DNA of 64,000 bases, from NCBI GenBank assembly GCA_040753215.1, contig JBFMEZ010000029.1, forward strand, positions 29,394 through 93,393. Reading direction: 5' to 3'. The translations under genes and the position numbers were made by a program. Below, piece by piece: positions 1 through 64,000 of this stretch (its first letter is position 1; each line of letters begins with the position of its first letter). The DNA is from Candidatus Micrarchaeota archaeon. Its GTDB lineage: Archaea > Micrarchaeota > Micrarchaeia > Anstonellales > Bilamarchaeaceae. The notes beneath the pieces are model-generated. The model had not been told where the DNA came from, did not search any database, and worked only from the letters and a program-made list of their open reading frames with translations.

Positions 1-546
1 GGCTCATCCGGGGGCACGACCTCGGGCGGCCGCAGCGGCAACGGTGCCCCGCACGTAGGAGTCCCCTACGTTCCCGGAGGCACGGGCACTACTACAACCA
101 CCACAACCACGCCCGCACCCAGCTGCACCTCCGATTCCGGCTGCGCTTCCAGCGAGGAATGCAGCTCCGGAAGGTGCGTTGCTCTGGAAGCAGGAAGCTC
201 CTGCGGTACGTTCGATAACCACGAATGGGTCGACTACGAGTGCTGCGACTCATCCGACTGCGGCACCGGCGAGGTCTGCAAGGCGAACGAATGCGTGCAG
301 ATGGAGCCCATAGGCACAACCCTCTCGGGCAGCCAGCCCCTCACCGGCACCGAGGCGTCAAACCAGGGCCTCGGAAGGCTCCTCGCGGATGTCCCGTGGT
401 GGGTGCTGCTCCTGCTCGTCCTCATGATAGGAGGGGGCATATACGCCCGCTACAGGATGAGCAGGGAGGGACAGCCTCCCGAAGAGGGCTCCGAAGAATA
501 CGCGTCCGAGGAGGAGCTCCCTCCCGCAGAGCCCGAAGAGGAGTAA
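1..546 (+). CDS. 5'-partial gene: C-terminal region of Cys-rich secreted/surface protein with Thr-rich linker, C-terminal TM anchor and acidic tail
   Basis: Frame-1 ORF open from window edge to TAA 544-546; repeated Cys modules (CTSDSGC..CSSGRC..CCDSSDCGTGEVC), poly-Thr stretch, WWVLLLLVLMIGGGIYA hydrophobic helix, EE-rich tail. Confidence 0.5.
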   Translation, partial: GSSGGTTSGGRSGNGAPHVGVPYVPGGTGTTTTTTTTPAPSCTSDSGCASSEECSSGRCVALEAGSSCGTFDNHEWVDYECCDSSDCGTGEVCKANECVQMEPIGTTLSGSQPLTGTEASNQGLGRLLADVPWWVLLLLVLMIGGGIYARYRMSREGQPPEEGSEEYASEEELPPAEPEEE

Positions 547-573
547 CATCCTCTTTTTCAAATTTTTCTTTTT

Positions 574-1707
574 CTATTTATTTTTGTATTCTGACAACAG
601 GTTCGGGTTTCCGCATACCCATGCAAGCCTGTTCATTGCCGCATTCTTATCCGGAATAAGCATATGCGCGTTAAGCTCCTCAAGCCACGCCGTAACAATC
701 CATGCTTTTGGCTTCCCCCCATCCACGAGCTTCTCAACCGCCCCCGCAATCAGCCCCGGCGCCTCCATTCTCGCTCCCCCCGGCATCCTTTTCGCAATGC
801 GCAGTACCATTTCCAGGGCGTCCCTCTTTATCTCAGCCCTGCCGGCCTTAATCCCGTCAGCCAGTGATGTTACCCTCAAAATATCCGCGATGCAGAAATA
901 AGCGACATCCCTGGCAATGTTGTCGTCCATGATTTCCGGCTCGGATGCGGAAATTATGCCCTCCGGAAAAACCGCCCCCAGCACCGCCCGCCTCCTCTTC
1001 TCCGCATCCCCGCCGTCCTCCTCCAGCATCCTCATGAACTCTTCGCAGCTCTTCGGCTTCCCCCTCACCATGATTGCAGCCGCATCCGCTGCGACCCCGC
1101 CCGGCATCGAGCCGACCAGGACGTTCATCCTCCTGCTCTCGGCCCTCGGTACCAGGCTGTCCATCTTCTTTCCCGATGGCCTCACCCCGCGCTCCTTTAT
1201 GAATCCAGCGCTGGCGCGCAGCGCCGCAAGCCCGCCGCCCATCGCTTCCATGTTCCTTCGCAGCGCCTCCATCCTCATGCATACCTCCTTCGAGCCCAGC
1301 GTTTCCCCCATCTTCCCCACGATATCCGCGACAAGCCCCAGCGCCTCCAGCCCCTCCGCCAGCCCGGCCAGCCTCAGCATCGCCCCGATTTTCAGGAGCG
1401 CCTTCTCCCTGTCCTCTCCCTTCGCCCTCACCGCCTCCTCCTCATCCGCCCTCAGCATGACGCCTATAATCCTCTGGAAATCCGCCATCCCGAAATAGAA
1501 TGCGTTAATCGCCTCCCTGTCCGCAAGTGTCCCCCTTCCCAGGAACTCATCCCTCCTTCCCCTGAACGCAAACATGAAAACTATTTCCCTTCTCCTGCGG
1601 CACTCCGCCTCATCGCAATCCTCCACGAGCGCCTCCTTCACTTCCGCAAGCGACGGCACTCTCTCCCCATACCTCCTCCTCACCGCCGCAAAGGCCGCCT
1701 TTTTCAT
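574..1707 (-). CDS. hypothetical protein (ORF stays open to 1932; ATG at 1707 preferred)
   Basis: 452-aa six-frame ORF; region 1851-1885 upstream carries CCGGTTTCC repeats typical of intergenic DNA here, so internal Met (MKKAAFAAV) is the likelier start; no recognisable family. Confidence 0.45.
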   Translation of the reverse strand: MKKAAFAAVRRRYGERVPSLAEVKEALVEDCDEAECRRRREIVFMFAFRGRRDEFLGRGTLADREAINAFYFGMADFQRIIGVMLRADEEEAVRAKGEDREKALLKIGAMLRLAGLAEGLEALGLVADIVGKMGETLGSKEVCMRMEALRRNMEAMGGGLAALRASAGFIKERGVRPSGKKMDSLVPRAESRRMNVLVGSMPGGVAADAAAIMVRGKPKSCEEFMRMLEEDGGDAEKRRRAVLGAVFPEGIISASEPEIMDDNIARDVAYFCIADILRVTSLADGIKAGRAEIKRDALEMVLRIAKRMPGGARMEAPGLIAGAVEKLVDGGKPKAWIVTAWLEELNAHMLIPDKNAAMNRLAWVCGNPNLLSEYKNK

Positions 1708-1949
1708 TTCCCCTTCCGGCAGGGCATCCAGGAATGCCCTCCCATCACCGTTCCCTTCAGCAAAACTTGGCTCCCCAAAAACAATAGGCGCATCCGCCCG
1801 CCCTTCCCCACTGCCAAAAATCCGTCTCCATAATCCCCTTCTCGGGTTTCCCGCTCCCGGTTTCCGGTTTCCAGTTCTCCCTTCGGGCTCCGCAAACCGC
1901 ACATTCCTGAAGGGGTCCGAAGGGCTGCCCATAATCAGTCTCCAGTTTC

Positions 1950-2062
1950 TATATCGCTGCGGCGATAACTCCGCATCGCTGCGGCAATGTCCGGCAGAAT
2001 CTCCCGAGATTCCGCCATGGCAGAAACCTCAGGGTTTCCGCCATCCGGTTTCCGGTTTCCCG
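1950..2062. repeat. composite palindromic intergenic module (TATCGCTGCGGCGATA .. GGCAGAATCTC/GAGATTCCGCC .. CCGGTTTCCGGTTTCC), copy 1
   Basis: Near-identical module at 55242-55315; internal near-palindromes; partially duplicated internally. Confidence 0.6.
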
Positions 2063-2205
2063 TACTGCCCTGTTCATAACGCGAATTCCCATCCTCCCAG
2101 ACCATAATTATATATTATCCATAACAACAAATAAAAAGGATGCCTCTCCCGCCCCCTTCCGGAAAACCATATAAATGTTATAGAAGATACCACTCCGGTG
2201 AAAAA

Positions 2206-2853
2206 ATGGGAATGTTCCAGAACATGGTGGATGCCCTTTTCCCGGACAAGCTCGTCTCCATGTGCAAGAAGGAGAAGGGTTCCGTCGGTGAAGGGTTTAA
2301 GTACCTGATAGTGGCCGGCATCGTTTCGCTCGTGCTTGGCTTGGTCACCCGCCTTGTGCTAAATGCGCTCGGCGTGGGCCTTGGAACCGCTGGCGCGGGG
2401 GCGGCGGCCTTCGATGTCGCCACCTACCTCATCGGGGGCGTAATAGCCTTGGTAGTAGGCCTGGTGCTCACCTGGCTGGTGCTGAAAATCGCGCACCTGG
2501 CAATCACGGCGCTCCTGAAGGCAAAGGCCGGGTTCGGCCAGATGTTCTTCTGCGTCGCGGTCCTGTGGTCCGCGGTGCAGATCCTGAACTCCGTGCTCAG
2601 TCTGCTGCCGTGCATAGGCGCAATCCTGATGATACTGCTGTTCCTCTACTCGCTCTACCTGCTGTTCATGCTGTTCAAGGCGGTGTACGGCTTTGATACC
2701 GGAGGGGCAATCGCCGCGCTGGTCGTGCTGGTCGTGGTAAGCGTCGTGATATACGGCATCTTCGCCCTCGTGGTGATGGCCGCGCTTCTCGGCCTCCTAG
2801 GCCTCGGCGCGCTCGGCACATCAGGAGTCCTGGGCTTCCAGCCGGTCGTATAG
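2206..2853 (+). CDS. polytopic membrane protein, Yip1-like
   Basis: ORF 2140-2853; ATG at 2206 preceded by GGTGA; 5-6 predicted TM helices rich in G/A/L/V. Confidence 0.45.
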   Translation: MGMFQNMVDALFPDKLVSMCKKEKGSVGEGFKYLIVAGIVSLVLGLVTRLVLNALGVGLGTAGAGAAAFDVATYLIGGVIALVVGLVLTWLVLKIAHLAITALLKAKAGFGQMFFCVAVLWSAVQILNSVLSLLPCIGAILMILLFLYSLYLLFMLFKAVYGFDTGGAIAALVVLVVVSVVIYGIFALVVMAALLGLLGLGALGTSGVLGFQPVV

Positions 2854-2879
2854 AAGTTTCCGGTTACCGGTTTCCAGTC

Positions 2880-2968
2880 AAACCGTGAAGCCAGGGACGA
2901 ACAGGGGACGGGAGGGCGGCTTCACGGTTTGAGTTTCCGGAACTTCCTATTTTTATTCTTTTTTCTCT
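2880..2968 (+). terminator. strong hairpin (13-bp perfect stem AAACCGTGAAGCC/GGCTTCACGGTTT) followed by T-rich tract
   Basis: Directly 3' of membrane-protein gene; stem 2880-2892/2918-2930, T-runs 2950-2968. Confidence 0.4.
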
Positions 2969-2978
2969 TATCCTACTT

Positions 2979-3140
2979 ATGGAACTCAAACAGGCCATCG
3001 TCATTCGCACCGACCTTGACATGGGCAAAGGCAAATTATGCGCCCAAGCAGCACACGCCTCCCTCTCCGCCCGGAAAAACGCGGGGGAAGCGTCCCCCCC
3101 ATTTTTACCGGTCATTCTGACCCCCCTCCACTTCCCTTAG
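2979..3140 (+). pseudogene. decoy 5' fragment of pth2 (31 codons, synonymously diverged) fused in-frame to hairpin element; 53-codon ORF ending TAG
   Basis: [31 protein letters not shown] matches Pth2 N-terminus at 3217; then ..[22 protein letters not shown]. Confidence 0.6.
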
Positions 3141-3216
3141 CCATCCTTGGCACGCCTCCTTACGCACCTCCGCGCATCTAATATCAATATATATCTATCA
3201 TAACCAATCATTACTT
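3072..3216 (+). repeat. 5'-end-associated hairpin element, copy A (AAAAACGCGGGGGA-AGCG-TCCCCCCCATTTTT core plus AT-rich promoter-like tail)
   Basis: Core shared with copies at 21060 and 31384; 6-bp GC stem + T5; tail contains TATA-like ATATATAT 30 nt before pth2 ATG. Confidence 0.6.
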
Positions 3217-3561
3217 ATGGAACTAAAACAGGCTATCGTTATCCGCACAGACCTCGGCATGGGGAAAGGAAAATTGGCTGTACAAGTGGCGCACGCCTCC
3301 CTCTCCGCCTACAAGAAGGTTTCCCCGAAAATCCGCGACGAGTGGGAGCGCACCGGAATGAAAAAAATAGTCCTCAAAGTAAATTCCGAATCCGAGCTCT
3401 TCAAATACTTTGAGGAATGCCGGCGCGCAGGAATCCCCTGCTCCCTCATCCAGGATGCCGGCCTCACCCAAATCCCCTCCGGCTCGCCAACCTGCTTCGG
3501 TGCGGGCCCCTGGGATGCGGAAGGGCTGGACAAAATCCTCGGCAGACTAAAGTTATTATAA
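3217..3561 (+). CDS. pth2: peptidyl-tRNA hydrolase, archaeal/eukaryotic type
   Basis: 114 aa; conserved Pth2 N-terminus and overall length. Confidence 0.85.
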   Translation: MELKQAIVIRTDLGMGKGKLAVQVAHASLSAYKKVSPKIRDEWERTGMKKIVLKVNSESELFKYFEECRRAGIPCSLIQDAGLTQIPSGSPTCFGAGPWDAEGLDKILGRLKLL

Positions 3562-3584
3562 ACCTTATTTACTCATCCCTTCCT

Positions 3585-4100
3585 ATGCTCCTCTCAAACA
3601 CCGACATAAGGGAATACCTGAGGAAGGGGAGGATAAAAATCCGCCCCCTCAAAGAAGAGCAGATCGGCTCGGCCTCCGTTGATTTGACCCTCGGGAGAAA
3701 ATTCTGGCTCTTCAAGAAGCAGTTCATAAGGAAGAGGGTGGACCTCTCAAAGGTTGATTCCAAGGCAGCAACGCGCGTCTTGCACACGAATTCCGTTTCC
3801 CTTGCTCCCGGCGGGATGTGCCTCGGCATAACCCAGGAAAGAATTACCCTCGCCCCAGATATAATGGGCCGCCTTGAGGGCCGCAGCCGCTACGCCCGCA
3901 TGGGCCTTGGGGTGCACATCACCTCCGCCATCGTGCAGCCCGGCTCGGACAACCACCAGGTCCTTGAAATAGTAAACAACGCCCCCTTCACCTCTGTCCT
4001 CCATTCCGGGATGCGCATCTCCCAGATAGTGTTCTACCAGCTACGCTCGCCCAGCACGCTCCCCTACGCAAAATTCGGCAAGCTCGCCCGCAGGCAATAA
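3585..4100 (+). CDS. dcd: dCTP deaminase
   Basis: ORF 3417-4100, start at MLLSNTDIREYL; GRLEGRSRYARMGLGVH motif, ~171 aa. Confidence 0.75.
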   Translation: MLLSNTDIREYLRKGRIKIRPLKEEQIGSASVDLTLGRKFWLFKKQFIRKRVDLSKVDSKAATRVLHTNSVSLAPGGMCLGITQERITLAPDIMGRLEGRSRYARMGLGVHITSAIVQPGSDNHQVLEIVNNAPFTSVLHSGMRISQIVFYQLRSPSTLPYAKFGKLARRQ

Positions 4101-4152
4101 GATTATATAACCCGAAGACGCGCACGCGGGCGGAATCCGCATCGCCCAAGCC

Positions 4153-5895
4153 TCATTTATACACAACAATCTTCTTTATCTCCGCAAGCAGCTCCTTCTC
4201 ATTCTCACTTAGAGAATTTACCCGTTCTTCCCATTTGAAAACCTGCCCCTTCCCCATCGCCGTATAAAGCACATCCCCTTCCTTAACGTCCTTCCCGAGC
4301 ACAATCTCATCCGATGAAACCGCCACTTTCGCCCCGCTCTCCGCCTCTTCTATCGATTTCCCTTCGCTCTGTATTCCTTTTACCTCCCCGACATCCGCCC
4401 CTTCCGCGCTCATGAGCCTTACCCCCCTCTTCAGCTTCCCCGCCTCCACCTCAATCCCGAAAACCGCGGGCTTGCTCAGCCTGAAGAAGAACCCCTTCAG
4501 CACCTTTATCCTCGCGGGCCACGGCAGCTCCGCCTCCAGCTCCCTCTTCTCCCTCCCCCTCTCCTCCGCCTTCCATGCCTCGTAATCCTCTATGAACTTG
4601 TAAATCACGTTGCTCCAGATGATGGGGACTCCCCCCGCCTCGGCCTCGCTTCTCGCCTCGTCCATGACCTCCACGTTGAACCCGAAAATAACCCCGTCAT
4701 ACCTGTTCTCCGCCCTCACCGCCTTTGCCGCAGCCACGTCCGCCCTAGCCACAGCCCCGATATCCGCCTTCCTCACCTTTATCCCGTTCTTCGCAAAAAG
4801 CGCAAGTATCGCCTCTATGCTTCCCAGCGAATCCGCCTTCACTATCACCCCCTCCTCCCCGCTTTCAAACAGCAGCTGCTTCGCCTGCGCCTCTATCTCC
4901 CTCTTCTGCTCCTCAAAATCCTTCACCACGTAAAGGGGCGAGCCCGGAATCACGCCCTCCAGGTCCGGCGCCAGTATTTTCACTCCAGCCGCCGCCTCTA
5001 TATTATCCAGATAGGTGTATTTCTCCTTCGCGCCCTTCGCCAGGTTCGGCTCAAGCAGCGCCCTCACTTTTGTTTTCCTCACCCCGCCCCTGGCAAGAAA
5101 TACTATCTCATCCCCCTTCGCAATCACGCCATCGTACAGCACCACGTCCACGGTGCTCCCCAGCCCCTTCTCCTCCTTAACCTCCAGCACTGTCGCCTTC
5201 CCCTTCCCCAATCCCAATTCCAATCTCTTCTCCATGAATTTCTGGCTAAGCCCCGCAATCAAGAGCAGAAGCTCCGCCAGCCCCTCCCTCGTCTTCGCGC
5301 TGAGCGGTATGATCGCCACCTGCTTCCTGAAATCCGCAATCCTGTCAAACCTCTCGCAATCAAACCCGTGCGTCGAGAGCGCCCCCATCAGCTCATAGAT
5401 TTTCGCATCCACCGCCTCCTGCACGTGCGGCGGCTGGTTCGCGAATGATTTCAGGAAGGAGTCCGTGCCCTGCTTCTTCCACCCATGAATCAAATCTATT
5501 TTATTCGCCGCCACCACAAAAGGGGTTTTGCACTGCTTGAGTATGCGTATGCTCTCAATCGTCTGCGGCTGGAACCCCTGCGCCATGTCCACTACGAGAA
5601 TGGCCATGTCCGCGATGCTCCCGCCCCTCTCCCTCAGATTCGTAAATGCCTCATGCCCCGGCGTATCAATAAACAGCAATCCCGGAATCCCGATTTTTAT
5701 CTTCATTATTTCCGCAACCGGCGCAGAGGTCTTCTCTATGGCTTCGCGGGGCAGGTAGCTCGCCCCAATCATCTGTGTTATCGCTCCCGCCTCCTTCGCC
5801 GCGACGGCGGTACCCCTAACCGCGTCGAGAAGTGTGGTCTTCCCATGGTCCACATGCGCAAGCAAAACAATAATCGGGGACCTCAGCTTTGCCAT
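4153..5895 (-). CDS. infB: translation initiation factor aIF5B (IF2-like GTPase)
   Basis: AHVDHGKTTLLD, DTPGH, NKID G-motifs; ~580 aa; ORF to 5910, Met at 5895. Confidence 0.9.
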   Translation of the reverse strand: MAKLRSPIIVLLAHVDHGKTTLLDAVRGTAVAAKEAGAITQMIGASYLPREAIEKTSAPVAEIMKIKIGIPGLLFIDTPGHEAFTNLRERGGSIADMAILVVDMAQGFQPQTIESIRILKQCKTPFVVAANKIDLIHGWKKQGTDSFLKSFANQPPHVQEAVDAKIYELMGALSTHGFDCERFDRIADFRKQVAIIPLSAKTREGLAELLLLIAGLSQKFMEKRLELGLGKGKATVLEVKEEKGLGSTVDVVLYDGVIAKGDEIVFLARGGVRKTKVRALLEPNLAKGAKEKYTYLDNIEAAAGVKILAPDLEGVIPGSPLYVVKDFEEQKREIEAQAKQLLFESGEEGVIVKADSLGSIEAILALFAKNGIKVRKADIGAVARADVAAAKAVRAENRYDGVIFGFNVEVMDEARSEAEAGGVPIIWSNVIYKFIEDYEAWKAEERGREKRELEAELPWPARIKVLKGFFFRLSKPAVFGIEVEAGKLKRGVRLMSAEGADVGEVKGIQSEGKSIEEAESGAKVAVSSDEIVLGKDVKEGDVLYTAMGKGQVFKWEERVNSLSENEKELLAEIKKIVVYK

Positions 5896-6083
5896 CTCAA
5901 TCAACTGCACACAATGTTCGTTAACGAACAGTTATAGAAATAGAAGTCGTTCGAATAAGTTAAAAAGCAATAAGAAAAAGCGTAAGAGTTCAAGATTTTC
6001 CCGAGACCGTAACGATTTTTGTTGAAACAGTATAAAGCCAGCCTGACCAAAGAGTTTGGCTGACCGATAAGGAGGTTTCAACT

Positions 6084-6665
6084 ATGGAAGAATTGATTAC
6101 CAAGGAACGCGCCAGAGCGTTCATTAAGGCGAATAAGATTACGAATGCCGCCCAATGGGAGGAAGCCATCCTGGCAAGTGGCAAGGCCGTCATAGAGGCC
6201 ATGCTTGAGGCTGAGCGGGACCAGCAGCTTGGCTATGCCAGGAACGACGTCAAAAACAAGGATACGGATAATTCCAGGAATGGGTATAGCCAGAAGATAA
6301 TCCGTTCCAGATTGGGGCAGATGTGCCTCGGCATACCTCGGAATACCCATGGTGAGTTTGAACCTACAATAGTGAAGAAACACGAAAGGGAGATTTCCCA
6401 TGAGGTTGAGAATGCCATCCTCCTGCTATACGCCAAGGGCTTGTCGATGCACGACATCACCTCATATATGGAAAAAATATACAAGGTGCCGGTTTCCGCT
6501 GAGACAATCAGCCGGATAACCGACAAGGTGCTGCCTGCGGCCAATGCCTGGCAGAACCGGCCTCTGGATGACGTCTATCCTATCATTTACCTGGATGGAA
6601 TCGTTTTCCACGTTAACCAGGATGGGAGGATCGCAAGGAAGACTCTTGGACTGAACCCCTGTTAG
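6084..6665 (+). pseudogene. IS256-family transposase, N-terminal fragment
   Basis: 193 aa with Mutator/IS256 N-terminal motifs (..YPIIYLDGIVFHV..DGRI), truncated by IS3 insertion at ~6652. Confidence 0.7.
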
Positions 6666-6704
6666 CGTACCAACAGTTAAGAGACAAAGTGGGGTGTAAA
6701 GTCC

Positions 6705-7010
6705 ATGAAAAAGAGGGTGTATCCAAGAGAAACCAAGATAGCGGTGTTGAATGAGCTCCAGGCAGGAAGATCGGTTGCAGAGCTGTGCAGGAAATACGAG
6801 ATAAATGCCAACCTCATTTACCGTTGGAAATGCGATTATAAGAAAGATCCAGAACGCGCATTTTCTGGCAAAGGAAACATAAGTACTGCCGAGGCAAGGA
6901 TTGCCCAGTACGAGAGGCTCGTAGGGCAGCTCTACGCCGAAAACCGGCTTTTAAAAAAAGCCTTGGAAAGGTTAGAGCGGCTGAAGGCCGAGCAGAAGCT
7001 AAGGGGTTGA
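6705..7010 (+). CDS. IS3-family transposase OrfA (HTH)
   Basis: 101 aa, HTH + leucine-zipper-like C-term; A7G slippery run at 6951-6958. Confidence 0.8.
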   Translation: MKKRVYPRETKIAVLNELQAGRSVAELCRKYEINANLIYRWKCDYKKDPERAFSGKGNISTAEARIAQYERLVGQLYAENRLLKKALERLERLKAEQKLRG

Positions 7011-7882
7011 TACCGATGTTTTACGAAACCATAAAGGAGGAAAAACGCTCAATAGCCCTTAGGCCAGCTTGCAGGGCACTTGGTGTGAGCAGGAGCGGCT
7101 ATCTCGACTGGGAAAAACGAAAGCCAAGGCAAACATCGGCTGAAGATCAAAAAATCCTCAGCCATATGCAGTCCATTGCTGAGGAGTTTGGATACTATGG
7201 ATATCGACGTATAACCAAGGCACTTAGGCGACAGGGAGTTGTTGTGAATCATAAGAGAGTGCTTAGGATGATGAGGGAGAATAGCCTGACGATAAAAATG
7301 AAGAAGTTCAAGCCAAGAACAACAGACTCAAGCCACTCTCTGCCGTCATTCCCAAACCTTGCAAAGGGTTTGGTGGTAGACCATATCAACCAGTTATGGG
7401 TAGCGGATATAACCTATGTTCCACTCGACGATATTTTTCTTTACCTGGCCTTGTTGATGGACGTATTCAGCAGGAAGATCGTGGGATGGCAGTTGGGCCG
7501 GAATATTGATACGGAGCTGTGCCTCGATGCATTGAAAAGGGCGTTTGCATCGAGAAGGGGAATGGACCTGGGCGGCCTGATCCATCACTCTGACCACGGG
7601 AGCCAATACCTTTCCAAGGAATACATATCCCAATTGAAAAACAGGGGCATCCAGTCCAGTACAGGAGAAACAGGCGTTGCTTACGACAACGCCTTTGCTG
7701 AGGCGGTAAACAAACTGGTCAAATACGACGAAGTTTACAGGTCCAAATATGAGTCTTTTGAAGATGCGTATCTCGGAATCAAAAAATACGTGGGGGTGTA
7801 CAACAAGAAGAGGCTTCATTCGGGCATAGGATATTTGCCGCCGGATGAGTTTGAGAAAGCATTAAAAAATTCTCTTATCTAG
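7007..7882 (+). CDS. IS3-family transposase OrfB (DDE integrase core), expressed as OrfAB by -1 frameshift
   Basis: 291 aa with DDE motifs (..WVADITY.., ..HSDHGSQY.., ..YDNAFAE..). Confidence 0.8.
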   Translation: MIPMFYETIKEEKRSIALRPACRALGVSRSGYLDWEKRKPRQTSAEDQKILSHMQSIAEEFGYYGYRRITKALRRQGVVVNHKRVLRMMRENSLTIKMKKFKPRTTDSSHSLPSFPNLAKGLVVDHINQLWVADITYVPLDDIFLYLALLMDVFSRKIVGWQLGRNIDTELCLDALKRAFASRRGMDLGGLIHHSDHGSQYLSKEYISQLKNRGIQSSTGETGVAYDNAFAEAVNKLVKYDEVYRSKYESFEDAYLGIKKYVGVYNKKRLHSGIGYLPPDEFEKALKNSLI

Positions 7883-8563
7883 TGGTACGCTGGAAGGGGT
7901 GCAGTCCAGCATGTTGTATATGGCATCACAATCTCAGGCAGGAAGGAGATCCTTGGCATCTGGATAGGGGAGGCGGAATCTTCGAAATTCTGGGCCAAGG
8001 TATTGATGGACCTACGCAACAGGGGGGTGAAGGACATCCTTATCGCAGCCGTAGATGGGCTTAACGGCTTCTCTGAGGCCATCAGTTCGATCTTCCCCCA
8101 GGCTGAGATACAGAAGTGCATCGTGCACCAGATAAGGACTTCGTGCAAGTTTGTGAGCTACAAGGACCTCAAGCTGTTCTGCACCGGCATGAAACCGATC
8201 TACCATGCCCCCAATGAGCAGGCAGGGCTGGCTGCGCTGGCTGAGTTTGAGAAGAACTGGGGCAAGAAATATCCGTATGCCATCAAGAGCTGGAAGGAGA
8301 ACTGGGCGTCATTGGCGACGTTCTACAAGTACCCGGAGGAGATACGGCGCCTTATCTATACGACGAATCCCATAGAGGGATTGAACCGCAGGCTGAGGAA
8401 GGTCACCAAGACCAAAGGTTCCTTCCCTTCGGATGATGCACTCTTCAAGCTGCTTTATTTGGTGGTTGAGGACGTAAGCAGAAAATGGACAATGCCGATT
8501 GACAACTGGGGGCTCATCCTCCAGCAGCTGAACCTGTACTTTGGGGAACGGATGGGTGCATAT
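7883..8563 (+). pseudogene. IS256-family transposase, C-terminal fragment
   Basis: ..AVQHVVYGITISGRKEILGIWIGEAESSKFWAKVLMDLRNRGVKDILIAAVDGLNGF..NPIEGLNRRLRKVTK..: canonical IS256 C-terminal half. Confidence 0.7.
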
Positions 8564-8890
8564 GCAGACTGCGTAATTCCAGGCATGTTGCCGGCATCCG
8601 CGGTTAGCGGATGCACTGTCCCGCTAGCGCGCGGGACGAACGAACGCTTATATTTTTTGTGTTCGAACGCTTGTTTGCGGACGAAACGCGAGCGCGAGAT
8701 CAGTTTTTGGTTTTGCGAACGCGAGCGGACGAGCGAAGCGAAAGGCGTTTCAACAAAAATTATGACGGACCCCCTGCGCCAATCTATGGCACAACCTATT
8801 CAACCTCTATGCCGCTTAATTCTGTCCCACAGCCGGTTTTGGCATTGGCCGCGCAGGCTTGGACGCAGACCCACGCCGTAGCCATTAACA

Positions 8891-18568: not shown

Positions 18569-19323
18569 TTATGGGAAAGAAACTCAAGCAGCAGAAGAGG
18601 GGGAAGGGCTCCCCGAGGTACCTCGCCCCCGGCAACAGGTACAAGGCGGACCTCCTCTACCGCGATTACGACGATGTGGAGAAGACCAGCGTCCTGAAGG
18701 GCCAGGTGATGGAATTCGTTGACGACCCTTCCCGCGGCGCCCTGCTCATGCACGTAAGGTACGACAACGGGGAAGACGGCTTCCTGCTCGCCCCGGAGGG
18801 AATCTGCCTCCACGACGGCGTGGAGATAGGCGCGCAGGCATCCCTTGCCATAGGGAACGTCCTCCCGCTCTACCGCATACCCGACGGCTCATACGTATTC
18901 AACATAGAGCTCAGCCCCGGGGACGGCGGAAAGCTCGTCCGCACGCCCGGCTCCTACGCGGTCCTCGTTTCAAAGGAGGGCCCCCGCGCCTTCGTGAAGC
19001 TCCCGTCCAGGAAAGTGGTCGCCCTCTCCTCCGATTCCCGCGCCCAGGTCGGCGTGGTCTCCGGCGGGGGCCGCTCCGAGAAGCCCATGCTGAGGGCAGG
19101 CGTCCAGTATTACAAGAAAAAGGCGCAGAACCGGCTCTGGCCCGTGCCCAGGGGCGTGCACCAGTCGGCTTACAACCACCCGCACGGCGGGAAGCAGCAC
19201 CACGAGGGCAAGCCCACCACCGTTTCGAGGGGTGCGCCGCCCGGAAGCAAGGTGGGGCACATCGCAGCCCGCATGACGGGAAGGAAGAAGGCCAGGAAGG
19301 CAGAAGAAACGGGTGAATCATAA
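18565..19323 (+). CDS. rpl2: ribosomal protein uL2
   Basis: 252 aa; GTG 18565 or ATG 18571. Confidence 0.9.
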   Translation: MIMGKKLKQQKRGKGSPRYLAPGNRYKADLLYRDYDDVEKTSVLKGQVMEFVDDPSRGALLMHVRYDNGEDGFLLAPEGICLHDGVEIGAQASLAIGNVLPLYRIPDGSYVFNIELSPGDGGKLVRTPGSYAVLVSKEGPRAFVKLPSRKVVALSSDSRAQVGVVSGGGRSEKPMLRAGVQYYKKKAQNRLWPVPRGVHQSAYNHPHGGKQHHEGKPTTVSRGAPPGSKVGHIAARMTGRKKARKAEETGES

Positions 19324-19724
19324 TGGCAAGAAAGGAACTATTCCGGGGCTATGAGGAAGAGCAGATGCGCGACATGGCTGTGGAGAATTTCCTCCCGCTG
19401 CTCACCTCCCGCGAGAGGAGGACCTTGAAGCGGATAAACCAGAACCCCGCGTACAAGAAGCTGGTGGACAAGGTGAGGAAGCTGAAGAAGGAGGGGAAGC
19501 TTTCAAAGCCGGTAAAGACCCAGGTCCGCGAAGCGGTCATCCTCCCTGAATGGCTCGGCCTCCGCTTCGCAGTCCATAACGGGAAGGAATACAAGCCCGT
19601 CCAGATCACGCTCCACTCCCTCGGGAAGAGGCTCGGCGATTTCGCCCACTCCTCTTACAGGGTGCTGCACTCCGGGCCCGGGGTGGGAGCCACGAGGGGA
19701 AGCAAATTCGTGCCGCTGAAGTGA
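19323..19724 (+). CDS. rps19: ribosomal protein uS19
   Basis: 133 aa. Confidence 0.9.
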   Translation: MARKELFRGYEEEQMRDMAVENFLPLLTSRERRTLKRINQNPAYKKLVDKVRKLKKEGKLSKPVKTQVREAVILPEWLGLRFAVHNGKEYKPVQITLHSLGKRLGDFAHSSYRVLHSGPGVGATRGSKFVPLK

Positions 19725-20410
19725 TGGATATGTATTCGTATGTCATAGAGAAAGGGAAGGAGGGCGATTTCGCCCGTGCCCGCGTGGAAGGGGCAGACGT
19801 ATCAGTAAAAGACCTGGTTGAGGTGTGCGGCAGCATACGCCGCAGGCCCGCGGGCCAGGCCCTCCGCTTCCTGGAGGAAGCCGCGGAAGGAAGGCGGCCC
19901 GTCCTCTTCCGCTCCAGCAACAAGCGGCTCGGCCACAGGCGCGAGCTCGGCGGGAAGAAGGGCAGGTACCCGCGGAAGCCCGCCCGCATACTCCTCGGCG
20001 CGCTCCGCAGCGCCCTCGCCAACGCGCAGCAGAAAGGGCTCAGCGAGGAGCTGGTAGTCGCGCACGTGTGCGCAAACAAGAAGCTCTCTTACATGCGCTA
20101 TTCTCCGAAGGGGAGGCGCAACGTCTCCAAGCTCGTAACCGCGCGCGTCGAGATAGTCCTTAAGGAAAAGGAGGGCGCGAAGAGGCCGAAGAAGGAAGCC
20201 GCGAAAGCCCCTGCAAAGGGGGAGAAGCCCGAAGCGCCCAAAGAGGCACTGAAGAAGGAAGAGGCAAAGAAGGAGCAGGAAGCGCTTAAGGCGGAGGTAA
20301 AAGCCGAGGATGCCGAGCTCGAGGAGAAGCGGGAGGAGAAGGCCGCAAGGCACCCCAGGGAGGAGAAATCCCTGCCCGGGAGAGGGGCCCCGCAGCAGCA
20401 GAGGAAGTGA
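19721..20410 (+). CDS. rpl22: ribosomal protein uL22 with ~90-aa Lys/Glu/Ala-rich C-terminal extension
   Basis: 229 aa; conserved L22 core then KEAAKAPAKGEKPEAPKEALKKEEAKKEQE.. tail. Confidence 0.85.
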   Translation: MMDMYSYVIEKGKEGDFARARVEGADVSVKDLVEVCGSIRRRPAGQALRFLEEAAEGRRPVLFRSSNKRLGHRRELGGKKGRYPRKPARILLGALRSALANAQQKGLSEELVVAHVCANKKLSYMRYSPKGRRNVSKLVTARVEIVLKEKEGAKRPKKEAAKAPAKGEKPEAPKEALKKEEAKKEQEALKAEVKAEDAELEEKREEKAARHPREEKSLPGRGAPQQQRK

Positions 20411-20414
20411 TGAG

Positions 20415-21044
20415 ATGGTGATAGAGAAGAAGTTCATAGATTCCCCGATTGAGAAATACCGGGTGATGAAGTTCCTGGAGAAGGAGCTGGACAAGGCGGG
20501 AGTCGCCAACATAGATATCCAGCGCACGCCCATCGTCACGCGCATCTCGATAGAGGTCCTGAACCCCGGAAGGGTGATCGGCCGCAAGGGAAAGACCATC
20601 AACACCCTCACCGAAACCCTCAGGACGAAATTCGGTCTCGAGAACCCGCAGATAAGCGTCGTGGAATCCAAGAACCCGGCGCTCGAGCCCCGCCTCGTCG
20701 CCAAGAAGGCTGCGAAATACATAGAGATGGGCAAGAAGGTGCGCGCGGTGCTCCACTTCCTCATCCACGACACAATCCGCAACGGCGCGGTCGGGGCGGA
20801 GATAGTGGCGGCAGGCAAGATAGGCGCAAAGGGCGCGCGTGCAAAATCCCTCCGCGTGGCGGTCGGCTACATACCCAAGTCCGGCGAGCCGGCAAAGCTC
20901 GTGAGGGAGGCGCACGTGGCGGCAAACACGAAATCCGGAATCATCGGCGTCCTGGTGAGGATTGCGCCGCCCGGGACGGTCTTCCCCGACAAGGGCGCGC
21001 CCACCGAAGTGGTCCTTCCCAAGACGCTTGCAAAAGCGAAGTGA
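20415..21044 (+). CDS. rps3: ribosomal protein uS3
   Basis: KH-domain S3, start MVIEKKFIDSP after L22 stop. Confidence 0.9.
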   Translation: MVIEKKFIDSPIEKYRVMKFLEKELDKAGVANIDIQRTPIVTRISIEVLNPGRVIGRKGKTINTLTETLRTKFGLENPQISVVESKNPALEPRLVAKKAAKYIEMGKKVRAVLHFLIHDTIRNGAVGAEIVAAGKIGAKGARAKSLRVAVGYIPKSGEPAKLVREAHVAANTKSGIIGVLVRIAPPGTVFPDKGAPTEVVLPKTLAKAK

Positions 21045-21182
21045 TGCTCATGGCAATCGCAAGAAAAAACGCGGGGGAAGCGTCCCCCCCATTTTCCTCC
21101 ACCTTTCTGACCCCCCTCCACTTCGCTTTGAGGCGCTTTGAACGCGCTCCTTACGCAAGGGGCAACACAGGGGTGAACTGAA
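21045..21182 (+). repeat. 5'-end-associated hairpin element, copy B, with 12-nt decoy of rpl29 start (ATGGCAATCGCA); 43-codon read-through ORF 21050-21181
   Basis: AAAAAACGCGGGGGAAGCGTCCCCCCCATTTT core identical to copy A; ends GGGGTGAACTGAA-ATG (new RBS for rpl29). Confidence 0.65.
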
Positions 21183-21437
21183 ATGGCAATCGCACGCATA
21201 AACGATTTGAGGGCGCTTGCGCCCGAAGAGCTTGCGAAGAGGCTCGAGACATACGGGCGCGAGATGCTCGAGGCGGGGGAGAACCCCAAGAAGGGGAAGA
21301 ACCTCCGGAAGGCGATCGCCCGCATAAAGACCGTACTCAGCGAGGGCAAAATTGCCCCGGGGAAGGCGGCCGCAGGCACACAGAAGCCGCCATCCGTAAA
21401 AGAAGCAAAACAGAAGAAGGTGAGAAAAGTTGCCTGA
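21183..21437 (+). CDS. rpl29: ribosomal protein uL29
   Basis: 84 aa. Confidence 0.85.
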   Translation: MAIARINDLRALAPEELAKRLETYGREMLEAGENPKKGKNLRKAIARIKTVLSEGKIAPGKAAAGTQKPPSVKEAKQKKVRKVA

Positions 21438-21735
21438 GATATGCAAGAAATGCGGAATGATCAAGGACCTCTGCGTTTGCGAGATCCTTGACAAGGAAAA
21501 AGCGACGAAGATAAGGGTGTACACGACAAAGGCGAAGTTCCAGAAGCTCGTCACCATTGTGGAAGGGATAGACCGCAAGAATGTCGACGATGCCGCGAAG
21601 GAGCTGAAGCACGCCCTCGCGTGCGGCGGGACCGCAAAGGACGGGCAGGTGGTGCTCCAGGGGGACCACAAGAAAAAGATAAAGGCCGTCCTCGTGAAGC
21701 TCGGATACTCCCCCGAAGGAATAGAGGTTGAATGA
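21430..21735 (+). CDS. sui1: translation initiation factor SUI1 (aIF1)
   Basis: 101 aa, CxxC..CxC N-terminus and SUI1 fold motifs. Confidence 0.8.
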   Translation: MPEICKKCGMIKDLCVCEILDKEKATKIRVYTTKAKFQKLVTIVEGIDRKNVDDAAKELKHALACGGTAKDGQVVLQGDHKKKIKAVLVKLGYSPEGIEVE

Positions 21736-21746
21736 AGGTGGTTTGA

Positions 21747-22046
21747 TTGGCAGAATGCACGGACAGGAATTGCCATGTTCACGGAACGCTTGCGGTGCGT
21801 GGCGCCCGCCTCACCGGCAGGGTCGTCAGCGACAAGGGCAAGCGCACCGTAATCGTGGAGAGGGACATAACGAAGAAAATCACCAAATACAAGAGGTGGG
21901 CGCGGGGAAGGTCCCGGATACCGGCGCACAACCCTGACTGCATAGGCGCAAGGAAGGGCGACATGGTCCGCATAGGGGAGTCCCGCAAGATAAGCCGCAC
22001 CAAGGCATGGGCGGTCCTTGAGGTCCTGAAGGGTGAGGAGAAATGA
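21747..22046 (+). CDS. rps17: ribosomal protein uS17 (TTG start)
   Basis: ..NCHVHGTLAVRG.. ; only in-frame start after upstream stop is TTG 21747, preceded by GAAGGTGG. Confidence 0.8.
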   Translation: MAECTDRNCHVHGTLAVRGARLTGRVVSDKGKRTVIVERDITKKITKYKRWARGRSRIPAHNPDCIGARKGDMVRIGESRKISRTKAWAVLEVLKGEEK

Positions 22047-22095
22047 TGGCAAAATTCTGCGGAATTTTGACAGAATTTTCACCAGAGGTGAAAAT

Positions 22096-22494
22096 ATGAA
22101 GGCGCTCGCTGCAAACGTAACAAGGGGGCTCAGCATCGGCACGAGGCTCCTCTGCCACGACAACAGCGGCGCGCGGGAGCTCCAGATAATCGGCGTGCTG
22201 CGCGCCGGCTCGGTGCGCGGCAGGGTTCCTTCCGCTGGCGTGGGCAGCGTGGTAATCGCCGCCGTGAAGAAGGGCAACCCCGACATGGTGAAGAAGGTGG
22301 TGCGCGCGCTCATAATCAGGCAGAAGAAGGAATTCCGCAGGCCGAGCGGGCTGCGCGTCTCGTTCGAGGACAACGCCGCCGTCCTCATCACCGAGGAAGG
22401 CCTCCCGGTCGGCACCGAGATAAAGGGGGTGGTGGCCAAGGAGGTCGCGGAGCGGTTTTCCAAGGTGGCGGCAATCGCCCCCGGCGTAATCTGA
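22096..22494 (+). CDS. rpl14: ribosomal protein uL14
   Basis: start MKALAANVTRGL within ORF 22033-22494. Confidence 0.9.
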   Translation: MKALAANVTRGLSIGTRLLCHDNSGARELQIIGVLRAGSVRGRVPSAGVGSVVIAAVKKGNPDMVKKVVRALIIRQKKEFRRPSGLRVSFEDNAAVLITEEGLPVGTEIKGVVAKEVAERFSKVAAIAPGVI

Positions 22495-22497
22495 GGG

Positions 22498-22845
22498 ATG
22501 CTTATGAAGAGAAGAAGGGAGAGGAGAAAGGCTTTCCGCGGGATGCTGCACAGGAGGAAGCTCCGTGTGCACCTTTCCGGGGAGCTGAAGGGAAAGCTCG
22601 GCACCGGCATGCGCTCCCTGCTCGTGAACAAGGGAGACACCGTGAAGGTGATGCGCGGCGGCAGCAAGGGAAAGGCCGCCAGGGTCGCCCGCGTCAGCGT
22701 CCTGAAGAGGAAGGTTTACCTCGAGGGGCTGACCGTGCGCAACCGCAGGGGGGTGGAATCCCTCATCCCCTTCGACCCGTCCAACCTCATGCTCACGGAG
22801 CTGAAGGAATCGGCATACAGGAAAGGGCTTCTTAAAGGTGAATGA
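22498..22845 (+). CDS. rpl24: ribosomal protein uL24 (KOW)
   Basis: 115 aa. Confidence 0.85.
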   Translation: MLMKRRRERRKAFRGMLHRRKLRVHLSGELKGKLGTGMRSLLVNKGDTVKVMRGGSKGKAARVARVSVLKRKVYLEGLTVRNRRGVESLIPFDPSNLMLTELKESAYRKGLLKGE

Positions 22846-22846
22846 A

Positions 22847-23548
22847 ATGGCAAAGAGAGGAAGAAGCAACCACATGAAAAGGCTCGCGGCACCGAAGGCG
22901 ATCCCTGTCCACGACAGGAAAGCCCGCAAATGGATAGCAAGGCCCGTCCCGGGCCCGCACGGCACCTCGCACGCAATCCCGCTCTCGGTCCTGGTCAGGG
23001 ACGTGCTCGGCCTCGCGGACACCCTTTTCGAGGTGAAGAAGGTACTCAATGCGCGCAGGGTCCTTGTGGACGGCATAGCCCGCACCGAGCCGAACTACCC
23101 GGTCGGGCTCATGGATGTTGTCTCAATCCCCGACGCAAAGCTTTATTACCGCATCACAATCTCCCGCGGAAAGCTGGAGCCGCACAAGATCGATGAGAAG
23201 GATTCCCACGATAAGCTTCTGAAGGTGGTGGGCAAGCACACCGCCCCCGGCAGCAGGGCATCGGTCGTCTTCCACGACGGCCGCAGCGCGTCCGCGGACC
23301 AGCACGTAAAGGTCGGCGACTCCGTGCTCTTTTCCCTGAAGGAGAAGAAAATCCTTAAGCTACTGAAGCGCGGCATACGCGCAAAGTGCCTCATCGTCAG
23401 CGGAAAACACGCGGGCGCCGAGGCGAAGATAGAGAAATTCTTCGAGGGGAAGGAGGGCAAGCCCACCGAAGCCCTTGTGAGGGCGAAGGAAGGGGAAATC
23501 CGCACGCTTTCCAGCTACCTCTTCATAACAGGTGAGGCCAATGAGTAA
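22847..23548 (+). CDS. rps4e: ribosomal protein eS4
   Basis: MAKRGRSNHMKRLAAPK.. Confidence 0.9.
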   Translation: MAKRGRSNHMKRLAAPKAIPVHDRKARKWIARPVPGPHGTSHAIPLSVLVRDVLGLADTLFEVKKVLNARRVLVDGIARTEPNYPVGLMDVVSIPDAKLYYRITISRGKLEPHKIDEKDSHDKLLKVVGKHTAPGSRASVVFHDGRSASADQHVKVGDSVLFSLKEKKILKLLKRGIRAKCLIVSGKHAGAEAKIEKFFEGKEGKPTEALVRAKEGEIRTLSSYLFITGEANE

Positions 23549-23615
23549 GTCCCCAGTTTCCAGTCACCAGTTTCCGGAAACGGGAAACCCAAAACAGGAA
23601 ACAGAAAACCCGATG

Positions 23616-24110
23616 CGCCAGATAACGATAGAAAAGGTCACCGCGAACATAGGGATAGGCGCAAGCGGGGACCGCCTGGACAACGCGAAGGAACTCCTTT
23701 CCAAGCTCACCGGCGCAAAAGTGGTCCTCACAAAAGCCAAGAAGAGGAACCCGACCTTCAAGCTCAGGCCCGGCCTTGAGATAGGCGTGAAAACAACCCT
23801 GCGCGGCGCCAGGGCCTTCGAGTTCCTCGAGAAATCCCTCGCGGCCAGGAAGAAGACCCTGCATGCGGGCAATTTCGACCACCGCGGCAACTTCTCGTTC
23901 GGCGTGCACGAGTACATAGATTTTCCGGGCGCGAAATACGACCCGAAGATAGGCATGATGGGCTTCGACGTATGCGTCACGCTCAGGAGGCGCGGAAAGC
24001 GCGTCGGGGAAAGGCGCCTCAAGCGCTCAAAGGTCGGCAGGCACCACCTGGTCTCCAAGGAGGAGGGAATCGGGTTCGCGAGGGCCGCGCTCGGCGTGAA
24101 GGTGGAGTGA
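23616..24110 (+). CDS. rpl5: ribosomal protein uL5
   Basis: conserved start MRQITIEKV; ORF opens at 23532 but 23549-23615 contains the CCAGTTTCC/GGAAAC repeat module and is probably noncoding. Confidence 0.85.
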   Translation, partial: RQITIEKVTANIGIGASGDRLDNAKELLSKLTGAKVVLTKAKKRNPTFKLRPGLEIGVKTTLRGARAFEFLEKSLAARKKTLHAGNFDHRGNFSFGVHEYIDFPGAKYDPKIGMMGFDVCVTLRRRGKRVGERRLKRSKVGRHHLVSKEEGIGFARAALGVKVE

Positions 24111-24114
24111 TTTG

Positions 24115-24264
24115 ATGGTTTCTCTCGATCAAAAATACAAGGGAAGGCGAAAGAGGAAGTGCAGGTTCTGCGGGTCCTCCCGCGCCCTGATAAGGAAATA
24201 CGGGCTCCAGATATGCAGGAGATGCTTCCGCGAGGCGGGAGAGTCCATAGGGTTCAGGAAATAC
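24115..24264 (+). CDS. rps14: ribosomal protein uS14 (type Z, zinc-binding)
   Basis: 49 aa MVSLDQKYKGRRKRKCRFCGSSRALIRKYGLQICRRCFREAGESIGFRKY; below 60-aa ORF cutoff. Confidence 0.85.
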
Positions 24265-24276
24265 TGAGGTGTATGA

Positions 24277-24663
24277 ATGTCAATAGACCTTTTGGCAGAT
24301 GCGCTCAACACGCTGAAAACCCACGAGATCAAGGGCGAGGAAAGGTGCGAGGTGCGCGCTTCCAGGACAGTCTCCGAGGTGTTCCGCATCCTCCGGGAAA
24401 AGGGCTACATCGCGTCCTACGAGTTCATAGACGACGGGAAGGGCGGCTATTTCGACGTGAAGCTCTCGGGCACGATAAACGACTGCGGCGTGATAAAGCC
24501 CCGCTTCCCGGTCAAGAAGAGCGAATGGGCGAAGCTTGAGGAGAGGTACATCCCCGGGGTGGGCGTAGGCCTGCTCGTGGTCTCCACGCCCCAGGGAATA
24601 ATGACCAACACGGACGCCCAGGAGAGGCAGATAGGCGGAAGGCTGCTTGCCTTCGTATATTAG
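24277..24663 (+). CDS. rps8: ribosomal protein uS8
   Basis: 128 aa. Confidence 0.9.
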   Translation: MSIDLLADALNTLKTHEIKGEERCEVRASRTVSEVFRILREKGYIASYEFIDDGKGGYFDVKLSGTINDCGVIKPRFPVKKSEWAKLEERYIPGVGVGLLVVSTPQGIMTNTDAQERQIGGRLLAFVY

Positions 24664-25170
24664 GTGCTGGCCATGATTGAGTTGCAAATCCCGGAAGGAG
24701 TGCAGTTCTCCGTTGAGGGCGGGCTTGCCAGGGCAAAGGGGAAGATGGGCGAGGTCGAGAGGGAATTCCGCGGCTCCCCGGTATCCATAGTGCACGAGGG
24801 GAAGGCGGTGAAGGTCTCTTCGCAGGACAGTGCGGTTGAGGGAACGGTCGCCTCCCACATAAGTAACATGTTCCACGGGGTGCTCAGCGGGTTCGAGAAG
24901 AGGATGGTCATCCGCTTTGCGCACTTCCCCGTCAGCGTGGAAACGAAGGGCCAGGACCTCCTCATAAAAAATTTCCTCGGCGAGAAGAAGCCCCGCAGGG
25001 CGAAGCTCGTCGGGAAGGTGAAGGTCGAGGTGAAGGGCCAGGACATGAGGATAACCGGCCCGGACAAGGAGGCAGTAGGCCAGTCCGCGGCGAACATACG
25101 CACCGCCACGCGCATACGCGAGAAGGACGGCCGCGTCTTCCAGGACGGCATATTCATGGCAGGTGAATAA
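24664..25170 (+). CDS. rpl6: ribosomal protein uL6
   Basis: 168 aa. Confidence 0.9.
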   Translation: MLAMIELQIPEGVQFSVEGGLARAKGKMGEVEREFRGSPVSIVHEGKAVKVSSQDSAVEGTVASHISNMFHGVLSGFEKRMVIRFAHFPVSVETKGQDLLIKNFLGEKKPRRAKLVGKVKVEVKGQDMRITGPDKEAVGQSAANIRTATRIREKDGRVFQDGIFMAGE

Positions 25171-25525
25171 AATGGCATCCAAAAAGTCCAAACCATATTT
25201 CAATATTCCCAATTACCGTGGAAAGCACGGGAAGAGGAGGGTAAAGGCAAGATGGAGGAGCCCCAAGGGCATCGACAACAAGAAAAGGATACGCAAGGCG
25301 TCCTACGGCGCGCTACCGCGCGTGGGCTACGGCAACCCGCCCGCCCTCAGGCATCTGCACCCCTGCGGCCTTCCCGAGGCCCTCGTCCACAACCTGGGCG
25401 AGCTTGAGGCCGCAAAGGGAAAAATCGCCCGCCTCTCCTCCACGCTCGGCAGGAGGAAGAGGCTGCTGCTCCAGCAGAAGGCAAAGGAGCTCGGAATATC
25501 CCTCCTTGGGAGGGTGGTCAAATGA
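25163..25525 (+). CDS. rpl32e: ribosomal protein eL32
   Basis: 120 aa. Confidence 0.85.
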   Translation: MNKMASKKSKPYFNIPNYRGKHGKRRVKARWRSPKGIDNKKRIRKASYGALPRVGYGNPPALRHLHPCGLPEALVHNLGELEAAKGKIARLSSTLGRRKRLLLQQKAKELGISLLGRVVK

Positions 25526-25959
25526 GCGCAACTACCGTAAAAAGGCTTGCATCGGACATCCTGGGCGCAGGCATCAGCAGGATAAGGCTGCAGAAGGAGA
25601 GCCTCTCCAGGGTTGAGGAGGCGCTGACACGCGCGGACGTGCGCAACCTCATAGACGAGGGCATAGTCTATGCGCTGCCCGAGAGGGCCGGCCACCGCAC
25701 GAGGGAGCGCCCCAAGAGCAGGCACGGCAGCCGCAAGGGGAGGAAGAAGGCGCGCGAGGGCGGAAAATCCGCCTGGATGGGCAGGGTGCGCGCCCAGCGC
25801 AGGTACCTCCGCGAGCTTCTCGGGAGCGGCGAGCTTCCGCGCCCGCACAAGCGCGCCGTCTATTCCAAGATAAAGGGCGGCGCGTTCAGGGGTAAGGCAG
25901 CAATGCGCGCCTACCTCATTGAGAACAAGATGCTGAAAGAGAAGGAAAAGGTGAAATGA
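25522..25959 (+). CDS. rpl19e: ribosomal protein eL19
   Basis: 145 aa. Confidence 0.85.
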   Translation: MSATTVKRLASDILGAGISRIRLQKESLSRVEEALTRADVRNLIDEGIVYALPERAGHRTRERPKSRHGSRKGRKKAREGGKSAWMGRVRAQRRYLRELLGSGELPRPHKRAVYSKIKGGAFRGKAAMRAYLIENKMLKEKEKVK

Positions 25960-26537
25960 TGGCAAGAGCAAAAGGGCCCAGTTACGAATCCGCCTTCCGG
26001 AGAAGGCGCGAGAACAGGACAAACTTCGCAAAGAGGCTCGCGCTGGTGAAGGGCGGCCTTACCCGCATGGTCGTGAGGAAGGGAAGCACCTCGCTGGTCA
26101 TCCAGTTCGTGGAATACACGCCATCCGGCGACAGGGTGCTCGCAGGCATAAGCTCCTCCGCGCTGAAGAAGTTCGGCTGGGCGCCGCGCGCGAACGTCCC
26201 CACCGCTTACCTCGCCGGGCTCCACGCGGGAAGGCTCGCAGGAAAGAAGGGGATAAAGGAGTTCGTGCTGGACATGGGGCTCGGCGCCCCCGTGAGGAAT
26301 TCAATCCCGTTCGCCGCCCAGAAGGGCGCAATCGATTCCGGGCTCTCCAGCCCCCACGGCGAGGGGCTTGCGGAGGAAGCCCGCCTGTCCGGCGCACATA
26401 TAGAAGAATACGCAAAATCGCTTTCAGATGCGGAATACAAGAGGGTGTTCTCCAGCTACCTGAAGGAGGGCTTCGGGCCCAGGGAATTCGTTTCCCGCTT
26501 CAGGGCGGCAAAGGACGCGATCCTCGGGGAGGCATGA
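25956..26537 (+). CDS. rpl18: ribosomal protein uL18
   Basis: 193 aa. Confidence 0.9.
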   Translation: MMARAKGPSYESAFRRRRENRTNFAKRLALVKGGLTRMVVRKGSTSLVIQFVEYTPSGDRVLAGISSSALKKFGWAPRANVPTAYLAGLHAGRLAGKKGIKEFVLDMGLGAPVRNSIPFAAQKGAIDSGLSSPHGEGLAEEARLSGAHIEEYAKSLSDAEYKRVFSSYLKEGFGPREFVSRFRAAKDAILGEA

Positions 26538-26541
26538 TATT

Positions 26542-27210
26542 ATGGCAAAAGGAAGAAGGGGCGGCCCGCATAGGAAAGAGGAAGTCGAGCTGCTTGACAC
26601 GGCGTCCTGGTCCCCACGCACGGGGCTGGGCAGGAAGGTGAAGGGCGGCGAGGTCTCCAGCATAGACCAGATACTTGACGAGGGGCTCGCGATACTCGAG
26701 CCGGAGATAGTGGATTCCCTCGTTCCGGAGCTGGAGGCGGACACGCTTTCCATAAGCCCCACCCAGCGGACGACCGACTCCGGCCGCAAGATGCAGTTCC
26801 GCGCGGTGGTGGTCCTCGGCGACCGCAAGGGCCACGTAGGCGTGGGCGTGGGCAAATCCGAGGAGGTGAAGCCCGCCCTGGACTATGCGATGAAGGATGC
26901 GCGCAAGCACATGATACACCTGAAGCTCGGGTGCGGAAGCTGGGAATGCAAGTGCGGCCAGCCCCACTCCATCCCCCAGAAGCTGGAGGGGAAATACGGC
27001 AGCACCATCATAACGCTGAAGCCGGCGCCCAAGGGCCTCGGCCTCGCGGCGAGCGACGTGGTCAAGAAGGTCCTCGGGATCGCGGGCCTCAGGGACGCCT
27101 GGAGCTCCGCGGAGGGCTCCACTTCCAATGTTTACAACACCGCCATGGCCACGGTGTCCGCGCTCGACTCCATAAACAGGAAGAAGCCAAAGCCAGGTGA
27201 GGTACAATGA
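26542..27210 (+). CDS. rps5: ribosomal protein uS5
   Basis: 222 aa. Confidence 0.9.
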   Translation: MAKGRRGGPHRKEEVELLDTASWSPRTGLGRKVKGGEVSSIDQILDEGLAILEPEIVDSLVPELEADTLSISPTQRTTDSGRKMQFRAVVVLGDRKGHVGVGVGKSEEVKPALDYAMKDARKHMIHLKLGCGSWECKCGQPHSIPQKLEGKYGSTIITLKPAPKGLGLAASDVVKKVLGIAGLRDAWSSAEGSTSNVYNTAMATVSALDSINRKKPKPGEVQ

Positions 27211-27641
27211 CCCTTGCGATAATAAGGATAAGGGGGAGGCGCAACCTTTCCCCGAAGATAAGGAAGACGCTCGAGATGCTCAGCCTGCACCGCACGAACC
27301 AGTGCGTGCTGATGGAAGACACGCCCGCCCTGCGCGGGATGCTCCAGGTCTGCAAGGACTATGCCGCCTTCGGCCCGGTTTCCGGGCCCACCGTAATCTC
27401 CCTCATGAAGAAGAGGGGCGAGAAGGGCGGCAGGATGCTCTCCGAGATAATGGAGGCTGAGGAGATAGAGCAGGCCGCGGGCAAGGTGATGCACGGCGAG
27501 AGGGTGGACAATTTCGCCGACCGCGTCTTCCGCCTGCACCCGCCGCGCAAGGGCTTCAGGGACATAAAGAAGCCAGCCAGCGCAGGCGGTGACCTGGGCT
27601 GGCGCGACGACATGGATGCTCTCGTGAAGAGGATGATGTGA
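27207..27641 (+). CDS. rpl30: ribosomal protein uL30
   Basis: 144 aa. Confidence 0.9.
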   Translation: MTLAIIRIRGRRNLSPKIRKTLEMLSLHRTNQCVLMEDTPALRGMLQVCKDYAAFGPVSGPTVISLMKKRGEKGGRMLSEIMEAEEIEQAAGKVMHGERVDNFADRVFRLHPPRKGFRDIKKPASAGGDLGWRDDMDALVKRMM

Positions 27642-27651
27642 AGGTGCTCAT

Positions 27652-28068
27652 ATGCCAAGAAGAAAGCAGAAGAGAAAAATCAGGATGAGGGGTTCCCGCT
27701 TCCACGGCTTCGGCAACGTAAAGAACAAGAGGGGCAAGGGATGCAGGGGAGGCGTGGGCCGCGCAGGCCTGCACAAGCACAAGTTCTCCTGGACCGCAAG
27801 GCACAATCCTGACTACGGCCGCCTGATGGGCTTCGTCCCGCACGCACCCGGCCGCCGCCTCCCGGCCACCAACCTTTTCGAGATAAACACCCTTGCGGAG
27901 AAGGGCGGCCTCCAGCAGAAGGAGGGGAAGCTCCAGTTCGAATTCCGCGGAAAAATCCTCGGCGCCGGAGAGCTCCGCCACCCAATAGCCTTAAAAGCGC
28001 TCTCCTGGAGCAAGATAGCCGAGAGGAAGGTAAAGGAGGCAGGGGGAGAGCTTTCCAGGATTGAGTGA
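27652..28068 (+). CDS. rpl15: ribosomal protein uL15
   Basis: 138 aa. Confidence 0.9.
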   Translation: MPRRKQKRKIRMRGSRFHGFGNVKNKRGKGCRGGVGRAGLHKHKFSWTARHNPDYGRLMGFVPHAPGRRLPATNLFEINTLAEKGGLQQKEGKLQFEFRGKILGAGELRHPIALKALSWSKIAERKVKEAGGELSRIE

Positions 28069-29497
28069 ATACATGGGTGCCATAATAGATTTTATACACA
28101 AACTCTCGGGCTACCTGCCCGAAATAAGGGCCCCCACAAAGCTCCCCAGCATAAAGGAGCGCTTCCTCTGGACCGGAATCGCCCTCCTCCTCTTCTTCGT
28201 AATGTACAATGTTACCGTTTTCGGCGCATCCCACAGCGCGGGCGCCTTCGACTTCCTCCAGATGATTACCGCTTCCAAGATCGGCTCCCTGCTCACGACC
28301 TCCATCGGCCCCATAGTGCTCGCATCCATCTTCCTCCAGCTCTTCTCCGGCGCGGGCCTCATAGACCTCGACCCGAAGAACCCCGAGCAGAGGCAGAAGT
28401 TCCAGGAAGTGCAGAAGGTCCTCGCCCTCATAATCGCCCTTGTGGAGGCCTCCATATTCGTTTTCACCGGCCGCATCCCCCTTGTTCAGAATTCGCCTTT
28501 CGACCCCACCCTGCTCGCCGCCCTCGTCATATTCCAGGTTTCCCTCGGCTCCGCCATAGTCCTCTACCTTGACGAGATCGTCACAAAATACGGAATCGGC
28601 TCCGGCATCTCCCTATTCATCGCCGCAGGGGTCTCCTTCTCCATCATCGGCGGCGCCATCTCCCTTTTCGTGGGGGAAGGCGGCGTCGCCTCCGTGGTCG
28701 CGGGAGGCGGCGCAGAGGCGATCCCCAACGCCCTGCTCGTGCTCCTTCCCCTTCTCGTCACGCTCGCCGTTTTCGCGGCGGTCTGCTACGGCGAGGGCGT
28801 AAAGGTGGAAATCCCCCTCGCCTACCAGCAGGCCCGCGGAGTAGCCCCGAAGCTCCCCCTCAACCTCTTCTACCTCTCAAACATCCCGGTCATCTTCGCC
28901 TCCGCCCTGCTCCTGAACCTGCAGCTCTTCTCGGCGGGCCTGGAGGGAAAGAGCTTCATGCTCGGCGATTTCGACCTCGTGCCCGCAATCGGCTACGTGG
29001 ATTCCACGGGCCAGCTCCGCGACGGCCTCCTCTATTTCTTCACCCCGGTCTTCGGCGGCAACACGCTCTCCCAGATAAATTTCCTGATGAACGGCGTGAC
29101 CCCGCTCTTCGGCATCCCGGAATGGCTGCATGCCATAATCTACGTTATTTTCCTTGCCCTCGTCTCCGTCCTTTTCGGGATGTTCTGGGCCGAGACCGCG
29201 AACATGGACACCAAGGGCATGACAAACCAGCTCATGCAGTCCGGCATGCAGGTCCCGGGATGGAGGCGCGACCCGAGGATGATGGAGAAGGTGCTTGAAA
29301 AATACATCCCGCCCCTCATAATACTCGGCTCCTTCCTGGTCGGCCTCCTCGCAGGCCTTGCAGACCTCACCGGAGCCCTCGGCACTGGCACGGGGATACT
29401 CCTTACCGTGGGCATCTTCTACCGCACCTACCTCCAGATGAAGAGGCAGAGGATGCTCGAGGCGATGCCGATATTCGAAACCATCGCAGGTGAATGA
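28061..29497 (+). CDS. secY: preprotein translocase SecY
   Basis: 478 aa, 10 TM helices. Confidence 0.9.
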   Translation: MSEYMGAIIDFIHKLSGYLPEIRAPTKLPSIKERFLWTGIALLLFFVMYNVTVFGASHSAGAFDFLQMITASKIGSLLTTSIGPIVLASIFLQLFSGAGLIDLDPKNPEQRQKFQEVQKVLALIIALVEASIFVFTGRIPLVQNSPFDPTLLAALVIFQVSLGSAIVLYLDEIVTKYGIGSGISLFIAAGVSFSIIGGAISLFVGEGGVASVVAGGGAEAIPNALLVLLPLLVTLAVFAAVCYGEGVKVEIPLAYQQARGVAPKLPLNLFYLSNIPVIFASALLLNLQLFSAGLEGKSFMLGDFDLVPAIGYVDSTGQLRDGLLYFFTPVFGGNTLSQINFLMNGVTPLFGIPEWLHAIIYVIFLALVSVLFGMFWAETANMDTKGMTNQLMQSGMQVPGWRRDPRMMEKVLEKYIPPLIILGSFLVGLLAGLADLTGALGTGTGILLTVGIFYRTYLQMKRQRMLEAMPIFETIAGE

Positions 29498-30128
29498 GAT
29501 GATAATCGTAATGGGCCTTCCGGGCGCAGGCAAGTCCTCAGTCCTCGCAGGTATAGAAGGAATGGTGACACCTCAGAGCGACCGCGCAGGCCTGCGCGGC
29601 TCTGGTGCCGAATGGCCACAAGGGGCCTTCGGCACTCACTCCGAGGTGTCAGGCTGGAAAACCCTAAACTACGGGACACTGATGTTCGAAATAGCGAAGG
29701 AGCGCTTCGGGCTCTCCCACCGCGACGAGCTCCGCAGGCTTCCCGTTGAGAAGCAGAAGAAAGTCCAGGAGGAAGTCGCCCTCCGCCTTTCCAAAGAGAG
29801 GGGAAAAGTGATTCTTGACACCCACTGCTCGATAAAGACCCCCCGCGGCTACCTCCCCGGCCTTCCGTTCTCCCTCCTCGAGAAGCTCACCATTGATGCG
29901 GTAGTCCTCATCACCGCAAACCCAGAAGAAATAATGGGCCGCAGAAAAGCCGACGAGAGCCGCGTGCGCGACCCCGAAACCCTCGATTCCATACGCGAGC
30001 ACGACCTGATGAACAAGGCGCTGCTCGCCTCTTACGCGGCCCACCGCGGCTGCCCGGCCCGCATAATCTACAACCACGACGGGAAGCTGGAGGAAGCGGT
30101 GCGCCAGCTCCGCGGGATGCTGGAGTGA
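29490..30128 (+). CDS. adkA: archaeal-type adenylate kinase (AdkA) carrying an in-frame 31-codon insertion
   Basis: GLPGAGKSS P-loop, ..DTHCSIKTPRGYLPGLP.. archaeal Adk motifs. Confidence 0.85.
   Translation: MNEMIIVMGLPGAGKSSVLAGIEGMVTPQSDRAGLRGSGAEWPQGAFGTHSEVSGWKTLNYGTLMFEIAKERFGLSHRDELRRLPVEKQKKVQEEVALRLSKERGKVILDTHCSIKTPRGYLPGLPFSLLEKLTIDAVVLITANPEEIMGRRKADESRVRDPETLDSIREHDLMNKALLASYAAHRGCPARIIYNHDGKLEEAVRQLRGMLE
29562..29654 (+). other. 93-nt GC-rich nested-hairpin insertion inside adkA coding sequence (in frame)
   Basis: Outer stem GTGACACCTC/GAGGTGTCA enclosing two palindromic hairpins (AGAGC..GCGCAGG|CCTGCGC..GCTCT; GTGCCGAA..GGCC..GGCC..TTCGGCAC); the 31-aa segment MVTPQSDRAGLRGSGAEWPQGAFGTHSEVSG has no counterpart in archaeal AdkA as I remember the family. 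Confidence 0.55.
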
Positions 30129-30132
30129 ACAA

Positions 30133-30942
30133 ATGATAACCACCGGAAACTTCTTCTGGATAGTCACCCTCCTCGGCATAGTTTACTCGCTCTCAATCCG
30201 CTTCATCCAGATGAGATTCACGGACCAGGAGAGGATGAAATCCCTCCAGAAGCAGATGAACGACCTTAACAAGGAATACTTCTCCGCAATGAAATCCGGC
30301 AACAAGAAGCGCATGGATTCCATCCAGGAGGAGCAGAACAAGCTGATGCCCCAGTTCAGCGGGATGATGATGGGCCAGCTCAAGCTCATGGCTGCGATAA
30401 TATCCATATTCCTCGCCTTCATGGCCGTGGTGAACGCGCTCGACCCGTTCCTCCAGGACGACAAGGTCTTCGAGCTATTCCCGTCCGGCACCCAGCAAAC
30501 AGCGTCCTCCCGGTTCTGCGGTTCCTTCCCAGTCTCCTGCTCTTCCTCCGGCCCTTGGCTCGTGGAGGTCACCGCCTATTCCGGGGGTTCAGAAAAAGGG
30601 GCCAACAGCACTTACATCTATTGCGGCAGCGAAGGCGGAATCCGCCCCTCGCCCGTAACCAGGGGCACCCCCTTCCCAATAACAACCGATAAAAAAGTTT
30701 ATGCGCAGAATGATACTGCCACGGTGTGCATTTCCGCACCCGTAGGCACAGACCGCGCGGAGGGAAAAACCAACTCGGGCACGTGGTTCATGGTTCCGCT
30801 CCCATTCGCCATACCCGTGCTTAACGTGGACGTGATAAACGGGGCGAACATCTGGTTCATCCTCGTTTCCATAATATCCGGCCTGGTTTTCTCCTTCGCA
30901 TGGGGAAAAATAAAGAAGAAAGACGAAAAGGTGAAATCATGA
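30133..30942 (+). CDS. DUF106/EMC3-Oxa1-like membrane insertase homolog with ~100-aa Cys/Ser/Thr/Gly-rich extracytoplasmic insertion
   Basis: Conserved post-adk position; TM1 + coiled region + TM2/3 typical of DUF106; extra segment FELFPSGTQQ..TNSGTWFMVP. Confidence 0.6.
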   Translation: MITTGNFFWIVTLLGIVYSLSIRFIQMRFTDQERMKSLQKQMNDLNKEYFSAMKSGNKKRMDSIQEEQNKLMPQFSGMMMGQLKLMAAIISIFLAFMAVVNALDPFLQDDKVFELFPSGTQQTASSRFCGSFPVSCSSSGPWLVEVTAYSGGSEKGANSTYIYCGSEGGIRPSPVTRGTPFPITTDKKVYAQNDTATVCISAPVGTDRAEGKTNSGTWFMVPLPFAIPVLNVDVINGANIWFILVSIISGLVFSFAWGKIKKKDEKVKS

Positions 30943-31250
30943 CGAAAAGGAAAGACCGCTCAACAGCAATAAGAAAAATCAAAAGGCGCGTGCCTTCCGG
31001 CGAAAGCAGGGAATATTTCAGGCGCAGGCAAAAGAAGCCGAAGGCCTCGTGCGCCCTCTGCCGCTCCGCGCTACGTGGAATAGGCTCCGGGGCGAAGACC
31101 GAGAGGAGGCCCAACCGCAAATTCGCCGGCAACCTGTGCCACCGCTGCTCCGCCCGCATACTGGTGGAGGCGCAGCGCGTCCGCGAGAAAACGAAATCCC
31201 TGGACGATGTTGAGCTTCTCTACAGGAAATATGTGCAGGGCCTGATATGA
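30939..31250 (+). CDS. rpl34e: ribosomal protein eL34
   Basis: MTKRKDRSTAIRKIKRRVPSG.. zinc-ribbon CxxC..CxxC; ATGA overlap with upstream gene. Confidence 0.85.
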   Translation: MTKRKDRSTAIRKIKRRVPSGESREYFRRRQKKPKASCALCRSALRGIGSGAKTERRPNRKFAGNLCHRCSARILVEAQRVREKTKSLDDVELLYRKYVQGLI

Positions 31251-31294
31251 GTTCCCGGTTTCCCGTTTCCGGGAGCCGGTTGCGGGTGAATGCA

Positions 31295-31469
31295 GATGAT
31301 AATAACAGTATGGGGATGGACCGGTGCAGGGAAGAATACCCTCGGCGAGCTTCTCGCAAAGCGCCTCGGCTACCGCACCACCAAAAACGCGGAGGGGGAG
31401 ACCCCCTCCCCATTTTTAGGTGTCATTCTGACCCTCCCCCCGGTTCTTTCGAATGAGGTGAATGCATGA
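31295..31469 (+). repeat. 5'-end-associated hairpin element, copy C, preceded by ~88-nt decoy of cmk 5' end; 57-codon read-through ORF ending ATGA-overlapped with true cmk start
   Basis: 69 nt identical to cmk 31478-31546 plus 19 diverged nt; core AAAAACGCGGAGGGGGAGACCCCCTCCCCATTTTT with compensatory stem changes relative to copies A/B. Confidence 0.65.
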
Positions 31470-31984
31470 TTATCACGGTCTGGGGATGGACCGGTGCAGG
31501 GAAGAATACCCTCGGCGAGCTTCTCGCAAAGCGCCTCGGCTACCGCACCGTTTCTCCTACGTTTAAGGACCTCGCGGCAAAGGAGGGAATCTCCCTTCTT
31601 GAATTCCAGAAGAAGGCAGAGAAGGACCCTGACATAGACAGGAAGTTCGACGAGCTCCTCAAGGAAGAAGCCGGGAAGGGCAACTGCATCGTTACCACCT
31701 GGCTCGGCCCCTGGATGGTCCCCGCGGATTTCCGCATCCTGGTGTTCGCTCCGGAGAAGGTGCGCATCGAGCGCATCGCGAAGAGGGAATCCGTCTCCCA
31801 GAAAGAAGCGGCAAAATACGTGCGCGAGAAGGATTCCGGCAACATAAAGAGGTACAAGAACGTATATGGAATCGACATAACGGATACAAGCTCCTTCGAC
31901 CTCGCCCTGAGCGCGGAAACCTACCGCCCGGAGCAGATGGTCGAGATTGCCCTGTTGGCAATAGAAAAGAAAATGAAGAAATGA
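31466..31984 (+). CDS. cmk: cytidylate kinase (archaeal type)
   Basis: 172 aa, WGWTGAGKNT P-loop. Confidence 0.85.
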   Translation: MIITVWGWTGAGKNTLGELLAKRLGYRTVSPTFKDLAAKEGISLLEFQKKAEKDPDIDRKFDELLKEEAGKGNCIVTTWLGPWMVPADFRILVFAPEKVRIERIAKRESVSQKEAAKYVREKDSGNIKRYKNVYGIDITDTSSFDLALSAETYRPEQMVEIALLAIEKKMKK

Positions 31985-31993
31985 GGTGTTAAT

Positions 31994-32158
31994 ATGGCAG
32001 CAATTGAAGTTGGAAAAGTTTGCTTAATGAAGTTCGGCCGCCGCTCCGGTGAGGAAGTAACCATCACCAAAATTCTGGATGAAAATTTCGTGATGGTTAA
32101 GGACGCAAAAGGAAAGGAGAAGCGCGCGAACATAAAGCATCTCGAGCCGGTCGCTTAG
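31994..32158 (+). CDS. rpl14e: ribosomal protein eL14 (KOW)
   Basis: 54 aa MAAIEVGKVCLMKFGRRSGEEVTITKILDENFVMVKDAKGKEKRANIKHLEPVA; below ORF cutoff; conserved position after cmk. Confidence 0.75.
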   Translation: MAAIEVGKVCLMKFGRRSGEEVTITKILDENFVMVKDAKGKEKRANIKHLEPVA

Positions 32159-32177
32159 GCTACCGTATTTTTGCGTG

Positions 32178-32657
32178 TTATTCAGCCATATCCGCCAGCG
32201 CCCTCCGGATCTTTTCCCTGAATTTCGGCAGCCACCTTTCCAATTCCACTAATTCAGGCAATGCCCTTCTTCTGATTAGTTCGTCTATCGCCCCTTCACT
32301 CAAATCATCAAAGCACACCCCGCACTTGGCCAGTTTCACCAAGCCTCCATTTCCGCCTGATCCCAGTCGTTCTGCCGCAAGCTCTGCCATCTCCCTGTCC
32401 TGCCGCGTCGGCTGAAACTGCCCGCTTTTCAAATAAATTATATGCACCGAGTCGTCCTCGCTAAGGAATGCGAGCAGCTTCTTTATCCTGTTTATTCCCA
32501 TCTCCTTACAATGCAACAAAGCCGGCAGCGCCTCTTCGAAAACAGTGCTTCTCGCCCTGCATTCAACCATAGGCTCTTTTGGGAACTCTTTCTTGCAGCT
32601 GCCCATCGCTATTGTAGCGCACACAACTGCTGTTACAACTGCTTTTCCAGTCTTCAT
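32178..32657 (-). CDS. hypothetical exported/lipoprotein-like protein
   Basis: 159 aa; N-terminal signal-like MKTGKAVVTAVVCATIAMGSC. Confidence 0.4.
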   Translation of the reverse strand: MKTGKAVVTAVVCATIAMGSCKKEFPKEPMVECRARSTVFEEALPALLHCKEMGINRIKKLLAFLSEDDSVHIIYLKSGQFQPTRQDREMAELAAERLGSGGNGGLVKLAKCGVCFDDLSEGAIDELIRRRALPELVELERWLPKFREKIRRALADMAE

Positions 32658-32667
32658 ATTTCATCAC

Positions 32668-33270
32668 CTATATTTTCAATTCCAGCCTGCCCAGCTCCCG
32701 CCTTTCCGCCGTCTTATAGTTGCCAGTAGCAGGGTCCTTCGTCTGGTCATAGACCATAGTAAACACTATCGAGTCATCTCCGACTCTATATTCTGAAAAT
32801 ACGCGCCCGCATTGCCCATCATGGGGATAGGGCTGATGGACTTCGCCAAGGTATCTAGGCTTCCCATCCCCCTCTTTCATTCCATAGAAGTAGATATCTG
32901 CTCCTGATGGAATAGGGGACCATCTGTACCGATAAGCATAATTCCACAATTCGATTATACCTATTTTTTCCTGGCCGTCTCCACGCTCGAATACTTCCAC
33001 ACCAACCTTGTAATCCAGATGGCGACCTTGCGATGCCAATAGCTTTCCGAAGCATTCCAATTTTTCTCTCAGGTCGTCCGTCGTGAGTGCTCTTATAGCT
33101 AGCTTTGCCGTACTCAGTTCTCTTTCTAGCTCATATATGCGCTCATGGCCAGCGCGGTCAAGTGCGAAATCAAGCGCGAACCCCTCCAACAGCCTGAACG
33201 CGTTGCTTCGCGGCCTTTGGCTGCCTGCGCTTTCGGTTTTTGCCCGTTCGGTCGTCCCCCCATTTTTCAT
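32668..33270 (-). CDS. hypothetical protein
   Basis: 200 aa, probably co-transcribed with 32178-32657. Confidence 0.4.
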   Translation of the reverse strand: MKNGGTTERAKTESAGSQRPRSNAFRLLEGFALDFALDRAGHERIYELERELSTAKLAIRALTTDDLREKLECFGKLLASQGRHLDYKVGVEVFERGDGQEKIGIIELWNYAYRYRWSPIPSGADIYFYGMKEGDGKPRYLGEVHQPYPHDGQCGRVFSEYRVGDDSIVFTMVYDQTKDPATGNYKTAERRELGRLELKI

Positions 33271-33334
33271 TTGCCATCACTGATTACAACACGCAAGCGC
33301 AATATTTATATTCTCGTGGTTACATAATTACCAC

Positions 33335-34063
33335 ATGATAAACAAAGAAGCCCTTGAAGCCCTGGGCCTCACAGAAAACGATTCACGAGTCTGCATCACT
33401 CTGCTCACCCACGGCCCCCAGAGGGTTGCGGATTTGGAGAGGATCGTAGGGATACACAGGAGGAACCTCTACGACTCGCTCAGCAGGCTGGAAAAAATGG
33501 AAGTTGTCAATTCTTTCATCCGTAATGGAGTTCGCTATTTTCAGATTGCAAGCATGGATTTGCTGAGCGACATGCTCAGGAAGAAAGAAGAGGAGATACA
33601 TGGGTTTCTTTCTGGAATAAAGAAGATTGAGAGGGAGTACAGGATCCCCGAGGTCCACATTCTCTCCGGCGAGAAGGGAGTAAAGATGCTGCTCGACGAC
33701 GAACTTAGGACCGGAAAACCAATATACGGAATAGCTTCTTCAGGATTCGAGAAAAGGGTATGGGATTATCTGGCCAGGACGCCACATAGGATTCTTGCTG
33801 CTGACCTCCCAGTGAAACTGGTCTACACCAAAAGCGATGTTGAAAACAGGAAAAAAGCGCTAAAATACGATTTCGTGGAAGTGCGCGTCGTTCCCGACGA
33901 ATACAAATCCTCGGTTGCGCTGGAGCTCTACGGAGACACTTCCTGCATAATACTAGAAAATATAATCATAAGAATAAGGGACAAGGAGGTAAACCATAAG
34001 TTTATGATGTTCTTCAACTCCCTCTGGAAGATGAGAAAAAGAACCCAAGCTCCTCTTGATTAG
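33335..34063 (+). CDS. TrmB-family transcriptional regulator (paralog 1 of 3)
   Basis: N-terminal TrmB wHTH (..LGLTENDSRVCITLLTHGPQRVADL..) plus C-terminal domain; GTGGTTACATAATTACCAC palindrome just upstream. Confidence 0.65.
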   Translation: MINKEALEALGLTENDSRVCITLLTHGPQRVADLERIVGIHRRNLYDSLSRLEKMEVVNSFIRNGVRYFQIASMDLLSDMLRKKEEEIHGFLSGIKKIEREYRIPEVHILSGEKGVKMLLDDELRTGKPIYGIASSGFEKRVWDYLARTPHRILAADLPVKLVYTKSDVENRKKALKYDFVEVRVVPDEYKSSVALELYGDTSCIILENIIIRIRDKEVNHKFMMFFNSLWKMRKRTQAPLD

Positions 34064-34111
34064 TATCAAAAAACATAACTTTATAAGCGAATTGTTATAT
34101 AATTTGATACT

Positions 34112-35050
34112 ATGAACCTAACCAGAAGGGAAGCAGAGATATTGGATTATTTAATGGGCAAAAAAGCAAATTTCAGGGACGCAGCACGAGCTTTGGGAAT
34201 AAAAAAACCCAATTTCTCAAATTATATCAAAAAACTCGGGCGGTACCGCATGGTCAGCGTCTTCAGGAAAGGCCGGCTTAAAGAATTATCCTTGGAATAT
34301 GGCCTTAGGTCCGGTTTTTTTGGGGCAAAGAAAAAACTGCCCCATATCAGATTAAGCCACCTCCTGGCAGGCATAACGCCATTTCTCCTCAGTTTCATCA
34401 AAACCAGACGAAGGTTTAGAATAAGCGATTTGGATATTCCGCTCATATCTGCCAAGAGGCAATTAAAACAGCTAAGAAATCTAGGCATAGTTTTTATGCC
34501 ATTTAGAGGAATATATGAATTAAGGGAAGAAGCCCTGCCTGCCGCGGAGTTTTGCAGGAACATCATTATGCAGATGCACGCCGCCGAAGCCGAACAAGAA
34601 TTAAAAACCATCAACCAGGCATTTTTTTCATTTGACAGCGCCGAAGAATTAGAAGTTGTTTTTGTTACAGATCAGGATACCCGCCCAAAGCACTATTGGC
34701 CTACAGCCTACAGCGTGTTTCATAATTATGGAATCCAGCTTATTTTAGCCGGAAAATACTATCACGCTAATATAAAGCCAAAGCTGGAAGACGTTATTAT
34801 CCATACATTAGCCGTAAGCAGAGATGCGAGGAGCATAATGTACGTCGCTGCCCTTATGCTTAAAAATAAATTTGATTATAATAAATTGCTAAGAAAGAAA
34901 CAGCGTTTTGACCTGCCTGAAGAATTTATAAAAAACCTGATTGGATTTGTTGAATCAAAAGGAAAAAAAACCTTCGAAGGCTTTCCCTCATGGGAAGAAG
35001 TAGGGGATGTCGCATATGGAAAAACAATTCAACGCGCAGTACATAGATGA
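34112..35050 (+). CDS. wHTH-domain protein, AbiEi-like antitoxin candidate
   Basis: 312 aa, AT-rich (foreign-looking) gene; N-terminal wHTH; overlaps downstream nucleotidyltransferase gene. Confidence 0.4.
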   Translation: MNLTRREAEILDYLMGKKANFRDAARALGIKKPNFSNYIKKLGRYRMVSVFRKGRLKELSLEYGLRSGFFGAKKKLPHIRLSHLLAGITPFLLSFIKTRRRFRISDLDIPLISAKRQLKQLRNLGIVFMPFRGIYELREEALPAAEFCRNIIMQMHAAEAEQELKTINQAFFSFDSAEELEVVFVTDQDTRPKHYWPTAYSVFHNYGIQLILAGKYYHANIKPKLEDVIIHTLAVSRDARSIMYVAALMLKNKFDYNKLLRKKQRFDLPEEFIKNLIGFVESKGKKTFEGFPSWEEVGDVAYGKTIQRAVHR

Positions 35051-35642
35051 AGAATTTGGAAAGATAGGCGCACGGATCAGGAAACCCGTCAGCATCTATC
35101 TTATCGGCGGATGTGCGATGTCTTTTAGAGGCCTAAAAGAAACAACCCGTGACGTCGATATCGTCTTCAAGGATAAGAGCGATTGTAAGATATTTTGCGA
35201 AGCTTTATTTGGAGCCCAGTATTACGAGCCCATAACCATCAAAACAGAGCACGAGCATTTGCATGCGATAAAGATGTATGAAAATAAAGATGGTTTTCAT
35301 TTGGATTTATTCATAAAACAGGTAATCCGAAAGCTTATGCTGTCCGAATCCATGGTCGCAAGAGCCAAATTCTATAAGAAATATGGCGGCTTGTCGGTTT
35401 ATTTGCTTTCAAAAGAGGATATTTTCCTTTTCAAGGGCTTGGCAAGTGAAGGCAGGGAAAGAGACCTGCCAGATATGCAGGTTTTATACCCAAACCTTGA
35501 CTGGAAAATGATACTGGAGGAATTGAAATCCCAGCATTTATCAGGGGATTTAAGAGAACTTTTCGCCAGGCGCCTTGCGGCATTCAACCAAAAATACAGG
35601 CTGGATGTTCCAATATTAAAAGATTTGAAAGGGAAACTATGA
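35016..35642 (+). CDS. minimal nucleotidyltransferase-fold protein, AbiEii-like toxin candidate (paralog of 55614-56282)
   Basis: GGCAMSFRGLKETTRDVDIVF matches G[GS]..D[IV]D nucleotidyltransferase motif; ORF 35007-35642. Confidence 0.45.
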   Translation: MEKQFNAQYIDEEFGKIGARIRKPVSIYLIGGCAMSFRGLKETTRDVDIVFKDKSDCKIFCEALFGAQYYEPITIKTEHEHLHAIKMYENKDGFHLDLFIKQVIRKLMLSESMVARAKFYKKYGGLSVYLLSKEDIFLFKGLASEGRERDLPDMQVLYPNLDWKMILEELKSQHLSGDLRELFARRLAAFNQKYRLDVPILKDLKGKL

Positions 35643-36970
35643 ACATAGAATCACATGCAAAACCTAGATACTTATACCACGGAAGCCCCCATGAAATCGA
35701 AGGCGATAAACTTTTTCCCGGGCAGGCCCGCTCCCTAGGCAACAATCCTGAAAACCTGCATTTCGGCGTTTATGCCACAGACATAAAAGATGCCGCCATC
35801 ACAATGGCGATAATCCGCTGCAGGGGCGTAGGCTCTTCCTGGTGCTCTTTTGGCGGCAAGCCCCCCTACGGCATAATTATAGAAGGTTGGCCCCAACAGG
35901 AATATTTCTACCTCTATACGCTCCCCTCAGCTACATTCGAAAAAACACACGAAAGAGGGGGGCAATGGGTCTCCCACGAACTAGTTAAACCCCTGAAGGT
36001 AGAGAAGCTCAGCGTTTCAGATTATCTTCATTTAGTCAGAAAAGCCACAGAAGAAGAGAAAAAAGACTGGTTCGAAAGATTCGGAAAGAAAATAAAAGAA
36101 GAGAGATCCAAACTCATAGAATCCCTCCTCAACAATTCCGTAGTCATAATTGACAAGCCCTGCGGCCCCACCTCCCACGAAGTCTCATCTTGGGTTCGGA
36201 AGCTCGCAGGCCTTAAGCGCACCGGCCACGCAGGCACCCTGGACCCCAATGTTTCCGGCGTCCTCCCAGTTGCCCTCGGCCGCGCCACCAAATTGCTCCA
36301 ATACATCGCCGGAAAGCGCAAATCCTACGTATGCATCGTCCGCTTCAAGAACGACCTCACAGATGCCCAGCTTGAATCCCTCTTTTCCAAATTCCGCGGC
36401 GAAATCACCCAAACCCCGCCCAAAATCTCCGCAGTGCGCAAAATCCCCCGCAAGCGCTTCGTCTACGAGCTCCGCGTCCTTGAAAGGGAAGGCAAAAAAG
36501 TCCTCTTCTACGCAGATGTGGACGCAGGCACCTATATCCGCACCCTCTGCTCTGACATGGGCAAGTTCACAGGAGGTTCCAGGATGGAGGAGCTGCGCCG
36601 CGTCGCTGTCGGCAACATTTCCGAAAAGGATGCAGTCACCCTCCAGGATTTCTCCGATGCCCTATACGCATACAGGGAGAGGAAAAACCCCTCCCTACTC
36701 CTTAGGATTCTCCACCCTCCCGAAGAGCTCATAGATGCGAAAAAGGTGTCCATCCGCCCCTCTGCAGCCGAAGCCCTCATGCACGGCGCCCAGCTCACCG
36801 CACCCGGGGTCGAATCCCTGGACGATTCCATCAGGAAGGAAGAAATAGTCAAAATCTACTGCGGAGACCGCTTCATCGGCATGGGAAAGACCATCTTTCC
36901 CGCCCGCAAGATAAAGGAAAGGACGCATGGATACGTAGTGAATATAGAGAGGATACACGCTACAGAATAA
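35639..36970 (+). CDS. cbf5: tRNA/rRNA pseudouridine synthase Cbf5 (H/ACA RNP) with ~100-130-aa non-canonical N-terminal extension
   Basis: VIIDKPCGPTSHEV..GHAGTLDPNVSGVLPVALGRATK TruB core and C-terminal PUA; no internal Met between extension and core. Confidence 0.8.
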   Translation: MNIESHAKPRYLYHGSPHEIEGDKLFPGQARSLGNNPENLHFGVYATDIKDAAITMAIIRCRGVGSSWCSFGGKPPYGIIIEGWPQQEYFYLYTLPSATFEKTHERGGQWVSHELVKPLKVEKLSVSDYLHLVRKATEEEKKDWFERFGKKIKEERSKLIESLLNNSVVIIDKPCGPTSHEVSSWVRKLAGLKRTGHAGTLDPNVSGVLPVALGRATKLLQYIAGKRKSYVCIVRFKNDLTDAQLESLFSKFRGEITQTPPKISAVRKIPRKRFVYELRVLEREGKKVLFYADVDAGTYIRTLCSDMGKFTGGSRMEELRRVAVGNISEKDAVTLQDFSDALYAYRERKNPSLLLRILHPPEELIDAKKVSIRPSAAEALMHGAQLTAPGVESLDDSIRKEEIVKIYCGDRFIGMGKTIFPARKIKERTHGYVVNIERIHATE

Positions 36971-36976
36971 GAAGAA

Positions 36977-37059
36977 CGCGAAGGGGGAGATTTGAACTCC
37001 CAATCCCTTGCGGGACATGCTTTCCAGGCATGCGCACTACCGGGTTATGCGACCTCCGC
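36977..37059 (-). tRNA. tRNA-Ser (anticodon GGA), type II with long variable arm, no encoded CCA
   Basis: Manual fold: acceptor GCGGAGG/CCTTCGC (one G-U), D-stem GCAT/GTGC, anticodon stem CATGC/GCATG loop CTGGAAA, variable arm TCCCGCAAGGGATT, T-arm GGGAG-TTCAAAT-CTCCC, discriminator G. Confidence 0.8.
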
Positions 37060-37420
37060 TCTCCTTTTTGCCATCGTGAACCTCGGCCTCTGCATCGCTG
37101 CGGCGATGTCTGGCGAAGTTCTGCGGAACTTCACCATCGCTCGGTGCAAAAAGGAGTCCAAAAACCCCAAGCACCTTCACGCTGGCGGCGAAACCGGAGC
37201 CCAAAAACCCCAGACAAAAGGGATTACTATAACGCTGCGTTTCCCTTTTATTCTTTTGCCCGTTAATTCGCGTTTTTTTCTCCCGTTTCTTCCCTCTTCC
37301 CCCGCCCAACACCCTTTTTAAGCATTTCTACGGAATATTCTCTCTACGCGTGTTCTTGCGTTCAGAGAATATGAGCCTTAACCCATTTCCTCTCGCGCGA
37401 GCCACGCATTTGGTGATTAT

Positions 37421-38146
37421 TTGGGAAGTAAAAAGAAAATACAGAAAAAGGCCCCGGAGGAGGAAAAGTCCGCCGAGGTAAAGGTGGAAGAGAAGAAGAA
37501 AGCCAAGCCCGCCCCGAGGAAGGAGGAGGCGCTCGAGCCCGGGCTCCGCGGCATCGTCCGCGTAGCGGGCAAGGATATGCGCGGCAATCTCAAGCTTTCA
37601 AGGGGGCTTATGCGCGTGCGCGGCTTCGGCCACACGATGAAGAACGTCGCAGCGAACGCCATAGCGGAGGAGCTCGGCATATCCCCCACCGAGAAGGTCG
37701 GGAAGCTCTCCGATGAGCAGATAGAGCGCATAGACAAGCTGCTCACCACCCTGCACACAAAGAACGTCCCGCCCTACCTCCTGAACAGGAGGAAGGACCC
37801 GGACACAGGCAAGGACGTCCACGTAATAATGAACGACCTCGCGTTCACGCAGCGCCAGGACATAGAGCGCGAGAAGAAGCTCTACACCTGGAGGGGGTAT
37901 AGGCACGCTTACGGAAAGAAGGTGCGTGGCCAGAGGACACGCAACACCGGAAGGAAGGGGATGGCCCTGGGAGTGATGAGGAAGACCATCCTCGCGGCAG
38001 CAGCCGCAGCCAAGGCGGGCGCAGCGGGCAAGCCCGGAGCGCCGGGGGCACCGGCCGCAGGTGCGCCCGCAGCTGGTGCGCCGGCCGGTGCGGCAGCTGC
38101 GCCAAAGGCAGCGCCGGCACCAGCCGCAAAAGAGGCCAAGAAATAG
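37421..38146 (+). CDS. rps13: ribosomal protein uS13 with KE-rich N-terminal and Ala/Gly/Pro-rich C-terminal extensions (TTG start)
   Basis: ..IVRVAGKDMRGNLKLSRGLMRVRGFG.. core; tail AAAAAKAGAAGKPGAPGAPAAGAPAAGAPAGAAAAPKAAPAPAAKEAKK. Confidence 0.8.
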   Translation: MGSKKKIQKKAPEEEKSAEVKVEEKKKAKPAPRKEEALEPGLRGIVRVAGKDMRGNLKLSRGLMRVRGFGHTMKNVAANAIAEELGISPTEKVGKLSDEQIERIDKLLTTLHTKNVPPYLLNRRKDPDTGKDVHVIMNDLAFTQRQDIEREKKLYTWRGYRHAYGKKVRGQRTRNTGRKGMALGVMRKTILAAAAAAKAGAAGKPGAPGAPAAGAPAAGAPAGAAAAPKAAPAPAAKEAKK

Positions 38147-38155
38147 GGTGTATGA

Positions 38156-38713
38156 ATGGGAGACCCAAGGAAATTCTCAAACAAGTACGAAAAGCCCAAG
38201 CGGCTTTGGGACGTCAGCAGGCTCAAGGAGGAGAAGGGCCTGAAGGGCGCCTACGGCCTCAAGAACATGAAGGAGCTCTGGGTGATGGGCAAGGAGCTCA
38301 AGAAGGCGAGGCGTGACGCCCGCCGCCTGCTCTCCCTTTCCGAGGAAGAGCGCAGGAAGGACATGCCCAAGCTCATGGGCAAGCTCCACAAGCTGGGGAT
38401 TCTTCCCCGGGACGCAAAGGTCGAGGATGTGCTGTCCCTTTCCGTGAAGGATGTCCTTGAGAGGAGGCTGCAGACCCGCGTGGTCCGCAAGGGGCTCGCA
38501 AAGACGATGGCGCAGGCGCGCCAGCTCATAACCCACGGTTTCATTGCAATCTCCGGGAGGAAAGTCTCCTCGCCCAGCTACCTCGTTTCCCATGATGAGG
38601 AGGCCGGCGTATCATATTCAAGGCCAATAGAGCTTGAGCCGGCCGCACCGGTCGAAACCGCAGAAGAAAAGGCCGGGGAGAAAGAGGAGGAGAAGCCAGC
38701 CGAGGCCGCCTAA
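38156..38713 (+). CDS. rps4: ribosomal protein uS4
   Basis: 185 aa. Confidence 0.85.
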
Positions 38714-38724
38714 GGTGTAATCCT

Positions 38725-39264
38725 ATGCCAGAAGAAAAAGAGAAAATAAAGGAGGAAGCCCCCAAAGAGGAGGCAAAGCCCGCCGAAAAGAAGCACGAGC
38801 CGGAACCGGGAACCGTAAGCGTGAAACCGGAAACCGGAAAAGCCCCTCCTGCGGAAGCGGAGAAGCCGAAGGAGAGGAAGCGCGGCAGGCTCGCGGTGGT
38901 GCACGTCTATTCTTCCAAGAACGACACGATAATAACCGCCACAGATGTAAGCGGAGCGGAAACCCTCGCATGGTCAAGCGGCGGCATGATGGTCAAGTCT
39001 TCCCGTGAGGAAGGCAAGCCCTACGCTGCGATGCAGGCAGCCGCCAAGCTGGTAAACCAGCTCAAGGACAAGGGCATAGATACAGTCCACATAAAAATCC
39101 GCGCGCCCGGCGGAAACGGCTCCAAGACTCCCGGAGGCGGCGCCCAGGCAGTCGTCCGTACAATCGCGAGGATGAAGATGCGCGTAGGGAGGATTGAGGA
39201 CGTGACCCCGCTGCCCACCGACTCCATGAAGAGGGCGGGCGGAAGGAGGGGCAGGAGGGTGTGA
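38725..39264 (+). CDS. rps11: ribosomal protein uS11 with KE/P-rich N-terminal extension
   Basis: 179 aa. Confidence 0.85.
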
Positions 39265-39947
39265 GCATGGAACTCGAAGCCATCACCGAAACCGGAAACC
39301 GCCTCTCTTTCAGGGCAAAGGGCATGCCCCTGGTGCTTGCCAACGCTATAAGGCGCTATTCCATAAACCACGTTCCCGTGATGGCGATAGACAAGGTAAC
39401 GATGTACGAGAACTCATCGCCCATCTTCGACGAATACATCGCGCACCGCATAGGCATGCTGCCCATAAAGACCCCGAAGAGCCTTCCCGCCTCCGCGGAG
39501 GTCTCCTTCGTCCTTGACGTGCAGGGCCCTAAGGTCGTTTATGCAGAGGAGCTCAAGAGCAGCGACGCCGGCATAGTCGTCGCCGAGCCCCGCATCCCCA
39601 TCGTAACCCTCACCGAGAGCCAGTCCATCCGCCTGGAGGGAAAGGCCGTTCTGGGAATCGGCAGAAAGCACGCAAAATTCCAGGCGGGCATCGCCTCCTA
39701 CGATGAGCAGGAGGACGGCACGCTGCTTATGAAAGCGGAAAGCTTCCTCAACATGGGCCCCAAAGACATGCTCGTCCGCGGCTGCAAGGCCCTGGAGGAA
39801 GACCTTGAAGAGCTATCCGATGAGCTGGGCGCCCTCTCCGGCAAGAAGAAAAAGGCAAAGAAGAAGGGAGAGGAAGCGCCAGAAGAGAAAAAGCCGAAGA
39901 AGCCCAGGGCGAAGAAGGCCAAGAAGGAAGAGAAGACCGAGGAATGA
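39261..39947 (+). CDS. rpoD: DNA-directed RNA polymerase subunit D (Rpo3) with Lys-rich C-terminal tail
   Basis: 228 aa; conserved position after S11. Confidence 0.8.
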
Positions 39948-40897
39948 CCTCTTCCGAATTCACTCCCGAAGTCCGCAAGCAACTCCTGAATAAGCAATAT
40001 GGATTGGCCGGAAGGCACTCCGCGGTGCAAATCTGTTCCTGGACAAAGAAATCCCTTAGAGGAAAGGGCTCTTGTTATAAGCAAAAATTCTACGGAGTGG
40101 AAACCTACAAATGCTGCCAGATGAGCCCCTCCGCCGCATGGTGCCAGCAATCCTGCGTCTTCTGCTGGAGGCCGATGGAGTGGATGAAGAAATCCTTTTC
40201 TTTGAAGGAGGAAGCCGATTCCCCCGAGCAAATAATAGAATCCTGCCTCGCCTCCCGCAAGAAGCTTCTCTCCGGGGTTGGCGGCGCCGCAGATGTCGAC
40301 CGCCCCCTTTTCCAGAAATCCTTTTCCGAATTCCCTTCCCATTGGGCTATTTCCTTATCTGGCGAGCCCACCCTTTACCCAAAACTCCCCGAATTGGTAA
40401 AAGCAATCCGCGCACATAAAGAAACCAAAACCATTTTCGTAGTCTCCAACGGCCAGGAGCCCTCCATGATTAAGAAATTGAAAGGAACGGGCCTCACCAA
40501 CCTCTACATCTCCGTTGATGCCCCCACCTCCGCCCTATTTAGGAAAATAAACCGCTCCATCTACCCAAATGGCTGGAGCCGCCTAAAGCGCTCCCTCTCC
40601 CTTCTCCGCACAATGGACTGCAACACAGTAATCCGCTTCACAGTAATAAAGGGAATAAACGACCTTCCCCCCATGCTTCCAAAATACGCAAAGCTCTTCT
40701 CATCCGCCTCTCCCACTTATATAGAAGTAAAAGCCTACATGTTCCTCGGCTACTCCCGCCTCCGCTTAAAGGAAGAAAACATGCCTTCCCACGAATACAT
40801 AAAGGAATTTTCTTCCCAGCTTCTGAAGTTCCTCCCTTCTTATAAACTCAGGGATGAGTGCGCTGATTCGAGGATAATTCTTCTAAAGAGTAAATAG
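39944..40897 (+). CDS. taw1: tRNA 4-demethylwyosine synthase Taw1/TYW1 (radical SAM)
   Basis: 317 aa; auxiliary Cys cluster + CQQSCVFC (Cx3Cx2C). Confidence 0.7.
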   Translation: MTSSEFTPEVRKQLLNKQYGLAGRHSAVQICSWTKKSLRGKGSCYKQKFYGVETYKCCQMSPSAAWCQQSCVFCWRPMEWMKKSFSLKEEADSPEQIIESCLASRKKLLSGVGGAADVDRPLFQKSFSEFPSHWAISLSGEPTLYPKLPELVKAIRAHKETKTIFVVSNGQEPSMIKKLKGTGLTNLYISVDAPTSALFRKINRSIYPNGWSRLKRSLSLLRTMDCNTVIRFTVIKGINDLPPMLPKYAKLFSSASPTYIEVKAYMFLGYSRLRLKEENMPSHEYIKEFSSQLLKFLPSYKLRDECADSRIILLKSK

Positions 40898-40914
40898 AAA
40901 AGAAATAGAGCCCA

Positions 40915-41370
40915 CTATTCCATGCTATTTTCCATCAGTATAATAGGTGGCCTCGCAGGGATATCAGTTAAGTTATAATCGCAAGGTGCCATATTTATCA
41001 TCTTTAGCATCGGGTCCGTACAGAACAGCGCCTCGATTGTCTCATTCCTCGCATCCCTTGGCATCTCAGGCAGCATTCTCAGGATCTCTCTCCTCAGGTC
41101 AATCTCAAGCCTAATCCCTTCCATTAGCAATTCCCTCTCTTCCTGCGGAGTCATCTTCGGCTTCTCCATCACAAGCGTAACCTTTTCTCCGTCAGCAGTA
41201 GTAAATTCGGTAGGCATCCCGCGTGCGAGAGACCTCGCCTCTTCCATGCCGCTGCGCCTCGCCCTGCCCGGCACGCGCTCAAGCAACTTTCCCTGAAGAT
41301 TCGGGCCGCCCGTCCTTCTCTCAGCCTTGGCTCCCTCTTCCCCTCCAGTCAATTTAGTAGTGTCTACCAT
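40915..41370 (-). CDS. hypothetical protein
   Basis: 151-aa ORF. Confidence 0.35.
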   Translation of the reverse strand: MVDTTKLTGGEEGAKAERRTGGPNLQGKLLERVPGRARRSGMEEARSLARGMPTEFTTADGEKVTLVMEKPKMTPQEERELLMEGIRLEIDLRREILRMLPEMPRDARNETIEALFCTDPMLKMINMAPCDYNLTDIPARPPIILMENSME

Positions 41371-41440
41371 GTGTATATAGTGTTAGGAAATGTATGCAGC
41401 AGCCCAAATCAAAATAATAAAAAAAGAAAGGCGGAGGCCA

Positions 41441-41905
41441 TCACTCCGCAATTTCCACTTCCAAAGGCACTTCTTCCGGAAGAGGCACCCCCTCAAACGG
41501 AGGCTTTTCTCCCAGCGGAGGCTTCTTCCCGTGCTTCCACTTCTTAAAGTGCTCCTTCGCCCCGGGCTGTGGCAGTATCTCCTGTAGCCTCTCCTTCACA
41601 AGCTCCCTGAGCTCATCCTTGAGCTGCACCGCCTTCACCCAGTCCCCGTCCTTCATGGCCTGGAAGATTTCCGCGTGCAGCCCGAATATCTCCGGAGTCG
41701 CAATCTTCATCATCTTCCCGCCAATCCCGTACTCCTCGTTCAGCGCCTTCGCCGTCTCATAATCCCCGGTGTGCACCGCTTCCATCCACTGCGCCCTTAT
41801 CTCTATGGGCAGCTCCTTCTTCTCCACTGTTTCCGCATCCGCCGCGAACCCCATCCCCAAAAGGAGGAGCATCGCAAGGACGCCAGCTTTCATTTTTCCT
41901 TCCAT
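41441..41905 (-). CDS. hypothetical secreted protein
   Basis: N-terminal signal peptide MKAGVLAMLLLLGMGFAADA; charged helical remainder. Confidence 0.45.
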   Translation of the reverse strand: MEGKMKAGVLAMLLLLGMGFAADAETVEKKELPIEIRAQWMEAVHTGDYETAKALNEEYGIGGKMMKIATPEIFGLHAEIFQAMKDGDWVKAVQLKDELRELVKERLQEILPQPGAKEHFKKWKHGKKPPLGEKPPFEGVPLPEEVPLEVEIAE

Positions 41906-41985
41906 TCAAATCACCTGAAGGAAGAAATTTTCCGGCTTATAAATAGATTCCCCGAACTAAGCCCCAAATTGCCCCGCAATTCCCC

Positions 41986-42417
41986 CTATTTCGAGCTCAC
42001 CCAAGCAAGAATCGCGAGCGAAACCATCGCAAAGAACAGCGGAATCATCTGGAACAGCCCTCCCTTCCCATACACGCCCAAAAAGTGCTGCAGGAGAGGA
42101 TTCGATGTAATCGCAAACAGCATGAACGCCACGACCGCAGAGAGCACCCCCAAGGTAAACCCGCTCTTCAATTCCACATAATCCTTCACATAAGTATATA
42201 CAAGATAAACCGCCAGCACCAGCATTATCGAAGACATCGCAGTGACCAGGAAGAACCCGCTCTGCATGAACTCCTTCTTGTCCTCCAGCCCCCTGAACGG
42301 CATGAGCATGTCCGCAAAAATGAATATCGCAACCGAGAAGAACGCTATCAATACAGTGGCAATGGCCGCCTTCACATTCGAGTTATTTCTTCCTTCTTCC
42401 TTTTCCATCGTCCTCAC
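41986..42417 (-). CDS. small 4-TM membrane protein
   Basis: 143 aa; overlaps upstream HTH gene (operon). Confidence 0.45.
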   Translation of the reverse strand: MRTMEKEEGRNNSNVKAAIATVLIAFFSVAIFIFADMLMPFRGLEDKKEFMQSGFFLVTAMSSIMLVLAVYLVYTYVKDYVELKSGFTLGVLSAVVAFMLFAITSNPLLQHFLGVYGKGGLFQMIPLFFAMVSLAILAWVSSK

Positions 42418-42685
42418 CCAAAACCTTCCTCAAAAACTCATTCCCGTCCCACTCCGGGCTGATGAAATACACGGACCCGTACCCCTGCTTGGGGGTATAG
42501 ATTATCTCGTTCTCCACCAGCAGCTCCACGTGCGCCTGCACGCTCTTGTAGTCCATCCCCAGCTCCTGCGCCAGTTTCCTCGTGTTCATCGGGGTGCTGC
42601 CCAGCACCTTCAGTATCCTCACGCGCGTCGGCCCCCCCTTTGATGCGTTGAGCAGCCAGTAGAGCAGCCTCGTCTTCGAGTCCAT
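42383..42685 (-). CDS. winged-helix transcriptional regulator (ArsR/PadR-like)
   Basis: 100 aa; ..TRKLAQELGMDYKSVQAHVELLVENEII.. Confidence 0.55.
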   Translation of the reverse strand: MDSKTRLLYWLLNASKGGPTRVRILKVLGSTPMNTRKLAQELGMDYKSVQAHVELLVENEIIYTPKQGYGSVYFISPEWDGNEFLRKVLGEDDGKGRRKK

Positions 42686-42688
42686 CTA

Positions 42689-42807
42689 TGAACCTCCACG
42701 GGTGCGCGGAAGCCAGGCGATTGGCCATTGATGAGCGCACCCCACAGTGTGGCTTCCGCCTAAAGCCTTAAAAGCCGGAAGCCATGGCTTTAGCCCGTGG
42801 AGGTTCA
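42689..42807. repeat. 119-bp MITE-like palindromic element with 14-bp perfect terminal inverted repeats (TGAACCTCCACGGG / CCCGTGGAGGTTCA) and internal palindromes
   Basis: Begins 4 nt upstream of the regulator start codon; internal GGAAGCCA/TGGCTTCC and AAGCCATGGCTT palindromes. Confidence 0.55.
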
Positions 42808-42885
42808 CATCCCACCTCCATTCGTATTTTTTAAAACCAGCGCAGGGGGCATAAATAGCTTCCCCCAAATTGCTCCCAATTCTCC

Positions 42886-43416
42886 CTAACGCCTTTTTCC
42901 AAACGCCTTCTTCACCTTCCCAACCAGCTCATTATATACCATCTCATGGTTCTCCACCGTAAGAGTAAACACTTCCCCGAACGGCCCGTACCTCTCCACA
43001 AAATCCCTGTGCAATGTCGCAACCAGAGGCGTCTTAGATTTCAATATCTCATCCAGCGCATCCGCAAACCCCGCGCTCTCCAGCTCCATCCTCCCAATCT
43101 CATCCACCACAATCACATCATACTCCCCGAACCTCTCCATCGCAGGGAGCGCAATACCCTCAAATGATTTCACGTCCACCCCGTACTTCCCGACCTTAGG
43201 CCCTCCGCCCCCGGCCACCGCAAGGGGAGCGGCCTTCCCGCTCTCCAAATCCTTCACATGGAACCCCTTCCTCGTCCCGTGCTCCTTCTCCTCCGGCGTA
43301 ATAAATCCCCCGACCCTCAGCCCCATCTTCCTGAGCTCCTCCACCACCCTCATAATTAAAGTGGTTTTCCCGCTCTTCGGCCTTCCTGTTACGAAAAAAT
43401 TCTGCGGCATATTCAT
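42886..43416 (-). CDS. nucleoside-triphosphatase THEP1-like (MJ1559 family)
   Basis: 176 aa; VTGRPKSGKTTL P-loop, VIVVDEIG Walker B. Confidence 0.7.
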   Translation of the reverse strand: MNMPQNFFVTGRPKSGKTTLIMRVVEELRKMGLRVGGFITPEEKEHGTRKGFHVKDLESGKAAPLAVAGGGGPKVGKYGVDVKSFEGIALPAMERFGEYDVIVVDEIGRMELESAGFADALDEILKSKTPLVATLHRDFVERYGPFGEVFTLTVENHEMVYNELVGKVKKAFGKRR

Positions 43417-44039
43417 CTCCTCTTTTTTCTTAGTTCTTTTCCGTATCTTGTAAGCATAGCTTCGAAATTTACAAAATCATATCCCTTTACCTTATTATTC
43501 ATCCAGTATTCCCTTGTATCCTTTATCCCCAGCTTCCTCATCGCCTTCCTCGCAAGCGGCCCCATCCCCGGGTCCGCCTTTTCCCAAATCCCCCTCAATT
43601 GCCTGAGGAATATGTTCGCAGTCACCGGCCCGACCCCCGGAAACTCCATCAATCTTCTCTCCAAATCCCTCGCATCTTTCGCTTCTGCGTGTAGCCTATT
43701 CAAGTCTCCTCCATACTTTCCCAGCATCTTCATAACCGCCAGCAGTTTATCCGCAGTACTAAAATCATACCTCACATATCCCCCCTCGTCCAGGGAGTGC
43801 ACAAAATCCTCCCAGCCCGCCTTCCTCGCCTTCCCAAATTCCAGCAGCCCATCCTTCCCAAACTGAAAATAAGTCCTCACCGCAATGTTCTCCCCAATCC
43901 TCTTCCCAAAAAGATAAGAAGCGATAAACCACCTGAACAGCTCCTCCTTCCCCGCCCCTTCCAGCCTAATCCCGAGCTGCTCCGAATACTTCTTCCCATA
44001 TTTTTCCAGGAGTTTCCGTAGCTCCTTCTTTGAGAGCAT
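43413..44039 (-). CDS. HhH-GPD superfamily DNA glycosylase (MagIII/Mpg-like)
   Basis: 208 aa; ..FPGVGPVTANIFL.. helix-hairpin-helix motif. Confidence 0.5.
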   Translation of the reverse strand: MLSKKELRKLLEKYGKKYSEQLGIRLEGAGKEELFRWFIASYLFGKRIGENIAVRTYFQFGKDGLLEFGKARKAGWEDFVHSLDEGGYVRYDFSTADKLLAVMKMLGKYGGDLNRLHAEAKDARDLERRLMEFPGVGPVTANIFLRQLRGIWEKADPGMGPLARKAMRKLGIKDTREYWMNNKVKGYDFVNFEAMLTRYGKELRKKRR

Positions 44040-44089
44040 AAAAGAACTAGAAATAATAATCTATTAATACCCAAGCAATATATGTCCTT

Positions 44090-44824
44090 ATGGCAGAAGA
44101 GAAAAAGCTCATACATCCCATCCATCCAGTTATTTTCGAAGTAGACATAAATCACCTCTGCTGGTTCGTTGATATTACGGAAAAAAACCCAGACGCCACC
44201 CTCGTCTCCACAATGTCCACGGTGCATGGCGACCTAATCACCAACATAGTCCAGCTCACTTCCCCCAATCCCAGGGAGGATATAGAGCGCATAAAGAAGC
44301 ACCCGCTCGTAAAGAAGGTGGAAATCCTTGCGCTCGCCCCAACCTCCGCCCTACTCTCTGTCACCTCCAGCTACAAGGCGATGACCTACAAGATTCTACA
44401 TCAAACTAACGTTAAGCTTCTGGAGTCCCCGGTCACAAGGGGCGGCCTGGACTCCGAAATCCTCCTCGCCCCTTCCCACAAGGACATGGCAGACCTCTTG
44501 GGCCTCTGGAAGGAGCAGAAGGGCTACGCAGAAGTGAAACTGAAGCGCAAGCGCTACCTCAAGCCGGAGGATGTCCGGTCTCTGAGCGTATTCCGCACCG
44601 CCGGCTTCTTCGACCTCCAGTCCGCAAAGGAGCTAATCACCCCCAAGCAGTTGGAGATATTCCAGCTCGCCTGCGACTACGGCTACTACGAAACACCCAA
44701 GAAAATAAGCATAGAAGAGCTCGCCCAGCGCACCGGGCTCTCCCCATCCACCCTCGCCGAGCATTTGCGCAAGGCCGAGGCAAAGCTCCTTCCCGTCTTC
44801 TGGAAAGTCCTCCGGAAGCTCTGA
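44090..44824 (+). CDS. transcription regulator with C-terminal HTH_10 (bacterio-opsin-activator-like) domain
   Basis: 244 aa; ..ISIEELAQRTGLSPSTLAEHLRKAEAKLL.. Confidence 0.55.
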   Translation: MAEEKKLIHPIHPVIFEVDINHLCWFVDITEKNPDATLVSTMSTVHGDLITNIVQLTSPNPREDIERIKKHPLVKKVEILALAPTSALLSVTSSYKAMTYKILHQTNVKLLESPVTRGGLDSEILLAPSHKDMADLLGLWKEQKGYAEVKLKRKRYLKPEDVRSLSVFRTAGFFDLQSAKELITPKQLEIFQLACDYGYYETPKKISIEELAQRTGLSPSTLAEHLRKAEAKLLPVFWKVLRKL

Positions 44825-44959
44825 ATGGGCGCCTATGCTTTTGCCATCTACTTACAGGGGTATAAGTAACTTATGGGGGTATAAGCAAATGCCTTCATAT
44901 TTATAAATGCTGGCAGTCTAATGCCAAGTTATTTAAATATTATGTGGCACTATAATGCC

Positions 44960-46249
44960 ATGGAAACCCTCCTCACAGAGCAGAACCCCTGGTGGCACGA
45001 CAGGAACGCAATATCCGCGGACAGGGACATTGTGAATTACAGCAACGCAAGCTTCAAGATCCCCCTCCCGGCCCTGCGCGCCGAAAAGGGTGTCATCGTA
45101 ATCCGCGGCCCGAGGCAGGTCGGGAAAACCACGTTCCTCAAGCACCTTGCCGCAAAGGAGATAGGCCTTCTGGGCCCGAGGCAGGTCTTCTATTTCAGCG
45201 CGGAGAGCGGCTACCCTCTGGACAAGGCGCTCAGGGAATTCCTTGATTTCTCCGGCGAGGGCAAGAGGGTGCTTCTCATAGACGAGGCGACCGAAGACAA
45301 GGAATGGGCGACCAAGGTGAAATACCTGCTTGATTCGGGCAAGATGCGGGAAAGCGACCTCATCGTAATCACCGGCTCCTCTTCGGTGGACCTGAAAGCT
45401 GGGGCGGACAGGCTCCCCGGCCGCGGCGTGGAAGGCAACGAATTCCTGTTCTTTCCCTATTCGTTCCGGGACTTCTTTCCATCCAACCCGGAGGGCTGCG
45501 GCCTCGCGGATTTCAGCGAAAAGGCGGCGAAGGAACTCGCCCTTGACCCCCAAAACAGCATAATGTTTGCCAAGTACATCTCAAACGGCGGGCTCCCTTC
45601 GGTCTGGAACACCGAGCGCGAGCTCGCGAGGGAGAGGTACGCCAGGTGGATAGAAGGGTTCATCTCAAAGAACGGCCGCTCCATACTCTATGCCCGCGAG
45701 ATTCTCGCGAAGCTGGCGGAAAAAACAACGTTCGATTTCATGGGGCTGGCGAGGGAGACGAGCATCTCCTCCCACCACACGATAGAGGGCTACGTCTCCT
45801 TCTTCGAGGCCGGCATGCTCGGCAGGCTTCTCTACAACTACAACCTGGCCACCTCTTCGCCAGACCCGAAGAAGGAGAAGAAATTCGTCTTCATAGACCC
45901 GTTCATCTCCCAGATATTCATCAGCAAACGGGAGGAGCCCTTCCTCGTGGAGGATATAGTCGGCTCGCACCTCCTGCGCGCCTGCGACGAGCTCTATTTC
46001 CACAGGGACAAGAAGGGCGAGGTGGACTTTCTTTGCAAGGCAGGCGGGAAGCTGGTTCCCGTAGAGGTGAAGTGGCAGGAGAAGGTTGCCGAGTCGGATG
46101 CCCGGAACCTCAAAAAGTTCGGCGGCGGCTTCCTGCTCACAAAGGATTTCTCTGGCAGGTTCGGCAACGTGCTTGCAGTGCCGGTGCCCGTTTTCCTCAG
46201 GATGATTGGAAGAACGATGGCCATAAGGAAGCCACTAGGCCAATTCTGA
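44960..46249 (+). CDS. AAA-family ATPase with C-terminal DUF4143-like domain
   Basis: ..NPWW.. N-terminal signature, GPRQVGKTT Walker A, LLIDE Walker B; ORF 44921-46249. Confidence 0.65.
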   Translation: METLLTEQNPWWHDRNAISADRDIVNYSNASFKIPLPALRAEKGVIVIRGPRQVGKTTFLKHLAAKEIGLLGPRQVFYFSAESGYPLDKALREFLDFSGEGKRVLLIDEATEDKEWATKVKYLLDSGKMRESDLIVITGSSSVDLKAGADRLPGRGVEGNEFLFFPYSFRDFFPSNPEGCGLADFSEKAAKELALDPQNSIMFAKYISNGGLPSVWNTERELARERYARWIEGFISKNGRSILYAREILAKLAEKTTFDFMGLARETSISSHHTIEGYVSFFEAGMLGRLLYNYNLATSSPDPKKEKKFVFIDPFISQIFISKREEPFLVEDIVGSHLLRACDELYFHRDKKGEVDFLCKAGGKLVPVEVKWQEKVAESDARNLKKFGGGFLLTKDFSGRFGNVLAVPVPVFLRMIGRTMAIRKPLGQF

Positions 46250-46289
46250 ACGGTTGCCATGATGCTTTCCCTATTCAACCCGGCGCCTT

Positions 46290-46324
46290 TCCCTCGCCGT
46301 CTGGAAAGTCCTTCGGAAGCTCTA
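46290..46324 (+). pseudogene. remnant of the 3' end of a paralog of the HTH_10 regulator gene
   Basis: CTCGCCGTCTGGAAAGTCCTTCGGAAGCTCTAA (..LAVWKVLRKL*) vs 44792-44824 CCCGTCTTCTGGAAAGTCCTCCGGAAGCTCTGA (..PVFWKVLRKL*). Confidence 0.55.
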
Positions 46325-46384
46325 AAACCGCTCCACAGCGGCTCTAGTATTATCTACCACTTGCCTCGGATGTATATTCATGAA
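46324..46384 (+). promoter_or_regulatory. duplicated promoter/5'-leader block, copy 1 (ACAGCGGCTCTAnTAnTATCTACCAnTTGC..TATGTATA..ATGAA)
   Basis: ~60-nt block repeated at 47265-47326, each ending at the start codon of a different gene. Confidence 0.55.
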
Positions 46385-46742
46385 CTTAGATGCCAGAAAG
46401 CTAACCGGTCCGGACAAGCAGATTGCCGCAGGCCAGCAACAGCAGGGTCCCCGCAAAAGCGTATTCGCGAGGGCAGTTCCTATTGTAGCCCCTCCCTTAA
46501 TTACTGGTTTTCTGCTTGGTTTTGGAATAATGTATTTCTCGCCTTCCAAGCACAAGTCCGAAAGCCAACCAGCAGCCCCCCAGCCAACAAAGAGCATTCA
46601 TCCGGATTGCGATCCGGAGCATGCGCCTCCCGAATCGGGGCAGTATTATTTTGATGAGCGCGGTCGCGTTCATGAGGGTTACAGGATAGTTGACGGGCAC
46701 GGTCGCGTCATCCGCTTCTGCCCGCCCACCTGGGGCAGGTAG
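46380..46742 (+). CDS. small membrane-anchored hypothetical protein
   Basis: 120 aa; one TM (PLITGFLLGFGIMYF). Confidence 0.4.
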   Translation: MNLDARKLTGPDKQIAAGQQQQGPRKSVFARAVPIVAPPLITGFLLGFGIMYFSPSKHKSESQPAAPQPTKSIHPDCDPEHAPPESGQYYFDERGRVHEGYRIVDGHGRVIRFCPPTWGR

Positions 46743-46748
46743 ATTCCT

Positions 46749-47240
46749 ATGGGTATAACCATGAACACAAATATCAAAGACCTCAGCTACGAAGAGCGAT
46801 GCAGGAATGAGCACTTCATAGACAATGTCGGCGCTGATGAGCGCCTGTCCCAATCTTTTCGCCAAGAGGCGTGTGAGTTCGCTAAACAGAACGGAATAGC
46901 TCTCACAGATGAGGCACATGTGCGCCGCCTGTTCGCTTATCTGAGGGACCAGGGAAAAATAGAACGGCTGATAAAAAGGGAAGCCGGGGACTGGGTAGGG
47001 TTCAGCCGCTATGGCACGACCGGGGACGTCGAAAGGGCAGTCTCTCTCGCAAGGCACAAGCTCTATATGGTTAAGGACGGCCTTGACGCAAGAATGCTGT
47101 TTGACGACGCTTGGAGGTTTTTCGGCCATCCTTCCAACGATTTGGAACGTCCTTACCGGCTTCGGGACAGGTTCTCGCGCTGGCTGGACCGCAAGCTGCA
47201 ACAGATGGAAGCGGCGCCCGGCGGCAGAATCCGGCGCTAA
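46749..47240 (+). CDS. hypothetical protein
   Basis: 163 aa. Confidence 0.4.
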   Translation: MGITMNTNIKDLSYEERCRNEHFIDNVGADERLSQSFRQEACEFAKQNGIALTDEAHVRRLFAYLRDQGKIERLIKREAGDWVGFSRYGTTGDVERAVSLARHKLYMVKDGLDARMLFDDAWRFFGHPSNDLERPYRLRDRFSRWLDRKLQQMEAAPGGRIRR

Positions 47241-47264
47241 AACTCACGCCGATGCCTGCCAATA

Positions 47265-47326
47265 AACCCGCCGTACAGCGGCTCTACTAATATCTACCAA
47301 TTGCAGAGTATGTATAATTATGAATC
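47265..47326 (+). promoter_or_regulatory. duplicated promoter/5'-leader block, copy 2, driving aminotransferase-P1-P2 operon
   Basis: See 46324-46384. Confidence 0.55.
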
Positions 47327-48576
47327 ATAGTGCAAGATACATAAAGAGATCAAGCGCGGATATAATGGAAGTAGTTCGCGGATTTGATCGTTACCACAGA
47401 ATGTTCAGGGAGTATACACAAAGAGGTGGAAAGGTTGGAAGTTCTTTAGACCGGGGGGCATTCACCCGCCCTCACGAGGTATTGCCTGAAGAAGCACGTT
47501 TTCTTCTTGGTGAGGGGCGGAGGAGCGGATCTTTTGCATATGGTCCGGAAGCAGGAGATGACAAATTAAGAGAAAAAATAGCGGAGGTTGAAAATAGGCG
47601 CCATGGAACTTTCTATTCGCCAGATAACGTTGCTATGCTTCCAGGTGCTTGGTCAGGAATAGTATTTGCGATAGAAGAGATCCTGAATCTAAAAAATGGA
47701 AAGATGAATAAAGAAAAAATAGCAATTATAGGGCCAACTTTATACCTGATGTTTCAGCGCATTATCAGAGACTATGGCATCGAAGTAAATGCGTATGATT
47801 TTGTAGTCCCTGGGACAGAGCGCGTCCCAACAAGTATGGATGATATGGAGTGTGTCTTTGCCGATAGACCGAAAATGATTGTAATCACAAACCCAAACAA
47901 TCCGGATGGCAAATACTTTCCACCTGCTTTACTAAGAGAGGTTATTGAAAGGGCAGGCCAAGAAGGAATTTACATCATTATGGATGAGATTCAAAACTGT
48001 TTCCCCCGCCGTGCTCGTATAGGGTACAGTTCATGGATTCAAGCGCCAAACGTAGTCCGTATGGATTCTGCTTCAAAAGCGTATGCGCTTGCAGAATACA
48101 AGACCGGATGGATGATCGCAGAACCGAGGCTGCTTGGCGACAGAATGGATGGAATTATAAGTCGTATGAGCGGGATTATGGGTAATGCTCCAAGAGCCGC
48201 AAATACGGCGTTACTTTACTTGCTTAATAGGGAATTGGAAAGAATTGCGACAGGAGTAGACTATTTATCATCTGTTCATGCAAAATTAACCAGAAAAGAA
48301 GAATTTGTCCTGGCTCATTTGGCAGCCATGGACAACATCATAGAAATAATTTTGCCACACGCCTGCATCAACCTTACGGTGCAGGTTGCATTTGATGGGA
48401 CCGATATGGAGCTAGCGAAAATATTGATGGAGAACGGAACACTTCTGATGCCTGCTAGCGGATATGGCCATAGCATAAGTCCGCCCACCCTGCGCATCAC
48501 TTTTGCAGAAAGGCAAGAAAAAGTGGAGCATTCCATGGCTGTTTTAGAGCGTGTACTTGGAGGTTATGTTTCATGA
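47320..48576 (+). CDS. PLP-dependent aminotransferase (class I/II fold)
   Basis: 418 aa; AT-rich; ..DSASKAYALAEYKTGWM.. Lys region; ATGA overlap with next gene. Confidence 0.6.
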   Translation: MNHSARYIKRSSADIMEVVRGFDRYHRMFREYTQRGGKVGSSLDRGAFTRPHEVLPEEARFLLGEGRRSGSFAYGPEAGDDKLREKIAEVENRRHGTFYSPDNVAMLPGAWSGIVFAIEEILNLKNGKMNKEKIAIIGPTLYLMFQRIIRDYGIEVNAYDFVVPGTERVPTSMDDMECVFADRPKMIVITNPNNPDGKYFPPALLREVIERAGQEGIYIIMDEIQNCFPRRARIGYSSWIQAPNVVRMDSASKAYALAEYKTGWMIAEPRLLGDRMDGIISRMSGIMGNAPRAANTALLYLLNRELERIATGVDYLSSVHAKLTRKEEFVLAHLAAMDNIIEIILPHACINLTVQVAFDGTDMELAKILMENGTLLMPASGYGHSISPPTLRITFAERQEKVEHSMAVLERVLGGYVS

Positions 48577-50147
48577 GCGATATCCTTCCCTATGATATCC
48601 TGAACAAGGGCTGGAAAGCCACCTGCAAAATCCTCTTAGGCGAGGAAATAGGCGAGCTCAGCGATTACAGGGAATGGCTCTCGGAGTTCCTTCCTCCCAC
48701 CGGAAAAACCCATTCCCACCTCTCCGGAAAGGAAGTAACCCTCGCCATGGATGCCTACTGCCCAAAATCCAGGTTCATCTCTTCCGATGAAATAAAGGAA
48801 AAGAAGCTCGCCCCCCTCTCCATAGACCAGGTAAAGGACATAGATTCCATCGCAGAAGCAATCTCAGAAAGATGGGAATACACCGGAAACAGGGTCCTCG
48901 GCAATTCCTCTTCTGTAGATTCCTCCGACCTGGTAATGGATTCCCAGTTCGTCTCCGGCTCCACCAACATCCAGCAGTCCTCCTACGTTTATTCCTCTGC
49001 CCTCGCCCGCATGGGCAGCAAATACATCTACGGCTCCCACGGCTTCGCCCAGGGCGAGTTCCTCATCCGCCACTGCGCGGGCTTCAACCTCAAGCGCCAG
49101 TTCGAGACCCACTTCATAACCGACAGCAGTGACCTCTATTTCGCATTCAACTGCATAGGCTGCAGCGAGCTCCTCTTCTCCTTCTTCCAGCGCAACAAGC
49201 GCCATTGCATAGGAAATCTCCAGCTTCCCAAGGAGAAATATCTCTCCCTCAAGAAGAAGCTCCTGTCCGAAGTGGCCTCCGAGCTTAAGAGAAACAAGCG
49301 CTTCCCATCCCTTTTCCACCTGGTTCCGAACAGCAAGCCTCGCCATTCCCTTTCCATCCCGCAATCCAGGCCCAAAGAGGACATGCCCGCAATAGACAAA
49401 GCGTTCTCCTCCGCCTTCAAGGTCATTTTCAGAAAGGATGCGCAATCCGTATTCCCATACGAAAAATGGCTCTCCCGCCAGCTCCTCGGCATAAGCGAGA
49501 TAAAGTCCCCCTTCGGCCACAAGACCTGTTTCCCAGAGACCAAGGCAATGTTCCTCTTCTTCACCGCCCCCCGCAGCCGCATGGTCTCCCTTGCCGAAGG
49601 GATGGAACTCGGAAAGCGCCACCTCGAAGAGCCGCAGCTCTCCTCCCTTTCCAGCATAATAGATAATCTGGGTGAAATCGGCTATTTCACAGCCGAATTC
49701 CTGGACGGCCCGGTCACCAACGCCATAAGCACGCCCATCGCCTACTATTCCTCCAACGTCTACAAGGCGCTGGACGCAACCCATTCCGAATACTCGGGCC
49801 TCTCCTCCCAGGTGCTGAACTCAAAATACTGCTTCGGCGGCTTCCGCATATTGGAGTCCCAGTTCTGCCTCAACTGCTACAATTCCCTCAATCTTTCCCG
49901 TTGCCTGGAAGTGGACACTTCCGAGAAATGCTCCGACTCCCTCTTCTGCCACAACTCCGAAGGGCTCGCGGAATGCATGTTTTGCTTCAATCTTAAGGGG
50001 AAGAGGTATGCAATAGGCAATTCGCCCCTTCCGCCGCAGGAATATCTCAAGGTGAAGGATTCCCTTCTTTCCCAGATGGCCGATGAACTGGAGCGCAACC
50101 ACTTGCTCCCCTACGACATATTCAACATCGGCTGTGCAGGTGCATGA
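48573..50147 (+). CDS. Cys-containing internally duplicated repeat protein, family member P1 (unknown function)
   Basis: 524 aa; N-term WKATCKILLGEEIGEL..EWLSE; halves end in C.GCSE..FSFNxRxKRHxIGN..LPxxKY and CxN....C.MFCFNxKxKRYAIGNSxLP motifs; C-term DIFNIGC. Confidence 0.5.
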   Translation: MSDILPYDILNKGWKATCKILLGEEIGELSDYREWLSEFLPPTGKTHSHLSGKEVTLAMDAYCPKSRFISSDEIKEKKLAPLSIDQVKDIDSIAEAISERWEYTGNRVLGNSSSVDSSDLVMDSQFVSGSTNIQQSSYVYSSALARMGSKYIYGSHGFAQGEFLIRHCAGFNLKRQFETHFITDSSDLYFAFNCIGCSELLFSFFQRNKRHCIGNLQLPKEKYLSLKKKLLSEVASELKRNKRFPSLFHLVPNSKPRHSLSIPQSRPKEDMPAIDKAFSSAFKVIFRKDAQSVFPYEKWLSRQLLGISEIKSPFGHKTCFPETKAMFLFFTAPRSRMVSLAEGMELGKRHLEEPQLSSLSSIIDNLGEIGYFTAEFLDGPVTNAISTPIAYYSSNVYKALDATHSEYSGLSSQVLNSKYCFGGFRILESQFCLNCYNSLNLSRCLEVDTSEKCSDSLFCHNSEGLAECMFCFNLKGKRYAIGNSPLPPQEYLKVKDSLLSQMADELERNHLLPYDIFNIGCAGA

Positions 50148-50148
50148 T

Positions 50149-51726
50149 ATGGACACATACGAAGCCCTCAACCGCTCCTGGAAATCCCTCTGCCGCCTTC
50201 TTCTGGGCGAAGAGATAGGCGAGATGAAAGAATACGAGAAATGGCTCACCCAATACCTTGAGCCCATGCGCGTGGAGCGCTCTGCAATCTCAGGCAAGGA
50301 TGTATATGTAGCGGTTCCAGAATACTGCAAAGATGCAAAATTCATCTCCCTAGAAGACACTCAATCTTCCAAGCCCGCCCCCCTCTCCATCAACGAAATC
50401 AAGGACATAGACTCAATAATGGAATCCCTCCGCGAGCGCTTCCTCTACTCCGGCAACGTCATCCTTTCCAATTCCCGCGATGTTTCCCAGAGCACCAACA
50501 TCCAGAACTCCTTCCACGTGCTCCGCTCCAACTTCATCTGGGATTCCGAATACATTGGCTACTCCTCCATGGTCCGCGGCGGCAAGCATCTTATTGGAGT
50601 AAACAACGACGCCTACTCCTCATTCATGCTCAGCAGCATGGAAACCTACAAGAACAGCCGCTGCCTGGAGCTGTGGGAATCCTTCGACTGCACCGAATCC
50701 TATTTTGTGTTCGGCTCATGGAACTGCCAGAACATCCTTTTCTCCTTCAACCAGCGCAACAGGCGCAACGTAATCGGAAACATCGAGCTCCCGCGCGACA
50801 AATTCCTTTCCCTCAAGAGCAAGTTAATAGAAGAGATGCGCGATGAGCTGAAGCGCAACAAATCCCTGCCTTCTCTCTTTGAAATCGCATCTGCCAACCT
50901 GAGGAGATCGAAAATACCCGCCGGCTTCCATACTGAAGAGATGCAGGAAGGCACGGACAAGGGCATAATAGAGGACGCATTCCGCAAGACCACGAAAATA
51001 GTCTTCGGGAAAGAGCTGCAGGACATGGATGCCTATGGGGATTGGCTCCTGCGCCACGTGATAAAAACGAAACCCGCTGTTTCCGCAGCCACGGGCAGGC
51101 CCACCTCCCTGAGCTCACACGCCCCTTACAAATTCTATCCAAGGAACCGTCTCGTGAAGATGAATGAGGCAGTGAAGCTCGGCGAAATCCTCCATATGGA
51201 TGAATCTGACATCCACTCGCTCGATTCCCTCAAGGACTCCCTCTGGAAAATCGCGTTCTTCTGCTCCGAGATAATGCTCGGCGAAAACAAAAACCTGATT
51301 GGAGTGATGCTCGCCAACCAGTCCAGCAACTGCTACAATGGTTCGGTCTATTCCTATGATGAATACTGCGGCTTCTCCTTCTGGCCAAGGGACTCCAAAT
51401 ATATGTTCGGCTCATCTATGGCCTTCTCCTCCAATTTCTGCATCAACGCCTACAATTCCCTCAACCTCTCGCGCTGTTTTGAGGTGGACGGCTGCAGCAG
51501 CTCCTCCGACCTCTACTTCTCCCACAACTGCGAGAACGCGCAGGACGCGATGTTCTGCTTCAATTCCAAGAATCTTAAGCACTCGATAGGCAATTCCGCG
51601 CTCCCGCCCGATAAATACAAGTCCCTGAAATCCTCGCTCCTCTCCCAAATCTCAGACGAGCTTGAGAAGACCAAATCCCTCAGATGGGACATCTTCAACC
51701 TGGGCTGTCCAAAGGTGCCATCCTGA
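50149..51726 (+). CDS. Cys-containing repeat protein, family member P2
   Basis: ~525 aa; same architecture as P1; start overlapping P1 stop. Confidence 0.5.
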   Translation: MDTYEALNRSWKSLCRLLLGEEIGEMKEYEKWLTQYLEPMRVERSAISGKDVYVAVPEYCKDAKFISLEDTQSSKPAPLSINEIKDIDSIMESLRERFLYSGNVILSNSRDVSQSTNIQNSFHVLRSNFIWDSEYIGYSSMVRGGKHLIGVNNDAYSSFMLSSMETYKNSRCLELWESFDCTESYFVFGSWNCQNILFSFNQRNRRNVIGNIELPRDKFLSLKSKLIEEMRDELKRNKSLPSLFEIASANLRRSKIPAGFHTEEMQEGTDKGIIEDAFRKTTKIVFGKELQDMDAYGDWLLRHVIKTKPAVSAATGRPTSLSSHAPYKFYPRNRLVKMNEAVKLGEILHMDESDIHSLDSLKDSLWKIAFFCSEIMLGENKNLIGVMLANQSSNCYNGSVYSYDEYCGFSFWPRDSKYMFGSSMAFSSNFCINAYNSLNLSRCFEVDGCSSSSDLYFSHNCENAQDAMFCFNSKNLKHSIGNSALPPDKYKSLKSSLLSQISDELEKTKSLRWDIFNLGCPKVPS

Positions 51727-51744
51727 ACCCGCAAACAATGGTGT

Positions 51745-53292
51745 TCAGGAAATGCCGGCAAGTTCATCATAGTACTTAATGCGCGGGTTCGCCTTGAAAA
51801 GAGCCTGCAGCTCCCCAATCCGTGCGCGCCTTTCCTCAGGAGCCAGGCCCAGCCACATCGGCATATCTTCTCTTCTCAATACGCCCAACATCTGTTCTGT
51901 GCATAAGCCGGTCATCAGCATCTGCAGAAGAGTGAGGTATGCACGGTCATCCTCTATATTGGGCCAGAGCCATTCAGCATGACGGGTGTGGTCCTGGAAT
52001 TCGCTGTCGAGGATTTGCCTGTATCCGGGCAGTGCGTTGAGTCCTGTGCCCAGCTCCTCAAACGTTTTCGTAAGCCTGTAGCCAACGAACAAATGCAGAT
52101 TGTGCATCTGCGTATCAAAAGGGGGCGTCAGCCTGAGTATCGTTTCTATTGTTTGCCGCATATCTTCTGCTGTTTCAAACGGGCTGTTGATTATGAAATC
52201 AATAGCTGGGGTGTCAATCCGGCCCTCCCTGGCAGCTTTGGCAGTGAACTCCGCCATATGCCTTATCGCCTCAAATGATGTTCCCAGCCTTCTATAATGC
52301 CTAAGCGCTTCCCTGCCTCCGCTCTGGTAACCGAAGTTCACCTGCTTCAAACCAGCGTCGATAAGTGCGCCAACCAGCTCTCCATTGAAGACAAAGGTCA
52401 TCGGGCTGAAGTACGCGAAAAACGGCCGTCTTATCTCTGATTTCCAGAAAGCGCAGAATAGCCCGAGCTCATCTTTCCCGGCTCTTTTCCCGTCCAGGAA
52501 CCTGGGGAGGAAATCGTCGTCAAAGAATACGACGTAGTCTATCAGGGGGTATTTTGTTACCATTTCCTTGACCCATTCCAGAAGTTTCGGCGTGCTCAAT
52601 CGCCCTGGCGGGCCGCCATGGGTTTTGTCGAATGCGTTGAGCCTGTGGTTTATGCAATAGGCGCAGCTGAACCTGCATCTGCGGTCAGTAAACAGCCAGA
52701 GCGGGTATCTGGGCCCAATGATTGAAAAGTTATCGATGGCTGCAAACTCTTCTTCTGGCCGATCTATCTGGTGGATTGCACCGCCCCTCAGCACATAATG
52801 CATCCCTTTGGTAAAATCATAGTCCGGAGGCTGGATGGAATCGTGCCTTGGCGTAGCAGTTTCGAATTCCGGCGGAATCCTTTGACCTGCCTCCAGCATC
52901 CTTATCGCTTCTGGAAGCCAGATTTCGCCTTCCTGGTGGCAAACTGCATCAGCACCCATTTCATAGAATAATTGAGGTGATGCGAATGCCTGCACGCCCC
53001 CGACCAAGACAGGTTTCGCGGCAAGTTCCGGAGTGCTTTTAAGGAGGCGAATTAGCTGCCGTGCGCGCTCTACCCCGATTGCAGCCACGGATATCCCAAT
53101 CCAGTCATCCTTCTCCACCGCCGTTTTTATCGCTGCAAGCTCCGCTTCATCATATAAGCTGTGGGCTGGAACTTTATTGAGGAAATAAAGTTTAGGCGGC
53201 CTGCCTGTTTCCTTCTCAAGGGCGCTGGAAAGATGCCTTGCGCCAAGCCCTCCTTTCTGAGGTATCAGTATTGAACCATTCATCTGTTTCAT
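51745..53292 (-). CDS. B12-binding radical SAM protein
   Basis: 515 aa; N-terminal B12-binding-like region, CRFSCAYC (Cx3Cx2C). Confidence 0.65.
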   Translation of the reverse strand: MKQMNGSILIPQKGGLGARHLSSALEKETGRPPKLYFLNKVPAHSLYDEAELAAIKTAVEKDDWIGISVAAIGVERARQLIRLLKSTPELAAKPVLVGGVQAFASPQLFYEMGADAVCHQEGEIWLPEAIRMLEAGQRIPPEFETATPRHDSIQPPDYDFTKGMHYVLRGGAIHQIDRPEEEFAAIDNFSIIGPRYPLWLFTDRRCRFSCAYCINHRLNAFDKTHGGPPGRLSTPKLLEWVKEMVTKYPLIDYVVFFDDDFLPRFLDGKRAGKDELGLFCAFWKSEIRRPFFAYFSPMTFVFNGELVGALIDAGLKQVNFGYQSGGREALRHYRRLGTSFEAIRHMAEFTAKAAREGRIDTPAIDFIINSPFETAEDMRQTIETILRLTPPFDTQMHNLHLFVGYRLTKTFEELGTGLNALPGYRQILDSEFQDHTRHAEWLWPNIEDDRAYLTLLQMLMTGLCTEQMLGVLRREDMPMWLGLAPEERRARIGELQALFKANPRIKYYDELAGIS

Positions 53293-54056
53293 AGATATTC
53301 ACCTGGCACTTCCGCCACTATCACATAGTCCCCTGCCTGCTGGTCTTCAAATTGAAAGGTGGTGGGCCATACTTTTGTCTGCCTGAGCACCACAAATCCC
53401 GCCCTCCCAAGATCTCCCATGAAGCGGGCGTAATCCACCTTCCATTCGTATTCCCGCCCCACTTCGAAATCCATCACCTGGTGAAGCAGCCCGATCACGT
53501 CCTCATCCATGCCCAGGGCTCGCGCCTCTTCAATGCGCTTCCCGTAGAAAAGCCGGGCGGCATCTGCATGCCCAGCCTCATCCGCATATGCGGGAAGTAT
53601 ATTCTCTGCGAAAACAACCCGCCCATCAAATTTCATGTGTTTTATGACCGTGCGCAGGAAACGCATCTTCCTTTCATCTTCTATATGATGGTAGGCCGAG
53701 CTGGCAATCACTACGTCTGCGGTGGCTCCCAAATGGCAATCTACCGCATCCCCGAGCACGAGCCGGACCCCTTCAACTCCGGCCAGCCTTTCTTTTGCGA
53801 AATCAAGGTATGACTGCTCAATATCAATCCCAATGAAACGACCGATCTTAGGCTCCGGAAGCATGCGGCTGAAGATTTCGCACGTGCCGCAGCATAAATC
53901 TACTATTGTGGCCGTGCGCAGACGTACAAGTTCCGCCCTTACTTCCTCCTTTGCCTTCTCGTAAAGCGCCTGCTCTCCCGGAACGCTTTCCACCTTTTGG
54001 AAAAGGCGGGCGTTTTTTGAATAAACGGCAGCCTGAAGGGGTTTTGTCTTCATCAT
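53289..54056 (-). CDS. class I SAM-dependent methyltransferase
   Basis: 255 aa; VDLCCGTCE motif I, GIDIEQ, VVIASSAYHH; 4-nt overlap with radical SAM gene. Confidence 0.65.
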   Translation of the reverse strand: MMKTKPLQAAVYSKNARLFQKVESVPGEQALYEKAKEEVRAELVRLRTATIVDLCCGTCEIFSRMLPEPKIGRFIGIDIEQSYLDFAKERLAGVEGVRLVLGDAVDCHLGATADVVIASSAYHHIEDERKMRFLRTVIKHMKFDGRVVFAENILPAYADEAGHADAARLFYGKRIEEARALGMDEDVIGLLHQVMDFEVGREYEWKVDYARFMGDLGRAGFVVLRQTKVWPTTFQFEDQQAGDYVIVAEVPGEYL

Positions 54057-54188
54057 TTTTCATCATCGTTCTTGCGGCTTTATCCGCTTTTCTGAACTTA
54101 CTACCACTCATCATATATTAATAATCTTTGATTAAAAAATCTAGAAAAATTACAAAGATTTAAGAAATATTGTAGGTATAATAGAAAT

Positions 54189-55193
54189 ATGGAAAATCAG
54201 CCCGTGAAGCTGGACAAAATAGACTACAAAATACTCGCGGAACTGGATTTTGACAGCCGCCTCCCCAGCTCAAAGATCGCTAAGAAGCTGAAGCTCTCAA
54301 GAAACATAGTTGATTACCGGATAAAGCAGCTGGTGGAGAAGGGCGTGATAATGGCGTTCAATACCTTCATTGACCCCGCGAAATTCAACCTAATTAGCTG
54401 GAAGGTATATGTTCGCTATCAGAATATGACTCCGGAGAAAGAGAAGGAACTTCTCCAATATCTGGAAAAGCACCCTAAAGTATGGTGGATAATAAGGTGC
54501 GCGGGCGCGTACGATGTGATGTTCTGCCTCCTTGCGGAAACCATCCATGATTTCTACCAGGAGATGCTCGGGTTCAATACCCTATTCGGCACTTATGTGG
54601 CGGAAACAGAGCTCACGAGCCACATAGACCCGGAGTTCTATACGCGAGGCTATCTGGGAAAGGAATCTGTTATTCCATCCAAGCCTTTCCTTGTAAAACC
54701 CACAAAAATGCAATTTGACGAGCTGGACATCAAGCTGTTTGATTTGCTGGGAAGAAACTGCAGGATGCCGATTACTGAAATGGCAAAGAAACTGGGTTCC
54801 ACTCCGCGAATAATCAAATACAAGATGGACAAGTGGGAAAAGGAAGAGGTCCTTACCTGGAACAGGATAATTTTGGATGCTTCCAAGCTGGGGAGGGAGT
54901 ATTACAAAACGCTGGTGAATTTTAAGGATATTACGCGTGAAAAGGAGAAAAAGTTCATCGGTTTCTGCAGGGTGCATCCCGACATCATCAATATCTCCCG
55001 GGCTGCTGGCCCATGGGACTTTGAATTTGAATGCGAGGTGGAGAGCTATCATAAGTATAATGAGCTGATGCAAGGAATGCGGGTGGCCTTCCCGGATATC
55101 ATAAAGCAATACCGAAGCCTGCTGATTTACGAGCAGCTGAAGTTTGAGAACAATTTCATAAGGTACGGGATGGAGAGCAGAAAGACCGCCTAA
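54189..55193 (+). CDS. tandem Lrp/AsnC-type regulator (two HTH+RAM modules)
   Basis: 334 aa; two ..DxxDxKILxxL..RxxxxEIAKKLGxSxxxVxxRIKxLxxxGVI.. HTH units; AT-rich. Confidence 0.6.
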   Translation: MENQPVKLDKIDYKILAELDFDSRLPSSKIAKKLKLSRNIVDYRIKQLVEKGVIMAFNTFIDPAKFNLISWKVYVRYQNMTPEKEKELLQYLEKHPKVWWIIRCAGAYDVMFCLLAETIHDFYQEMLGFNTLFGTYVAETELTSHIDPEFYTRGYLGKESVIPSKPFLVKPTKMQFDELDIKLFDLLGRNCRMPITEMAKKLGSTPRIIKYKMDKWEKEEVLTWNRIILDASKLGREYYKTLVNFKDITREKEKKFIGFCRVHPDIINISRAAGPWDFEFECEVESYHKYNELMQGMRVAFPDIIKQYRSLLIYEQLKFENNFIRYGMESRKTA

Positions 55194-55241
55194 TCGGATA
55201 TAGTCGCTCGTTCTTGAATCGTAAATCCTATCGGATTTCAG

Positions 55242-55315
55242 TATCGCTGCGGCGATATCTGGCAGAATTCTGCGGAATTCCGCCATCCGATAGCGGGCAA
55301 AGTTTCCGGATTTTG
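55242..55315. repeat. composite palindromic intergenic module, copy 2 (TATCGCTGCGGCGATA .. GGCAGAATTCTGCGGAATTCCGCC ..)
   Basis: Matches 1950-2062 module. Confidence 0.6.
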
Positions 55316-55423
55316 TCCTCGCCTTCCGGCGTTTCAATCTTGCCTGCTACCGAAGCGCGTGATAATCTCCGTAGAACCGGAAAAGAAGAAGGAAGAGGGC
55401 GGGATTGGGCGTTCCTGGGCCGG

Positions 55424-55621
55424 TTATCTGCCAGCCTTTGCGAGCCCCGCCTTCCAGTTCTTATTGATTGAGGAATAGACCGACTTGAAGAGTGCTGCCT
55501 GCTTCCCGGACCATACGCGGTTCGGCTTTGATTTTATCCACCCGGCCATGATATCTATTATCCTGAGCGAATCCGAAAGGTCCTTCTCACGTTCCTCGCC
55601 GAGCTTTTTCAGGTCAACCAT
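55424..55621 (-). CDS. small hypothetical protein (66 aa) downstream of nucleotidyltransferase gene
   Basis: MVDLKKLGEEREKDLSDSLRIIDIMAGWIK..; start overlaps upstream stop. Confidence 0.35.
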   Translation of the reverse strand: MVDLKKLGEEREKDLSDSLRIIDIMAGWIKSKPNRVWSGKQAALFKSVYSSINKNWKAGLAKAGR

Positions 55622-56282
55622 GCAGCTCACCCAGGTGACGCATCTTCTCTTCCACACCCAATTTCCTGCAGAAATAGACGAGCTTGTTCTTATCAACCTT
55701 TTCCCCGAACAGGTCGTAAAGGAAGCGGGCATCCTCGATGTCCTTCTTTGTGCCGAGATACAGCTTATATGGAATCTGCATCTCAAGCGGCGAAATCCTT
55801 ATCCTGTGCCTGTTGTTGAGTTCCACCTCGGTTGCATGGGAAAGCGAATATTCGTCAAGTTCGTTTTTCGCAGGCTTCAGCTCTATGTTCGGGGAGATCG
55901 TATCCTTCTTCGCAATCCTTATCGCGGAATTCTCCTTAAGAAGCGCCATCGCCTGCGGGAGGGTGCGCGCATTGAGCAGCCAGTAATCTTCTGAAATGAT
56001 ATCATACAGCTTCTCCACCCCGACCATGTCTTCCCGCCTGAATATCACGTCTATGTCTTCCGTGATCCTCTCGCGCCCGAAAAGCAGCGCGGTGTACCCG
56101 GAAACTATCACATAATCTATCCCGGCCTTCTCCAGGAGCTTTACGAACTCTATCGTGAACGTATCCACAACTGAAAGGATGCGGGAGAGCTTTATCGTAT
56201 TCCCCTCAAAGGCAACGTTCATGCCGGCATTTTGCATGAGGGCGTTTATAATTGTTCTTGGGCCGCAATGCCGCCTTGGCAC
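55614..56282 (-). CDS. minimal nucleotidyltransferase-fold protein (paralog of 35016-35642)
   Basis: ..VSGYTALLFGRERITEDIDVIF.. ; GTG 56282 or ATG 56237. Confidence 0.45.
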   Translation of the reverse strand: MPRRHCGPRTIINALMQNAGMNVAFEGNTIKLSRILSVVDTFTIEFVKLLEKAGIDYVIVSGYTALLFGRERITEDIDVIFRREDMVGVEKLYDIISEDYWLLNARTLPQAMALLKENSAIRIAKKDTISPNIELKPAKNELDEYSLSHATEVELNNRHRIRISPLEMQIPYKLYLGTKKDIEDARFLYDLFGEKVDKNKLVYFCRKLGVEEKMRHLGELHG

Positions 56283-56287
56283 ACCTC

Positions 56288-58246
56288 CTAGCGCATCGCG
56301 TGATAATTCCCGAATATATCCTTCCTAGCATCATAAGCCAGCTTCCGGGGCTTGTCCGCATCCACATCTATTTTCTCCCCCGGCTCGTCAATCATCGGGT
56401 CAGGAAAGCCGGGCTTTTTGTCCGACGGGGGCTTCTCTTCAGGCCCGGCCCCTTTCCCTTGCGCTTGCCCTTCTCCCTCATCCTTAGTGGGCTCATGCAG
56501 CCCCCAGCTTTTCATGTCCACTATCCTCATCTTCATCGGGAGCATGTAATTCCTTCCGTCATACAGCCGCACAATGCACTCTCTCTGGTTGAGCCGTATG
56601 AACATCTCCTTCTTGGATTCTTCCAGCTCCGCCTGCGCGCGGTGCTTCTTGAAGTACTCTTCCAGCTTGATTTCCATCACCGAGCTCAGCATCGCGGCAT
56701 CCTGCCTGTTAAGCTTGAACGCAATCAGATTCCTGGTGTTCGACACTATCCCATCCAGCACCTCCTTGCTCAGCTGCCCAAGGTACTGGCACGAAAGGTA
56801 CGCATAAAGGTTGAATTTCCTCGTCTCCGAGAGTATGTCCCTCGTAACCCTCGTCTCCACTCTCGGGAACTCATCCACCACCAATATTGTGGGCTTGTCC
56901 ATCAGCTTGCCCGTAATCGCCAGTATGTACATCTGGTTGATTATCGCCCCTGCAAGGAAACTAATCATCCTCCTCCCGAAGAAGTGCGGGTCGAAGCTCA
57001 CCACCGTAATCCTGTTCTTCTCCAGAAGCTCCGCAAGCCTCTCCAGCTTCTTCTCCTTCCCCAGGTACAATTGGTATTCCCCTATGAAATTCAGTATGGG
57101 CAGTATCGCGGAGTTGAAGTGGTGTATGTAAATATCATTATACTCCTCGTCAAAGAACCTCTTCACCTCCTCGTTGTCGCACATGCTCACGAACTCCGCC
57201 TTCGCCGTCGCATCAGTGAGCAGCGCGCTTACGTTCATCAAATCTAGCTTGTCTATTGAGCTGAGCAGATGCACCGCGTAGAAAAGCACCCTCTCCGAAT
57301 ATTTGTTCTCCTGCCCTATAGATGATGCAATCAGTTGCGAAATCAATTGCGTAAGCATAGGCGTCTTCTGCCCGCCCACATCCAGCGGCTCTATGTAATT
57401 CTTTACAAAATCCACCATCTTCGTCCCCTTGAAGGTTTTGGTAAACTCCCCATGCGGGTCGATCACTATTATCCTGGCCCCATCCTTGTACTTCGCCTCA
57501 ATCGCCTTCAGCAGCACGTAGAGCGCCTTGGTCTTCCCGGAGCCCGAAGTCCCCGCAACCAGCGTATGCTGCATCGGGTCGTAATTATCCACGCCCATCG
57601 TCACCCCGCTCTCCTCAAACACCGGGAACCTTGAGCTAGTATGTATCCTTTTCGGAATCGGGTCCAGCACCTCTATGTATATGGAGGAATTCTCCTCCAG
57701 GTTTATCCTGAAGAACTTCTCCGGGTCGGTCACCAGCACGCTCCTCTTCCTGCCCTTCTCGTCAATCGCATCCCCTGCTGCCACGAACCCGCCCAGCACC
57801 TTGCTCAGGTCCATCGCCAGCTCCTCCACATTCTCCTTCAGCATGAAATCCAGGAAACCATACGCCCCCCCGTTGATCTTGTAGAACTTTGAGAGGACGG
57901 CCGCCTTCCCCTTCACTTGTTCCATCTCCCCCAGCTCTGCGAACCTGAACGGAAACACCAGCGCCGCCATGTCCTGCAGCCCCTTCTTCTCCCTTATATA
58001 GAATTTCACGGTGTTGTTCTTCCTCCGCACAATGAGCCTAAACGCATTGAGCGAAAGCACCCCCGAGAAATCCAGGAAGCCGAAAAGCGGAAGCCTCGCC
58101 TTCACCAGCTGCTCGAAGAACGCCCTCATGTCCTCCTCATCCACCTTCTCCGAGTAGAGGTGCATCTCGCGGACAGCCAGCCTCCTGGCTGCCTCCTCCT
58201 CCCTGCTCAGGGTAATCTTCATTCCTGTTGGCAAGCGCAATTCCAT
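56288..58246 (-). CDS. HerA/FtsK/VirB4-superfamily P-loop ATPase (DUF87-like)
   Basis: 652 aa; AGTSGSGKTKAL Walker A ~aa 235, ILVVDEF Walker B; disordered acidic C-terminus. Confidence 0.6.
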   Translation of the reverse strand: MELRLPTGMKITLSREEEAARRLAVREMHLYSEKVDEEDMRAFFEQLVKARLPLFGFLDFSGVLSLNAFRLIVRRKNNTVKFYIREKKGLQDMAALVFPFRFAELGEMEQVKGKAAVLSKFYKINGGAYGFLDFMLKENVEELAMDLSKVLGGFVAAGDAIDEKGRKRSVLVTDPEKFFRINLEENSSIYIEVLDPIPKRIHTSSRFPVFEESGVTMGVDNYDPMQHTLVAGTSGSGKTKALYVLLKAIEAKYKDGARIIVIDPHGEFTKTFKGTKMVDFVKNYIEPLDVGGQKTPMLTQLISQLIASSIGQENKYSERVLFYAVHLLSSIDKLDLMNVSALLTDATAKAEFVSMCDNEEVKRFFDEEYNDIYIHHFNSAILPILNFIGEYQLYLGKEKKLERLAELLEKNRITVVSFDPHFFGRRMISFLAGAIINQMYILAITGKLMDKPTILVVDEFPRVETRVTRDILSETRKFNLYAYLSCQYLGQLSKEVLDGIVSNTRNLIAFKLNRQDAAMLSSVMEIKLEEYFKKHRAQAELEESKKEMFIRLNQRECIVRLYDGRNYMLPMKMRIVDMKSWGLHEPTKDEGEGQAQGKGAGPEEKPPSDKKPGFPDPMIDEPGEKIDVDADKPRKLAYDARKDIFGNYHAMR

Positions 58247-58480
58247 TATCTCACGTTCATATACTTATTGAAACGGGGATATATTCCTAGTCCCGCTCCA
58301 TAGCGGGTTTCACCATCCTCCAGCTTTCCGTCGTTGCCCTTCCCATGCCAATTCCGCGCGTTCCTTCTATTTAAGAATTCACTACTATGCGCGTATACTA
58401 GCAGTAACGAAAAAGGAGGTGCGCCCAGAGAACCCATTACCACCATGCTTTCCATCCAGCGATTTTCGTATTAATACAAT

Positions 58481-58501
58481 TGTGGTATCGTAGCGATACC
58501 A
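58481..58501. promoter_or_regulatory. perfect palindrome GTGGTATCG-TAG-CGATACCAC upstream of TrmB paralog 2 (candidate operator)
   Basis: 37 nt upstream of ATG 58538; GTGGT..ACCAC arms also flank 33305-33325 palindrome upstream of TrmB paralog 1. Confidence 0.45.
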
Positions 58502-58537
58502 CTACATATTAAAACAGCCCCGCCCCACTCATTACCC

Positions 58538-59308
58538 ATGAAAATCAGCGATTTGTTCAGGGAGATAGGCTTCTCGGAGGGTGAAGGCAAGGTATACCAG
58601 GCCATCCTCACGCACCTTTCCCCGACCCTCCAGTCCATCCACGAAGAGACCGGGATAGAGAGAAGGAACGTCTACGACATCGTAAACAAGCTCATCTCAA
58701 AGGGGCTGGTCACCTACCAGATGGAGAACAGGAAGAAGACCTACCACACGACCCACCCAAGCAAAATACTGAACTACCTAGAAGAGCGGGAAGGTGAGAT
58801 AACGAATGCAAAAAACATGGTGAATGCAGAGCTCGGCCAGCTTGTGAATATGTACGAGGGCAGCAAGGAGGAGTTCCACACGGAGATTTACAGGGGGAAC
58901 GAGGGCATGAAGGCTGTTTTTGAGGATATACTGAATTATAAGCACTACTACCTTATAGGAGGGAATTTTGGCGTTATGAGATTCCTTGGCGAAGCATTCT
59001 TGAACAGATGGCATGCAAAAAGGGAGAAAAAGAAAATCTGGATTCACGACATAATAAGGTACCAGAGCTTTATTGGCGAAGGGGCGATTCCTGAATTTAC
59101 CAAGAACCTAAAATACTGGGAATACAAGATGCTCCCCAAGGAATTCTGGTCCCCCCACGTGATTTTCATATACGGGGACAAGGTTGTGAATGTATTTTGG
59201 GGCGAACAAAGCTTCGCATTCCTCATCCAGAACGAGGGCATCGCGAAGAGCTATATGGACTATTTCAACTATCTGTGGAAAACCCTGCCTAGCCCCAAAA
59301 GGCGATGA
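58538..59308 (+). CDS. TrmB-family transcriptional regulator (paralog 2)
   Basis: 256 aa; N-terminal TrmB wHTH; stop 2 nt before P3 start. Confidence 0.65.
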   Translation: MKISDLFREIGFSEGEGKVYQAILTHLSPTLQSIHEETGIERRNVYDIVNKLISKGLVTYQMENRKKTYHTTHPSKILNYLEEREGEITNAKNMVNAELGQLVNMYEGSKEEFHTEIYRGNEGMKAVFEDILNYKHYYLIGGNFGVMRFLGEAFLNRWHAKREKKKIWIHDIIRYQSFIGEGAIPEFTKNLKYWEYKMLPKEFWSPHVIFIYGDKVVNVFWGEQSFAFLIQNEGIAKSYMDYFNYLWKTLPSPKRR

Positions 59309-59309
59309 C

Positions 59310-60857
59310 ATGCACTCCGCAATATACGAACGCCTCAACACAAAATGGAAAGAGGCATGCAAAATACTGTTTAGAGAGGAGGTCGGCAACCTCCGCGTAT
59401 ATGAAGGCTGGCTTTCCGAATGCATTGAGCCTGTATCCGTACAAAAATCCCAAATTCCAGGCAAAGAAGTAGTAGCGGTGGGCGATTACCGCGGCTCAAA
59501 ACTCATCTCCTTCGCAGATATCGACTTCTTCAGAAAATACCCTCCTCTCAGCATAAATGACATAAAGGACATAGACAGCATAATCCGCGCGGCGCGGGAA
59601 AGGGCCGAATATGCGGGCAACATAGTGCTCGGCAACTCCTCAAATGCCGAATCCAGCACCGGGATAGAAGACTGCAGCAACATCCTTTCCTCCCACACAT
59701 ACAACTCTTCCCAGGATGTGGCCTTCTCCACGCTGGGCAGGGTAGATGAGTCAGTCTTCGGCTGCGTCCTTGTCGGGCAATCCAGCTTTTCCATAAAGAC
59801 CGTGCTAGGACGGCACCTGGCCCGCACCCTCGAATCTTCCTATGCGCTCGAATGCTCCGACATATATTTCTCCCACCAGATGCGCGGCTGCTCGGAATGC
59901 ATGTTTTCCTTCAACCTCCGCGGCAAGAGGCACGTAATAGGCAATGTCCAGCTTCCCCAGGACAAATACCAATCCATAAAGAAAAAGCTCCTCCCCGAGC
60001 TTGCGGATGAGCTGAAGAAAAACAAGAGGCTCAGGCCGTTGAGGGATTTCATCCCCAGGGAGCCGCCCCAAGCCGCGCGTCCCGCCCCCCAAAGCCCCGT
60101 GCACATGCCTCAGGCGGCCCCGGACCTTAAGATGGTGGAGGACGCCTTCCAAAAAACAACCGATCTCATATTCGGCAGGAAGCTCCAGGGCATCTCCTCC
60201 TTCGGCCCCTACCTCTCCAGGCACACCCGGTGCGACCCCAAGGCCCGCGGGATGGCGCTCAACAAGCTGTTCCCAGAAGGCAAAAGAACGGTAAGCCTTG
60301 AAGAGCACGGCTCATATTCGCACCCGCAGGCCTGGCCCGAAGCCCTGGATATCGGCTCTTTCGGCCTTTCCAACGTCGGAACGCTCATAAGCCCAATCGC
60401 CTTTTTCTGCCCGGACATCCAGGAGCAATCCTCCAACATGGTCGAGTGCTCCAATTTCACCAATTCCTACCATTGCTTCCACTCCAGCAATTTATACTTC
60501 GTAAAATTCGCCGCTTATTCCTTCTGGCCCAGGGACTGCGAACACGTTTTCGGCTGCGACTCCCTCCGCACCTCCTCCTTCTGCATAAACTGCTACAACT
60601 CGTTCAAGCTTAGCCGCTGTTTTGAAGTGGATACCTCCCAGGACTGCACCGGCTCCTATTTCCTGCATAACTGCGAGAACGTCCACGACTCGATGTTCTG
60701 CTTTAACGTAAAGAACAAGAGGTATGCGATAGGAAATGCAGAAGTTGGCAAGGAGAAATTCTTCGAAGCAAAGAAGGCCCTTCAACTCTGGCTGCTTTCC
60801 CAGTTGGAGAAGAAGGGCTCCGTGGATTTGGACATTTACAATATCAATAAGAAATAA
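59310..60857 (+). CDS. Cys-containing repeat protein, family member P3
   Basis: ~515 aa; same motifs (CSECMFSFNLRGKRHVIGN; CENVHDSMFCFNVKNKRYAIGN). Confidence 0.5.
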   Translation: MHSAIYERLNTKWKEACKILFREEVGNLRVYEGWLSECIEPVSVQKSQIPGKEVVAVGDYRGSKLISFADIDFFRKYPPLSINDIKDIDSIIRAARERAEYAGNIVLGNSSNAESSTGIEDCSNILSSHTYNSSQDVAFSTLGRVDESVFGCVLVGQSSFSIKTVLGRHLARTLESSYALECSDIYFSHQMRGCSECMFSFNLRGKRHVIGNVQLPQDKYQSIKKKLLPELADELKKNKRLRPLRDFIPREPPQAARPAPQSPVHMPQAAPDLKMVEDAFQKTTDLIFGRKLQGISSFGPYLSRHTRCDPKARGMALNKLFPEGKRTVSLEEHGSYSHPQAWPEALDIGSFGLSNVGTLISPIAFFCPDIQEQSSNMVECSNFTNSYHCFHSSNLYFVKFAAYSFWPRDCEHVFGCDSLRTSSFCINCYNSFKLSRCFEVDTSQDCTGSYFLHNCENVHDSMFCFNVKNKRYAIGNAEVGKEKFFEAKKALQLWLLSQLEKKGSVDLDIYNINKK

Positions 60858-60872
60858 TCGCAGCAGCTTTAA

Positions 60873-60903
60873 AAATTCACTACTATATAATCATAATAGT
60901 GAA
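60873..60903. promoter_or_regulatory. palindrome TTCACTACTATATAATCATAATAGTGAA overlapping GTG start of TrmB paralog 3 (TATA box + candidate operator)
   Basis: AATTCACTACTAT also at 58372-58384 upstream of TrmB paralog 2. Confidence 0.45.
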
Positions 60904-61651
60904 AGAAATAGAAGAAATCCTGAAGAAAGTGGGCCTAACCACGCAGGAATCCCGCGTATACCTTGCGCTCCTTGAGCTCCAAGAGGCGCAGACCGGCCGC
61001 CTCTGCTCCTTCACCGGCATAGCCAGCTCCAACATCTACAACATCCTCCGCTCCCTCATGCAAAAGGGCCTCGCAAGCTACCGTGTGCAGAACAATACCC
61101 GCGTCTTTCTCCCCGCCTCACCAGATGCGCTGAACGAGCTTTTCCTTGAAAAGCAGAAGAAACTTGATGAGGAACGCCGCGAGGTCACAGCGCTCGTCTC
61201 CAGCCTGAAGAAGAGAAAGGTTGAGACCGAACCCTACTCCAATTACAAATACTACGAAGGAATTTCTGGCGTAAAATCCATGTGGCATGAAATCAACGGC
61301 TTCATGTCCCCGGACTCAACCGCCCTTGTATACACCTCCCGCCGCGCAGCCTATGAAAAATTGATAAGCTTCTACGACGTACACCATAAAATGCGCCGTG
61401 AAAAGGGGATAAAGGAGCTTATGGTTTTCCCGGACGAGGACAGGGAACTCGGCCACAAGCGACGCAACAGATATACGGAAGTCCGCTTCAGCAGCATAAA
61501 AAGCGACGCAGAATGGGGCATTATAAGGGACCGCCTCTACATCCAGTACATCACCGGAAAAGTCCCCCGCGCATTCCTCATAAAAGACGAGACCTTCGCC
61601 AACACCTTCCGCGAGGTCTTCTCAAAGCTCTGGGAGCGTGCAAAGCCATGA
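60899..61651 (+). CDS. TrmB-family transcriptional regulator (paralog 3), GTG start
   Basis: 250 aa; ATGA overlap with P4. Confidence 0.65.
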   Translation: MKEIEEILKKVGLTTQESRVYLALLELQEAQTGRLCSFTGIASSNIYNILRSLMQKGLASYRVQNNTRVFLPASPDALNELFLEKQKKLDEERREVTALVSSLKKRKVETEPYSNYKYYEGISGVKSMWHEINGFMSPDSTALVYTSRRAAYEKLISFYDVHHKMRREKGIKELMVFPDEDRELGHKRRNRYTEVRFSSIKSDAEWGIIRDRLYIQYITGKVPRAFLIKDETFANTFREVFSKLWERAKP

Positions 61652-63234
61652 AAAGCAGGAGCCAATCCTCACAGGTATATGAACACCTGAACAAGAGTTG
61701 GAAGGATGCCTGCAAAATCCTGCTCAAGGAAGAGGTGGGCAATCTCAACGAATACGAGGGCTGGCTCTCCGAATGGCTTGAGCCCTCCCGAATGCGCAAA
61801 TCCCCCTCCGGAGAAGACGTCCTGACTGTTGGCGACTATTGCGATTCCGCCTCTTTCGTTCCATTTTCAGGAATCGACCTGATGAAAAAATACCCTCCCC
61901 TCAGCATAAACGAAATAAAAGACATTGATTCCATTCTCTCTGCCACACAGGAAAGAATCTATTACGCCGGCAACATAGTGCTCGGCAAATCCTCCAACGT
62001 GGAAGAGAGCACCGGCATAGAGGACTGCAACTTTGCCCTCCGCTCCCACTCATGCAATTCCTCCCAAGACATTGCCTTCTGCACCCAGATGAGGGAGGAC
62101 CGCTCTCTTTTCGGCTGCGTGATGTGTGGGGAGTCAAGCTTCACTATAAAATGCTACGGCAACTGGCGCACCGCCCGCTCCCTCCTCTCCAGCACTATCC
62201 ACGAATCCTCGGACATATACTTCTCCCACAAGCTCACCGGCTGCTCAGAATGCATGTTCTCATTCAACCTCCGCGCAAAGCACCACGCGATAGGGAACAC
62301 CCCTCTTCCCTCCGAAAAATACCTGCCATTAAAGCAGAAACTCCTCTCCGAACTCGCCGAAGAGCTTAGGAAGAAGAAAAGGCTCCCAAACCTTGTGGAT
62401 TTCTTTCCTCCTCAACCGTCCAAACCCAGCACACCAAAAACCATTCCTCTCCCCAGGAAAAATGAGGATTTCGAGCTTATAGAAGACGCCTTCCATACCA
62501 CCTCCGAGCTCCTCTTAGGAAAAAACACCCTCCATCTCAAGCCCCTATCCAATTACCTCTCCCGCCACGTCCGCGCCATCCAGAAGCTCCCATCCTGCGT
62601 TAGCGGAAAGGACGTCTTCCGCTGCAGCACCCGCTTTGACGACGTGGTTTCCAAATGCGGCAGGATGGTCCGCCTTGATGAATACGATTCCGTCTCCCAT
62701 CCGCAGGAACTCCCTCATGGGATGGAGAAGCTCTCCCTTTCCGGCATAACCCCGCTCATAAGCCCAGTAGCATACTACTGCCCCGAGGCGGCCGAGCAGT
62801 TTGAGAACGCGATTGAATGCAACGACATCTACTCCGCATACCATTGCTACCGCGCAAGCAAGGTCTACTTCACCAAGTTCACAGCATTCTCTTACTGGGC
62901 AAGGAACTGCGAATACACGTTCGGCTGCGACTCCCTGCGCACTTCTTCGTTCTGCATCCAGTGCCACAACTCCTTCAAGCTGAGCCGCTGTTTTGAGGTT
63001 GATACCTCACAGGACTGCACCGGCTCCTACTTCCTGCACAATTGCGAGAACGTGCATGACTCCATGTTTTGCTTCAATACCAAAAACAAAAGGTATGCAA
63101 TAGGCAATTCCGAGGTTGGAAAAGAGAACTTCCTCAAAGCCAAATCCGCCCTCCAGGCCTGGCTCCTTTCCCAGCTCGAAAGGAGCGGCTCCGTAGAGCT
63201 GGACATATACAATATTGGCTGCCGCAAACCCTGA
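61648..63234 (+). CDS. Cys-containing repeat protein, family member P4
   Basis: ~528 aa; closest to P3 (C-terminal 130 aa nearly identical). Confidence 0.5.
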   Translation: MKSRSQSSQVYEHLNKSWKDACKILLKEEVGNLNEYEGWLSEWLEPSRMRKSPSGEDVLTVGDYCDSASFVPFSGIDLMKKYPPLSINEIKDIDSILSATQERIYYAGNIVLGKSSNVEESTGIEDCNFALRSHSCNSSQDIAFCTQMREDRSLFGCVMCGESSFTIKCYGNWRTARSLLSSTIHESSDIYFSHKLTGCSECMFSFNLRAKHHAIGNTPLPSEKYLPLKQKLLSELAEELRKKKRLPNLVDFFPPQPSKPSTPKTIPLPRKNEDFELIEDAFHTTSELLLGKNTLHLKPLSNYLSRHVRAIQKLPSCVSGKDVFRCSTRFDDVVSKCGRMVRLDEYDSVSHPQELPHGMEKLSLSGITPLISPVAYYCPEAAEQFENAIECNDIYSAYHCYRASKVYFTKFTAFSYWARNCEYTFGCDSLRTSSFCIQCHNSFKLSRCFEVDTSQDCTGSYFLHNCENVHDSMFCFNTKNKRYAIGNSEVGKENFLKAKSALQAWLLSQLERSGSVELDIYNIGCRKP

Positions 63235-63292
63235 AATTGCCCACAAGGCAACATTTATAAGCACTTTTAACCATTATATTACCACTGATAAC

Positions 63293-64000
63293 ATGCCTTC
63301 CCCAGCCGTAAGGACTCCCATATTTCAGGTGCCCGAGCTCTGCGGCCGCTACGGCGGCGCGGATGTACTCGTTGCCAGCCTCGGGGATGCGAACCGCACC
63401 GCAAAGGGCTTCCGGAACAGGGAGCTGATAAGGAGCCTCGGAACCACGTTGCCCGGGGCAAAGCACGTTGTTTTTGTCCAGATAACTACCGGCAACTCCG
63501 GATACGACCTCGGCATGGAGGCGAGGGAGGAGCAGAAGCGGAGCGGCAGGCGGATAGACGTGGTGAACATAGTCCGCAGGGGCATCCCAAAGGCGGTAAA
63601 AGAGAAGCTCGCCGCATGCTCCTTCGTGCACGAGATGGACCTCAGCCGCCTGGTAACCATGGAGGAGATGGGGAAAATCGCTAAAGAAATCACGGGATAC
63701 GAAGGCCCGGAGCACGAAATACTCGGGGTTGAGAAATACAACCTGAGCGAGGGTTACCGCGCACTGGTGAGGCAGATGGCAGGGGATGGCCTAAAGCCCA
63801 CTCATATATTCCTCCCCGCGGGAGGCGGGGAGTTGCTCACGGAAATTGCTGCAGAGGCAGAGAGGGTATGGGGGATAGGCGGTGCGCCCAAAATAGTTGG
63901 GGTCACCATACCGCAGAACGTCCTTGTGCACAAGGAAGATTTCATAAAAAGGCCGGGAAAGAGCATCGCAGACAAGCTCGTTTGCGGCTATTCGAGATTC
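63293..64000 (+). CDS. fold-type II PLP-dependent enzyme (Trp-synthase-beta superfamily), 3'-partial
   Basis: ITTGNSG and LPAGGGELL glycine loops; runs off window end. Confidence 0.45.
   Translation, partial: MPSPAVRTPIFQVPELCGRYGGADVLVASLGDANRTAKGFRNRELIRSLGTTLPGAKHVVFVQITTGNSGYDLGMEAREEQKRSGRRIDVVNIVRRGIPKAVKEKLAACSFVHEMDLSRLVTMEEMGKIAKEITGYEGPEHEILGVEKYNLSEGYRALVRQMAGDGLKPTHIFLPAGGGELLTEIAAEAERVWGIGGAPKIVGVTIPQNVLVHKEDFIKRPGKSIADKLVCGYSRF

Follow-up and report, generated by a model that had tools for sequence, protein, structure and literature searches.

Duplicated gene starts in the window

In the 64,000-nt stretch of DNA analysed here (the window), the genes pth2, rpl23, rpl29 and cmk are each preceded by a copy of their own 5' end and by an insert of 60-165 nt, in the order 5' gene copy, insert, intact gene. 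The features of the four loci are listed in Table 1. The initial annotation described them as one architecture built on one element; the layout is present at all four loci, but a shared element, called E below, is common only to the inserts at pth2, rpl29 and cmk. The core motif lies at positions 3075, 21065 and 31383, and one isolated 14-nt match is found at 18265. The rpl23 insert was considered as a fourth member of E and rejected, as it gives no covariance model match and BLAST links it to a different repeat family: it is homologous to the tRNA-Ser/S13 intergenic region, related to window positions 37061-37240, and 71% identical over 97 nt to positions 17598-17694 of locus L074. The anchored flank duplications at pth2, rpl29 and cmk score above all of 300 shuffles (p about 0.003). 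Two cassettes devoid of E at window positions 44794-47324 show the same kind of duplication. A search of the whole window against Rfam 15, with E-values up to 10, gave no family match at any of the four loci, the sole real match in the window being a tRNA at 36977-37059, and this result ruled out hammerhead-like, C/D-box and tRNA-like readings of the CTGA/GAAAC motifs.

Table 1. Coordinates of the features at the four loci (window positions)
Feature	Position	Strand	Remarks
Native pth2 promoter-like stretch and short leader	2948..2978	+	TATTTTTATT about 25 nt 5' of ATG
pth2 upstream copy ('decoy')	2974..3071	+	5-nt leader and codons 1-31
Element E at pth2, 94 nt	3072..3165	+	covariance model match 3072-3140, 92.9 bits
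Stretch P' between E and working pth2	3166..3211	+	AT-rich, TATA-like ATATCAATATATATC about 25 nt 5' of ATG
Working pth2	3212..3561	+	gene 3217-3561; PF01981; 100% identical to NCBI MAG protein P0121
12-difference block in working pth2	3257..3291	+	G14 and AVQV replacing E/D14 and CAQA
rpl23 locus	18115..18338	+	30-nt duplication around 164-nt insert 18145-18308
rpl29 upstream copy ATGGCAATCGCA	21050..21061	+	repeated at 21183
Element E at rpl29, 95 nt	21062..21156	+	covariance model match 21062-21130, 65.9 bits
Filler and working rpl29	21157..21437	+	filler 21157-21182 (26 nt, SD-like GGGGTGA); gene 21183-21437
cmk upstream copy	31276..31379	+	leader CCGGTT..GGTGAATGCA and codons 1-28
Element E at cmk, 62 nt	31380..31441	+	covariance model match 31380-31451, 83.1 bits
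cmk downstream leader copy and working gene	31440..31984	+	gene 31466-31984

The upstream ORFs were first thought to stop at or to overlap the real start codon in every case. This holds for rpl23 (ATGA overlap), for rpl29, where the ORF opened by the upstream ATG (21050-21181, 43 amino acids) ends 1 nt 5' of the real ATG, and for cmk, where the upstream ORF (31296-31469, 57 amino acids) ends on the ATGA of the real start, but not for pth2, where the stop lies 77 nt 5' of the real ATG. At the four loci the two copies are identical beside the inner boundary (over 18, 30, 12 and 74 nt at pth2, rpl23, rpl29 and cmk) and divergence grows outward. The rpl23 copies (18115-18144 and 18309-18338) are identical at 30 of 30 positions, while the cmk copies (31285-31379 versus 31457-31549) are 94% identical, with all four differences silent and, like both indels, located within the outer 40 nt or so; the probability of such clustering is about 0.002 by a hand estimate that assumes uniform changes along the duplication. 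The same polarity is seen at locus L055, whereas the divergence of the 46-nt duplication of L065 is uniform.

In the relatives L073-L078, which have 76-81% L18 identity, the pairs L4/L23, S3/L29 and L34e/cmk are adjacent or overlapping and free of inserts (S3 and L29 abut or overlap), and in L002-L004 pth2 lies directly behind its own promoter with the insertion absent. The insertions are therefore presence/absence polymorphisms, as had been anticipated. No E was found in the r-protein operons of relatives that were examined, nor a donor allele for rpl29 or cmk. As the window comes from a metagenome-assembled genome, as other assemblies break at E (L050 and L065 both end inside it), and as the two pth2 copies resemble two alleles, co-existing strains or repeat-induced misjoins might have produced tandem gene-start copies during assembly. 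Such an artefact is nevertheless extremely improbable: the same architecture occurs in independent samples (L065 for the same gene, L055, L061), random repeat joins would pair unrelated flanks and not the same gene start four times, and upstream fragments of this kind are also present at loci that carry a homing endonuclease gene (HEG).

Structure and family of element E

E is a structured repeat of about 95 nt present on Micrarchaeota metagenome contigs, the full-length copies of which end in CTCCTTACGC. At its left end a covarying base triplet closes a long hairpin (at pth2, 3072-3110, CGG-A5-CGC-GGGGG..CCCCC-CCA-T5-A-CCG). Next comes a second, small hairpin, which contains the invariant block GTCATTCTGACCC (3110-3124), then a C-rich tract and lastly the tail. 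In the 23 copies from which the covariance model was built, 99.4% of the cells of the hairpin are paired, there are six compensated pairs, none of 500 shuffles reaches the observed value, and the stem triplets are GTC/GAC, CGG/CCG, ACC/GGT and CCC/GGG. A metagenome scan with E patterns yielded 37 loci, about 27 of which are true members, and the covariance model recognizes 29 different full-length copies when run over the window and the fetched loci; two scans of viral contigs with the element patterns gave 0 hits. The model matches at pth2, rpl29 and cmk bear out the proposal that the insert is a repeated, discrete, hairpin-bearing element. The three window copies differ in detail: that of rpl29 is 80% identical to that of pth2 and has a degraded lower stem, while that of cmk, a member of the ACC/GGT stem-triplet subfamily that breaks off after the C-rich tract, is 69-77% identical to the other two.

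The hairpin was described as followed by T5, which is the case for the pth2 and cmk copies but not for the rpl29 copy, in which the run is reduced to T4. The A5-stem-T5 segments of pth2 and cmk fold at -17.8 (3072-3120) and -21.5 kcal/mol (31380-31430), and this A5-hairpin-T5 arrangement is shaped like a terminator whichever strand is read. Folding is better on the minus strand, where A.C mismatches become G.U pairs, and that strand carries an invariant GGAGG-N6-ATG. This last motif, together with the clear constraint on the hairpin and on the invariant block, could belong to a selected regulatory device, in which the upstream ORF, hairpin and T-tract would form a leader or attenuator and E would be a portable module. 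At three loci the upstream ORF reaches the real ATG or stops 1 nt short of it, and it enters E in one phase (AAA AAC GCG) at all three E loci, and copies upstream of tRNA-Asn recur in three different contigs. We consider this explanation very improbable, because relatives express the same genes without E, the upstream copy of pth2 is reduced in related genomes to 10 codons or to none, the upstream ORF of pth2 ends 77 nt short of the gene, and it is not unusual for a GC-rich 95-mer to be open in one frame (in the full-length E of L061, only one of the three frames contains a stop).

The majority of E copies are intergenic, 3' of stop codons, or abut tRNA genes. At L061, E and a GNAT acetyltransferase gene lie at position 37/38 of tRNA-Thr, the 3' half of which is duplicated. 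Flanking duplications, of 12 to about 115 nt with 12-50 nt of filler before the second copy, are present in only 3 to 6 of the 26 copies outside the window, and at least 20 of the 26 have no detectable one; E thus does not target gene 5' ends as such, contrary to what was first proposed. A role of E as promoter of the adjoining tRNA genes was not adopted, since the sole TATA-like run lies at least about 31-37 nt from the end of E, a distance too great for standard archaeal spacing.

E has the small, non-coding, dispersed copies with defined ends that characterize MITEs (29 full-model matches), and the imperfect-palindrome hairpin and mostly extragenic location that characterize REP/BIME. It has no terminal inverted repeats, its left end, (NNN)AAAAACGCGG, and its right end sharing only a weak GCG..AGG resemblance, and neither end resembles those of the IS3, IS256 and IS1595 elements of the window. 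A MITE derived from the window IS elements was rejected, as their terminal inverted repeats (IS3-family, 6647-6684 and 7871-7908; IS1595-family, 12227-12252 and 13108-13133) are unrelated to E. A short target-site duplication of fixed length abutting both ends of E is absent. Among the about 45 window ORFs scanned against Pfam there is no HUH/Y1 protein (the RAYT/TnpA(Y1) type of enzyme that accompanies REP/BIME palindromes), no tyrosine or serine recombinase and no reverse transcriptase.

It is possible, but in our opinion rather unlikely, that E is a non-autonomous transposable element, either MITE-like or RNA-copied and target-primed, the insertion of which makes variable target duplications of 12 to about 115 nt. 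Insertions at essential starts would survive only if the duplication rebuilds the start, and later divergence, together with HEG-linked gene conversion at pth2, would account for the differences between copies. E is indeed discrete, with defined ends, and found at many unrelated loci; the duplications end exactly 3 nt 5' of the A5 run in the window, L055, L061 and L065; those of rpl29 and rpl23 are perfect; and a precise left end is paired with a right end that is truncated or has filler (cmk, L055, L036), as in 5'-truncated retrocopies, the better minus-strand fold being compatible with an RNA that has the hairpin at its 3' end. Duplications also affect non-coding leaders (L055, and marginally L072, p about 0.05), and selection for a gene start is therefore not required. 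However, identity among the window copies of E is no more than 69-80%, compared with 94-100% for the duplications (rpl29, cmk), which indicates that E is older than the duplications and that its copies are not fresh copies of one master element. In addition, unrelated filler separates the right end of E from the second copy, most outside copies lack a duplication, and neither terminal inverted repeats, IS-like ends nor a reverse transcriptase was found. Finally, the rpl23 insert and the two E-free cassettes carry the same kind of duplication, which is therefore not E-specific.

The pth2 locus and its homing endonucleases

The promoter-like stretch at the left of the pth2 locus is contiguous with the upstream Yip1-like gene, likewise in relatives, and the same T-rich stretch is found 5' of pth2 in L002-L004, L065 and L079. 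E lies inside codon 31/32 of the resident gene, and the decoy ORF (2979-3140, 53 amino acids) enters E and stops within it. From its position, P' is presumed to be a replacement promoter for a leaderless pth2 mRNA, and a P'-homologous stretch lies 3' of E at pth2 in L065 and L080-L083. Positions 3072-3216 contain no ORF with a Pfam endonuclease match, and an exact-sequence look-up of the pth2 protein and of the decoy ORF found nothing on record.

The direct copies 2974-3071 and 3212-3309 are 82% identical and, in agreement with the initial count, differ at 14 of 31 codons (18 nt, 10 codons silent and 4 amino-acid changing). The 31-residue peptide of the upstream copy matches the N-terminus of about 20 relatives; compared with orthologs, this copy differs at 16-19 nt, which amounts to 12-16 codons with silent differences and 1-3 changed amino acids. 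Relative to L065 the figures are 18 nt, 16 and 1, and the divergence is comparable to that of the remaining gene. Both copies have thus evolved as coding sequence, as had been suggested, the upstream one still showing almost purely silent, ortholog-level divergence. The 12-difference block of the working copy is found among relatives only in LAGLIDADG-linked alleles (L001, L079/P0142). Over nt 55-93 the working copy is identical to L001 at 37 of 39 positions, while the upstream copy agrees with every HEG-free relative; the native 5' sequence carries AAATTATGCGCCCAGGCGGCGCAC and the recoded version AAATTGGCTGTGCAAGTGGCGCAC. We read the upstream copy as native because of its consensus N-terminus and ortholog-type divergence, and the working copy as imported because of the block that it has in common with L001 and L079. 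Foreign sequence is therefore involved at pth2, as was initially suspected, but the decoy is not that sequence: it is the displaced resident 5' end and not a fragment brought by the element, and it is the working copy that holds the imported block. A diversity-generating retroelement was rejected, as the pth2 mismatches are not adenine-specific (4 of 18 on an upstream A, 4 on a working-copy A); in cmk the four differences do coincide with A's of the upstream copy, but that copy has many further A's that are unchanged.

LAGLIDADG genes occupy the pth2 start in all five members examined, which lie in five different gene neighbourhoods and are 44-100% identical. They are free-standing ORFs, present at the equivalent pth2 place only in L001 and L084-L087, and each is followed by a recoded pth2 5' end. 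Native upstream fragments remain there, of about 6 codons in L001 and 13-14 recognizably native codons in L084. L079 is an HEG-deleted remnant, in which the duplicated start is left with about 15 nt of the HEG 3' end and no E. The recoded G14/AVQV block spans host backbones, as it occurs in the window, in L001 and in P0142/L079, which has a different pth2 backbone; the insert-bearing allele at pth2 thus has a recoded target common to different hosts, as in HEG cassettes. The presence of this HEG-linked block in the working pth2 indicates that the locus has been visited by two kinds of selfish DNA. In the literature searched, we found no paper on this pth2-dedicated LAGLIDADG family associated with peptidyl-tRNA hydrolase.

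A homologous E tail and P' are common at pth2 to the window, L065 and L080-L083, with a constant left end of E and an upstream copy of 31, 10 or 0 codons. In L065 and L080-L083, E and P' stand beside an unrecoded, native-type working pth2, and E is therefore independent of recoding. This, and the fact that the L079 deletion leaves no E, led us to reject the idea that E is a degraded LAGLIDADG remnant. The same observations bear on a broader proposal, in which the duplicated starts would be homing-endonuclease footprints and E with the new start an endonuclease-free passenger in the place of the HEG, the cleaved 5' region being repaired from, or selecting for, alleles with a split or recoded target. 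The five LAGLIDADG loci, two of which (L001, L084) keep a native fragment, demonstrate that pth2 is a homing site and would be accounted for, as would the HEG-linked block without an HEG in the window and the state of L079, where the HEG has proved deletable and the duplicated start alone remains; in the cmk working copy, four silent changes clustered in codons 2-5 (12 nt) are those expected for target recoding. We nevertheless hold this proposal to be quite improbable, given the E and P' carriers with an unrecoded working copy, the absence of any HEG at rpl23, rpl29 and cmk in the window or relatives, the dissimilarity of E to the HEG and to the L079 remnant, and the location of the majority of E copies at tRNA genes or intergenic sites with no HEG near.

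Origin of the cassettes and related systems

We tentatively favour, at a little short of an even chance, a model in which cassettes composed of E, a promoter or SD, and a gene start are imported by recombination with one-sided homology and joined at the hairpin end. The arrival of E would then not be a simple insertion with a fresh target duplication: a fragment from another lineage would recombine with the resident gene, using on its right side homology within the gene and on its left side an illegitimate join, always of the exact hairpin end of E, to the resident coding region, 12-93 nt into it. In these essential genes, only products that rebuild a complete gene start would survive. One-sided homology would explain why the working copy is foreign in its outer part and identical in its inner part, and why left junctions vary. 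The combination of homology at one end with an illegitimate join at the other is documented in bacteria as homology-facilitated illegitimate recombination of transformable species (PMC3240628). The mechanism has been shown in bacteria, not in archaea, and deletion or replacement is its usual outcome, whereas here the illegitimate end is an exact hairpin terminus and the outcome a duplication.

The resident pth2 5' end persists as a truncated ORF under the native promoter; since the A5-hairpin-T5 is terminator-shaped on either strand, E should stop transcripts begun at the old promoter, and P' would restart transcription. Within operons (rpl29, cmk and the unrelated rpl23 insert), the truncated ORF would read through the insert and stop on or beside the real ATG, so ribosomes could re-initiate and polarity would be limited; the rpl29 copy of E has lost the T5 tract. 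We infer these terminator, promoter and coupling functions from the sequence. Several arguments go against import. No donor allele came to light for rpl29 or cmk. One-sided recombination alone leaves the duplication from crossover to left junction unexplained, so that one must also postulate either break-induced synthesis or a second copy of the chromosome; moreover, the uniform divergence of L065 and the duplicated non-coding leaders (L055, L072) fit the decay of an ordinary target duplication. Campbell-type integration of a small circle was rejected, as it predicts differences on both sides of the crossover and not identical inner and diverged outer parts. Also against import, the constant, exact left end of E suggests an enzyme acting on the hairpin, and none was identified among the about 45 window ORFs. 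It is conceivable, though unlikely, that archaea harbour an undescribed class of non-autonomous elements for 'gene-start replacement', of which E would be the active end; a hairpin-terminus enzyme or target-primed copying would join E inside gene 5' regions, and the adjoining DNA would supply or regenerate a promoter or SD and a start, giving rise to long variable duplications.

The statement that no described element class behaves in this way could not be maintained, as analogues exist among HEG cassettes, elements that carry a replacement gene end and one-sided-homology recombination. The pth2 spot being also the insertion site of an HEG family, we regard the locus as an unusual footprint of selfish DNA and not as a wholly new kind of element; in the literature searched, nothing relevant was found on Micrarchaeota hairpin elements. 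HEG cassettes include the pth2 LAGLIDADG genes of DPANN archaea and the insertions of fungal mitochondria with N- or C-terminal duplications, where N-terminal gene duplication accompanies mobile-intron gene conversion (PMC8393795). As in these cassettes, a displaced native end, an insert and a replacement end follow one another, differences are mostly silent, recombination spreads the arrangement between lineages, and it is from the native start that the inserted or truncated ORF begins. Unlike them, E is a 95-nt, endonuclease-free element that also occurs with an unrecoded working copy and at many sites other than gene starts.

Viruses and plasmids of archaea and bacteria that integrate in tRNA genes, and e14 and phage 21 in E. 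coli icd, bring in a diverged gene end that keeps the target intact, the original end being left as a fragment, and L061 may be compared with them. Here, however, there is no integrase, the inserts are of 60-165 nt, several target genes serve the same element, and a duplication that at pth2 alone measures 0, 10 or 31 codons is at odds with a fixed att core. REP/BIME, Correia, ERIC and other MITEs are small structured intergenic repeats of bacteria; E is likewise short, multi-copy and hairpin-forming, lies at gene boundaries, has terminator- or promoter-like content and takes part in nested insertions. E differs from them in being archaeal and in having no Rfam family, no terminal inverted repeats and no fixed short duplication, and a minority of its copies are flanked by long gene-end duplications. 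The target-primed retroposition of SINEs and LINEs also gives one precise structured end, another end that is variable, truncated or with filler, and duplications of variable length, but it is, to our knowledge, not known in archaea, and for E no reverse transcriptase or poly-A-like tail was found and its copies within one genome are old relative to the duplications.

The genomes of DPANN archaea are so small and gene-dense that nearly every insertion is expected to be lethal. In the window, four essential genes within 30 kb carry insertions in their first 12-93 nt, and in each of them a second gene start comes to the rescue. The annotation of Micrarchaeota metagenome-assembled genomes will meet truncated 'decoy' ORFs and wrong start calls again. 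The LAGLIDADG family dedicated to the pth2 start is a case in which archaeal homing outside introns and inteins can be tested. If E is indeed a gene-start replacement element, tiny DPANN genomes would tolerate insertions in essential genes, which would create landing pads for HEGs, as at pth2. If the mechanism is as we infer, it would offer selfish DNA and foreign alleles a route into such genomes that leaves genes unbroken, and it would reshuffle promoters and terminators inside conserved operons.

A structured repeat in archaeal contigs

Alignment of its copies defines the hairpin repeat E as a unit of ~95 nt with the layout [NNN]AAAAACGCGG-stem-loop-stem-CCATTTTTA[N'N'N']GTCATTCTGACCC(Y)CCCCC-ACTTCAC...CTCCTTACGC. 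Support for the hairpin is strong: in the aligned copies 99.4% of its cells are paired and six pairs are changed on both sides, and the observed pairing was reached by none of 500 shuffles. The closing triplet varies (GTC/GAC, CGG/CCG, ACC/GGT or CCC/GGG). No variation is seen in the block TCATTCTGA or in a second, smaller hairpin (GGTCA-TTC-TGACC). Folding is somewhat better on the minus strand, because the few A.C mismatches become G.U pairs there, and the most conserved block of this strand, GGAGGGTCAGAATGAC, holds an invariant GGAGG-N6-ATG (for example window 3128-3108): after a Shine-Dalgarno-like stretch and 6 nt of spacing, the ATG opens a short ORF (MT(G/S/P)KNG...) through the hairpin and out at the left end of E. 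A pattern scan of metagenome contigs gave 37 loci, ~27 of them clearly the same element; pattern scans of viral contigs did not find E, and it matched no Rfam family. A covariance model built from 23 copies places E in the window at exactly three sites, pth2, rpl29 and cmk, where the copies are 69–80% identical to one another and fall into different stem-triplet subfamilies. Considered as a family of sequences, E is similar to the REP-, Correia- or MITE-type repeats of bacteria, but it has neither the terminal inverted repeats nor the fixed short duplication of MITEs.

E had been proposed to target gene 5' ends. The window belongs to a Micrarchaeon and is 100% identical to proteins of an NCBI metagenome-assembled genome. 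Outside it, the hairpin end of E lies within 3–4 nt of the 5' end of a tRNA gene (Asn, Ala, Thr), after the 3' end of a tRNA gene, directly after a stop codon, or 9–67 nt ahead of a gene start. Only 3 of 26 outside copies (L055, L061, L065) have clear flank duplications ending exactly at the hairpin triplet, and two or three more have marginal ones. E is thus not an element that targets gene 5' ends; what makes the window unusual is that each of its copies sits within a gene start. In the metagenome locus L061, E and a GNAT acetyltransferase gene are inserted at position 37/38 of tRNA-Thr, the 3' half of which is duplicated; the syntenic tRNA-Thr of L067 has an ordinary 56-nt intron at this canonical position, and that of L061 has no intron, the cassette occupying the same place.

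The initial annotation had grouped four loci, rpl23 included, around one element. The covariance model found no E at rpl23, and this locus was rejected as a member: its insert represents a different structured repeat (S-element), located between the tRNA-Ser and S13 genes in the window and in relatives, and the 14-nt match behind the grouping is incidental. The layout thus stands at all four loci and the common element at three. The long-range stem of the S-element (CTCCTTTTTGCC/GGCAAAAAGGAG) varies in sequence among genomes, its complementarity being kept. In the relative L074 the tRNA-Ser(GGA) gene between truB and S13 is inverted relative to the window and to L073, the flanking regions having the same orientation, and an E copy with a nested ~55-nt insertion directly follows it. 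The pth2-linked E of L080 also carries a nested hairpin insertion, of ~38 nt, which has the 21-mer CCCCCTTCGCTTCGTGCCCCA in common with the rpl23 insert (window 18233-18262); this sharing points to very small mobile hairpins of a third family.

Other repeats occur in the window. One GGTTTCCGGTTTCC-like repeat lies inside a 45-nt stretch, absent from relatives, that separates the upstream cmk copy from the L34e stop codon, and another borders a long hairpin that closely precedes the native promoter of pth2. A ~50-nt palindrome-rich repeat (ATCGCTGCGGCGAT..GGCAGAATTCTGCGGAATTCCGCC) occurs three times in the window and once in L061, where it precedes tRNA-Ser. An IS3-family element interrupts an IS256-family (Mutator-type) transposase gene, and neither the ends of this element nor those of an IS1595-family element resemble E. 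Four paralogous ORFs (524–573 aa) form two tandem pairs, with 55–79% nucleotide identity over blocks, near radical-SAM, methyltransferase and TrmB-type regulator genes; the two that were scanned (48573-50147 and 50083-51726) have no Pfam match.

Coordinates of the features discussed
Feature	Location	Remarks
pth2 duplication	window 2974-3071 and 3212-3309	98 nt (5-nt leader + codons 1-31); 82% identity
rpl23 duplication	window 18115-18144 and 18309-18338	perfect 30-mer
rpl29 duplication	window 21050 and 21183	perfect 12-mer
cmk duplication	window 31285-31379 and 31457-31549	95-nt repeat; 94% identity
Truncated ORF, pth2		ends 77 nt ahead of real start
Truncated ORF, rpl23		ends at ATGA of real start
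Truncated ORF, rpl29		ends 1 nt ahead of real start
Truncated ORF, cmk		ends at ATGA of real start
Minus-strand ORF across pth2 E	window 2864-3115 (-)	
S-element	window 18145-18308, 37061-37240; L074 17598-17694; L073 16810-16935	adjoins tRNA-Ser, upstream of S13 gene
tRNA-Ser(GGA) gene	window 36977-37059 (-); L074 17352-17432 (+)	between truB and S13
E + GNAT cassette in tRNA-Thr	L061 2533-3282	
tRNA-Thr with intron	L067 2055-2180	
Hairpin nested in pth2-linked E	L080 2815-2860	
GGTTTCCGGTTTCC-like repeats	window 1844-1881, 2032-2069, 2847-2884, 31256-31293	
ATCGCTGCGGCGAT..GGCAGAATTCTGCGGAATTCCGCC repeat	window 1970-2019, 37089-37138, 55238-55287; L061 3430-3480	
Split IS256-family transposase gene	window 6084-8881	
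IS3-family element ends	window 6647-6684 and 7871-7908	38-nt terminal inverted repeats
IS1595-family element	window 12227-13133	26-nt inverted repeats; transposase in two ORFs
E-free cassette 1	window 44794-46326	AAA_14/DUF4143 ATPase gene, with a copy of the final 32 nt of an HTH_10 regulator gene on either side
E-free cassette 2	window 46323-47324	two small ORFs between two copies of an aminotransferase gene's 62-nt promoter + ATGAA
Paralogous ORF pairs	window 48573-51726, 59190-63234	
LAGLIDADG genes	L001 565-1551; L084 2501-3511; L085 2501-3496; L086 2501-3433; L087 2501-3406	
Endonuclease-deleted pth2 allele	L079 640-700	

Duplicated gene starts and their age

With the base that immediately precedes the insert as anchor, the pth2, rpl29 and cmk duplications exceed those of all 300 shuffles (rpl23 was left out of this test, its insert not being E). 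Direct comparison of the pth2 copies finds 18 nt different in 14 codons, 10 silent and 4 amino-acid-changing, which confirms the earlier count of 14 of 31 codons with 10 synonymous. The truncated ORFs, described as stopping at or overlapping the real start, do so at rpl23 and cmk and, to within 1 nt, at rpl29; the description fails at pth2, because the ORF there ends 77 nt too early.

Comparison with relatives bears out that the inserts differ in presence. None is found at L4/L23, S3/L29 or L34e/cmk in five relative contigs (76–81% L18 identity), where the genes are adjacent or overlapping, so that all three r-protein-operon insertions are lineage-specific. The pth2 insert is absent from L002-L004, in which pth2 lies directly behind its own promoter. 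In L080-L083 (89% protein identity to the window) a diverged E and a homologous TATA-like P', the AT-rich stretch between E and the working gene, stand ~5 nt before the pth2 ATG, with no upstream pth2 fragment; in L065 E and P' are homologous to those of the window and the upstream fragment is of 10 codons, compared with 31 in the window, the two junctions having a common TCCGC microhomology. Throughout this series the constant junction is the left end of E. That these arrangements were produced by faulty assembly is hardly credible.

The upstream copy (the truncated start before the insert) and the working copy (the start of the intact gene after it) are identical beside the inner boundary over 18, 30, 12 and 74 nt at pth2, rpl23, rpl29 and cmk, and diverge outward at all four loci. 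The cmk copies differ by four silent changes and two indels, all of them in the outer ~40 nt, and the codons of the working copy are those of one relative, those of the upstream copy those of another. The same polarity is seen in L055 and not in L065. Since the E copies are only 69–80% alike whereas the flanking duplications are near-identical (12 nt without change at rpl29 and 74 nt at cmk, where the entire duplication is 94% identical), the duplications are younger than the elements. Two E-free cassettes lie between gene-end duplications of the same kind, both imperfect, and the first small ORF of the second is fused to the duplicated promoter and ATGAA and uses the duplicated start; the formation of such duplications is therefore not peculiar to E. 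These E-free cases, the mismatch in age and the filler between E and the second gene start weigh against the main rival to the import model discussed below, in which transposition or target-primed copying would itself produce the long target duplications of variable length. The discrete ends of E, the duplicated non-coding leaders and L065 favour this rival; we consider it somewhat unlikely.

The native and the imported start of pth2

The upstream pth2 copy had been taken as the fragment that came from another lineage. About 20 relatives have in common a pth2 N-terminus ending in (A/S)AHAS, and the upstream copy has the same sequence. It differs from the orthologs at 16–19 of 93 nt, with 12–16 silent codons and only 1–3 amino-acid changes; it resembles them no less than they resemble each other, and its divergence equals that of the rest of the gene. 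Constraint on it has not been relaxed, so it was part of the working gene until recently. The working copy is set apart by a block at nt 41–75 (G14 and AVQV), present among relatives only in L001 and in P0142/L079 (P0142 being the pth2 protein linked with L079), two alleles linked to a 328-aa LAGLIDADG endonuclease gene. Foreign sequence is thus involved, but in the reverse direction: the upstream copy is resident, and it is the working start that carries the endonuclease-linked import.

In L001 native pth2 codons 1-6 form an in-frame fusion with the endonuclease gene, which overlaps a recoded pth2 start; in L079 the endonuclease gene is deleted, ~15 nt remaining. A search for homologues gave 2,298 matches, with sizes of ~300–336 aa in the family. 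All five members examined (44–100% identity) lie, in different Micrarchaeota/DPANN gene neighbourhoods, immediately upstream of and overlapping the pth2 start, with a recoded pth2 5' end after each. The native upstream fragment is kept in L001 and in L084, in the latter as 13–14 recognisably native codons upstream of the endonuclease within a ~22-codon ORF. Literature searches returned no description of a free-standing LAGLIDADG family at the pth2 start, and this pth2-specific family was previously unnoticed. We regard it as quite improbable that the cassettes are purely the footprint of such a homing endonuclease.

Origin and standing of the replacements

The A5-hairpin-T5, earlier called terminator-like, is present and may terminate transcripts from the old promoter; in the rpl29 copy the T5 tract is lost. 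P' would be a replacement promoter giving a leaderless pth2 mRNA, as both TATA-like runs lie ~25 nt before their ATG, and inside the operon, where the truncated ORF ends at or beside the real ATG, translational coupling may keep up expression. That the whole is a regulatory device maintained by selection seems very improbable.

For the origin we favour import, tentatively and with slightly more doubt than confidence. A fragment made of E, a promoter or SD and a gene start would have come from another lineage, with homologous recombination inside the gene on its right side and, on its left, joining of the hairpin end to a point 12–93 nt into the resident coding region. Such an import would account for the native upstream copy, for the foreign outer and identical inner parts of the working copy, for old elements with young duplications, for one pth2 cassette with three different left junctions, and for the survival of essential genes. 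Its weaknesses are that a second chromosome copy or break-induced synthesis has to be invoked for the twice-present inner segment, and that the exact left end of E is unexplained.

The initial annotation knew of no described element class of this kind. Known systems of three kinds have a matching architecture: homing-endonuclease cassettes by which a gene end is displaced and replaced (N-terminal gene duplication with lateral fragment exchange is reported from fungal mitochondria; PMC8393795), integrating elements that come with a copy of the end of their target, and homology-facilitated illegitimate recombination (PMC3240628). It is unlikely that E represents a new class, one of hairpin-ended elements that replace gene starts. 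The finding is real and biologically interesting, and less exotic than proposed, with three loci instead of four, no targeting of gene 5' ends, and the foreign sequence in the working start, not in the upstream one: E is an archaeal structured repeat, associated with gene-start replacement in a minority of its copies, and at pth2 it comes on top of a free-standing LAGLIDADG family that is pth2-specific.

Follow-up and report, generated by a model that had tools for sequence, protein, structure and literature searches.

The 64,000-nucleotide stretch of DNA from a Candidatus Micrarchaeota archaeon analyzed here (hereafter, the window) contains an archaeal ribosomal protein cluster, identified from its open reading frames (ORFs) and Pfam matches, in the order L3, L4, L23, L2, S19, L22, S3, L29, SUI1, S17, L14, L24, S4e, and L5. 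The S3 protein of the window is 92% identical to that of the P0001 contig. Between rps3 and rpl29 lie 133 extra bases. The 12-nt sequence ATGGCAATCGCA occurs exactly twice in the 64-kb window, with a spacing of 133 nt, first beginning 5 nt past the rps3 stop, as initially annotated, and then at the real start of rpl29 (Table 1). The match between the two copies extends imperfectly to 22 nt (19/22 identical). The flanking duplication had been described as enclosing a 122-nt element; the two exact copies are indeed present, but the sequence between them is 121 nt long (21062–21182). L29 was kept intact because its start was duplicated, and its N-terminus MAIARINDLRAL aligns with MAVARINDLRAL and MAVAKINDLRAL of relatives.

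Table 1. Positions of features in the window and of sequence pairs compared; positions are in the window unless a locus is named.
Feature	Position	Strand	Remarks
rps3 (S3)	20415–21044	+	From ORF list; stop TGA 21042–21044; Pfam KH_2 and Ribosomal_S3_C
Upstream 12-nt direct-repeat copy	21050–21061	+	Ancestral rpl29 start, codons 1–4; now heads decoy ORF
Decoy ORF, 43 codons	21050–21181	+	TGA 21179–21181, 1 nt before real ATG at 21183; no Pfam match
Family-conserved element	21062–21157	+	nhmmer profile match 21063–21156, E = 7e-23
Element A-tract	21064–21069	+
Element hairpin arms	21073–21078; 21083–21088	+	GGGGGA; TCCCCC; hairpin covariation
Element CCATTTT	21089–21095	+	T4
Element TTCTGA	21105–21110	+
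Element C-rich box	21111–21119	+
Element long tail	21120–21157	+	ACTTCGC...CTCCTTACGCA
Copy-specific 25-nt tail	21158–21182	+	Carries SD-like GGGGTGA 21170–21176 and decoy stop
Downstream 12-nt direct-repeat copy	21183–21194	+	Real rpl29 start
rpl29 (L29), 84 aa, intact	21183–21437	+	Pfam Ribosomal_L29, E = 1.2e-7
rpl23 parallel case, same operon	18115–18338	+	Exact 30-nt repeat 18115–18144 / 18309–18338
pth2 sister copy	2974–3309	+	98-nt repeat 2974–3071 / 3212–3309, 82% identical
pth2 element	3072–3166	+	Followed by 45-nt promoter-like tail 3167–3211
(d)CMP kinase sister copy	31286–31549	+	Repeat ~95 nt; short-form element 31380–31445
Kinase repeat coding part, 84 nt	31296–31379 and 31466–31549	+
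Redundant/live pair compared, window	2979–3071 vs 3217–3309
Redundant/live pair compared, L018	~6550–6880
Redundant/live pair compared, L016	~3420–3580

Chance is not a plausible source of the repeat at rpl29. The probability that a 12-mer ending at the 5' edge of the element recurs within 200 nt is roughly 1e-4. Direct 12-mer repeats at spacings of 50–300 nt numbered 106 in the window as against 0–4 in shuffled sequence, and four such duplications account for nearly all of the 106.

The locus was compared with eleven related operon loci from about six lineages (P0001 contig, L034, L035/L036, L037, L038, and L081–L084), for which gene maps or DNA served as material and whose S3 proteins are 80% to 92% identical to that of the window. 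The start of rpl29 lies 0–5 nt from the rps3 stop, or overlaps it, at all eleven loci, and L4 abuts L23 in these loci. The rpl29 start of the relatives has a matching context, GAAGTGAT..ATGGCA(G/A)TCGCA. Over the operon, L081 and the window have ~79% nucleotide identity, and this homology runs past the upstream repeat to 21071 and then restarts at 21183. The short spacing in every related locus means that the 133 extra bases are an insertion in the lineage of the window; together with the L081 homology, it identifies the upstream ATG as the ancestral rpl29 start, which the initial annotation had presumed. That annotation had also called for a comparison of rps3–rpl29 spacing in related genomes, and its insertion reading survives this comparison, as no related locus has the long spacer. 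By this evidence, the extra DNA is a lineage-specific insertion into the first codons of rpl29, at a locus known from one MAG contig. The exact left junction cannot be placed because the 5' end of the element, AAAAACG, overlaps AAACG in the target.

Most of the insert belongs to a conserved repeat family, as seen with an nhmmer profile built only from copies in other genomes, with the copies in the window left out. The hairpin had been described as followed by five T residues; the run is T4 at rpl29 (21092–21095), and T5 holds for the other two copies in the window. The last 25 nt of the insert are a tail that is not conserved in other family copies. We found no match to this tail among the other loci compared and no similarity to the rps3 3' ends of relatives. 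An origin as the 3' end of a foreign rps3 is out, as no S3 homologue ends like ...GNTGVN and the rps3 ends of relatives are dissimilar. Carry-over from the flank of another copy was likewise rejected on the lack of a match among the loci compared, and a diverged extension of the duplication is not supported, as tails show no detectable homology to what precedes the first repeat (combined p = 0.30).

The last bases of the insert, directly before the real ATG, are GGGGTGAACTGAA, as had been noted initially, with GGGGTGA at 21170–21176. Nearly every gene of the operon has GGTGA 5–9 nt before its start, and the new site, GGGGTGAACTGAA followed by ATG, fits this GGTGA-type Shine-Dalgarno (SD) spacing; the old site, GAAGTGATGCTC followed by ATG, is weaker. 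The 16S anti-SD sequence is absent from the 64-kb window. The SD-like site had been attributed to the element. It does come with the inserted DNA, but it lies in the 25-nt tail unique to this copy and is not element-encoded as far as the family sequence is concerned. We also considered whether an anti-SD-like spacer in the element (CCTCCACC) sequesters the new SD and AUG. The predicted helix between the spacer and the SD/AUG ranked 6 of 52 copies (shuffle p = 0.09), and the idea was dropped, as the duplex energy was no better than chance.

The family was found at ~65 loci, almost only in Micrarchaeota MAGs, with the search pattern AAACGCGGRGG-N6-26-CATTTT-N4-16-TCTGAC, which is not expected by chance in the window. 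Among genomes, with one representative per species, 31 of 33 matching loci were true copies, all from archaeal MAGs and 29 labelled Micrarchaeota or Bilamarchaeaceae. Matches in metagenome contigs were true at 34 of 36 loci. Viral contigs had no genuine match to the pattern; the sole match was a chance one inside a gene, and a viral carrier was rejected. Copies are sparse, with three per 64 kb in the window and five exact-pattern matches on a 1.03-Mb contig. The only Rfam 15 match in the window at gathering score was a tRNA-Ser, and the best matches by E-value over two copies scored 14–21 bits against thresholds of 34–83 bits. A known RNA family was thereby rejected, there being no Rfam match at gathering score or with a meaningful E-value. 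A literature search found nothing joining Micrarchaeota with repeat elements or MITEs, and this hairpin-forming repeat family of Micrarchaeota is apparently undescribed.

The core of the element starts with an outer stem of 2–4 nt, followed by A5, CGC, a G-rich arm, a loop, a C-rich arm, CC, and T4-5, and it ends with A, the partner of the outer stem, (T)CATTCTGA, and a second C-rich box. Most copies have T5. A long form adds ~40 nt (CCACTTCACTT...CTTTG.ACG.ACTCCTTACGCA), an optional extension that ends in CTCCTTACGCA, past which there is no conservation between copies. Across 38 distinct copies, 95.4% of the cells of the long hairpin are paired, and 7 of the 16 pairs have changed on both sides, with three outer-stem pairs seen as CG, GC, UA, and AU. 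These covarying pairs indicate that the structure of the element is under selection. Separately, the second C-rich box (21111–21119 in the window; columns 64–69 of alignment A1) changes in step with the G-rich arm (21073–21078; columns 16–21) in a parallel, or mirror, register. The two informative columns change together, and copies read as a type 1 (GGAGGG / CCCTCC / CCTCCC) and a type 2 (GGGGGA / TCCCCC / CCCCCT) in a pattern like that of a pyrimidine-motif triplex. This triplex-like relation was set aside, as it amounts essentially to one bipartition into types 1 and 2, with L044 and L027 as exceptions.

Copies of the family occupy three kinds of position. Many start ≤7 nt from where a co-oriented gene or tRNA ends (its stop codon or 3' end), and at 12 loci this neighbor is a co-oriented gene. 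Only unambiguous abutments were used, because the program's classification of neighboring genes is noisy at this GC content. Further copies adjoin the 5' end of a tRNA gene (Asn, Ala, or Gly) on the opposite strand. Copies within 0–4 nt of tRNA genes were seen at L003, L033, L040, L057, and L058 (tRNA-Asn), L007 (tRNA-Gly), L020 and L050 (tRNA-Ala), and L014 and L056 (tRNA-Asp), either 5' of an opposite-strand tRNA or directly 3' of a co-oriented one; next to opposite-strand tRNAs, the TAAAAAT of the reversed element is ~31–37 nt upstream of the mature 5' end. Orthologous copies are kept between MAGs with compensatory changes in the hairpin (L003 vs L033).

A third class of copies, including all three in the window, has flanking direct duplications. 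These measure 12 (rpl29), 16, 18, 19, 21, 30, 37, 59, 66, 95, 96, 98, and 101 nt, and the upstream duplicate always ends exactly at the hairpin end of the element. A parallel case at rpl23 has an insert of 164 nt that is a second type of hairpin repeat and holds a 16-nt fragment of the first family at 18264–18279. This second type has the form CTCCTTTTT..(40–75 nt)..GCAAAAAGGAG then NCCAAAAACC, and it was seen in the window at 18115–18338 and 37060–37212 and at L030 (333–355) and L006 (~2089–2138); besides the copy at rpl23, one of these lies upstream of tRNA-Ser. At the kinase junction, the L34e stop is separated from the upstream start of the kinase by an extra 45 nt (31251–31295) that are rich in GTTTCCGG/GGTTTCC repeats and flanked by ATGA; similar motifs occur at 1844–1881, 2032–2069, and 2853–2940. 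The L34e stop overlaps the kinase ATG in relatives, and the extra 45 nt therefore indicate that this junction was hit twice. Other arrangements are nested or tandem, with two inverted copies lying tail-to-tail ~20 nt apart at L051/L063 (~6019–6300, in element orientation) and a 96-nt direct repeat at L010 (800–1050) that surrounds a core and takes in the C-box, the long tail, and 43 nt of flanking sequence. The element at L013 (~130–212) is on the reverse strand, in frame within the 5' end of a hisI-like gene. Here an 18-nt duplication with 102-nt spacing leaves one continuous ORF with a 34-residue N-terminal addition, and a further start, AAGGAAAAAATG, is available within the reversed element.

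The ORF that begins at the upstream repeat runs for 43 codons, as first described, from ATG at 21050 through the element to a TGA at 21179–21181. Six insertions duplicate the start of a gene (rpl29, rpl23, kinase, pth2, L012, and L030), and in five of these a decoy ORF stays open for 43–65 codons through the insert, and its stop falls at −4 to +1 nt relative to the real ATG. At the kinase copy the decoy stop and the real ATG overlap, and L030, one of the five conforming cases, has the element in reverse orientation. The exception is pth2, which has no SD and has its own AT-rich promoter-like stretch. With dinucleotide-shuffled sequence in random phase as the null, at least five successes have a Poisson-binomial probability of ~3e-6, and on the one-in-three phase requirement alone it is ~0.004, in both cases for a criterion set post hoc and n = 6. 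With such a criterion and so small a sample, the statistic is suggestive and not proof. Stops and starts natively overlap at the rps3/rpl29, L4/L23, and L34e/kinase junctions in relatives. The end of a decoy ORF near the real start in five of six cases supports translational coupling, and the coupling of rpl29 to its decoy ORF that had been proposed at the outset gains comparative support from this shared geometry. It is suggestive that insertions which persist would be those keeping a relay of ORFs, as termination-reinitiation coupling would require. The longest ORF into L23 (18113–18568) begins inside the 3' end of L4, and the rpl23 insert gives it a spurious N-terminal extension of 68 residues; gene prediction by program will probably err at loci of this kind.

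A long-form member of the family sits in the first codons of rpl29. The duplicated start, the new ribosome-binding site, and the decoy ORF leave rpl29 intact and, in the reading that we consider likely, expressed. The insertion event duplicated ATGGCAATCGCA and added the 25-nt tail specific to this copy; the duplication regenerates the rpl29 start codon, and the tail supplies a canonical ribosome-binding site of the GGTGA type, 6 nt ahead of the ATG. Ribosomes leaving rps3 would initiate at the old ATG and translate through the hairpin, melting it, to terminate at the decoy stop and re-initiate at 21183 with the aid of the new SD. Such a relay would keep the chain of coupled ORFs that is typical of the operon. 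As a transcription stop, the hairpin followed by just T4 is probably weak and would halt few polymerases. We infer both the translational coupling and the leaky termination from sequence features. The initial reading of the rps3–rpl29 locus was largely right and can now be placed in the context of a repeat family.

The duplicated copies themselves bear on how the family spreads. Where coding sequence is duplicated, almost all differences between the redundant and live copies fall at third or synonymous positions, with ratios of synonymous to non-synonymous codons of 10:4 for pth2, 4:0 for the kinase, 10:1 for L018b, and 5:0 for L016. Redundant copies of gene ends are free of frameshifts and stops. 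At 80.6% identity, the two pth2 copies differ as much as orthologues from different lineages do. The allele in the redundant copy is the clade-typical one, the live gene has an unusual AVQV variant, and at sites that differ, the outgroup matches the redundant copy 12 times and the live copy five. The DNA upstream of the redundant pth2 copy is homologous to the old promoter region. At the pth2 locus, L078 has an empty site, and in L076 a variant hairpin is found with the same long tail, followed before pth2 by a homologous stretch, AATATATA..TATCAT, with no duplicated gene fragment; the pth2 tail of the window is homologous to that stretch (p ~0.001). The L076 hairpin (AGAGGAAGAGGGGGAGG–TCCCCCTCCTCTCTCT, within 1330–1500) is a different one joined to the same long-tail module and promoter-like stretch, an arrangement by which the hairpin core and long tail look like exchangeable modules. 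The kinase repeat is a mosaic, identical over its last 66 nt and diverged with indels over its first ~40 nt. The near-exclusively synonymous divergence of the redundant copies points to recombination with other alleles and not to simple transposition.

For the spread of the family, we favor a break-and-join process in which the hairpin end would be joined to the target and the other side resolved at a variable distance, with heavy homologous recombination. Simple cut-and-paste does not predict redundant copies that diverge like functional alleles. The fixed hairpin junction, the variable duplications, the tails, and the allele-like repeats fit the joining of a hairpin-ended fragment better than the action of a classical transposase. 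Three loci (L004, L030, and L013) fit staggered-cut insertion better.

A somewhat unlikely but tentatively tenable alternative is that each element marks the end of an imported foreign fragment, which entered by one homologous crossover, within the gene or past it, and an illegitimate join, at the level of microhomology, at the hairpin. What looks like a target duplication would then be the DNA lying between the two joints, with the tail derived from the donor. The synonymous divergence at pth2, the kinase, L018b, and L016 favors such an import, as do the orthologue-like distance and clade-typical redundant allele at pth2, the homology of the pth2 tail to a stretch of L076 (a locus without duplication, with L078 empty), and the mosaic kinase repeat. 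A junction that is always exactly at the hairpin end, and the AAACG microhomology at the left junction of rpl29, are also in keeping with it. However, a donor with the layout needed for L004, L030, and L013 would itself have had a disrupted gene, and none of the related operon loci revealed a donor lineage carrying an element between rps3 and rpl29. The tails, moreover, lack the detectable homology to DNA upstream of the first repeat (combined p = 0.30), and the 12-nt repeat at rpl29 is too short to carry allele information.

The window holds several IS elements. A Mutator/IS256-family transposase (6084–8881) is split into two parts (6084–6665 and 8003–8881) by an inserted IS3-type element with HTH_Tnp_1 at 6705–7010 and rve at 7007–7882. 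An IS1595/ISXO2-like transposase on the minus strand (12234–13102) consists of two overlapping ORFs and is probably frameshifted; it adjoins an 869-aa B12-binding radical SAM protein (9586–12195).

It is unlikely that the family is a miniature non-autonomous transposon mobilized in trans by a transposase making long, variable staggered cuts of the kind reported for IS1634 and IS1549, with later homologous recombination with insertion-free alleles producing the allele-like repeats. Copies are dispersed in many genomes with direct repeats, some of them identical over 37–66 nt, relatives have empty sites, and IS256-like, IS3-like, and IS1595-like elements are at hand in the window. These points are countered by the structure of the copies. 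Terminal inverted repeats, which a MITE has at both ends, are lacking, the only strong inverted repeat being the hairpin close to the 5' end, and 3' ends vary between copies; target duplications, of fixed length in a MITE, span 12 to 101 nt. No related autonomous element was found in the window or at ~75 loci of up to ~14 kb, the IS genes of the window are not adjacent to copies, and to our knowledge no IS family found in the window makes such duplications. Neither a transposase nor any other partner was found that explains duplications of 12–101 nt, and the lack of a genuine match in viral contigs also weighs against this explanation.

We regard as rather improbable a third alternative, that the element is a functional, possibly domesticated gene-boundary module, that is, a bidirectional terminator, perhaps with a TATA-like T/A tract, which at rpl29 would act as an internal attenuator or terminator-promoter and uncouple rpl29 and the downstream genes from rps3. 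The A5-GC hairpin-T5 architecture under structural selection accords with this, as do the 12 loci at which the element lies ≤7 nt from a co-oriented stop codon or 3' end, the copies adjoining the 5' end of an opposite-strand tRNA (Asn, Ala, or Gly), and the orthologous copies kept across MAGs with compensatory changes (L003 vs L033). Yet the same element precedes unrelated genes (pth2, kinase, and rpl29), the T-run at rpl29 is only T4, and close relatives run the operon without the element. The selected open frame through the element at gene starts argues for passage of ribosomes and RNA polymerase, and against a boundary module.

It is highly improbable that the copies are a retroposed small RNA, encoded by the reverse strand as an RNA ending in hairpin-GCGUUUUU and copied by target-primed reverse transcription, which would fix the 3' end and let 5' truncation and target duplications vary. 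Copies do have one fixed and one variable end (truncated after the C-box, ACTTCA, or CACGC, or full length), variable-length duplications, and a reverse-strand hairpin and T-run at the fixed end. Against this, the ten window ORFs examined include no reverse transcriptase, the model predicts neither tails specific to a copy nor allele-like repeats, the fold of the reverse strand is unexceptional (z = −1.55), and no Rfam family matches. Other candidates were dropped for want of a defining feature: a diversity-generating retroelement (DGR) for want of A-specific mismatches, an integron attC site as R'/R'' boxes are absent, IS200/IS605 ends as there is no constant target motif, a C/D-box sRNA as there are no paired C/D boxes, and a BHB intron as the junctions are not complementary.

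A bolder conjecture, which we think unlikely, is that the element is a recombination landmark and not a transposon. It would cap or break DNA exchanged between Micrarchaeota lineages by a crossover and an illegitimate join at the hairpin, and survivors would keep a relay or a promoter. Partial gene duplications would then contain a "dead" copy that is the allele of another lineage, and only insertions with a ribosome relay (a decoy ORF open to the real start) or a promoter of their own would survive.

The genomes of DPANN archaea, Micrarchaeota among them, are tiny and tightly packed, and how they change is little understood. The insertion at rpl29 means that a structured repeat found group-wide can enter a universally conserved ribosomal protein operon without destroying it. 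The surviving insertions have a common rescue design, consisting of a duplicated start, a ribosome-binding site, and a decoy ORF stopping at the real start, which may serve as comparative evidence for termination-reinitiation coupling in uncultivated archaea. The same design provides a practical rule for annotation, since gene-calling programs may choose the decoy or lengthen the real gene. The allele-like redundant copies within duplications of 12–101 nt hint at an unusual, recombination-driven spread, which, if confirmed, bears on gene flow in these episymbionts.

The family can be set beside several known systems. Correia elements (of Neisseria), REP/BIME, ERIC, and RUP are small, structured intergenic repeats of bacteria that affect the expression of neighboring genes. 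The family shares with them a size of ~60–100 nt, a hairpin, and many dispersed copies with subfamilies; like them, it occurs at gene ends, between genes, and at times in operons, with possible terminator- or promoter-like signals. Unlike them, it is archaeal (Micrarchaeota), has its hairpin near one end instead of terminal inverted repeats, has duplications of 12–101 nt as opposed to none or a fixed 2–9 nt, and is of low copy number, with no partner enzyme found. REP/BIME in particular are extragenic imperfect palindromes without target duplication that have a RAYT transposase as partner; a palindrome is present in the family as well, but copies also occur in coding 5' and 3' ends with long duplications. 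IS1634 and IS1549 are autonomous elements of 1.5–2 kb with a DDE transposase, terminal inverted repeats, and long, variable direct repeats. Their target duplications, of tens to hundreds of bases, vary as do those of the family, whereas no such transposase gene or ends were seen with the family.

Bidirectional intrinsic terminators consist of an A-tract, a GC hairpin, and a T-tract, and archaeal termination occurs at oligo-T of at least five T. The A5-GC hairpin-T4/5 core of the family, often directly after stop codons, resembles these. It differs in that its sequence is conserved across a phylum-level group, it has the additional TTCTGA, C-box, and 40-nt tail, and its copies also occur inside coding 5' ends with duplications. 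Ribosomal protein operons are known for termination-reinitiation coupling at overlapping or adjacent stop-start pairs. The decoy stop 1 nt before the ATG at rpl29, and the ATGA overlap in other cases, are similar to these pairs, except that the upstream ORF at rpl29 is not a gene and encodes a meaningless peptide made by the insertion.

Homology-facilitated illegitimate recombination is known from bacterial natural transformation. We know of no specific hairpin that serves as its illegitimate end, nor of a description of the process in DPANN archaea. A homologous anchor with an illegitimate joint would give the allele-like copies and donor-type tail seen at pth2, and from these sequences we infer that a process of this kind may have operated. 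What is unusual about the family is the recombination signature of its duplications.

Follow-up and report, generated by a model that had tools for sequence, protein, structure and literature searches.

The adenylate kinase gene adkA of a Candidatus Micrarchaeota (DPANN) metagenome-assembled genome is interrupted, in frame, by an 87-nt (29-codon) element located at positions 29565-29651 on the + strand of the analysed 64,000-nt stretch of DNA (the window). The element has been inserted precisely, with a target duplication of 1 nt at most, at three or more places, and it is probably one copy of a low-copy, MITE/RPE-like, non-autonomous mobile palindrome of a narrow Micrarchaeia clade, which is tolerated in frame and in loops only. 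Its extent was determined by DNA alignment with the empty sites of two insert-free adk alleles (L003 and L004) and by protein alignment; the 93 nt (31 codons, 29562-29654) attributed to it in the initial annotation proved slightly too large.

The host gene (29499-30128, + strand, from the ORF list) lies within an archaeal ribosomal-protein cluster, flanked by secY (28061-29497) on one side and by the gene of an EMC3/DUF106-like membrane protein (30133-30942) on the other. Its product has 209 AAs with the insert versus 180 AAs in insert-free orthologs and is identical to P0001, an adenylate kinase of Candidatus Micrarchaeota encoded on a 108-kb contig. It matches the Pfam family AAA_17 (1.5e-29) and the adenylate kinase structures 3h86, 1kht, 1ki9 and 6pjw of the PDB (1e-34 to 1e-35). 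An AF2 model based on a 118-sequence alignment reached a mean pLDDT of 87.3 and a pTM of 0.81 and, like the Pfam and PDB matches, conforms to a P-loop kinase fold; by homology and predicted fold, adkA is a bona fide archaeal adenylate kinase AdkA. Among the 120 AdkA homologs listed, 113 have a length of 176-190 AAs (typically 180), two have extra length at the C-terminal end only, and an AdkA of 209 AAs with an insert at this position is found only in P0001 (the window), P0002 and P0003. The insert is absent from more than 100 AdkA orthologs, including one with a 77% identical AdkA, as well as from all matched AdkA structures of the PDB, which bears out the claim that the segment is foreign to archaeal AdkA. 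The DNA encoding P0002 and P0003 is structured likewise, with the insert shifted by 9 nt, unlike the orthologs with the same residues in ordinary, unstructured codons that the initial annotation had named as incompatible with an insertion.

The element starts with GTGACACCTC, ends with GAGGTGTCA and encodes residues 23-51 of AdkA (VTPQSDRAGLRGSGAEWPQGAFGTHSEVS). Its boundary is ambiguous by one G, thus 29566-29652 is equally valid, and it may alternatively be described as an 86-nt element (29566-29651) accompanied by a 1-nt G duplication. The left terminal inverted repeat, the 5' arm of the outer stem (TGACACCTCAGAGCGA, 29566-29581), was recognized as inverted repeat I21 and in the consensus fold, and so was its counterpart, the right terminal inverted repeat forming the 3' arm (TCACTCCGAGGTGTCA, 29636-29651). 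These 16-nt repeats (TGACACCTCAGAGCGA / TCGCTCTGAGGTGTCA) are perfect in L001 and L002, the adk copies of a second lineage, and agree at 14 of 16 positions in the window copy, where the two deviating positions of the right arm form A.C mismatches on the + strand and G.U wobbles on the - strand. The stem encloses two inner hairpins, both supported by the fold of the window copy and by the consensus fold: hairpin 1 (29582-29599, CCGCGCAGG/CCTGCGCGG) is an 18-nt perfect palindrome, while hairpin 2 (29605-29635) reads GTGCCGAA-T-GGCC-ACAAGG-GGCC-TTCGGCAC. The outer stem of 9-10 bp described initially (GTGACACCTC/GAGGTGTCA) is therefore real but extends to 16 pairs, and both hairpins exist as described. 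The termini of the element are 5'-TG...CA-3'. Ends of this kind are typical of DDE-transposase substrates, which we take as a lead only. The element ends (GAGGTG/CACCTC) and the target sites resemble Shine-Dalgarno sequences; this resemblance was judged non-significant, the sites being too few.

The fold of the window element, a 16-pair outer stem around two hairpins, has a minimum free energy of -55.1 kcal/mol on the + strand (z -4.2) and of -64.0 kcal/mol on the - strand (z -6.6), the latter being equalled by none of 200 shuffles. In a GC-corrected sliding scan of the whole window with 110-nt segments, the element ranks first among the outliers on the - strand (z -4.8) and second on the + strand. 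Its inverted-repeat pattern has an expectation of 0.00 in shuffles, and the window copy scores 108.7 bits with the covariance model. The assertion that the segment is more structured than coding sequence normally is has thus been confirmed on both strands, and on the - strand it is the strongest structure outlier of the 64-kb window.

Comparison of filled and empty sites carries the evidence of mobility. The filled site of adk in the window, GGAATG-element-GGCTGG, corresponds to GGAATG^GGCTGG in the empty allele of L003 (full reading GGAATGGGCTGG), whose AdkA is 77% identical to that of the window and whose adk DNA is 84% identical once the insert is left out. In L001 and L002, two independent Logan assemblies that represent the second lineage, the filled site is GGCGCC-element-GAGGGG, 9 nt upstream of the window site; its empty allele is GGCGCC^GAGGGG in L004 (full reading GGCGCCGAGGGG), with flanks 94.7% identical to those of L001. 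Because they lie 9 nt apart, the two adk sites cannot derive from one insertion event. The third site is in the gene of an EndA-like protein (P0121, PF01974, 179 AAs) on the 1.03-Mb contig JBAZFC010000001.1, in which an 84-nt variant of the element (VTPQSARAGPRGSGAEGSVPFGTHSEVS) follows directly after KELIYAFV in the same reading frame as the adk copies; the adk of the genome carrying this copy is insert-free. P0122 (151 AAs), an 87% identical ortholog of P0121, lacks exactly those 28 residues. Each of the three sites has therefore a precise empty ortholog, and the closest AdkA relatives (77-95% identity) are precisely empty as well. The filled and empty alleles at the two sites with DNA-level empty counterparts differ by a target duplication of 0-1 nt (a G), and the same flanking G is present at the EndA site. 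The copies were assembled independently (NCBI, Logan, JGI and ENA), which rules out an assembly artefact.

The flanks of the empty L004 are closer to those of the filled L001 than the flanks of the filled L002 are, which presupposes that the element was precisely lost, gained repeatedly at one site or exchanged by allelic recombination. Two of the three known events took place within 9 nt in the same adk gene; random insertion followed by selection accounts only weakly for this double event.

Searches for further copies extended over several collections. A strict scan for the end pattern in one genome per species (185,579 species) yielded one further copy, that of the EndA site, and a scan of JGI metagenomes found the same EndA locus again and no new site. 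The scan of viral contigs gave 0 matches, and BLAST against phages and plasmids revealed nothing meaningful. When concatenated single-sequence peptides of both stop-free frames were compared with 5.8 billion proteins, only the three AdkA proteins and P0121 were recovered; profiles of the 4-row peptide alignments of both frames, which are too short for this purpose, gave no match at E up to 10. A covariance model derived from the four known copies detected no credible second copy in the 64-kb window or in the approximately 75 kb of L001-L008. Its weak matches at 24547-24630 of the window and at 11890-11973 of L004 were rejected, as they fold no better than shuffles, and those at 2877-2932 and 42689-42807 of the window are different palindromes. 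The terminal repeat of the element has no second match in the window at up to 3 mismatches, and neither the 64-kb window nor L001-L008 yielded an autonomous element that shares its ends. The 1.03-Mb contig JBAZFC010000001.1 contains one strict-pattern copy rather than multiple copies. The search for other copies proposed in the initial annotation thus ended with none more in the 64-kb window and with copies in the adk of L001/L002 and in the EndA-like gene. In all the collections searched, three sites are known, all of them intragenic, in two unrelated housekeeping genes, and each genome appears to carry very few copies.

In the AF2 model of AdkA, residues 23-45 have a pLDDT below 50 and adopt a coil conformation between the helix 12-21 and the strand 53-57, while the model outside the insert is above 90. 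The model thereby places the insert in a loop, a location that the initial annotation had recommended determining by alignment with orthologs and structures. In the EndA-like protein, the alignments with the endonuclease of M. jannaschii (PDB code: 1a79) and with the orthologs end exactly at the insert, at a position that we take, from the EndA fold, to be a β-hairpin turn. Considering the coil in AdkA and the presumed turn in the EndA-like protein, both hosts accept the insert where a loop can lengthen.

The three copy lengths, 87, 87 and 84 nt, are all multiples of three. Of the six reading frames, only +1 and -3 are stop-free in every copy, because the element ends contain TGA and CTCTGAGG. 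With two open frames and lengths in threes, the element would therefore be viable in only one codon phase per orientation, and each of the three insertions observed has phase 0 and the +1 orientation. The +1 frame specifies a peptide rich in Gly, Ser, Ala and Pro, whereas the -3 frame specifies a very basic peptide with Cys. The element has no coding capacity for a transposase, the 28-29-codon read-through frames being its sole open frames. From the conservation of the frame we infer that the insert would be translated by read-through as a loop of 28-29 residues.

Conservation of the element exceeds that of the adk coding core. The window and L001 copies differ at 10 of 87 positions (11.5%), compared to 22% in the adk coding core and 44% at its third codon positions; L001 and L002 differ at a single position of the 87 in the element and by 7.4% in the adk core (P about 0.01). 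The left arm is identical at 15 of 16 bases in the four copies, its last base differing in the EndA copy, and the last 9 bases of the right end are identical in all copies. Compensatory double changes were detected at four base pairs: hairpin 1 shows an A:U to G:C change in L001/L002, the inner stem of hairpin 2 turns from GGCC/GGCC in the window into GTTC/GAAC in L001/L002, and the top of the outer stem shows an A:U to C:G change. In L007 the inner stem of hairpin 2 is GGC/GCC in a shifted register. Paired cells amount to 95-98% versus 30-49% in slid controls. By contrast, 7 of the 10 differences between the window and L001 alter the amino acid (L>P, W>R, P>S, A>N, H>R), several of them radically. 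This pattern suggests that the stems are kept by selection at the nucleic acid level and that the peptide itself would be free of selection. The one-sided changes found in the outer stem and in hairpin 1 all result in A.C on the + (sense) strand and in G.U on the - (antisense) strand, where both helices are 100% paired; with three informative columns, this is no more than suggestive of a structure that may function on the antisense strand of the host gene. The insertions may be recent copies derived from a conserved source, or else purifying selection maintains the structure; both options fit ends and hairpins that are recognized by a recombination machinery.

We propose that the element is mobilized in trans by a recombinase or transposase that would recognize its ends or its hairpins. 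In genomes of approximately 1 Mb, which we assume to be mostly coding, only those insertions would survive that fall in codon phase 0, in the permissive orientation and in DNA encoding a surface loop or turn. Their translation product would be a disordered, Gly/Ser/Ala/Pro/Arg-rich loop of 28-29 residues that the enzyme tolerates. The stems would be selected as nucleic acid, possibly on the antisense strand as the G.U pairs suggest, and the peptide would not be selected. In a stronger version, which we consider rather unlikely, the element would be obligately intragenic and low-copy, confined to loop-coding DNA of housekeeping genes, with a real target preference, to which two of the three known hits, 9 nt apart in one adk loop, would point, and with hairpins acting on the antisense strand, and would occupy an intein-like niche without protein splicing. 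If this were true, it would represent no decaying MITE but a homing-like or single-strand-acting system new to archaea.

The rule for archaeal bulge-helix-bulge (BHB) introns is that the splice sites lie in two 3-nt bulges with a 4-bp helix between them and that exon sequence is involved. The initial annotation had offered such an intron as an alternative to a mobile insertion. In a BHB or relaxed-BHB form, the segment would be cut from the adk mRNA by the tRNA-splicing endonuclease, leaving a mature AdkA without the 29 residues. The segment is a strongly structured RNA, protein-gene introns are known in archaeal cbf5 (PMC2738675), and ARMAN-type endonucleases have a broad substrate range (PMC12397907). 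However, the two junctions face each other across the blunt base of an uninterrupted helix of 10-16 bp that lacks 3-nt bulges. The central 4-bp helix attains at most three of four pairs in both arrangements, at both boundaries and in the three contexts; when searched for explicitly, simultaneous pairing of the central helix and of the two helices beside it occurs in no arrangement, and the 12 nt around either end contain nothing that resembles a BHB in any context. In addition, the exon contexts at the three sites are unrelated, and all copies are stop-free with the frame kept by the 87- and 84-nt variants, which an excised intron would not need. The failed BHB test and the conserved open frame lead us to reject the intron as far as sequence can do so, and we hold it to be very improbable. 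Still harder to credit is a programmed translational hopping, by analogy with known cases, in which the insert would be kept in the mRNA and skipped by the ribosomes. T4 gene 60 and the mitochondrial 'byp' elements of Magnusiomyces are precedents, and a GC-rich, mobile-looking, strongly structured insert in an essential gene would be compatible with it, but the frame is open in all four copies, the length variants differ by exactly 3 nt, and the codons at the presumptive take-off and landing sites do not match (ATG/GGC in the window, GCC/GAG in L001 and GTT/GGA in L007).

The insert might also be an old, vertically inherited, lineage-specific loop of AdkA with a function at the protein level, the palindrome being incidental and the loop lost in most relatives. 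About 80% of the 29 residues are common to the three AdkA proteins from two lineages and the element is well conserved, as such an origin would predict. Nevertheless, measured against unambiguous empty alleles the insert positions are three codons apart, relatives at 77-95% identity are precisely empty, amino acids change radically while base pairs are compensated, and AF2 assigns no structure to the insert; the presence of the same sequence in the unrelated EndA-like protein argues strongly against it. We deem this origin quite improbable. A primarily functional RNA or ssDNA structure antisense to adk, such as a small antisense or regulatory RNA or a protein-binding three-way junction whose mobility is secondary, is unlikely in our estimation, although several features point in its direction: folding is more favourable on the - strand (-64.0 versus -55.1 kcal/mol, z -6.6 versus -4.2), the one-sided changes of the outer stem and hairpin 1 are G.U pairs there, which leaves these helices 100% paired, and the element combines compensatory changes with a conservation above that of the coding core. 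Only three variable columns bear on the choice of strand, giving a chance probability of about 1 in 8, and conservation of the structure is expected equally if the hairpins are recognition sites of a recombinase. Rfam gave no match in the region 29450-29770 at E up to 10, and the filled and empty sites are not explained by an antisense RNA alone. For the whole window at gathering thresholds, Rfam gave one tRNA only; ARAGORN detected only a tRNA-Ser in the window. Readings as C/D sRNA, H/ACA sRNA or a tRNA-like molecule were discarded, as there are neither box motifs nor Rfam matches.

Besides the mobile palindrome in adkA, other small structured elements occur in the clade. A palindrome of approximately 68-70 nt with the ends TTCACCTTC/GAAGGTGAA is inserted in the adk stop codon of the L009 lineage, where it extends AdkA by 24 residues; four relatives lack it. 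The intergenic sequence at 42689-42807 of the window is a nested palindrome of 119 nt with the ends TGAACCTCCACGGG, and a third family, consisting of a hairpin followed by TTCTGACCCCCC, is located at the 5' ends of three genes of the window, adjoining duplicated gene starts. In view of these palindromes, the adk insert is one case of a wider traffic of small structured elements in reduced genomes. Textbooks present in-frame selfish palindromes as a curiosity of Rickettsia; a clean case in the reduced genomes of DPANN archaea means that the same lifestyle arises in another domain, inside essential genes. It also provides a natural experiment on which protein loops tolerate 29 added residues. 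For genome annotation it matters that such inserts inflate protein length and may pass for lineage-specific domains or introns. An uncharacterized insertion mechanism is hinted at by the two hits in the adk loop, by the missing target duplication and by the strand asymmetry of the wobbles.

Our literature search brought to light no report of in-frame palindromes of this kind from DPANN or other archaea, and the known systems resemble the adk element in part. The intron of cbf5 in Crenarchaeota (PMC2738675) is likewise a short, structured intervening sequence that interrupts a housekeeping gene of archaea and has been gained and lost among relatives, but the adk insert has no BHB at its junctions, is in frame and stop-free, and lies in unrelated exon contexts. 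The GC-clusters and 'byp' elements of yeast mitochondria and the palindromes in coding sequences of Nematomorpha (PMC6649704) share with it the GC-rich or perfect palindromes within coding sequence; however, they are organellar and of high copy number, the byps are bypassed by the ribosome, and the palindromes of Nematomorpha are much longer. Compared to the byps, plain read-through translation is the simplest reading of the adk insert.

Palindrome-associated elements (PATEs), which derive from IS200/IS605 elements, are inserted 3' of a conserved tetra- or pentanucleotide and have subterminal hairpins but no terminal inverted repeats. The adk element shares with them only the absent target duplication and the two hairpins. 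On the + strand, the copies at the three sites are preceded by AATG, CGCC and CGTT, and on the - strand by AGCC, CCTC and CTCC, with no common target. An affiliation to PATEs was rejected on account of the missing shared target oligonucleotide and of the long terminal inverted repeats. IS200/IS605 elements are common in Micrarchaeota genomes (PMC13343696).

[quoted passage not shown] The adk element resembles them in its small size, terminal inverted repeats and mobility, being transposase-free, stably folded and variably present among close relatives. It differs in that it lacks a 2-10-bp target-site duplication of fixed length (0-1 nt), is not multicopy in the genomes searched, has no parent insertion sequence among the 64-kb window and L001-L008, and is intragenic and in frame in all known copies. 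The proposal of the initial annotation that a MITE-like insertion is tolerated in a surface loop therefore stands in substance, considering the filled and empty sites, the three sites in two genes and the loop of the AF2 model, but a strict membership among MITEs does not, given the duplication of 0-1 nt and the single strict copy in the 1.03-Mb contig.

The closest parallel in lifestyle is offered by the Rickettsia palindromic elements (RPEs; Ogata et al. 2000), palindromic selfish DNA found in frame in many unrelated genes at fold-compatible positions, with 44 copies in R. conorii (both as summarised in PMC10969869). Both are short, hairpin-forming, palindromic selfish DNAs that reside in frame in unrelated housekeeping genes, and both add peptide segments at positions compatible with the fold, translation of the adk element being presumed and its EndA turn being derived from knowledge of the fold. 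In both, the structure of the nucleic acid and not the peptide is apparently conserved. The adk element is archaeal (DPANN/Micrarchaeia) and approximately 86 nt long, whereas the RPEs are alphaproteobacterial, about 100-150 nt long and presumably of an unrelated sequence family, as homology is not expected with an archaeal host. It apparently occurs in one or a few copies per genome, with three sites in the collections searched, as opposed to dozens of RPEs; it is so far intragenic only, and it possesses long perfect terminal inverted repeats with TG...CA ends. By analogy, the adk element can be considered an archaeal analogue of the RPEs in lifestyle only.

Besides the 87-nt in-frame palindromic insert of adkA (the adk element), the window holds a second repeat family, AAAAACGCGGGGGA..TCCCCCCCATTTTTA..GGTCATTCTGACCCCCC. 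Its copies (3068-3155, 21058-21145 and 31381-31465) are situated in three genes (pth2-like, L29 and cmk), slightly internal to the 5' end of each; a further entry of the family is at L002:3060-3180, in a related Micrarchaeia locus. Upstream of every copy there is a truncated duplicate of the initial 13-98 nt of the gene (2974-3071/3212-3309, 31296-31379/31466-31549 and 21050-21062/21183-21195), and downstream of every copy a GGTGA Shine-Dalgarno-like motif is followed by the intact gene. In the related loci L003 and L004, L34e and cmk overlap and the element is absent. One possibility is that the family represents a portable terminator/promoter-like cassette whose insertion creates long and variable duplications of gene starts. 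It may be a greater oddity than the insert of adk. Upstream of the duplicated start of the pth2-like gene, TCAAACCGTGAAGCC and GGCTTCACGGTTTGA pair perfectly over 15 bp and enclose a loop of 25 nt (2878-2932).

In another Micrarchaeia lineage (L009) a palindromic insert of about 68-70 nt, with the ends TTCACCTTC/GAAGGTGAA, is found within the stop codon at the 3' end of adk (L009:4553-4622). It lengthens the encoded AdkA, P0012, by about 24 residues, resulting in the C-terminus ...EPSGAASAMQAARR, and the homolog P0013 is lengthened in a similar way. L010, L003 and L004 lack this stop-codon insert, as does the window.

The EndA-like gene of L007, host of the third copy of the adk element, adjoins the gene of a 431-aa protein (the two genes being at L007:248-1543 and L007:1813-2421, both on the minus strand). 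The 431-aa protein has tRNA-intron endonuclease N- and C-terminal domains and may be a multi-unit ARMAN-type enzyme. The palindromic element is inside a subunit of the RNA-splicing endonuclease, a location that we find curious.

The window has three copies (1970-2019, 37089-37138 and 55238-55287) of a conserved intergenic motif of about 55 nt that contains the short hairpins ATCGCTGCGGCGAT and GAATTCTGCGGAATTC. A small RNA that has escaped annotation, or a regulatory motif, would be possible explanations. The copy that adjoins tRNA-Ser, 5' of the S13 operon, is within an 11-bp outer stem (37061-37156), and comparable stems are present at its position in L003 and L004. The S13-like protein (37421-38146) carries as its C-terminal tail an Ala/Pro/Gly low-complexity extension of 82% GC (38011-38140), and few other parts of the window are as highly structured. 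Four paralogous gene-sized repeats (families D1-D6 and D8), of 60-80% identity, form two tandem pairs (48800-51600 and 59500-63150).

Between the genes of a THEP1-like NTPase and an HTH regulator lies an intergenic nested palindrome of 119 nt (42689-42807; z -4.9) with inner hairpins, the ends of which palindrome, TGAACCTCCACGGG/CCCGTGGAGGTTCA, are perfect over 14 bp. Read on the minus strand, the terminal arm of the palindrome brings GGAGGT to a position 8 nt 5' of the ATG of the HTH regulator. The ends of this palindrome are similar to those of the adk element (TGA.ACCTC).

Follow-up and report, generated by a model that had tools for sequence, protein, structure and literature searches.

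A small structured repeat of Micrarchaeota at the start of cmk, with a co-varying hairpin and C-rich tract and flanking orphan gene ends

The window considered here, i.e., the whole stretch of 64,000 nucleotides that was analysed, covers an archaeal ribosomal-protein region with the gene order rpl4, rpl23, rpl29 ... secY, adk, rpl34e, cmk, rpl14e. Its intact cmk encodes a protein that is 100% identical to one annotated as a (d)CMP kinase in a Micrarchaeota MAG. Between rpl34e and cmk lie, in turn, a short spacer, an orphan copy of the cmk 5′ end, and a hairpin-forming repeat, termed E in the following (Table 1). The spacer is missing in all five of the relatives that were aligned (5/5), and the small repeat it carries recurs in the window at 1844, 2032, 2847, and 31256. 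The orphan cmk start and its counterpart in the gene (31296–31379 and 31466–31549) form an 84-nt repeat, family D11, with 95% identity and with the last 69 nt identical (31481–31549 in the gene), in line with the cmk copy of the original prediction. The 4 differences all fall in codons 2–5, and all are synonymous (ATA/ATT, ATA/ATC, ACA/ACG, GTA/GTC). A ribosome-binding stretch, GGTGAATGCA, is common to both starts, at 31285–31294 and 31457–31466. The 59-codon ORF that opens on the orphan start, called a "decoy" in the original prediction, has a weak Pfam match to Cytidylate_kin2 that is confined to its first ~30 residues. As also predicted, this ORF runs to 31469 and its stop codon, TGA, overlaps the cmk ATG at 31466 (ATGA).

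Table 1. Features of the cmk locus and the further copies of E in the window.
Feature	Coordinates	Strand	Remarks
rpl34e	30900..31250	+	Pfam Ribosomal_L34e; gene directly upstream of cmk
Lineage-specific spacer	31251..31295	+	D9-family repeat forming a small CCCGG/CCGGG hairpin; GGTGAATGCA as ribosome-binding stretch of the orphan start
59-codon "decoy" ORF	31290..31469	+	First 28 Cmk codons, then reads into E; from the ORF list
Orphan copy of the cmk 5′ end	31296..31379	+	Left copy of the duplicated flank
Long interrupted hairpin of E	31380..31421	+	RNA fold, terminator scan, covariation
Outer 3 bp of the hairpin	31380–31382 with 31419–31421		ACC with GGT; bulged A at 31418
Inner parts of the hairpin	31383–31387 with 31413–31417		A5 with T5; internal CGC/CCA
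8-bp stem	31391–31409 (31391–31398 with 31402–31409)		GGAGGGGG-AGA-CCCCCTCC, loop AGA; CCATTTTT directly after
Conserved box	31422..31431	+	GTCATTCTGA
C-rich tract	31432..31441	+	CCCTCCCCCC; its single T shifts in step with the purine-arm A (parallel register)
Non-conserved tail, ribosome-binding site GAGGTGA, and cmk codons 1–5 of non-resident type	31442..31480	+	Tail and foreign-type cmk start read GGTTCTTTCGAATGAGGTGAATGCATGATTATCACGGTC
cmk, intact gene	31466..31984	+	Pfam Cytidylate_kin2, 5e-24
Second copy of E, long form	3072..3166	+	Ends CTCCTTACGCA; between the orphan pth2 5′ end (2974–3071) and intact pth2 (3212–3309 onwards)
Third copy of E, long form	21062..21157	+	Outer helix degenerate; after a 12-nt orphan rpl29 start (21050–21061); intact rpl29 from 21183

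The hairpin at 31380–31441 belongs to the short form of E, a non-coding and non-autonomous interspersed element that is 60–110 nt in length and occurs three times in the window. Read from 5′ to 3′, E is composed of a variable trinucleotide (xyz), A5, CGC, a purine arm, a loop, a pyrimidine arm, CCA, T5, a bulged A, and the complement of xyz; these are followed by the box, (G)TCATTCTGA, and by a C-rich tract with one T, to which the long forms add ~45 nt ending in CTCCTTACGCA. The G-rich/C-rich stem measures 6–10 bp, and the loop is variable, reaching ~50 nt in L064 and L085. The two other copies in the window carry the core GGGGGA-AGCG-TCCCCC (3083–3098 and 21073–21088) in place of the 8-bp stem and AGA loop seen at cmk, and both versions were found as first described. 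Recurrence within the window is far beyond chance: a 26-nt core pattern gave 2 matches versus 0 in 100 shuffles, AAAAACGCGGRGGG gave 4 matches versus 0.10 expected, and a covariance model scored the three copies at 69–84 bits, with the next, unrelated match at 10 bits. At cmk, the fold energy is −26.8 kcal/mol on the plus strand and −34.3 kcal/mol on the minus strand (z of −2.3 and −2.9). The hairpin is terminator-like on both strands, with 7 of its 8 stem pairs being G-C and with CCATTTTT (plus) or GCGTTTTT (minus) following; in fact, all three copies in the window have the sequence of an intrinsic terminator, i.e., a G+C-rich stem-loop with at least five T's within 0–2 nt.

The wider distribution of E was explored with a 23-base gapped pattern of the core, which found 39 stretches in 14 assemblies of a species-representative genome collection, 11 of them within one 1.03-Mb contig, and a further 61 stretches in metagenomes. 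The matching assemblies are labelled Micrarchaeota, Micrarchaeia, Bilamarchaeaceae, unclassified archaeon, and, in one case, "ainarchaeum", and E is a Micrarchaeota-specific repeat. From the DNA of the collected loci, a covariance model built from 43 copies then yielded 113 copies (83 distinct). BLAST searches of plasmid and phage collections (PLSDB and INPHARED) gave no match to E, and a viral origin was rejected, as the sole pattern match in IMG/VR lies inside a helicase-like ORF, lacks the hairpin, and is a chance match. In Rfam 15, no family reached its gathering threshold at E (best scores of 13–21 bits versus thresholds of 34–168) and there was no match at an E-value ≤10; tRNA-Ser alone was above threshold in the whole window. 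Literature searches on Micrarchaeota/DPANN repeats, MITEs, and terminators likewise brought up no account of such an element.

The case for selection on structure is made by the pattern of base changes across the family. RNAalifold returned one long interrupted hairpin in which both helices were recovered, and among the 83 distinct copies 96.3% of helix cells were paired, versus 79.6% in shuffles and at most 76.5% in slid controls. Doubly changed helix cells numbered 204, versus 76 in shuffles. Each of the three outer pairs was found as C-G, G-C, A-U, and U-A, and the main stem types were GGAGGG/CCCTCC, GGGGAG/CTCCCC, and GGGGGA/TCCCCC, plus longer versions of these. Even a diverged copy in L115 has kept the hairpin with different letters. 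E is almost certainly a structured repeat family under selection for that structure. Compensated pairing far above shuffles was the outcome of the covariation check across copies by which the original prediction proposed to judge its claim that structure, rather than an encoded peptide, is conserved; the claim itself stands, on the pairing as well as on the reading frames described below. A strand test based on G.U versus A.C mismatches was also run, in which most mismatches proved to stem from the alignment of variant subfamilies. One C.A on the plus strand is conserved and equals G.U on the minus strand; in five copies, the plus strand has U.G instead.

The peptides KNAEGET and KNAGEAS are encoded as originally reported, and a conserved peptide (KNA..PPFL.VILT..) was considered, since the three copies in the window are in frame from an orphan start. 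This candidate was rejected on the stops and frame shifts seen elsewhere in the family. Hairpin lengths of 16, 18, 19, 20, and 22 nt do not differ by multiples of three and so shift the downstream frame, and many copies have stop codons in or just before the "KNA" frame. Because the hairpin lengths break the frame and many copies carry stops, selection on E keeps structure and not peptide; the frame is not kept across copies, as it would be in a protein-coding module or a leader peptide, and the peptide similarity among the copies in the window is a by-product.

Downstream of the hairpin, the invariance of TTCTGA and the next two C's of the box is built in, since the search pattern required them; the TCA that precedes TTCTGA is near-invariant in most copies and deviates in several subfamilies (e.g., A1 and A3). 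The CTGA in the box, and the finding of two copies inside C/D-like genes, had suggested a C/D-box small RNA. E has no C box of its own, however, and the two copies are insertions into such genes, which excludes this candidate. RNAalifold found no structure in the 3′ module. This module resembles two tandem direct repeats of ~10 nt.

A second kind of covariation links the C-rich tract to the hairpin. The T of the tract shifts together with the purine-arm A, the two strands being read in parallel, so that GGAGGG occurs with CCTCCC, GGGGAG with CCCCTC, and GGGGGA with CCCCCT. In the parallel register, 97.8% of cells match, versus 83.4% in shuffles and 61–75% when the register is slid, and 74 cells are doubly changed versus 25 in shuffles. 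The best fixed antiparallel register reaches 90.9%, with a covariation score of 0.23 versus 0.55 for the parallel one, and its 39 doubly changed cells sit in 2 of 6 pairs. These figures are to be read with the limits that there are three main stem types and few variants, and that G/C runs can pair antiparallel by sliding. The diverged copy in L115 again follows the parallel register, with the stem GAGGGGGA and the tract CTCCCCCC. Outer-helix types (ACC, AGA, CCC, CGG, and GTC) were each found with all three stem types, or nearly all combinations, and both matchings are kept although the strands are interleaved in the order xyz, arm, arm, xyz-complement, C-tract; such an arrangement is hard to obtain through simple recombination without selection. 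What is seen, i.e., a third strand that co-varies with the purine strand in the required orientation, is what a triplex element calls for, and the relation would suit a pyrimidine-motif triplex, a purine-motif triplex on the other strand, or a mirror-repeat H-DNA. At neutral pH, consecutive C+.G-C triples are disfavoured, and the formation of a real triplex by E is a tentative proposal, conceivable but on the doubtful side. If selected for this purpose, the co-varying third strand would offer a natural test case for a G/C-rich triplex in vivo.

The left end of E abuts tRNA genes in ~28 of 113 copies. Sixteen copies, at five tRNAs (Asn, Thr-CGU, Thr-UGU, Gly-UCC, and Ala-GGC), are arranged head-to-head, ~1 nt (0–1 nt by ARAGORN coordinates) from the tRNA 5′ end, and all 16 carry the 16-nt hairpin; ~10 others, at six tRNAs, begin 0–2 nt after the tRNA 3′ end. 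The stop codon of a long co-oriented ORF lies ≤12 nt from the E left end in 17 of 86 distinct contexts, versus 6.3% at random positions. At loci shared across assemblies, the flanks are 69–86% identical while the core of E is 93–100% identical (~75–86% where the subtype differs), and when the 2354 ORFs of all loci were clustered, no protein family recurred beside E other than at orthologous loci. Given its position, its conservation above that of the flanks, and the lack of a recurrent neighbouring protein, E is a non-autonomous, long-lived, constrained element located at the edges of transcription units.

Because both strands read as a hairpin followed by T5, the most economical function would be that of a bidirectional transcription stop or insulator: with A5 on one side and T5 on the other, the stem would present a hairpin and oligo-U to transcription from either side. 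This may be the main function of E, and it is plausible that the hairpin and T5 at cmk form a transcription terminator. Another activity is suggested by the head-to-head tRNA copies, which leave no room for a separate promoter; this arrangement implies that the reverse strand of E would have promoter activity and supply the tRNA promoter, and a TAAAAAT does occur ~31–37 nt upstream of the tRNA at these copies. In the diverged L115 copy the T5 run is missing, and another, separate hairpin of terminator type lies in front of it; termination cannot, therefore, be the only conserved role. A signal conserved throughout the lineage and placed where tRNA, ribosomal-protein, and housekeeping genes begin or end, E probably helps to punctuate transcription.

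Duplicated flanks such as that of cmk are a family-wide trait. In about a quarter of copies, the left flank is repeated to the right of E: the left copy ends exactly at xyz, with lengths of 12, 16, 18, 19, 37, 46, 65, 93, 96, and 98 nt, and the right copy begins 0–180 nt past the box, beyond unrelated filler. None of the chance alignments abuts E. The arrangement was found at gene 5′ ends (cmk, pth2, rpl29, and genes in L016 and L025), at the 3′ ends of opposite-strand genes (L022 and L024), in a C/D-like small RNA gene (L013 and L028), and in tRNA (L087 and L038). In L087, 36-nt repeats of the 3′ half of tRNA-Thr enclose E together with a complete gene for a GNAT acetyltransferase; the repeat starts in the anticodon loop and the tRNA gene directly follows the GNAT gene. 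The identical stretch of the flank copies is always at the E left junction, and divergence rises toward the other end. Differences between orphan and working copies are mainly silent, with 4 synonymous and 0 non-synonymous in cmk and 10 and 4 in pth2. At 3′ ends, both copies in L024 translate as EIFKRKLKEKVHKEGRGAGGLKTMLINFILD despite ~11 nt differences, and both in L022 as RETLMFDRLKGK, with ~6 nt differences and with differing stop codons. The older flank copies hold overall ~29 synonymous versus 4 non-synonymous differences. Since these differences are almost only synonymous, unlike those of a decaying orphan, the copies have diverged as working genes in separate lineages. Some pairs are 100% identical (L013, 96 nt; L016, 65 nt; and 18115/18309 in the window); for those in L013 and L016, a recent import from near-identical cells or a plain target duplication fits equally well.

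In five relatives (L040, L041, L044, L107, and L109), with Cmk 85–91% identical to that of the window, rpl34e abuts or overlaps cmk (ATGA) and E is missing, from which it appears that E arrived recently at cmk. Codons 2–5 of the orphan copy, ATA ATA ACA GTA, are similar to those of the relatives and those of the working copy are dissimilar, so that it is the orphan which looks like the resident allele. Considering that the four synonymous differences cluster in 31442–31480, that there are zero in the next 69 nt, and how the relatives compare, we infer that this segment was imported along with E. At pth2, the orphan encodes a 10-residue stretch of the closest relatives and its promoter is similar to that of L114, and the working copy encodes KLAVQVAHAS, seen in another sub-lineage, and has a promoter similar to that of L115. 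L115 itself has the diverged E and the working-copy promoter type upstream of pth2, without an orphan copy. By this comparison the pth2 orphan is the resident allele and the working copy a mosaic. The synonymous type of divergence, together with the resident orphan and mosaic working copy of pth2, suggests that the "decoy" is a relic of recombination with a foreign allele, probably the old start of cmk.

The steps of such an event can be sketched. A DNA segment from a related lineage would have begun exactly at the left end of E and have comprised E, the ribosome-binding site, and the first cmk codons. Its left side would have been joined non-homologously after resident cmk codon 28, and its right side resolved by a homologous crossover within cmk codons 6–28, thereby stranding the resident cmk start upstream as an orphan. 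The ATGA overlap might then let ribosomes that end the orphan ORF restart on cmk; this restart is a consequence of the event and bears no sign of design. The sequences compared yielded no cmk allele that natively has E upstream and could have been the donor, and no enzyme for the joint at the E left end was identified among the neighbouring ORFs. Candidates for the start of import at this end include breakage at a cruciform or triplex, a nick site, and a recombinase. A broader proposal, speculative and in our view rather unlikely, is that E could act in cis as a DNA structure (a cruciform combined with a mirror repeat able to form a triplex), that DNA ends would preferentially fall at its left boundary, be they breaks, nicks, or the starts of transfers, and that E-led segments could pass between lineages of Micrarchaeota by one homologous and one non-homologous joint. 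We lean, on the whole, towards a composite reading in which the structured repeat, a role in transcription, the recombination relic, and the C-tract are combined.

Other explanations of the layout must be weighed against recombination with a foreign allele. One is that E is a conventional MITE-like transposable element and the decoy a target-site duplication from staggered cuts. Its short, multi-copy, non-coding nature, without a linked enzyme, would suit this, as would flank copies that abut the left end exactly and are in some pairs (L013, L016, and 18115/18309) fully identical, and IS200/IS605 elements are reported to be common in the phylum, in >65% of Micrarchaeota genomes (PMC13343696). 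However, neither of the marks of MITE/DDE elements, i.e., terminal inverted repeats and a fixed short target duplication, was found: the sole inverted repeats are the internal hairpin arms, none pairs the left end with the 3′ module or tail, and the duplication spans anything between 12 and 98 nt. On the right the junction is ill-defined, 5–45 nt of unrelated filler or a whole gene intervening, the excess of synonymous differences (~29 versus 4) is unexpected for a decaying orphan, and at pth2 the promoters of the orphan and the working copy are of two different allele types. As for derivation from IS200/IS605 in particular, which would call for a conserved target of 4–5 nt immediately 5′ of the left end and for a sub-terminal hairpin at each end, the left flanks are unrelated (stops, tRNA ends, and coding sequence), there is one hairpin only, and clustering of the neighbouring ORFs found no IS200/IS605 gene beside E. 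A MITE-like origin is, therefore, an improbable one. A site for a site-specific recombinase (attC-like or an integrase arm), with the flank repeats as the attachment sites of circular cassettes of E plus cargo, is an unlikely explanation to about the same degree. The L087 arrangement, with E and GNAT between 36-nt repeats of a tRNA 3′ half, is that of a classic integrase attachment site, and direct repeats of the target end as left by tyrosine integrases occur there and at cmk, pth2, and rpl29 in the window. Within the hairpin, one base is bulged, the internal spacer does not pair, and the loop varies, and genes in L025 and L033 have directly oriented copies of E on both sides. Against these stand the many unrelated targets and the finding of no integrase gene in the element, and of no integrase or other recurrent protein beside it. 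The attC core motifs RYYYAAC/GTTRRRY were missing on inspection, the arms reading xyzAAAAAC...CATTTTTAz'y'x', with no match in Rfam, no integron integrase, and no arrays beyond an occasional E-gene-E. Moreover, after a single crossover with a circle, the left copy would be foreign in its part next to E, and the copies are instead identical there.

Another explanation is a dedicated leader or attenuator, in which the decoy ORF and the hairpin-T5 would regulate cmk, translation of the ORF controlling termination and coupled restart. The ORF does have a ribosome-binding site, crosses the hairpin-T5, and ends in ATGA with cmk, and cmk is translationally coupled to rpl34e in relatives. Yet E also lies beside pth2, rpl29, tRNAs, small RNA genes, and the 3′ ends of opposite-strand genes, the frame is not kept in other copies, and the five relatives with Cmk 85–91% identical lack the arrangement. 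A leader is very unlikely on these grounds, and the notion of a purpose-built decoy at cmk is not supported, given the same layout at 5′ ends, at opposite-strand 3′ ends, in a tRNA, and in a small RNA gene, the nearly exclusive synonymous divergence of flank copies, and the resident orphan and mosaic working copy at pth2. No better placed is a SINE-like retroelement, its reverse-strand RNA ending in a hairpin and U5, its short forms being 5′ truncations, and its flanks arising from target-primed reverse transcription. One precise and one ragged junction, short and long forms, and variable flank repeats all fit, but clustering of neighbouring ORFs found no reverse transcriptase near any copy, synonymous-only divergence and the allele-type mosaic at pth2 are unexpected, and the L087 cargo is a complete gene with the tRNA gene directly after it; the chance of this explanation is slim. 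A diversity-generating retroelement was also considered, as the cmk differences are 4/4 at A, and is excluded by the 18 differences of all kinds at pth2. Finally, the duplication could be an assembly artefact of two strains mixed at a repeat, given that all sequences are metagenome assemblies and the two copies resemble two alleles. The junction of flank end and E left end must nonetheless exist in reads, the layout recurs across independent studies and assemblers, and the same locus was recovered in three assemblies (L022, L024, and L083) with diverged sequence, which leaves an artefact as the least credible explanation of all.

Micrarchaeota have genomes of roughly 1 Mb and depend on host cells, and to our knowledge little has been learned about their regulatory signals and DNA exchange. 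If the orphan gene ends are indeed traces of recombination among diverged lineages, the horizontal exchange of alleles in DPANN archaea could be read directly from sequence. Should the left end of E be a preferred DNA end, the mosaic gene starts, the orphan gene ends, and the tRNA-linked islets would all be explained, and E would represent a novel type of vehicle by which ultra-small archaea exchange genes at the allele level and capture small cargo. For annotation, orphan starts are likely to be miscalled as spurious small proteins, and E should be masked or modelled.

Several known systems share some of these traits. As in PAN/MALAT1 ENE elements, pseudoknot triplexes, and H-DNA, the proposed third strand of E is a pyrimidine strand parallel to the purine strand, and the pyrimidine arm and downstream tract form a mirror repeat like that of H-DNA. 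ENE-type triplexes are built of U.A-U triples with an A-rich tail, however, and E, known here from sequence alone, would depend on successive C+.G-C triples (or, for the opposite strand, G.G-C) and has a linker of ~23 nt. The outcome of homology-facilitated illegitimate recombination, and that of IS91/ISCR and Helitron movement, is similar in having one precise end followed by variable donor DNA, homology at one side, and pieces of neighbouring genes carried along; the likeness to IS91/ISCR and Helitron elements is one of outcome only, as no HUH/Rep gene or nick motif was identified for E. Integrase-mediated integration also leaves direct repeats of gene or tRNA ends that flank an insert, with the incoming copy restoring the gene, and attC sites are, like E, folded hairpins with a bulged base and a variable loop beside single-gene cargo (as in L087). 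E differs from both in having no integrase, many unrelated targets, no attC core motifs, and copies that are identical E-proximally.

Archaeal termination is thought to need mainly an oligo-T run. Intrinsic terminators, including bidirectional ones, share with E the stem flanked by A5 and T5, and E often lies just after stops and tRNA 3′ ends; unlike them, E has conserved parts beyond the terminator, an outer helix past the T-run, and at least one diverged member without T5. The bacterial REP/BIME, Correia, and ERIC repeats are likewise short, multi-copy, non-coding, imperfect palindromes at gene boundaries with subfamilies that arose via compensated changes, and they can serve as terminators, promoters, or RNA-stability sites. 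E is set apart from these by its archaeal (DPANN) hosts, by the absence of terminal inverted repeats, of a fixed short target duplication, and of an identified partner transposase, and by its co-varying C-tract and box and its link to long duplications of gene ends, probably of foreign-allele origin. Undescribed in the libraries searched, E is a new member, with unusual features, of the large and varied group of small structured repeats in genomes.

Copies of E, a 60–110-nt structured non-coding repeat that occurs across Micrarchaeota, can also be found beside tRNA and small RNA genes. In L034, a fetched locus whose positions 1–3903 are syntenic with window 36826–40905 (77–87% identity), a copy directly follows tRNA-Ser(GGA), a gene that has the same sequence in L034 and in the window, with its orientation inverted. 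The C/D-box-like genes that house E in two further loci (L013 and L028) are laid out as GTGATGA, 12 nt, CTGA, TGAAGA/ATGAGGA, 12 nt, CTGA, and the duplication there covers the promoter and the 5′ part of the gene. Long forms of E end in a 3′ module (e.g., window 3130–3166 and 21120–21157) that resembles two tandem direct repeats of ~10 nt. The units read CTTnnnnAC / CTTnnnnCG, and their variable positions tend toward joint change; structure prediction gave no base pairing in this module.

Features in the window and in fetched loci
Feature	Locus	Positions	Description
E in C/D-box-like small RNA gene	L013	~880–1080	within first guide region
E in C/D-box-like small RNA gene	L028	~3900–4070, reverse strand	within first guide region
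Second small repeat family	window	1844–1881, 2032–2069, 2847–2884, 31256–31293	CCGGTTTCC..GGTTTCC plus short CCCGG/CCGGG hairpin
Third repeat family	window	1970–2019, 37089–37138, 55238–55287	two hairpins, TGCG loop in both
Four paralogous ORFs	window	48573–51726, 59190–63234	~520–570 aa, two tandem pairs
Perfect direct repeat	window	18115–18144, 18309–18338	30 nt; spans rpl4 end and rpl23 start
Insert between the 30-nt repeats	window	18145–18308	164 nt

Two other repeat families share the window with E. A copy of the second, at 31251–31295, stands between rpl34e and the orphan cmk start (an upstream copy of the gene's 5′ end) and is missing in relatives. The third, with hairpins ATCGC-TGCG-GCGAT and GAAGTTC-TGCG-GAACTTC, recurs in L007 (2089–2138), L060 and L087 (3437–3486), and tRNA genes often lie no more than 15–30 nt from it. 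Nucleotide identity among the four paralogous ORFs is patchy, at 60–80%, and neither of the two searched against Pfam gave a match.

In L040 and L041 (region 3200–4100), relatives without E at cmk, a pseudouridine synthase gene (TruB/Cbf5 type) lies immediately 3′ of rpl14e, whereas the window carries ~1.9 kb of extra DNA there (32160–34100), with three ORFs of 159–242 aa. L041 also has a copy of E at 4203–4270, just beyond the synthase gene.

The insert at rpl4/rpl23 has no relative among all the fetched loci. It contains a fragment of the E 5′ end (AAAAACGCGGAGGG) at 18265, and the arrangement produces a further orphan gene start, terminating in an ATGA overlap.

Rearranged pth2 starts were likewise seen in other Micrarchaeota. 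In L112 (565–1551), the start is overlapped by a LAGLIDADG-like ORF, and L114 (640–680) retains a 6-codon relic, MELKQP*, in ATGA overlap with the new start. Since pth2 starts are rearranged in these loci as well, the 5′ end of the gene is suggested to be a recombination hot spot.
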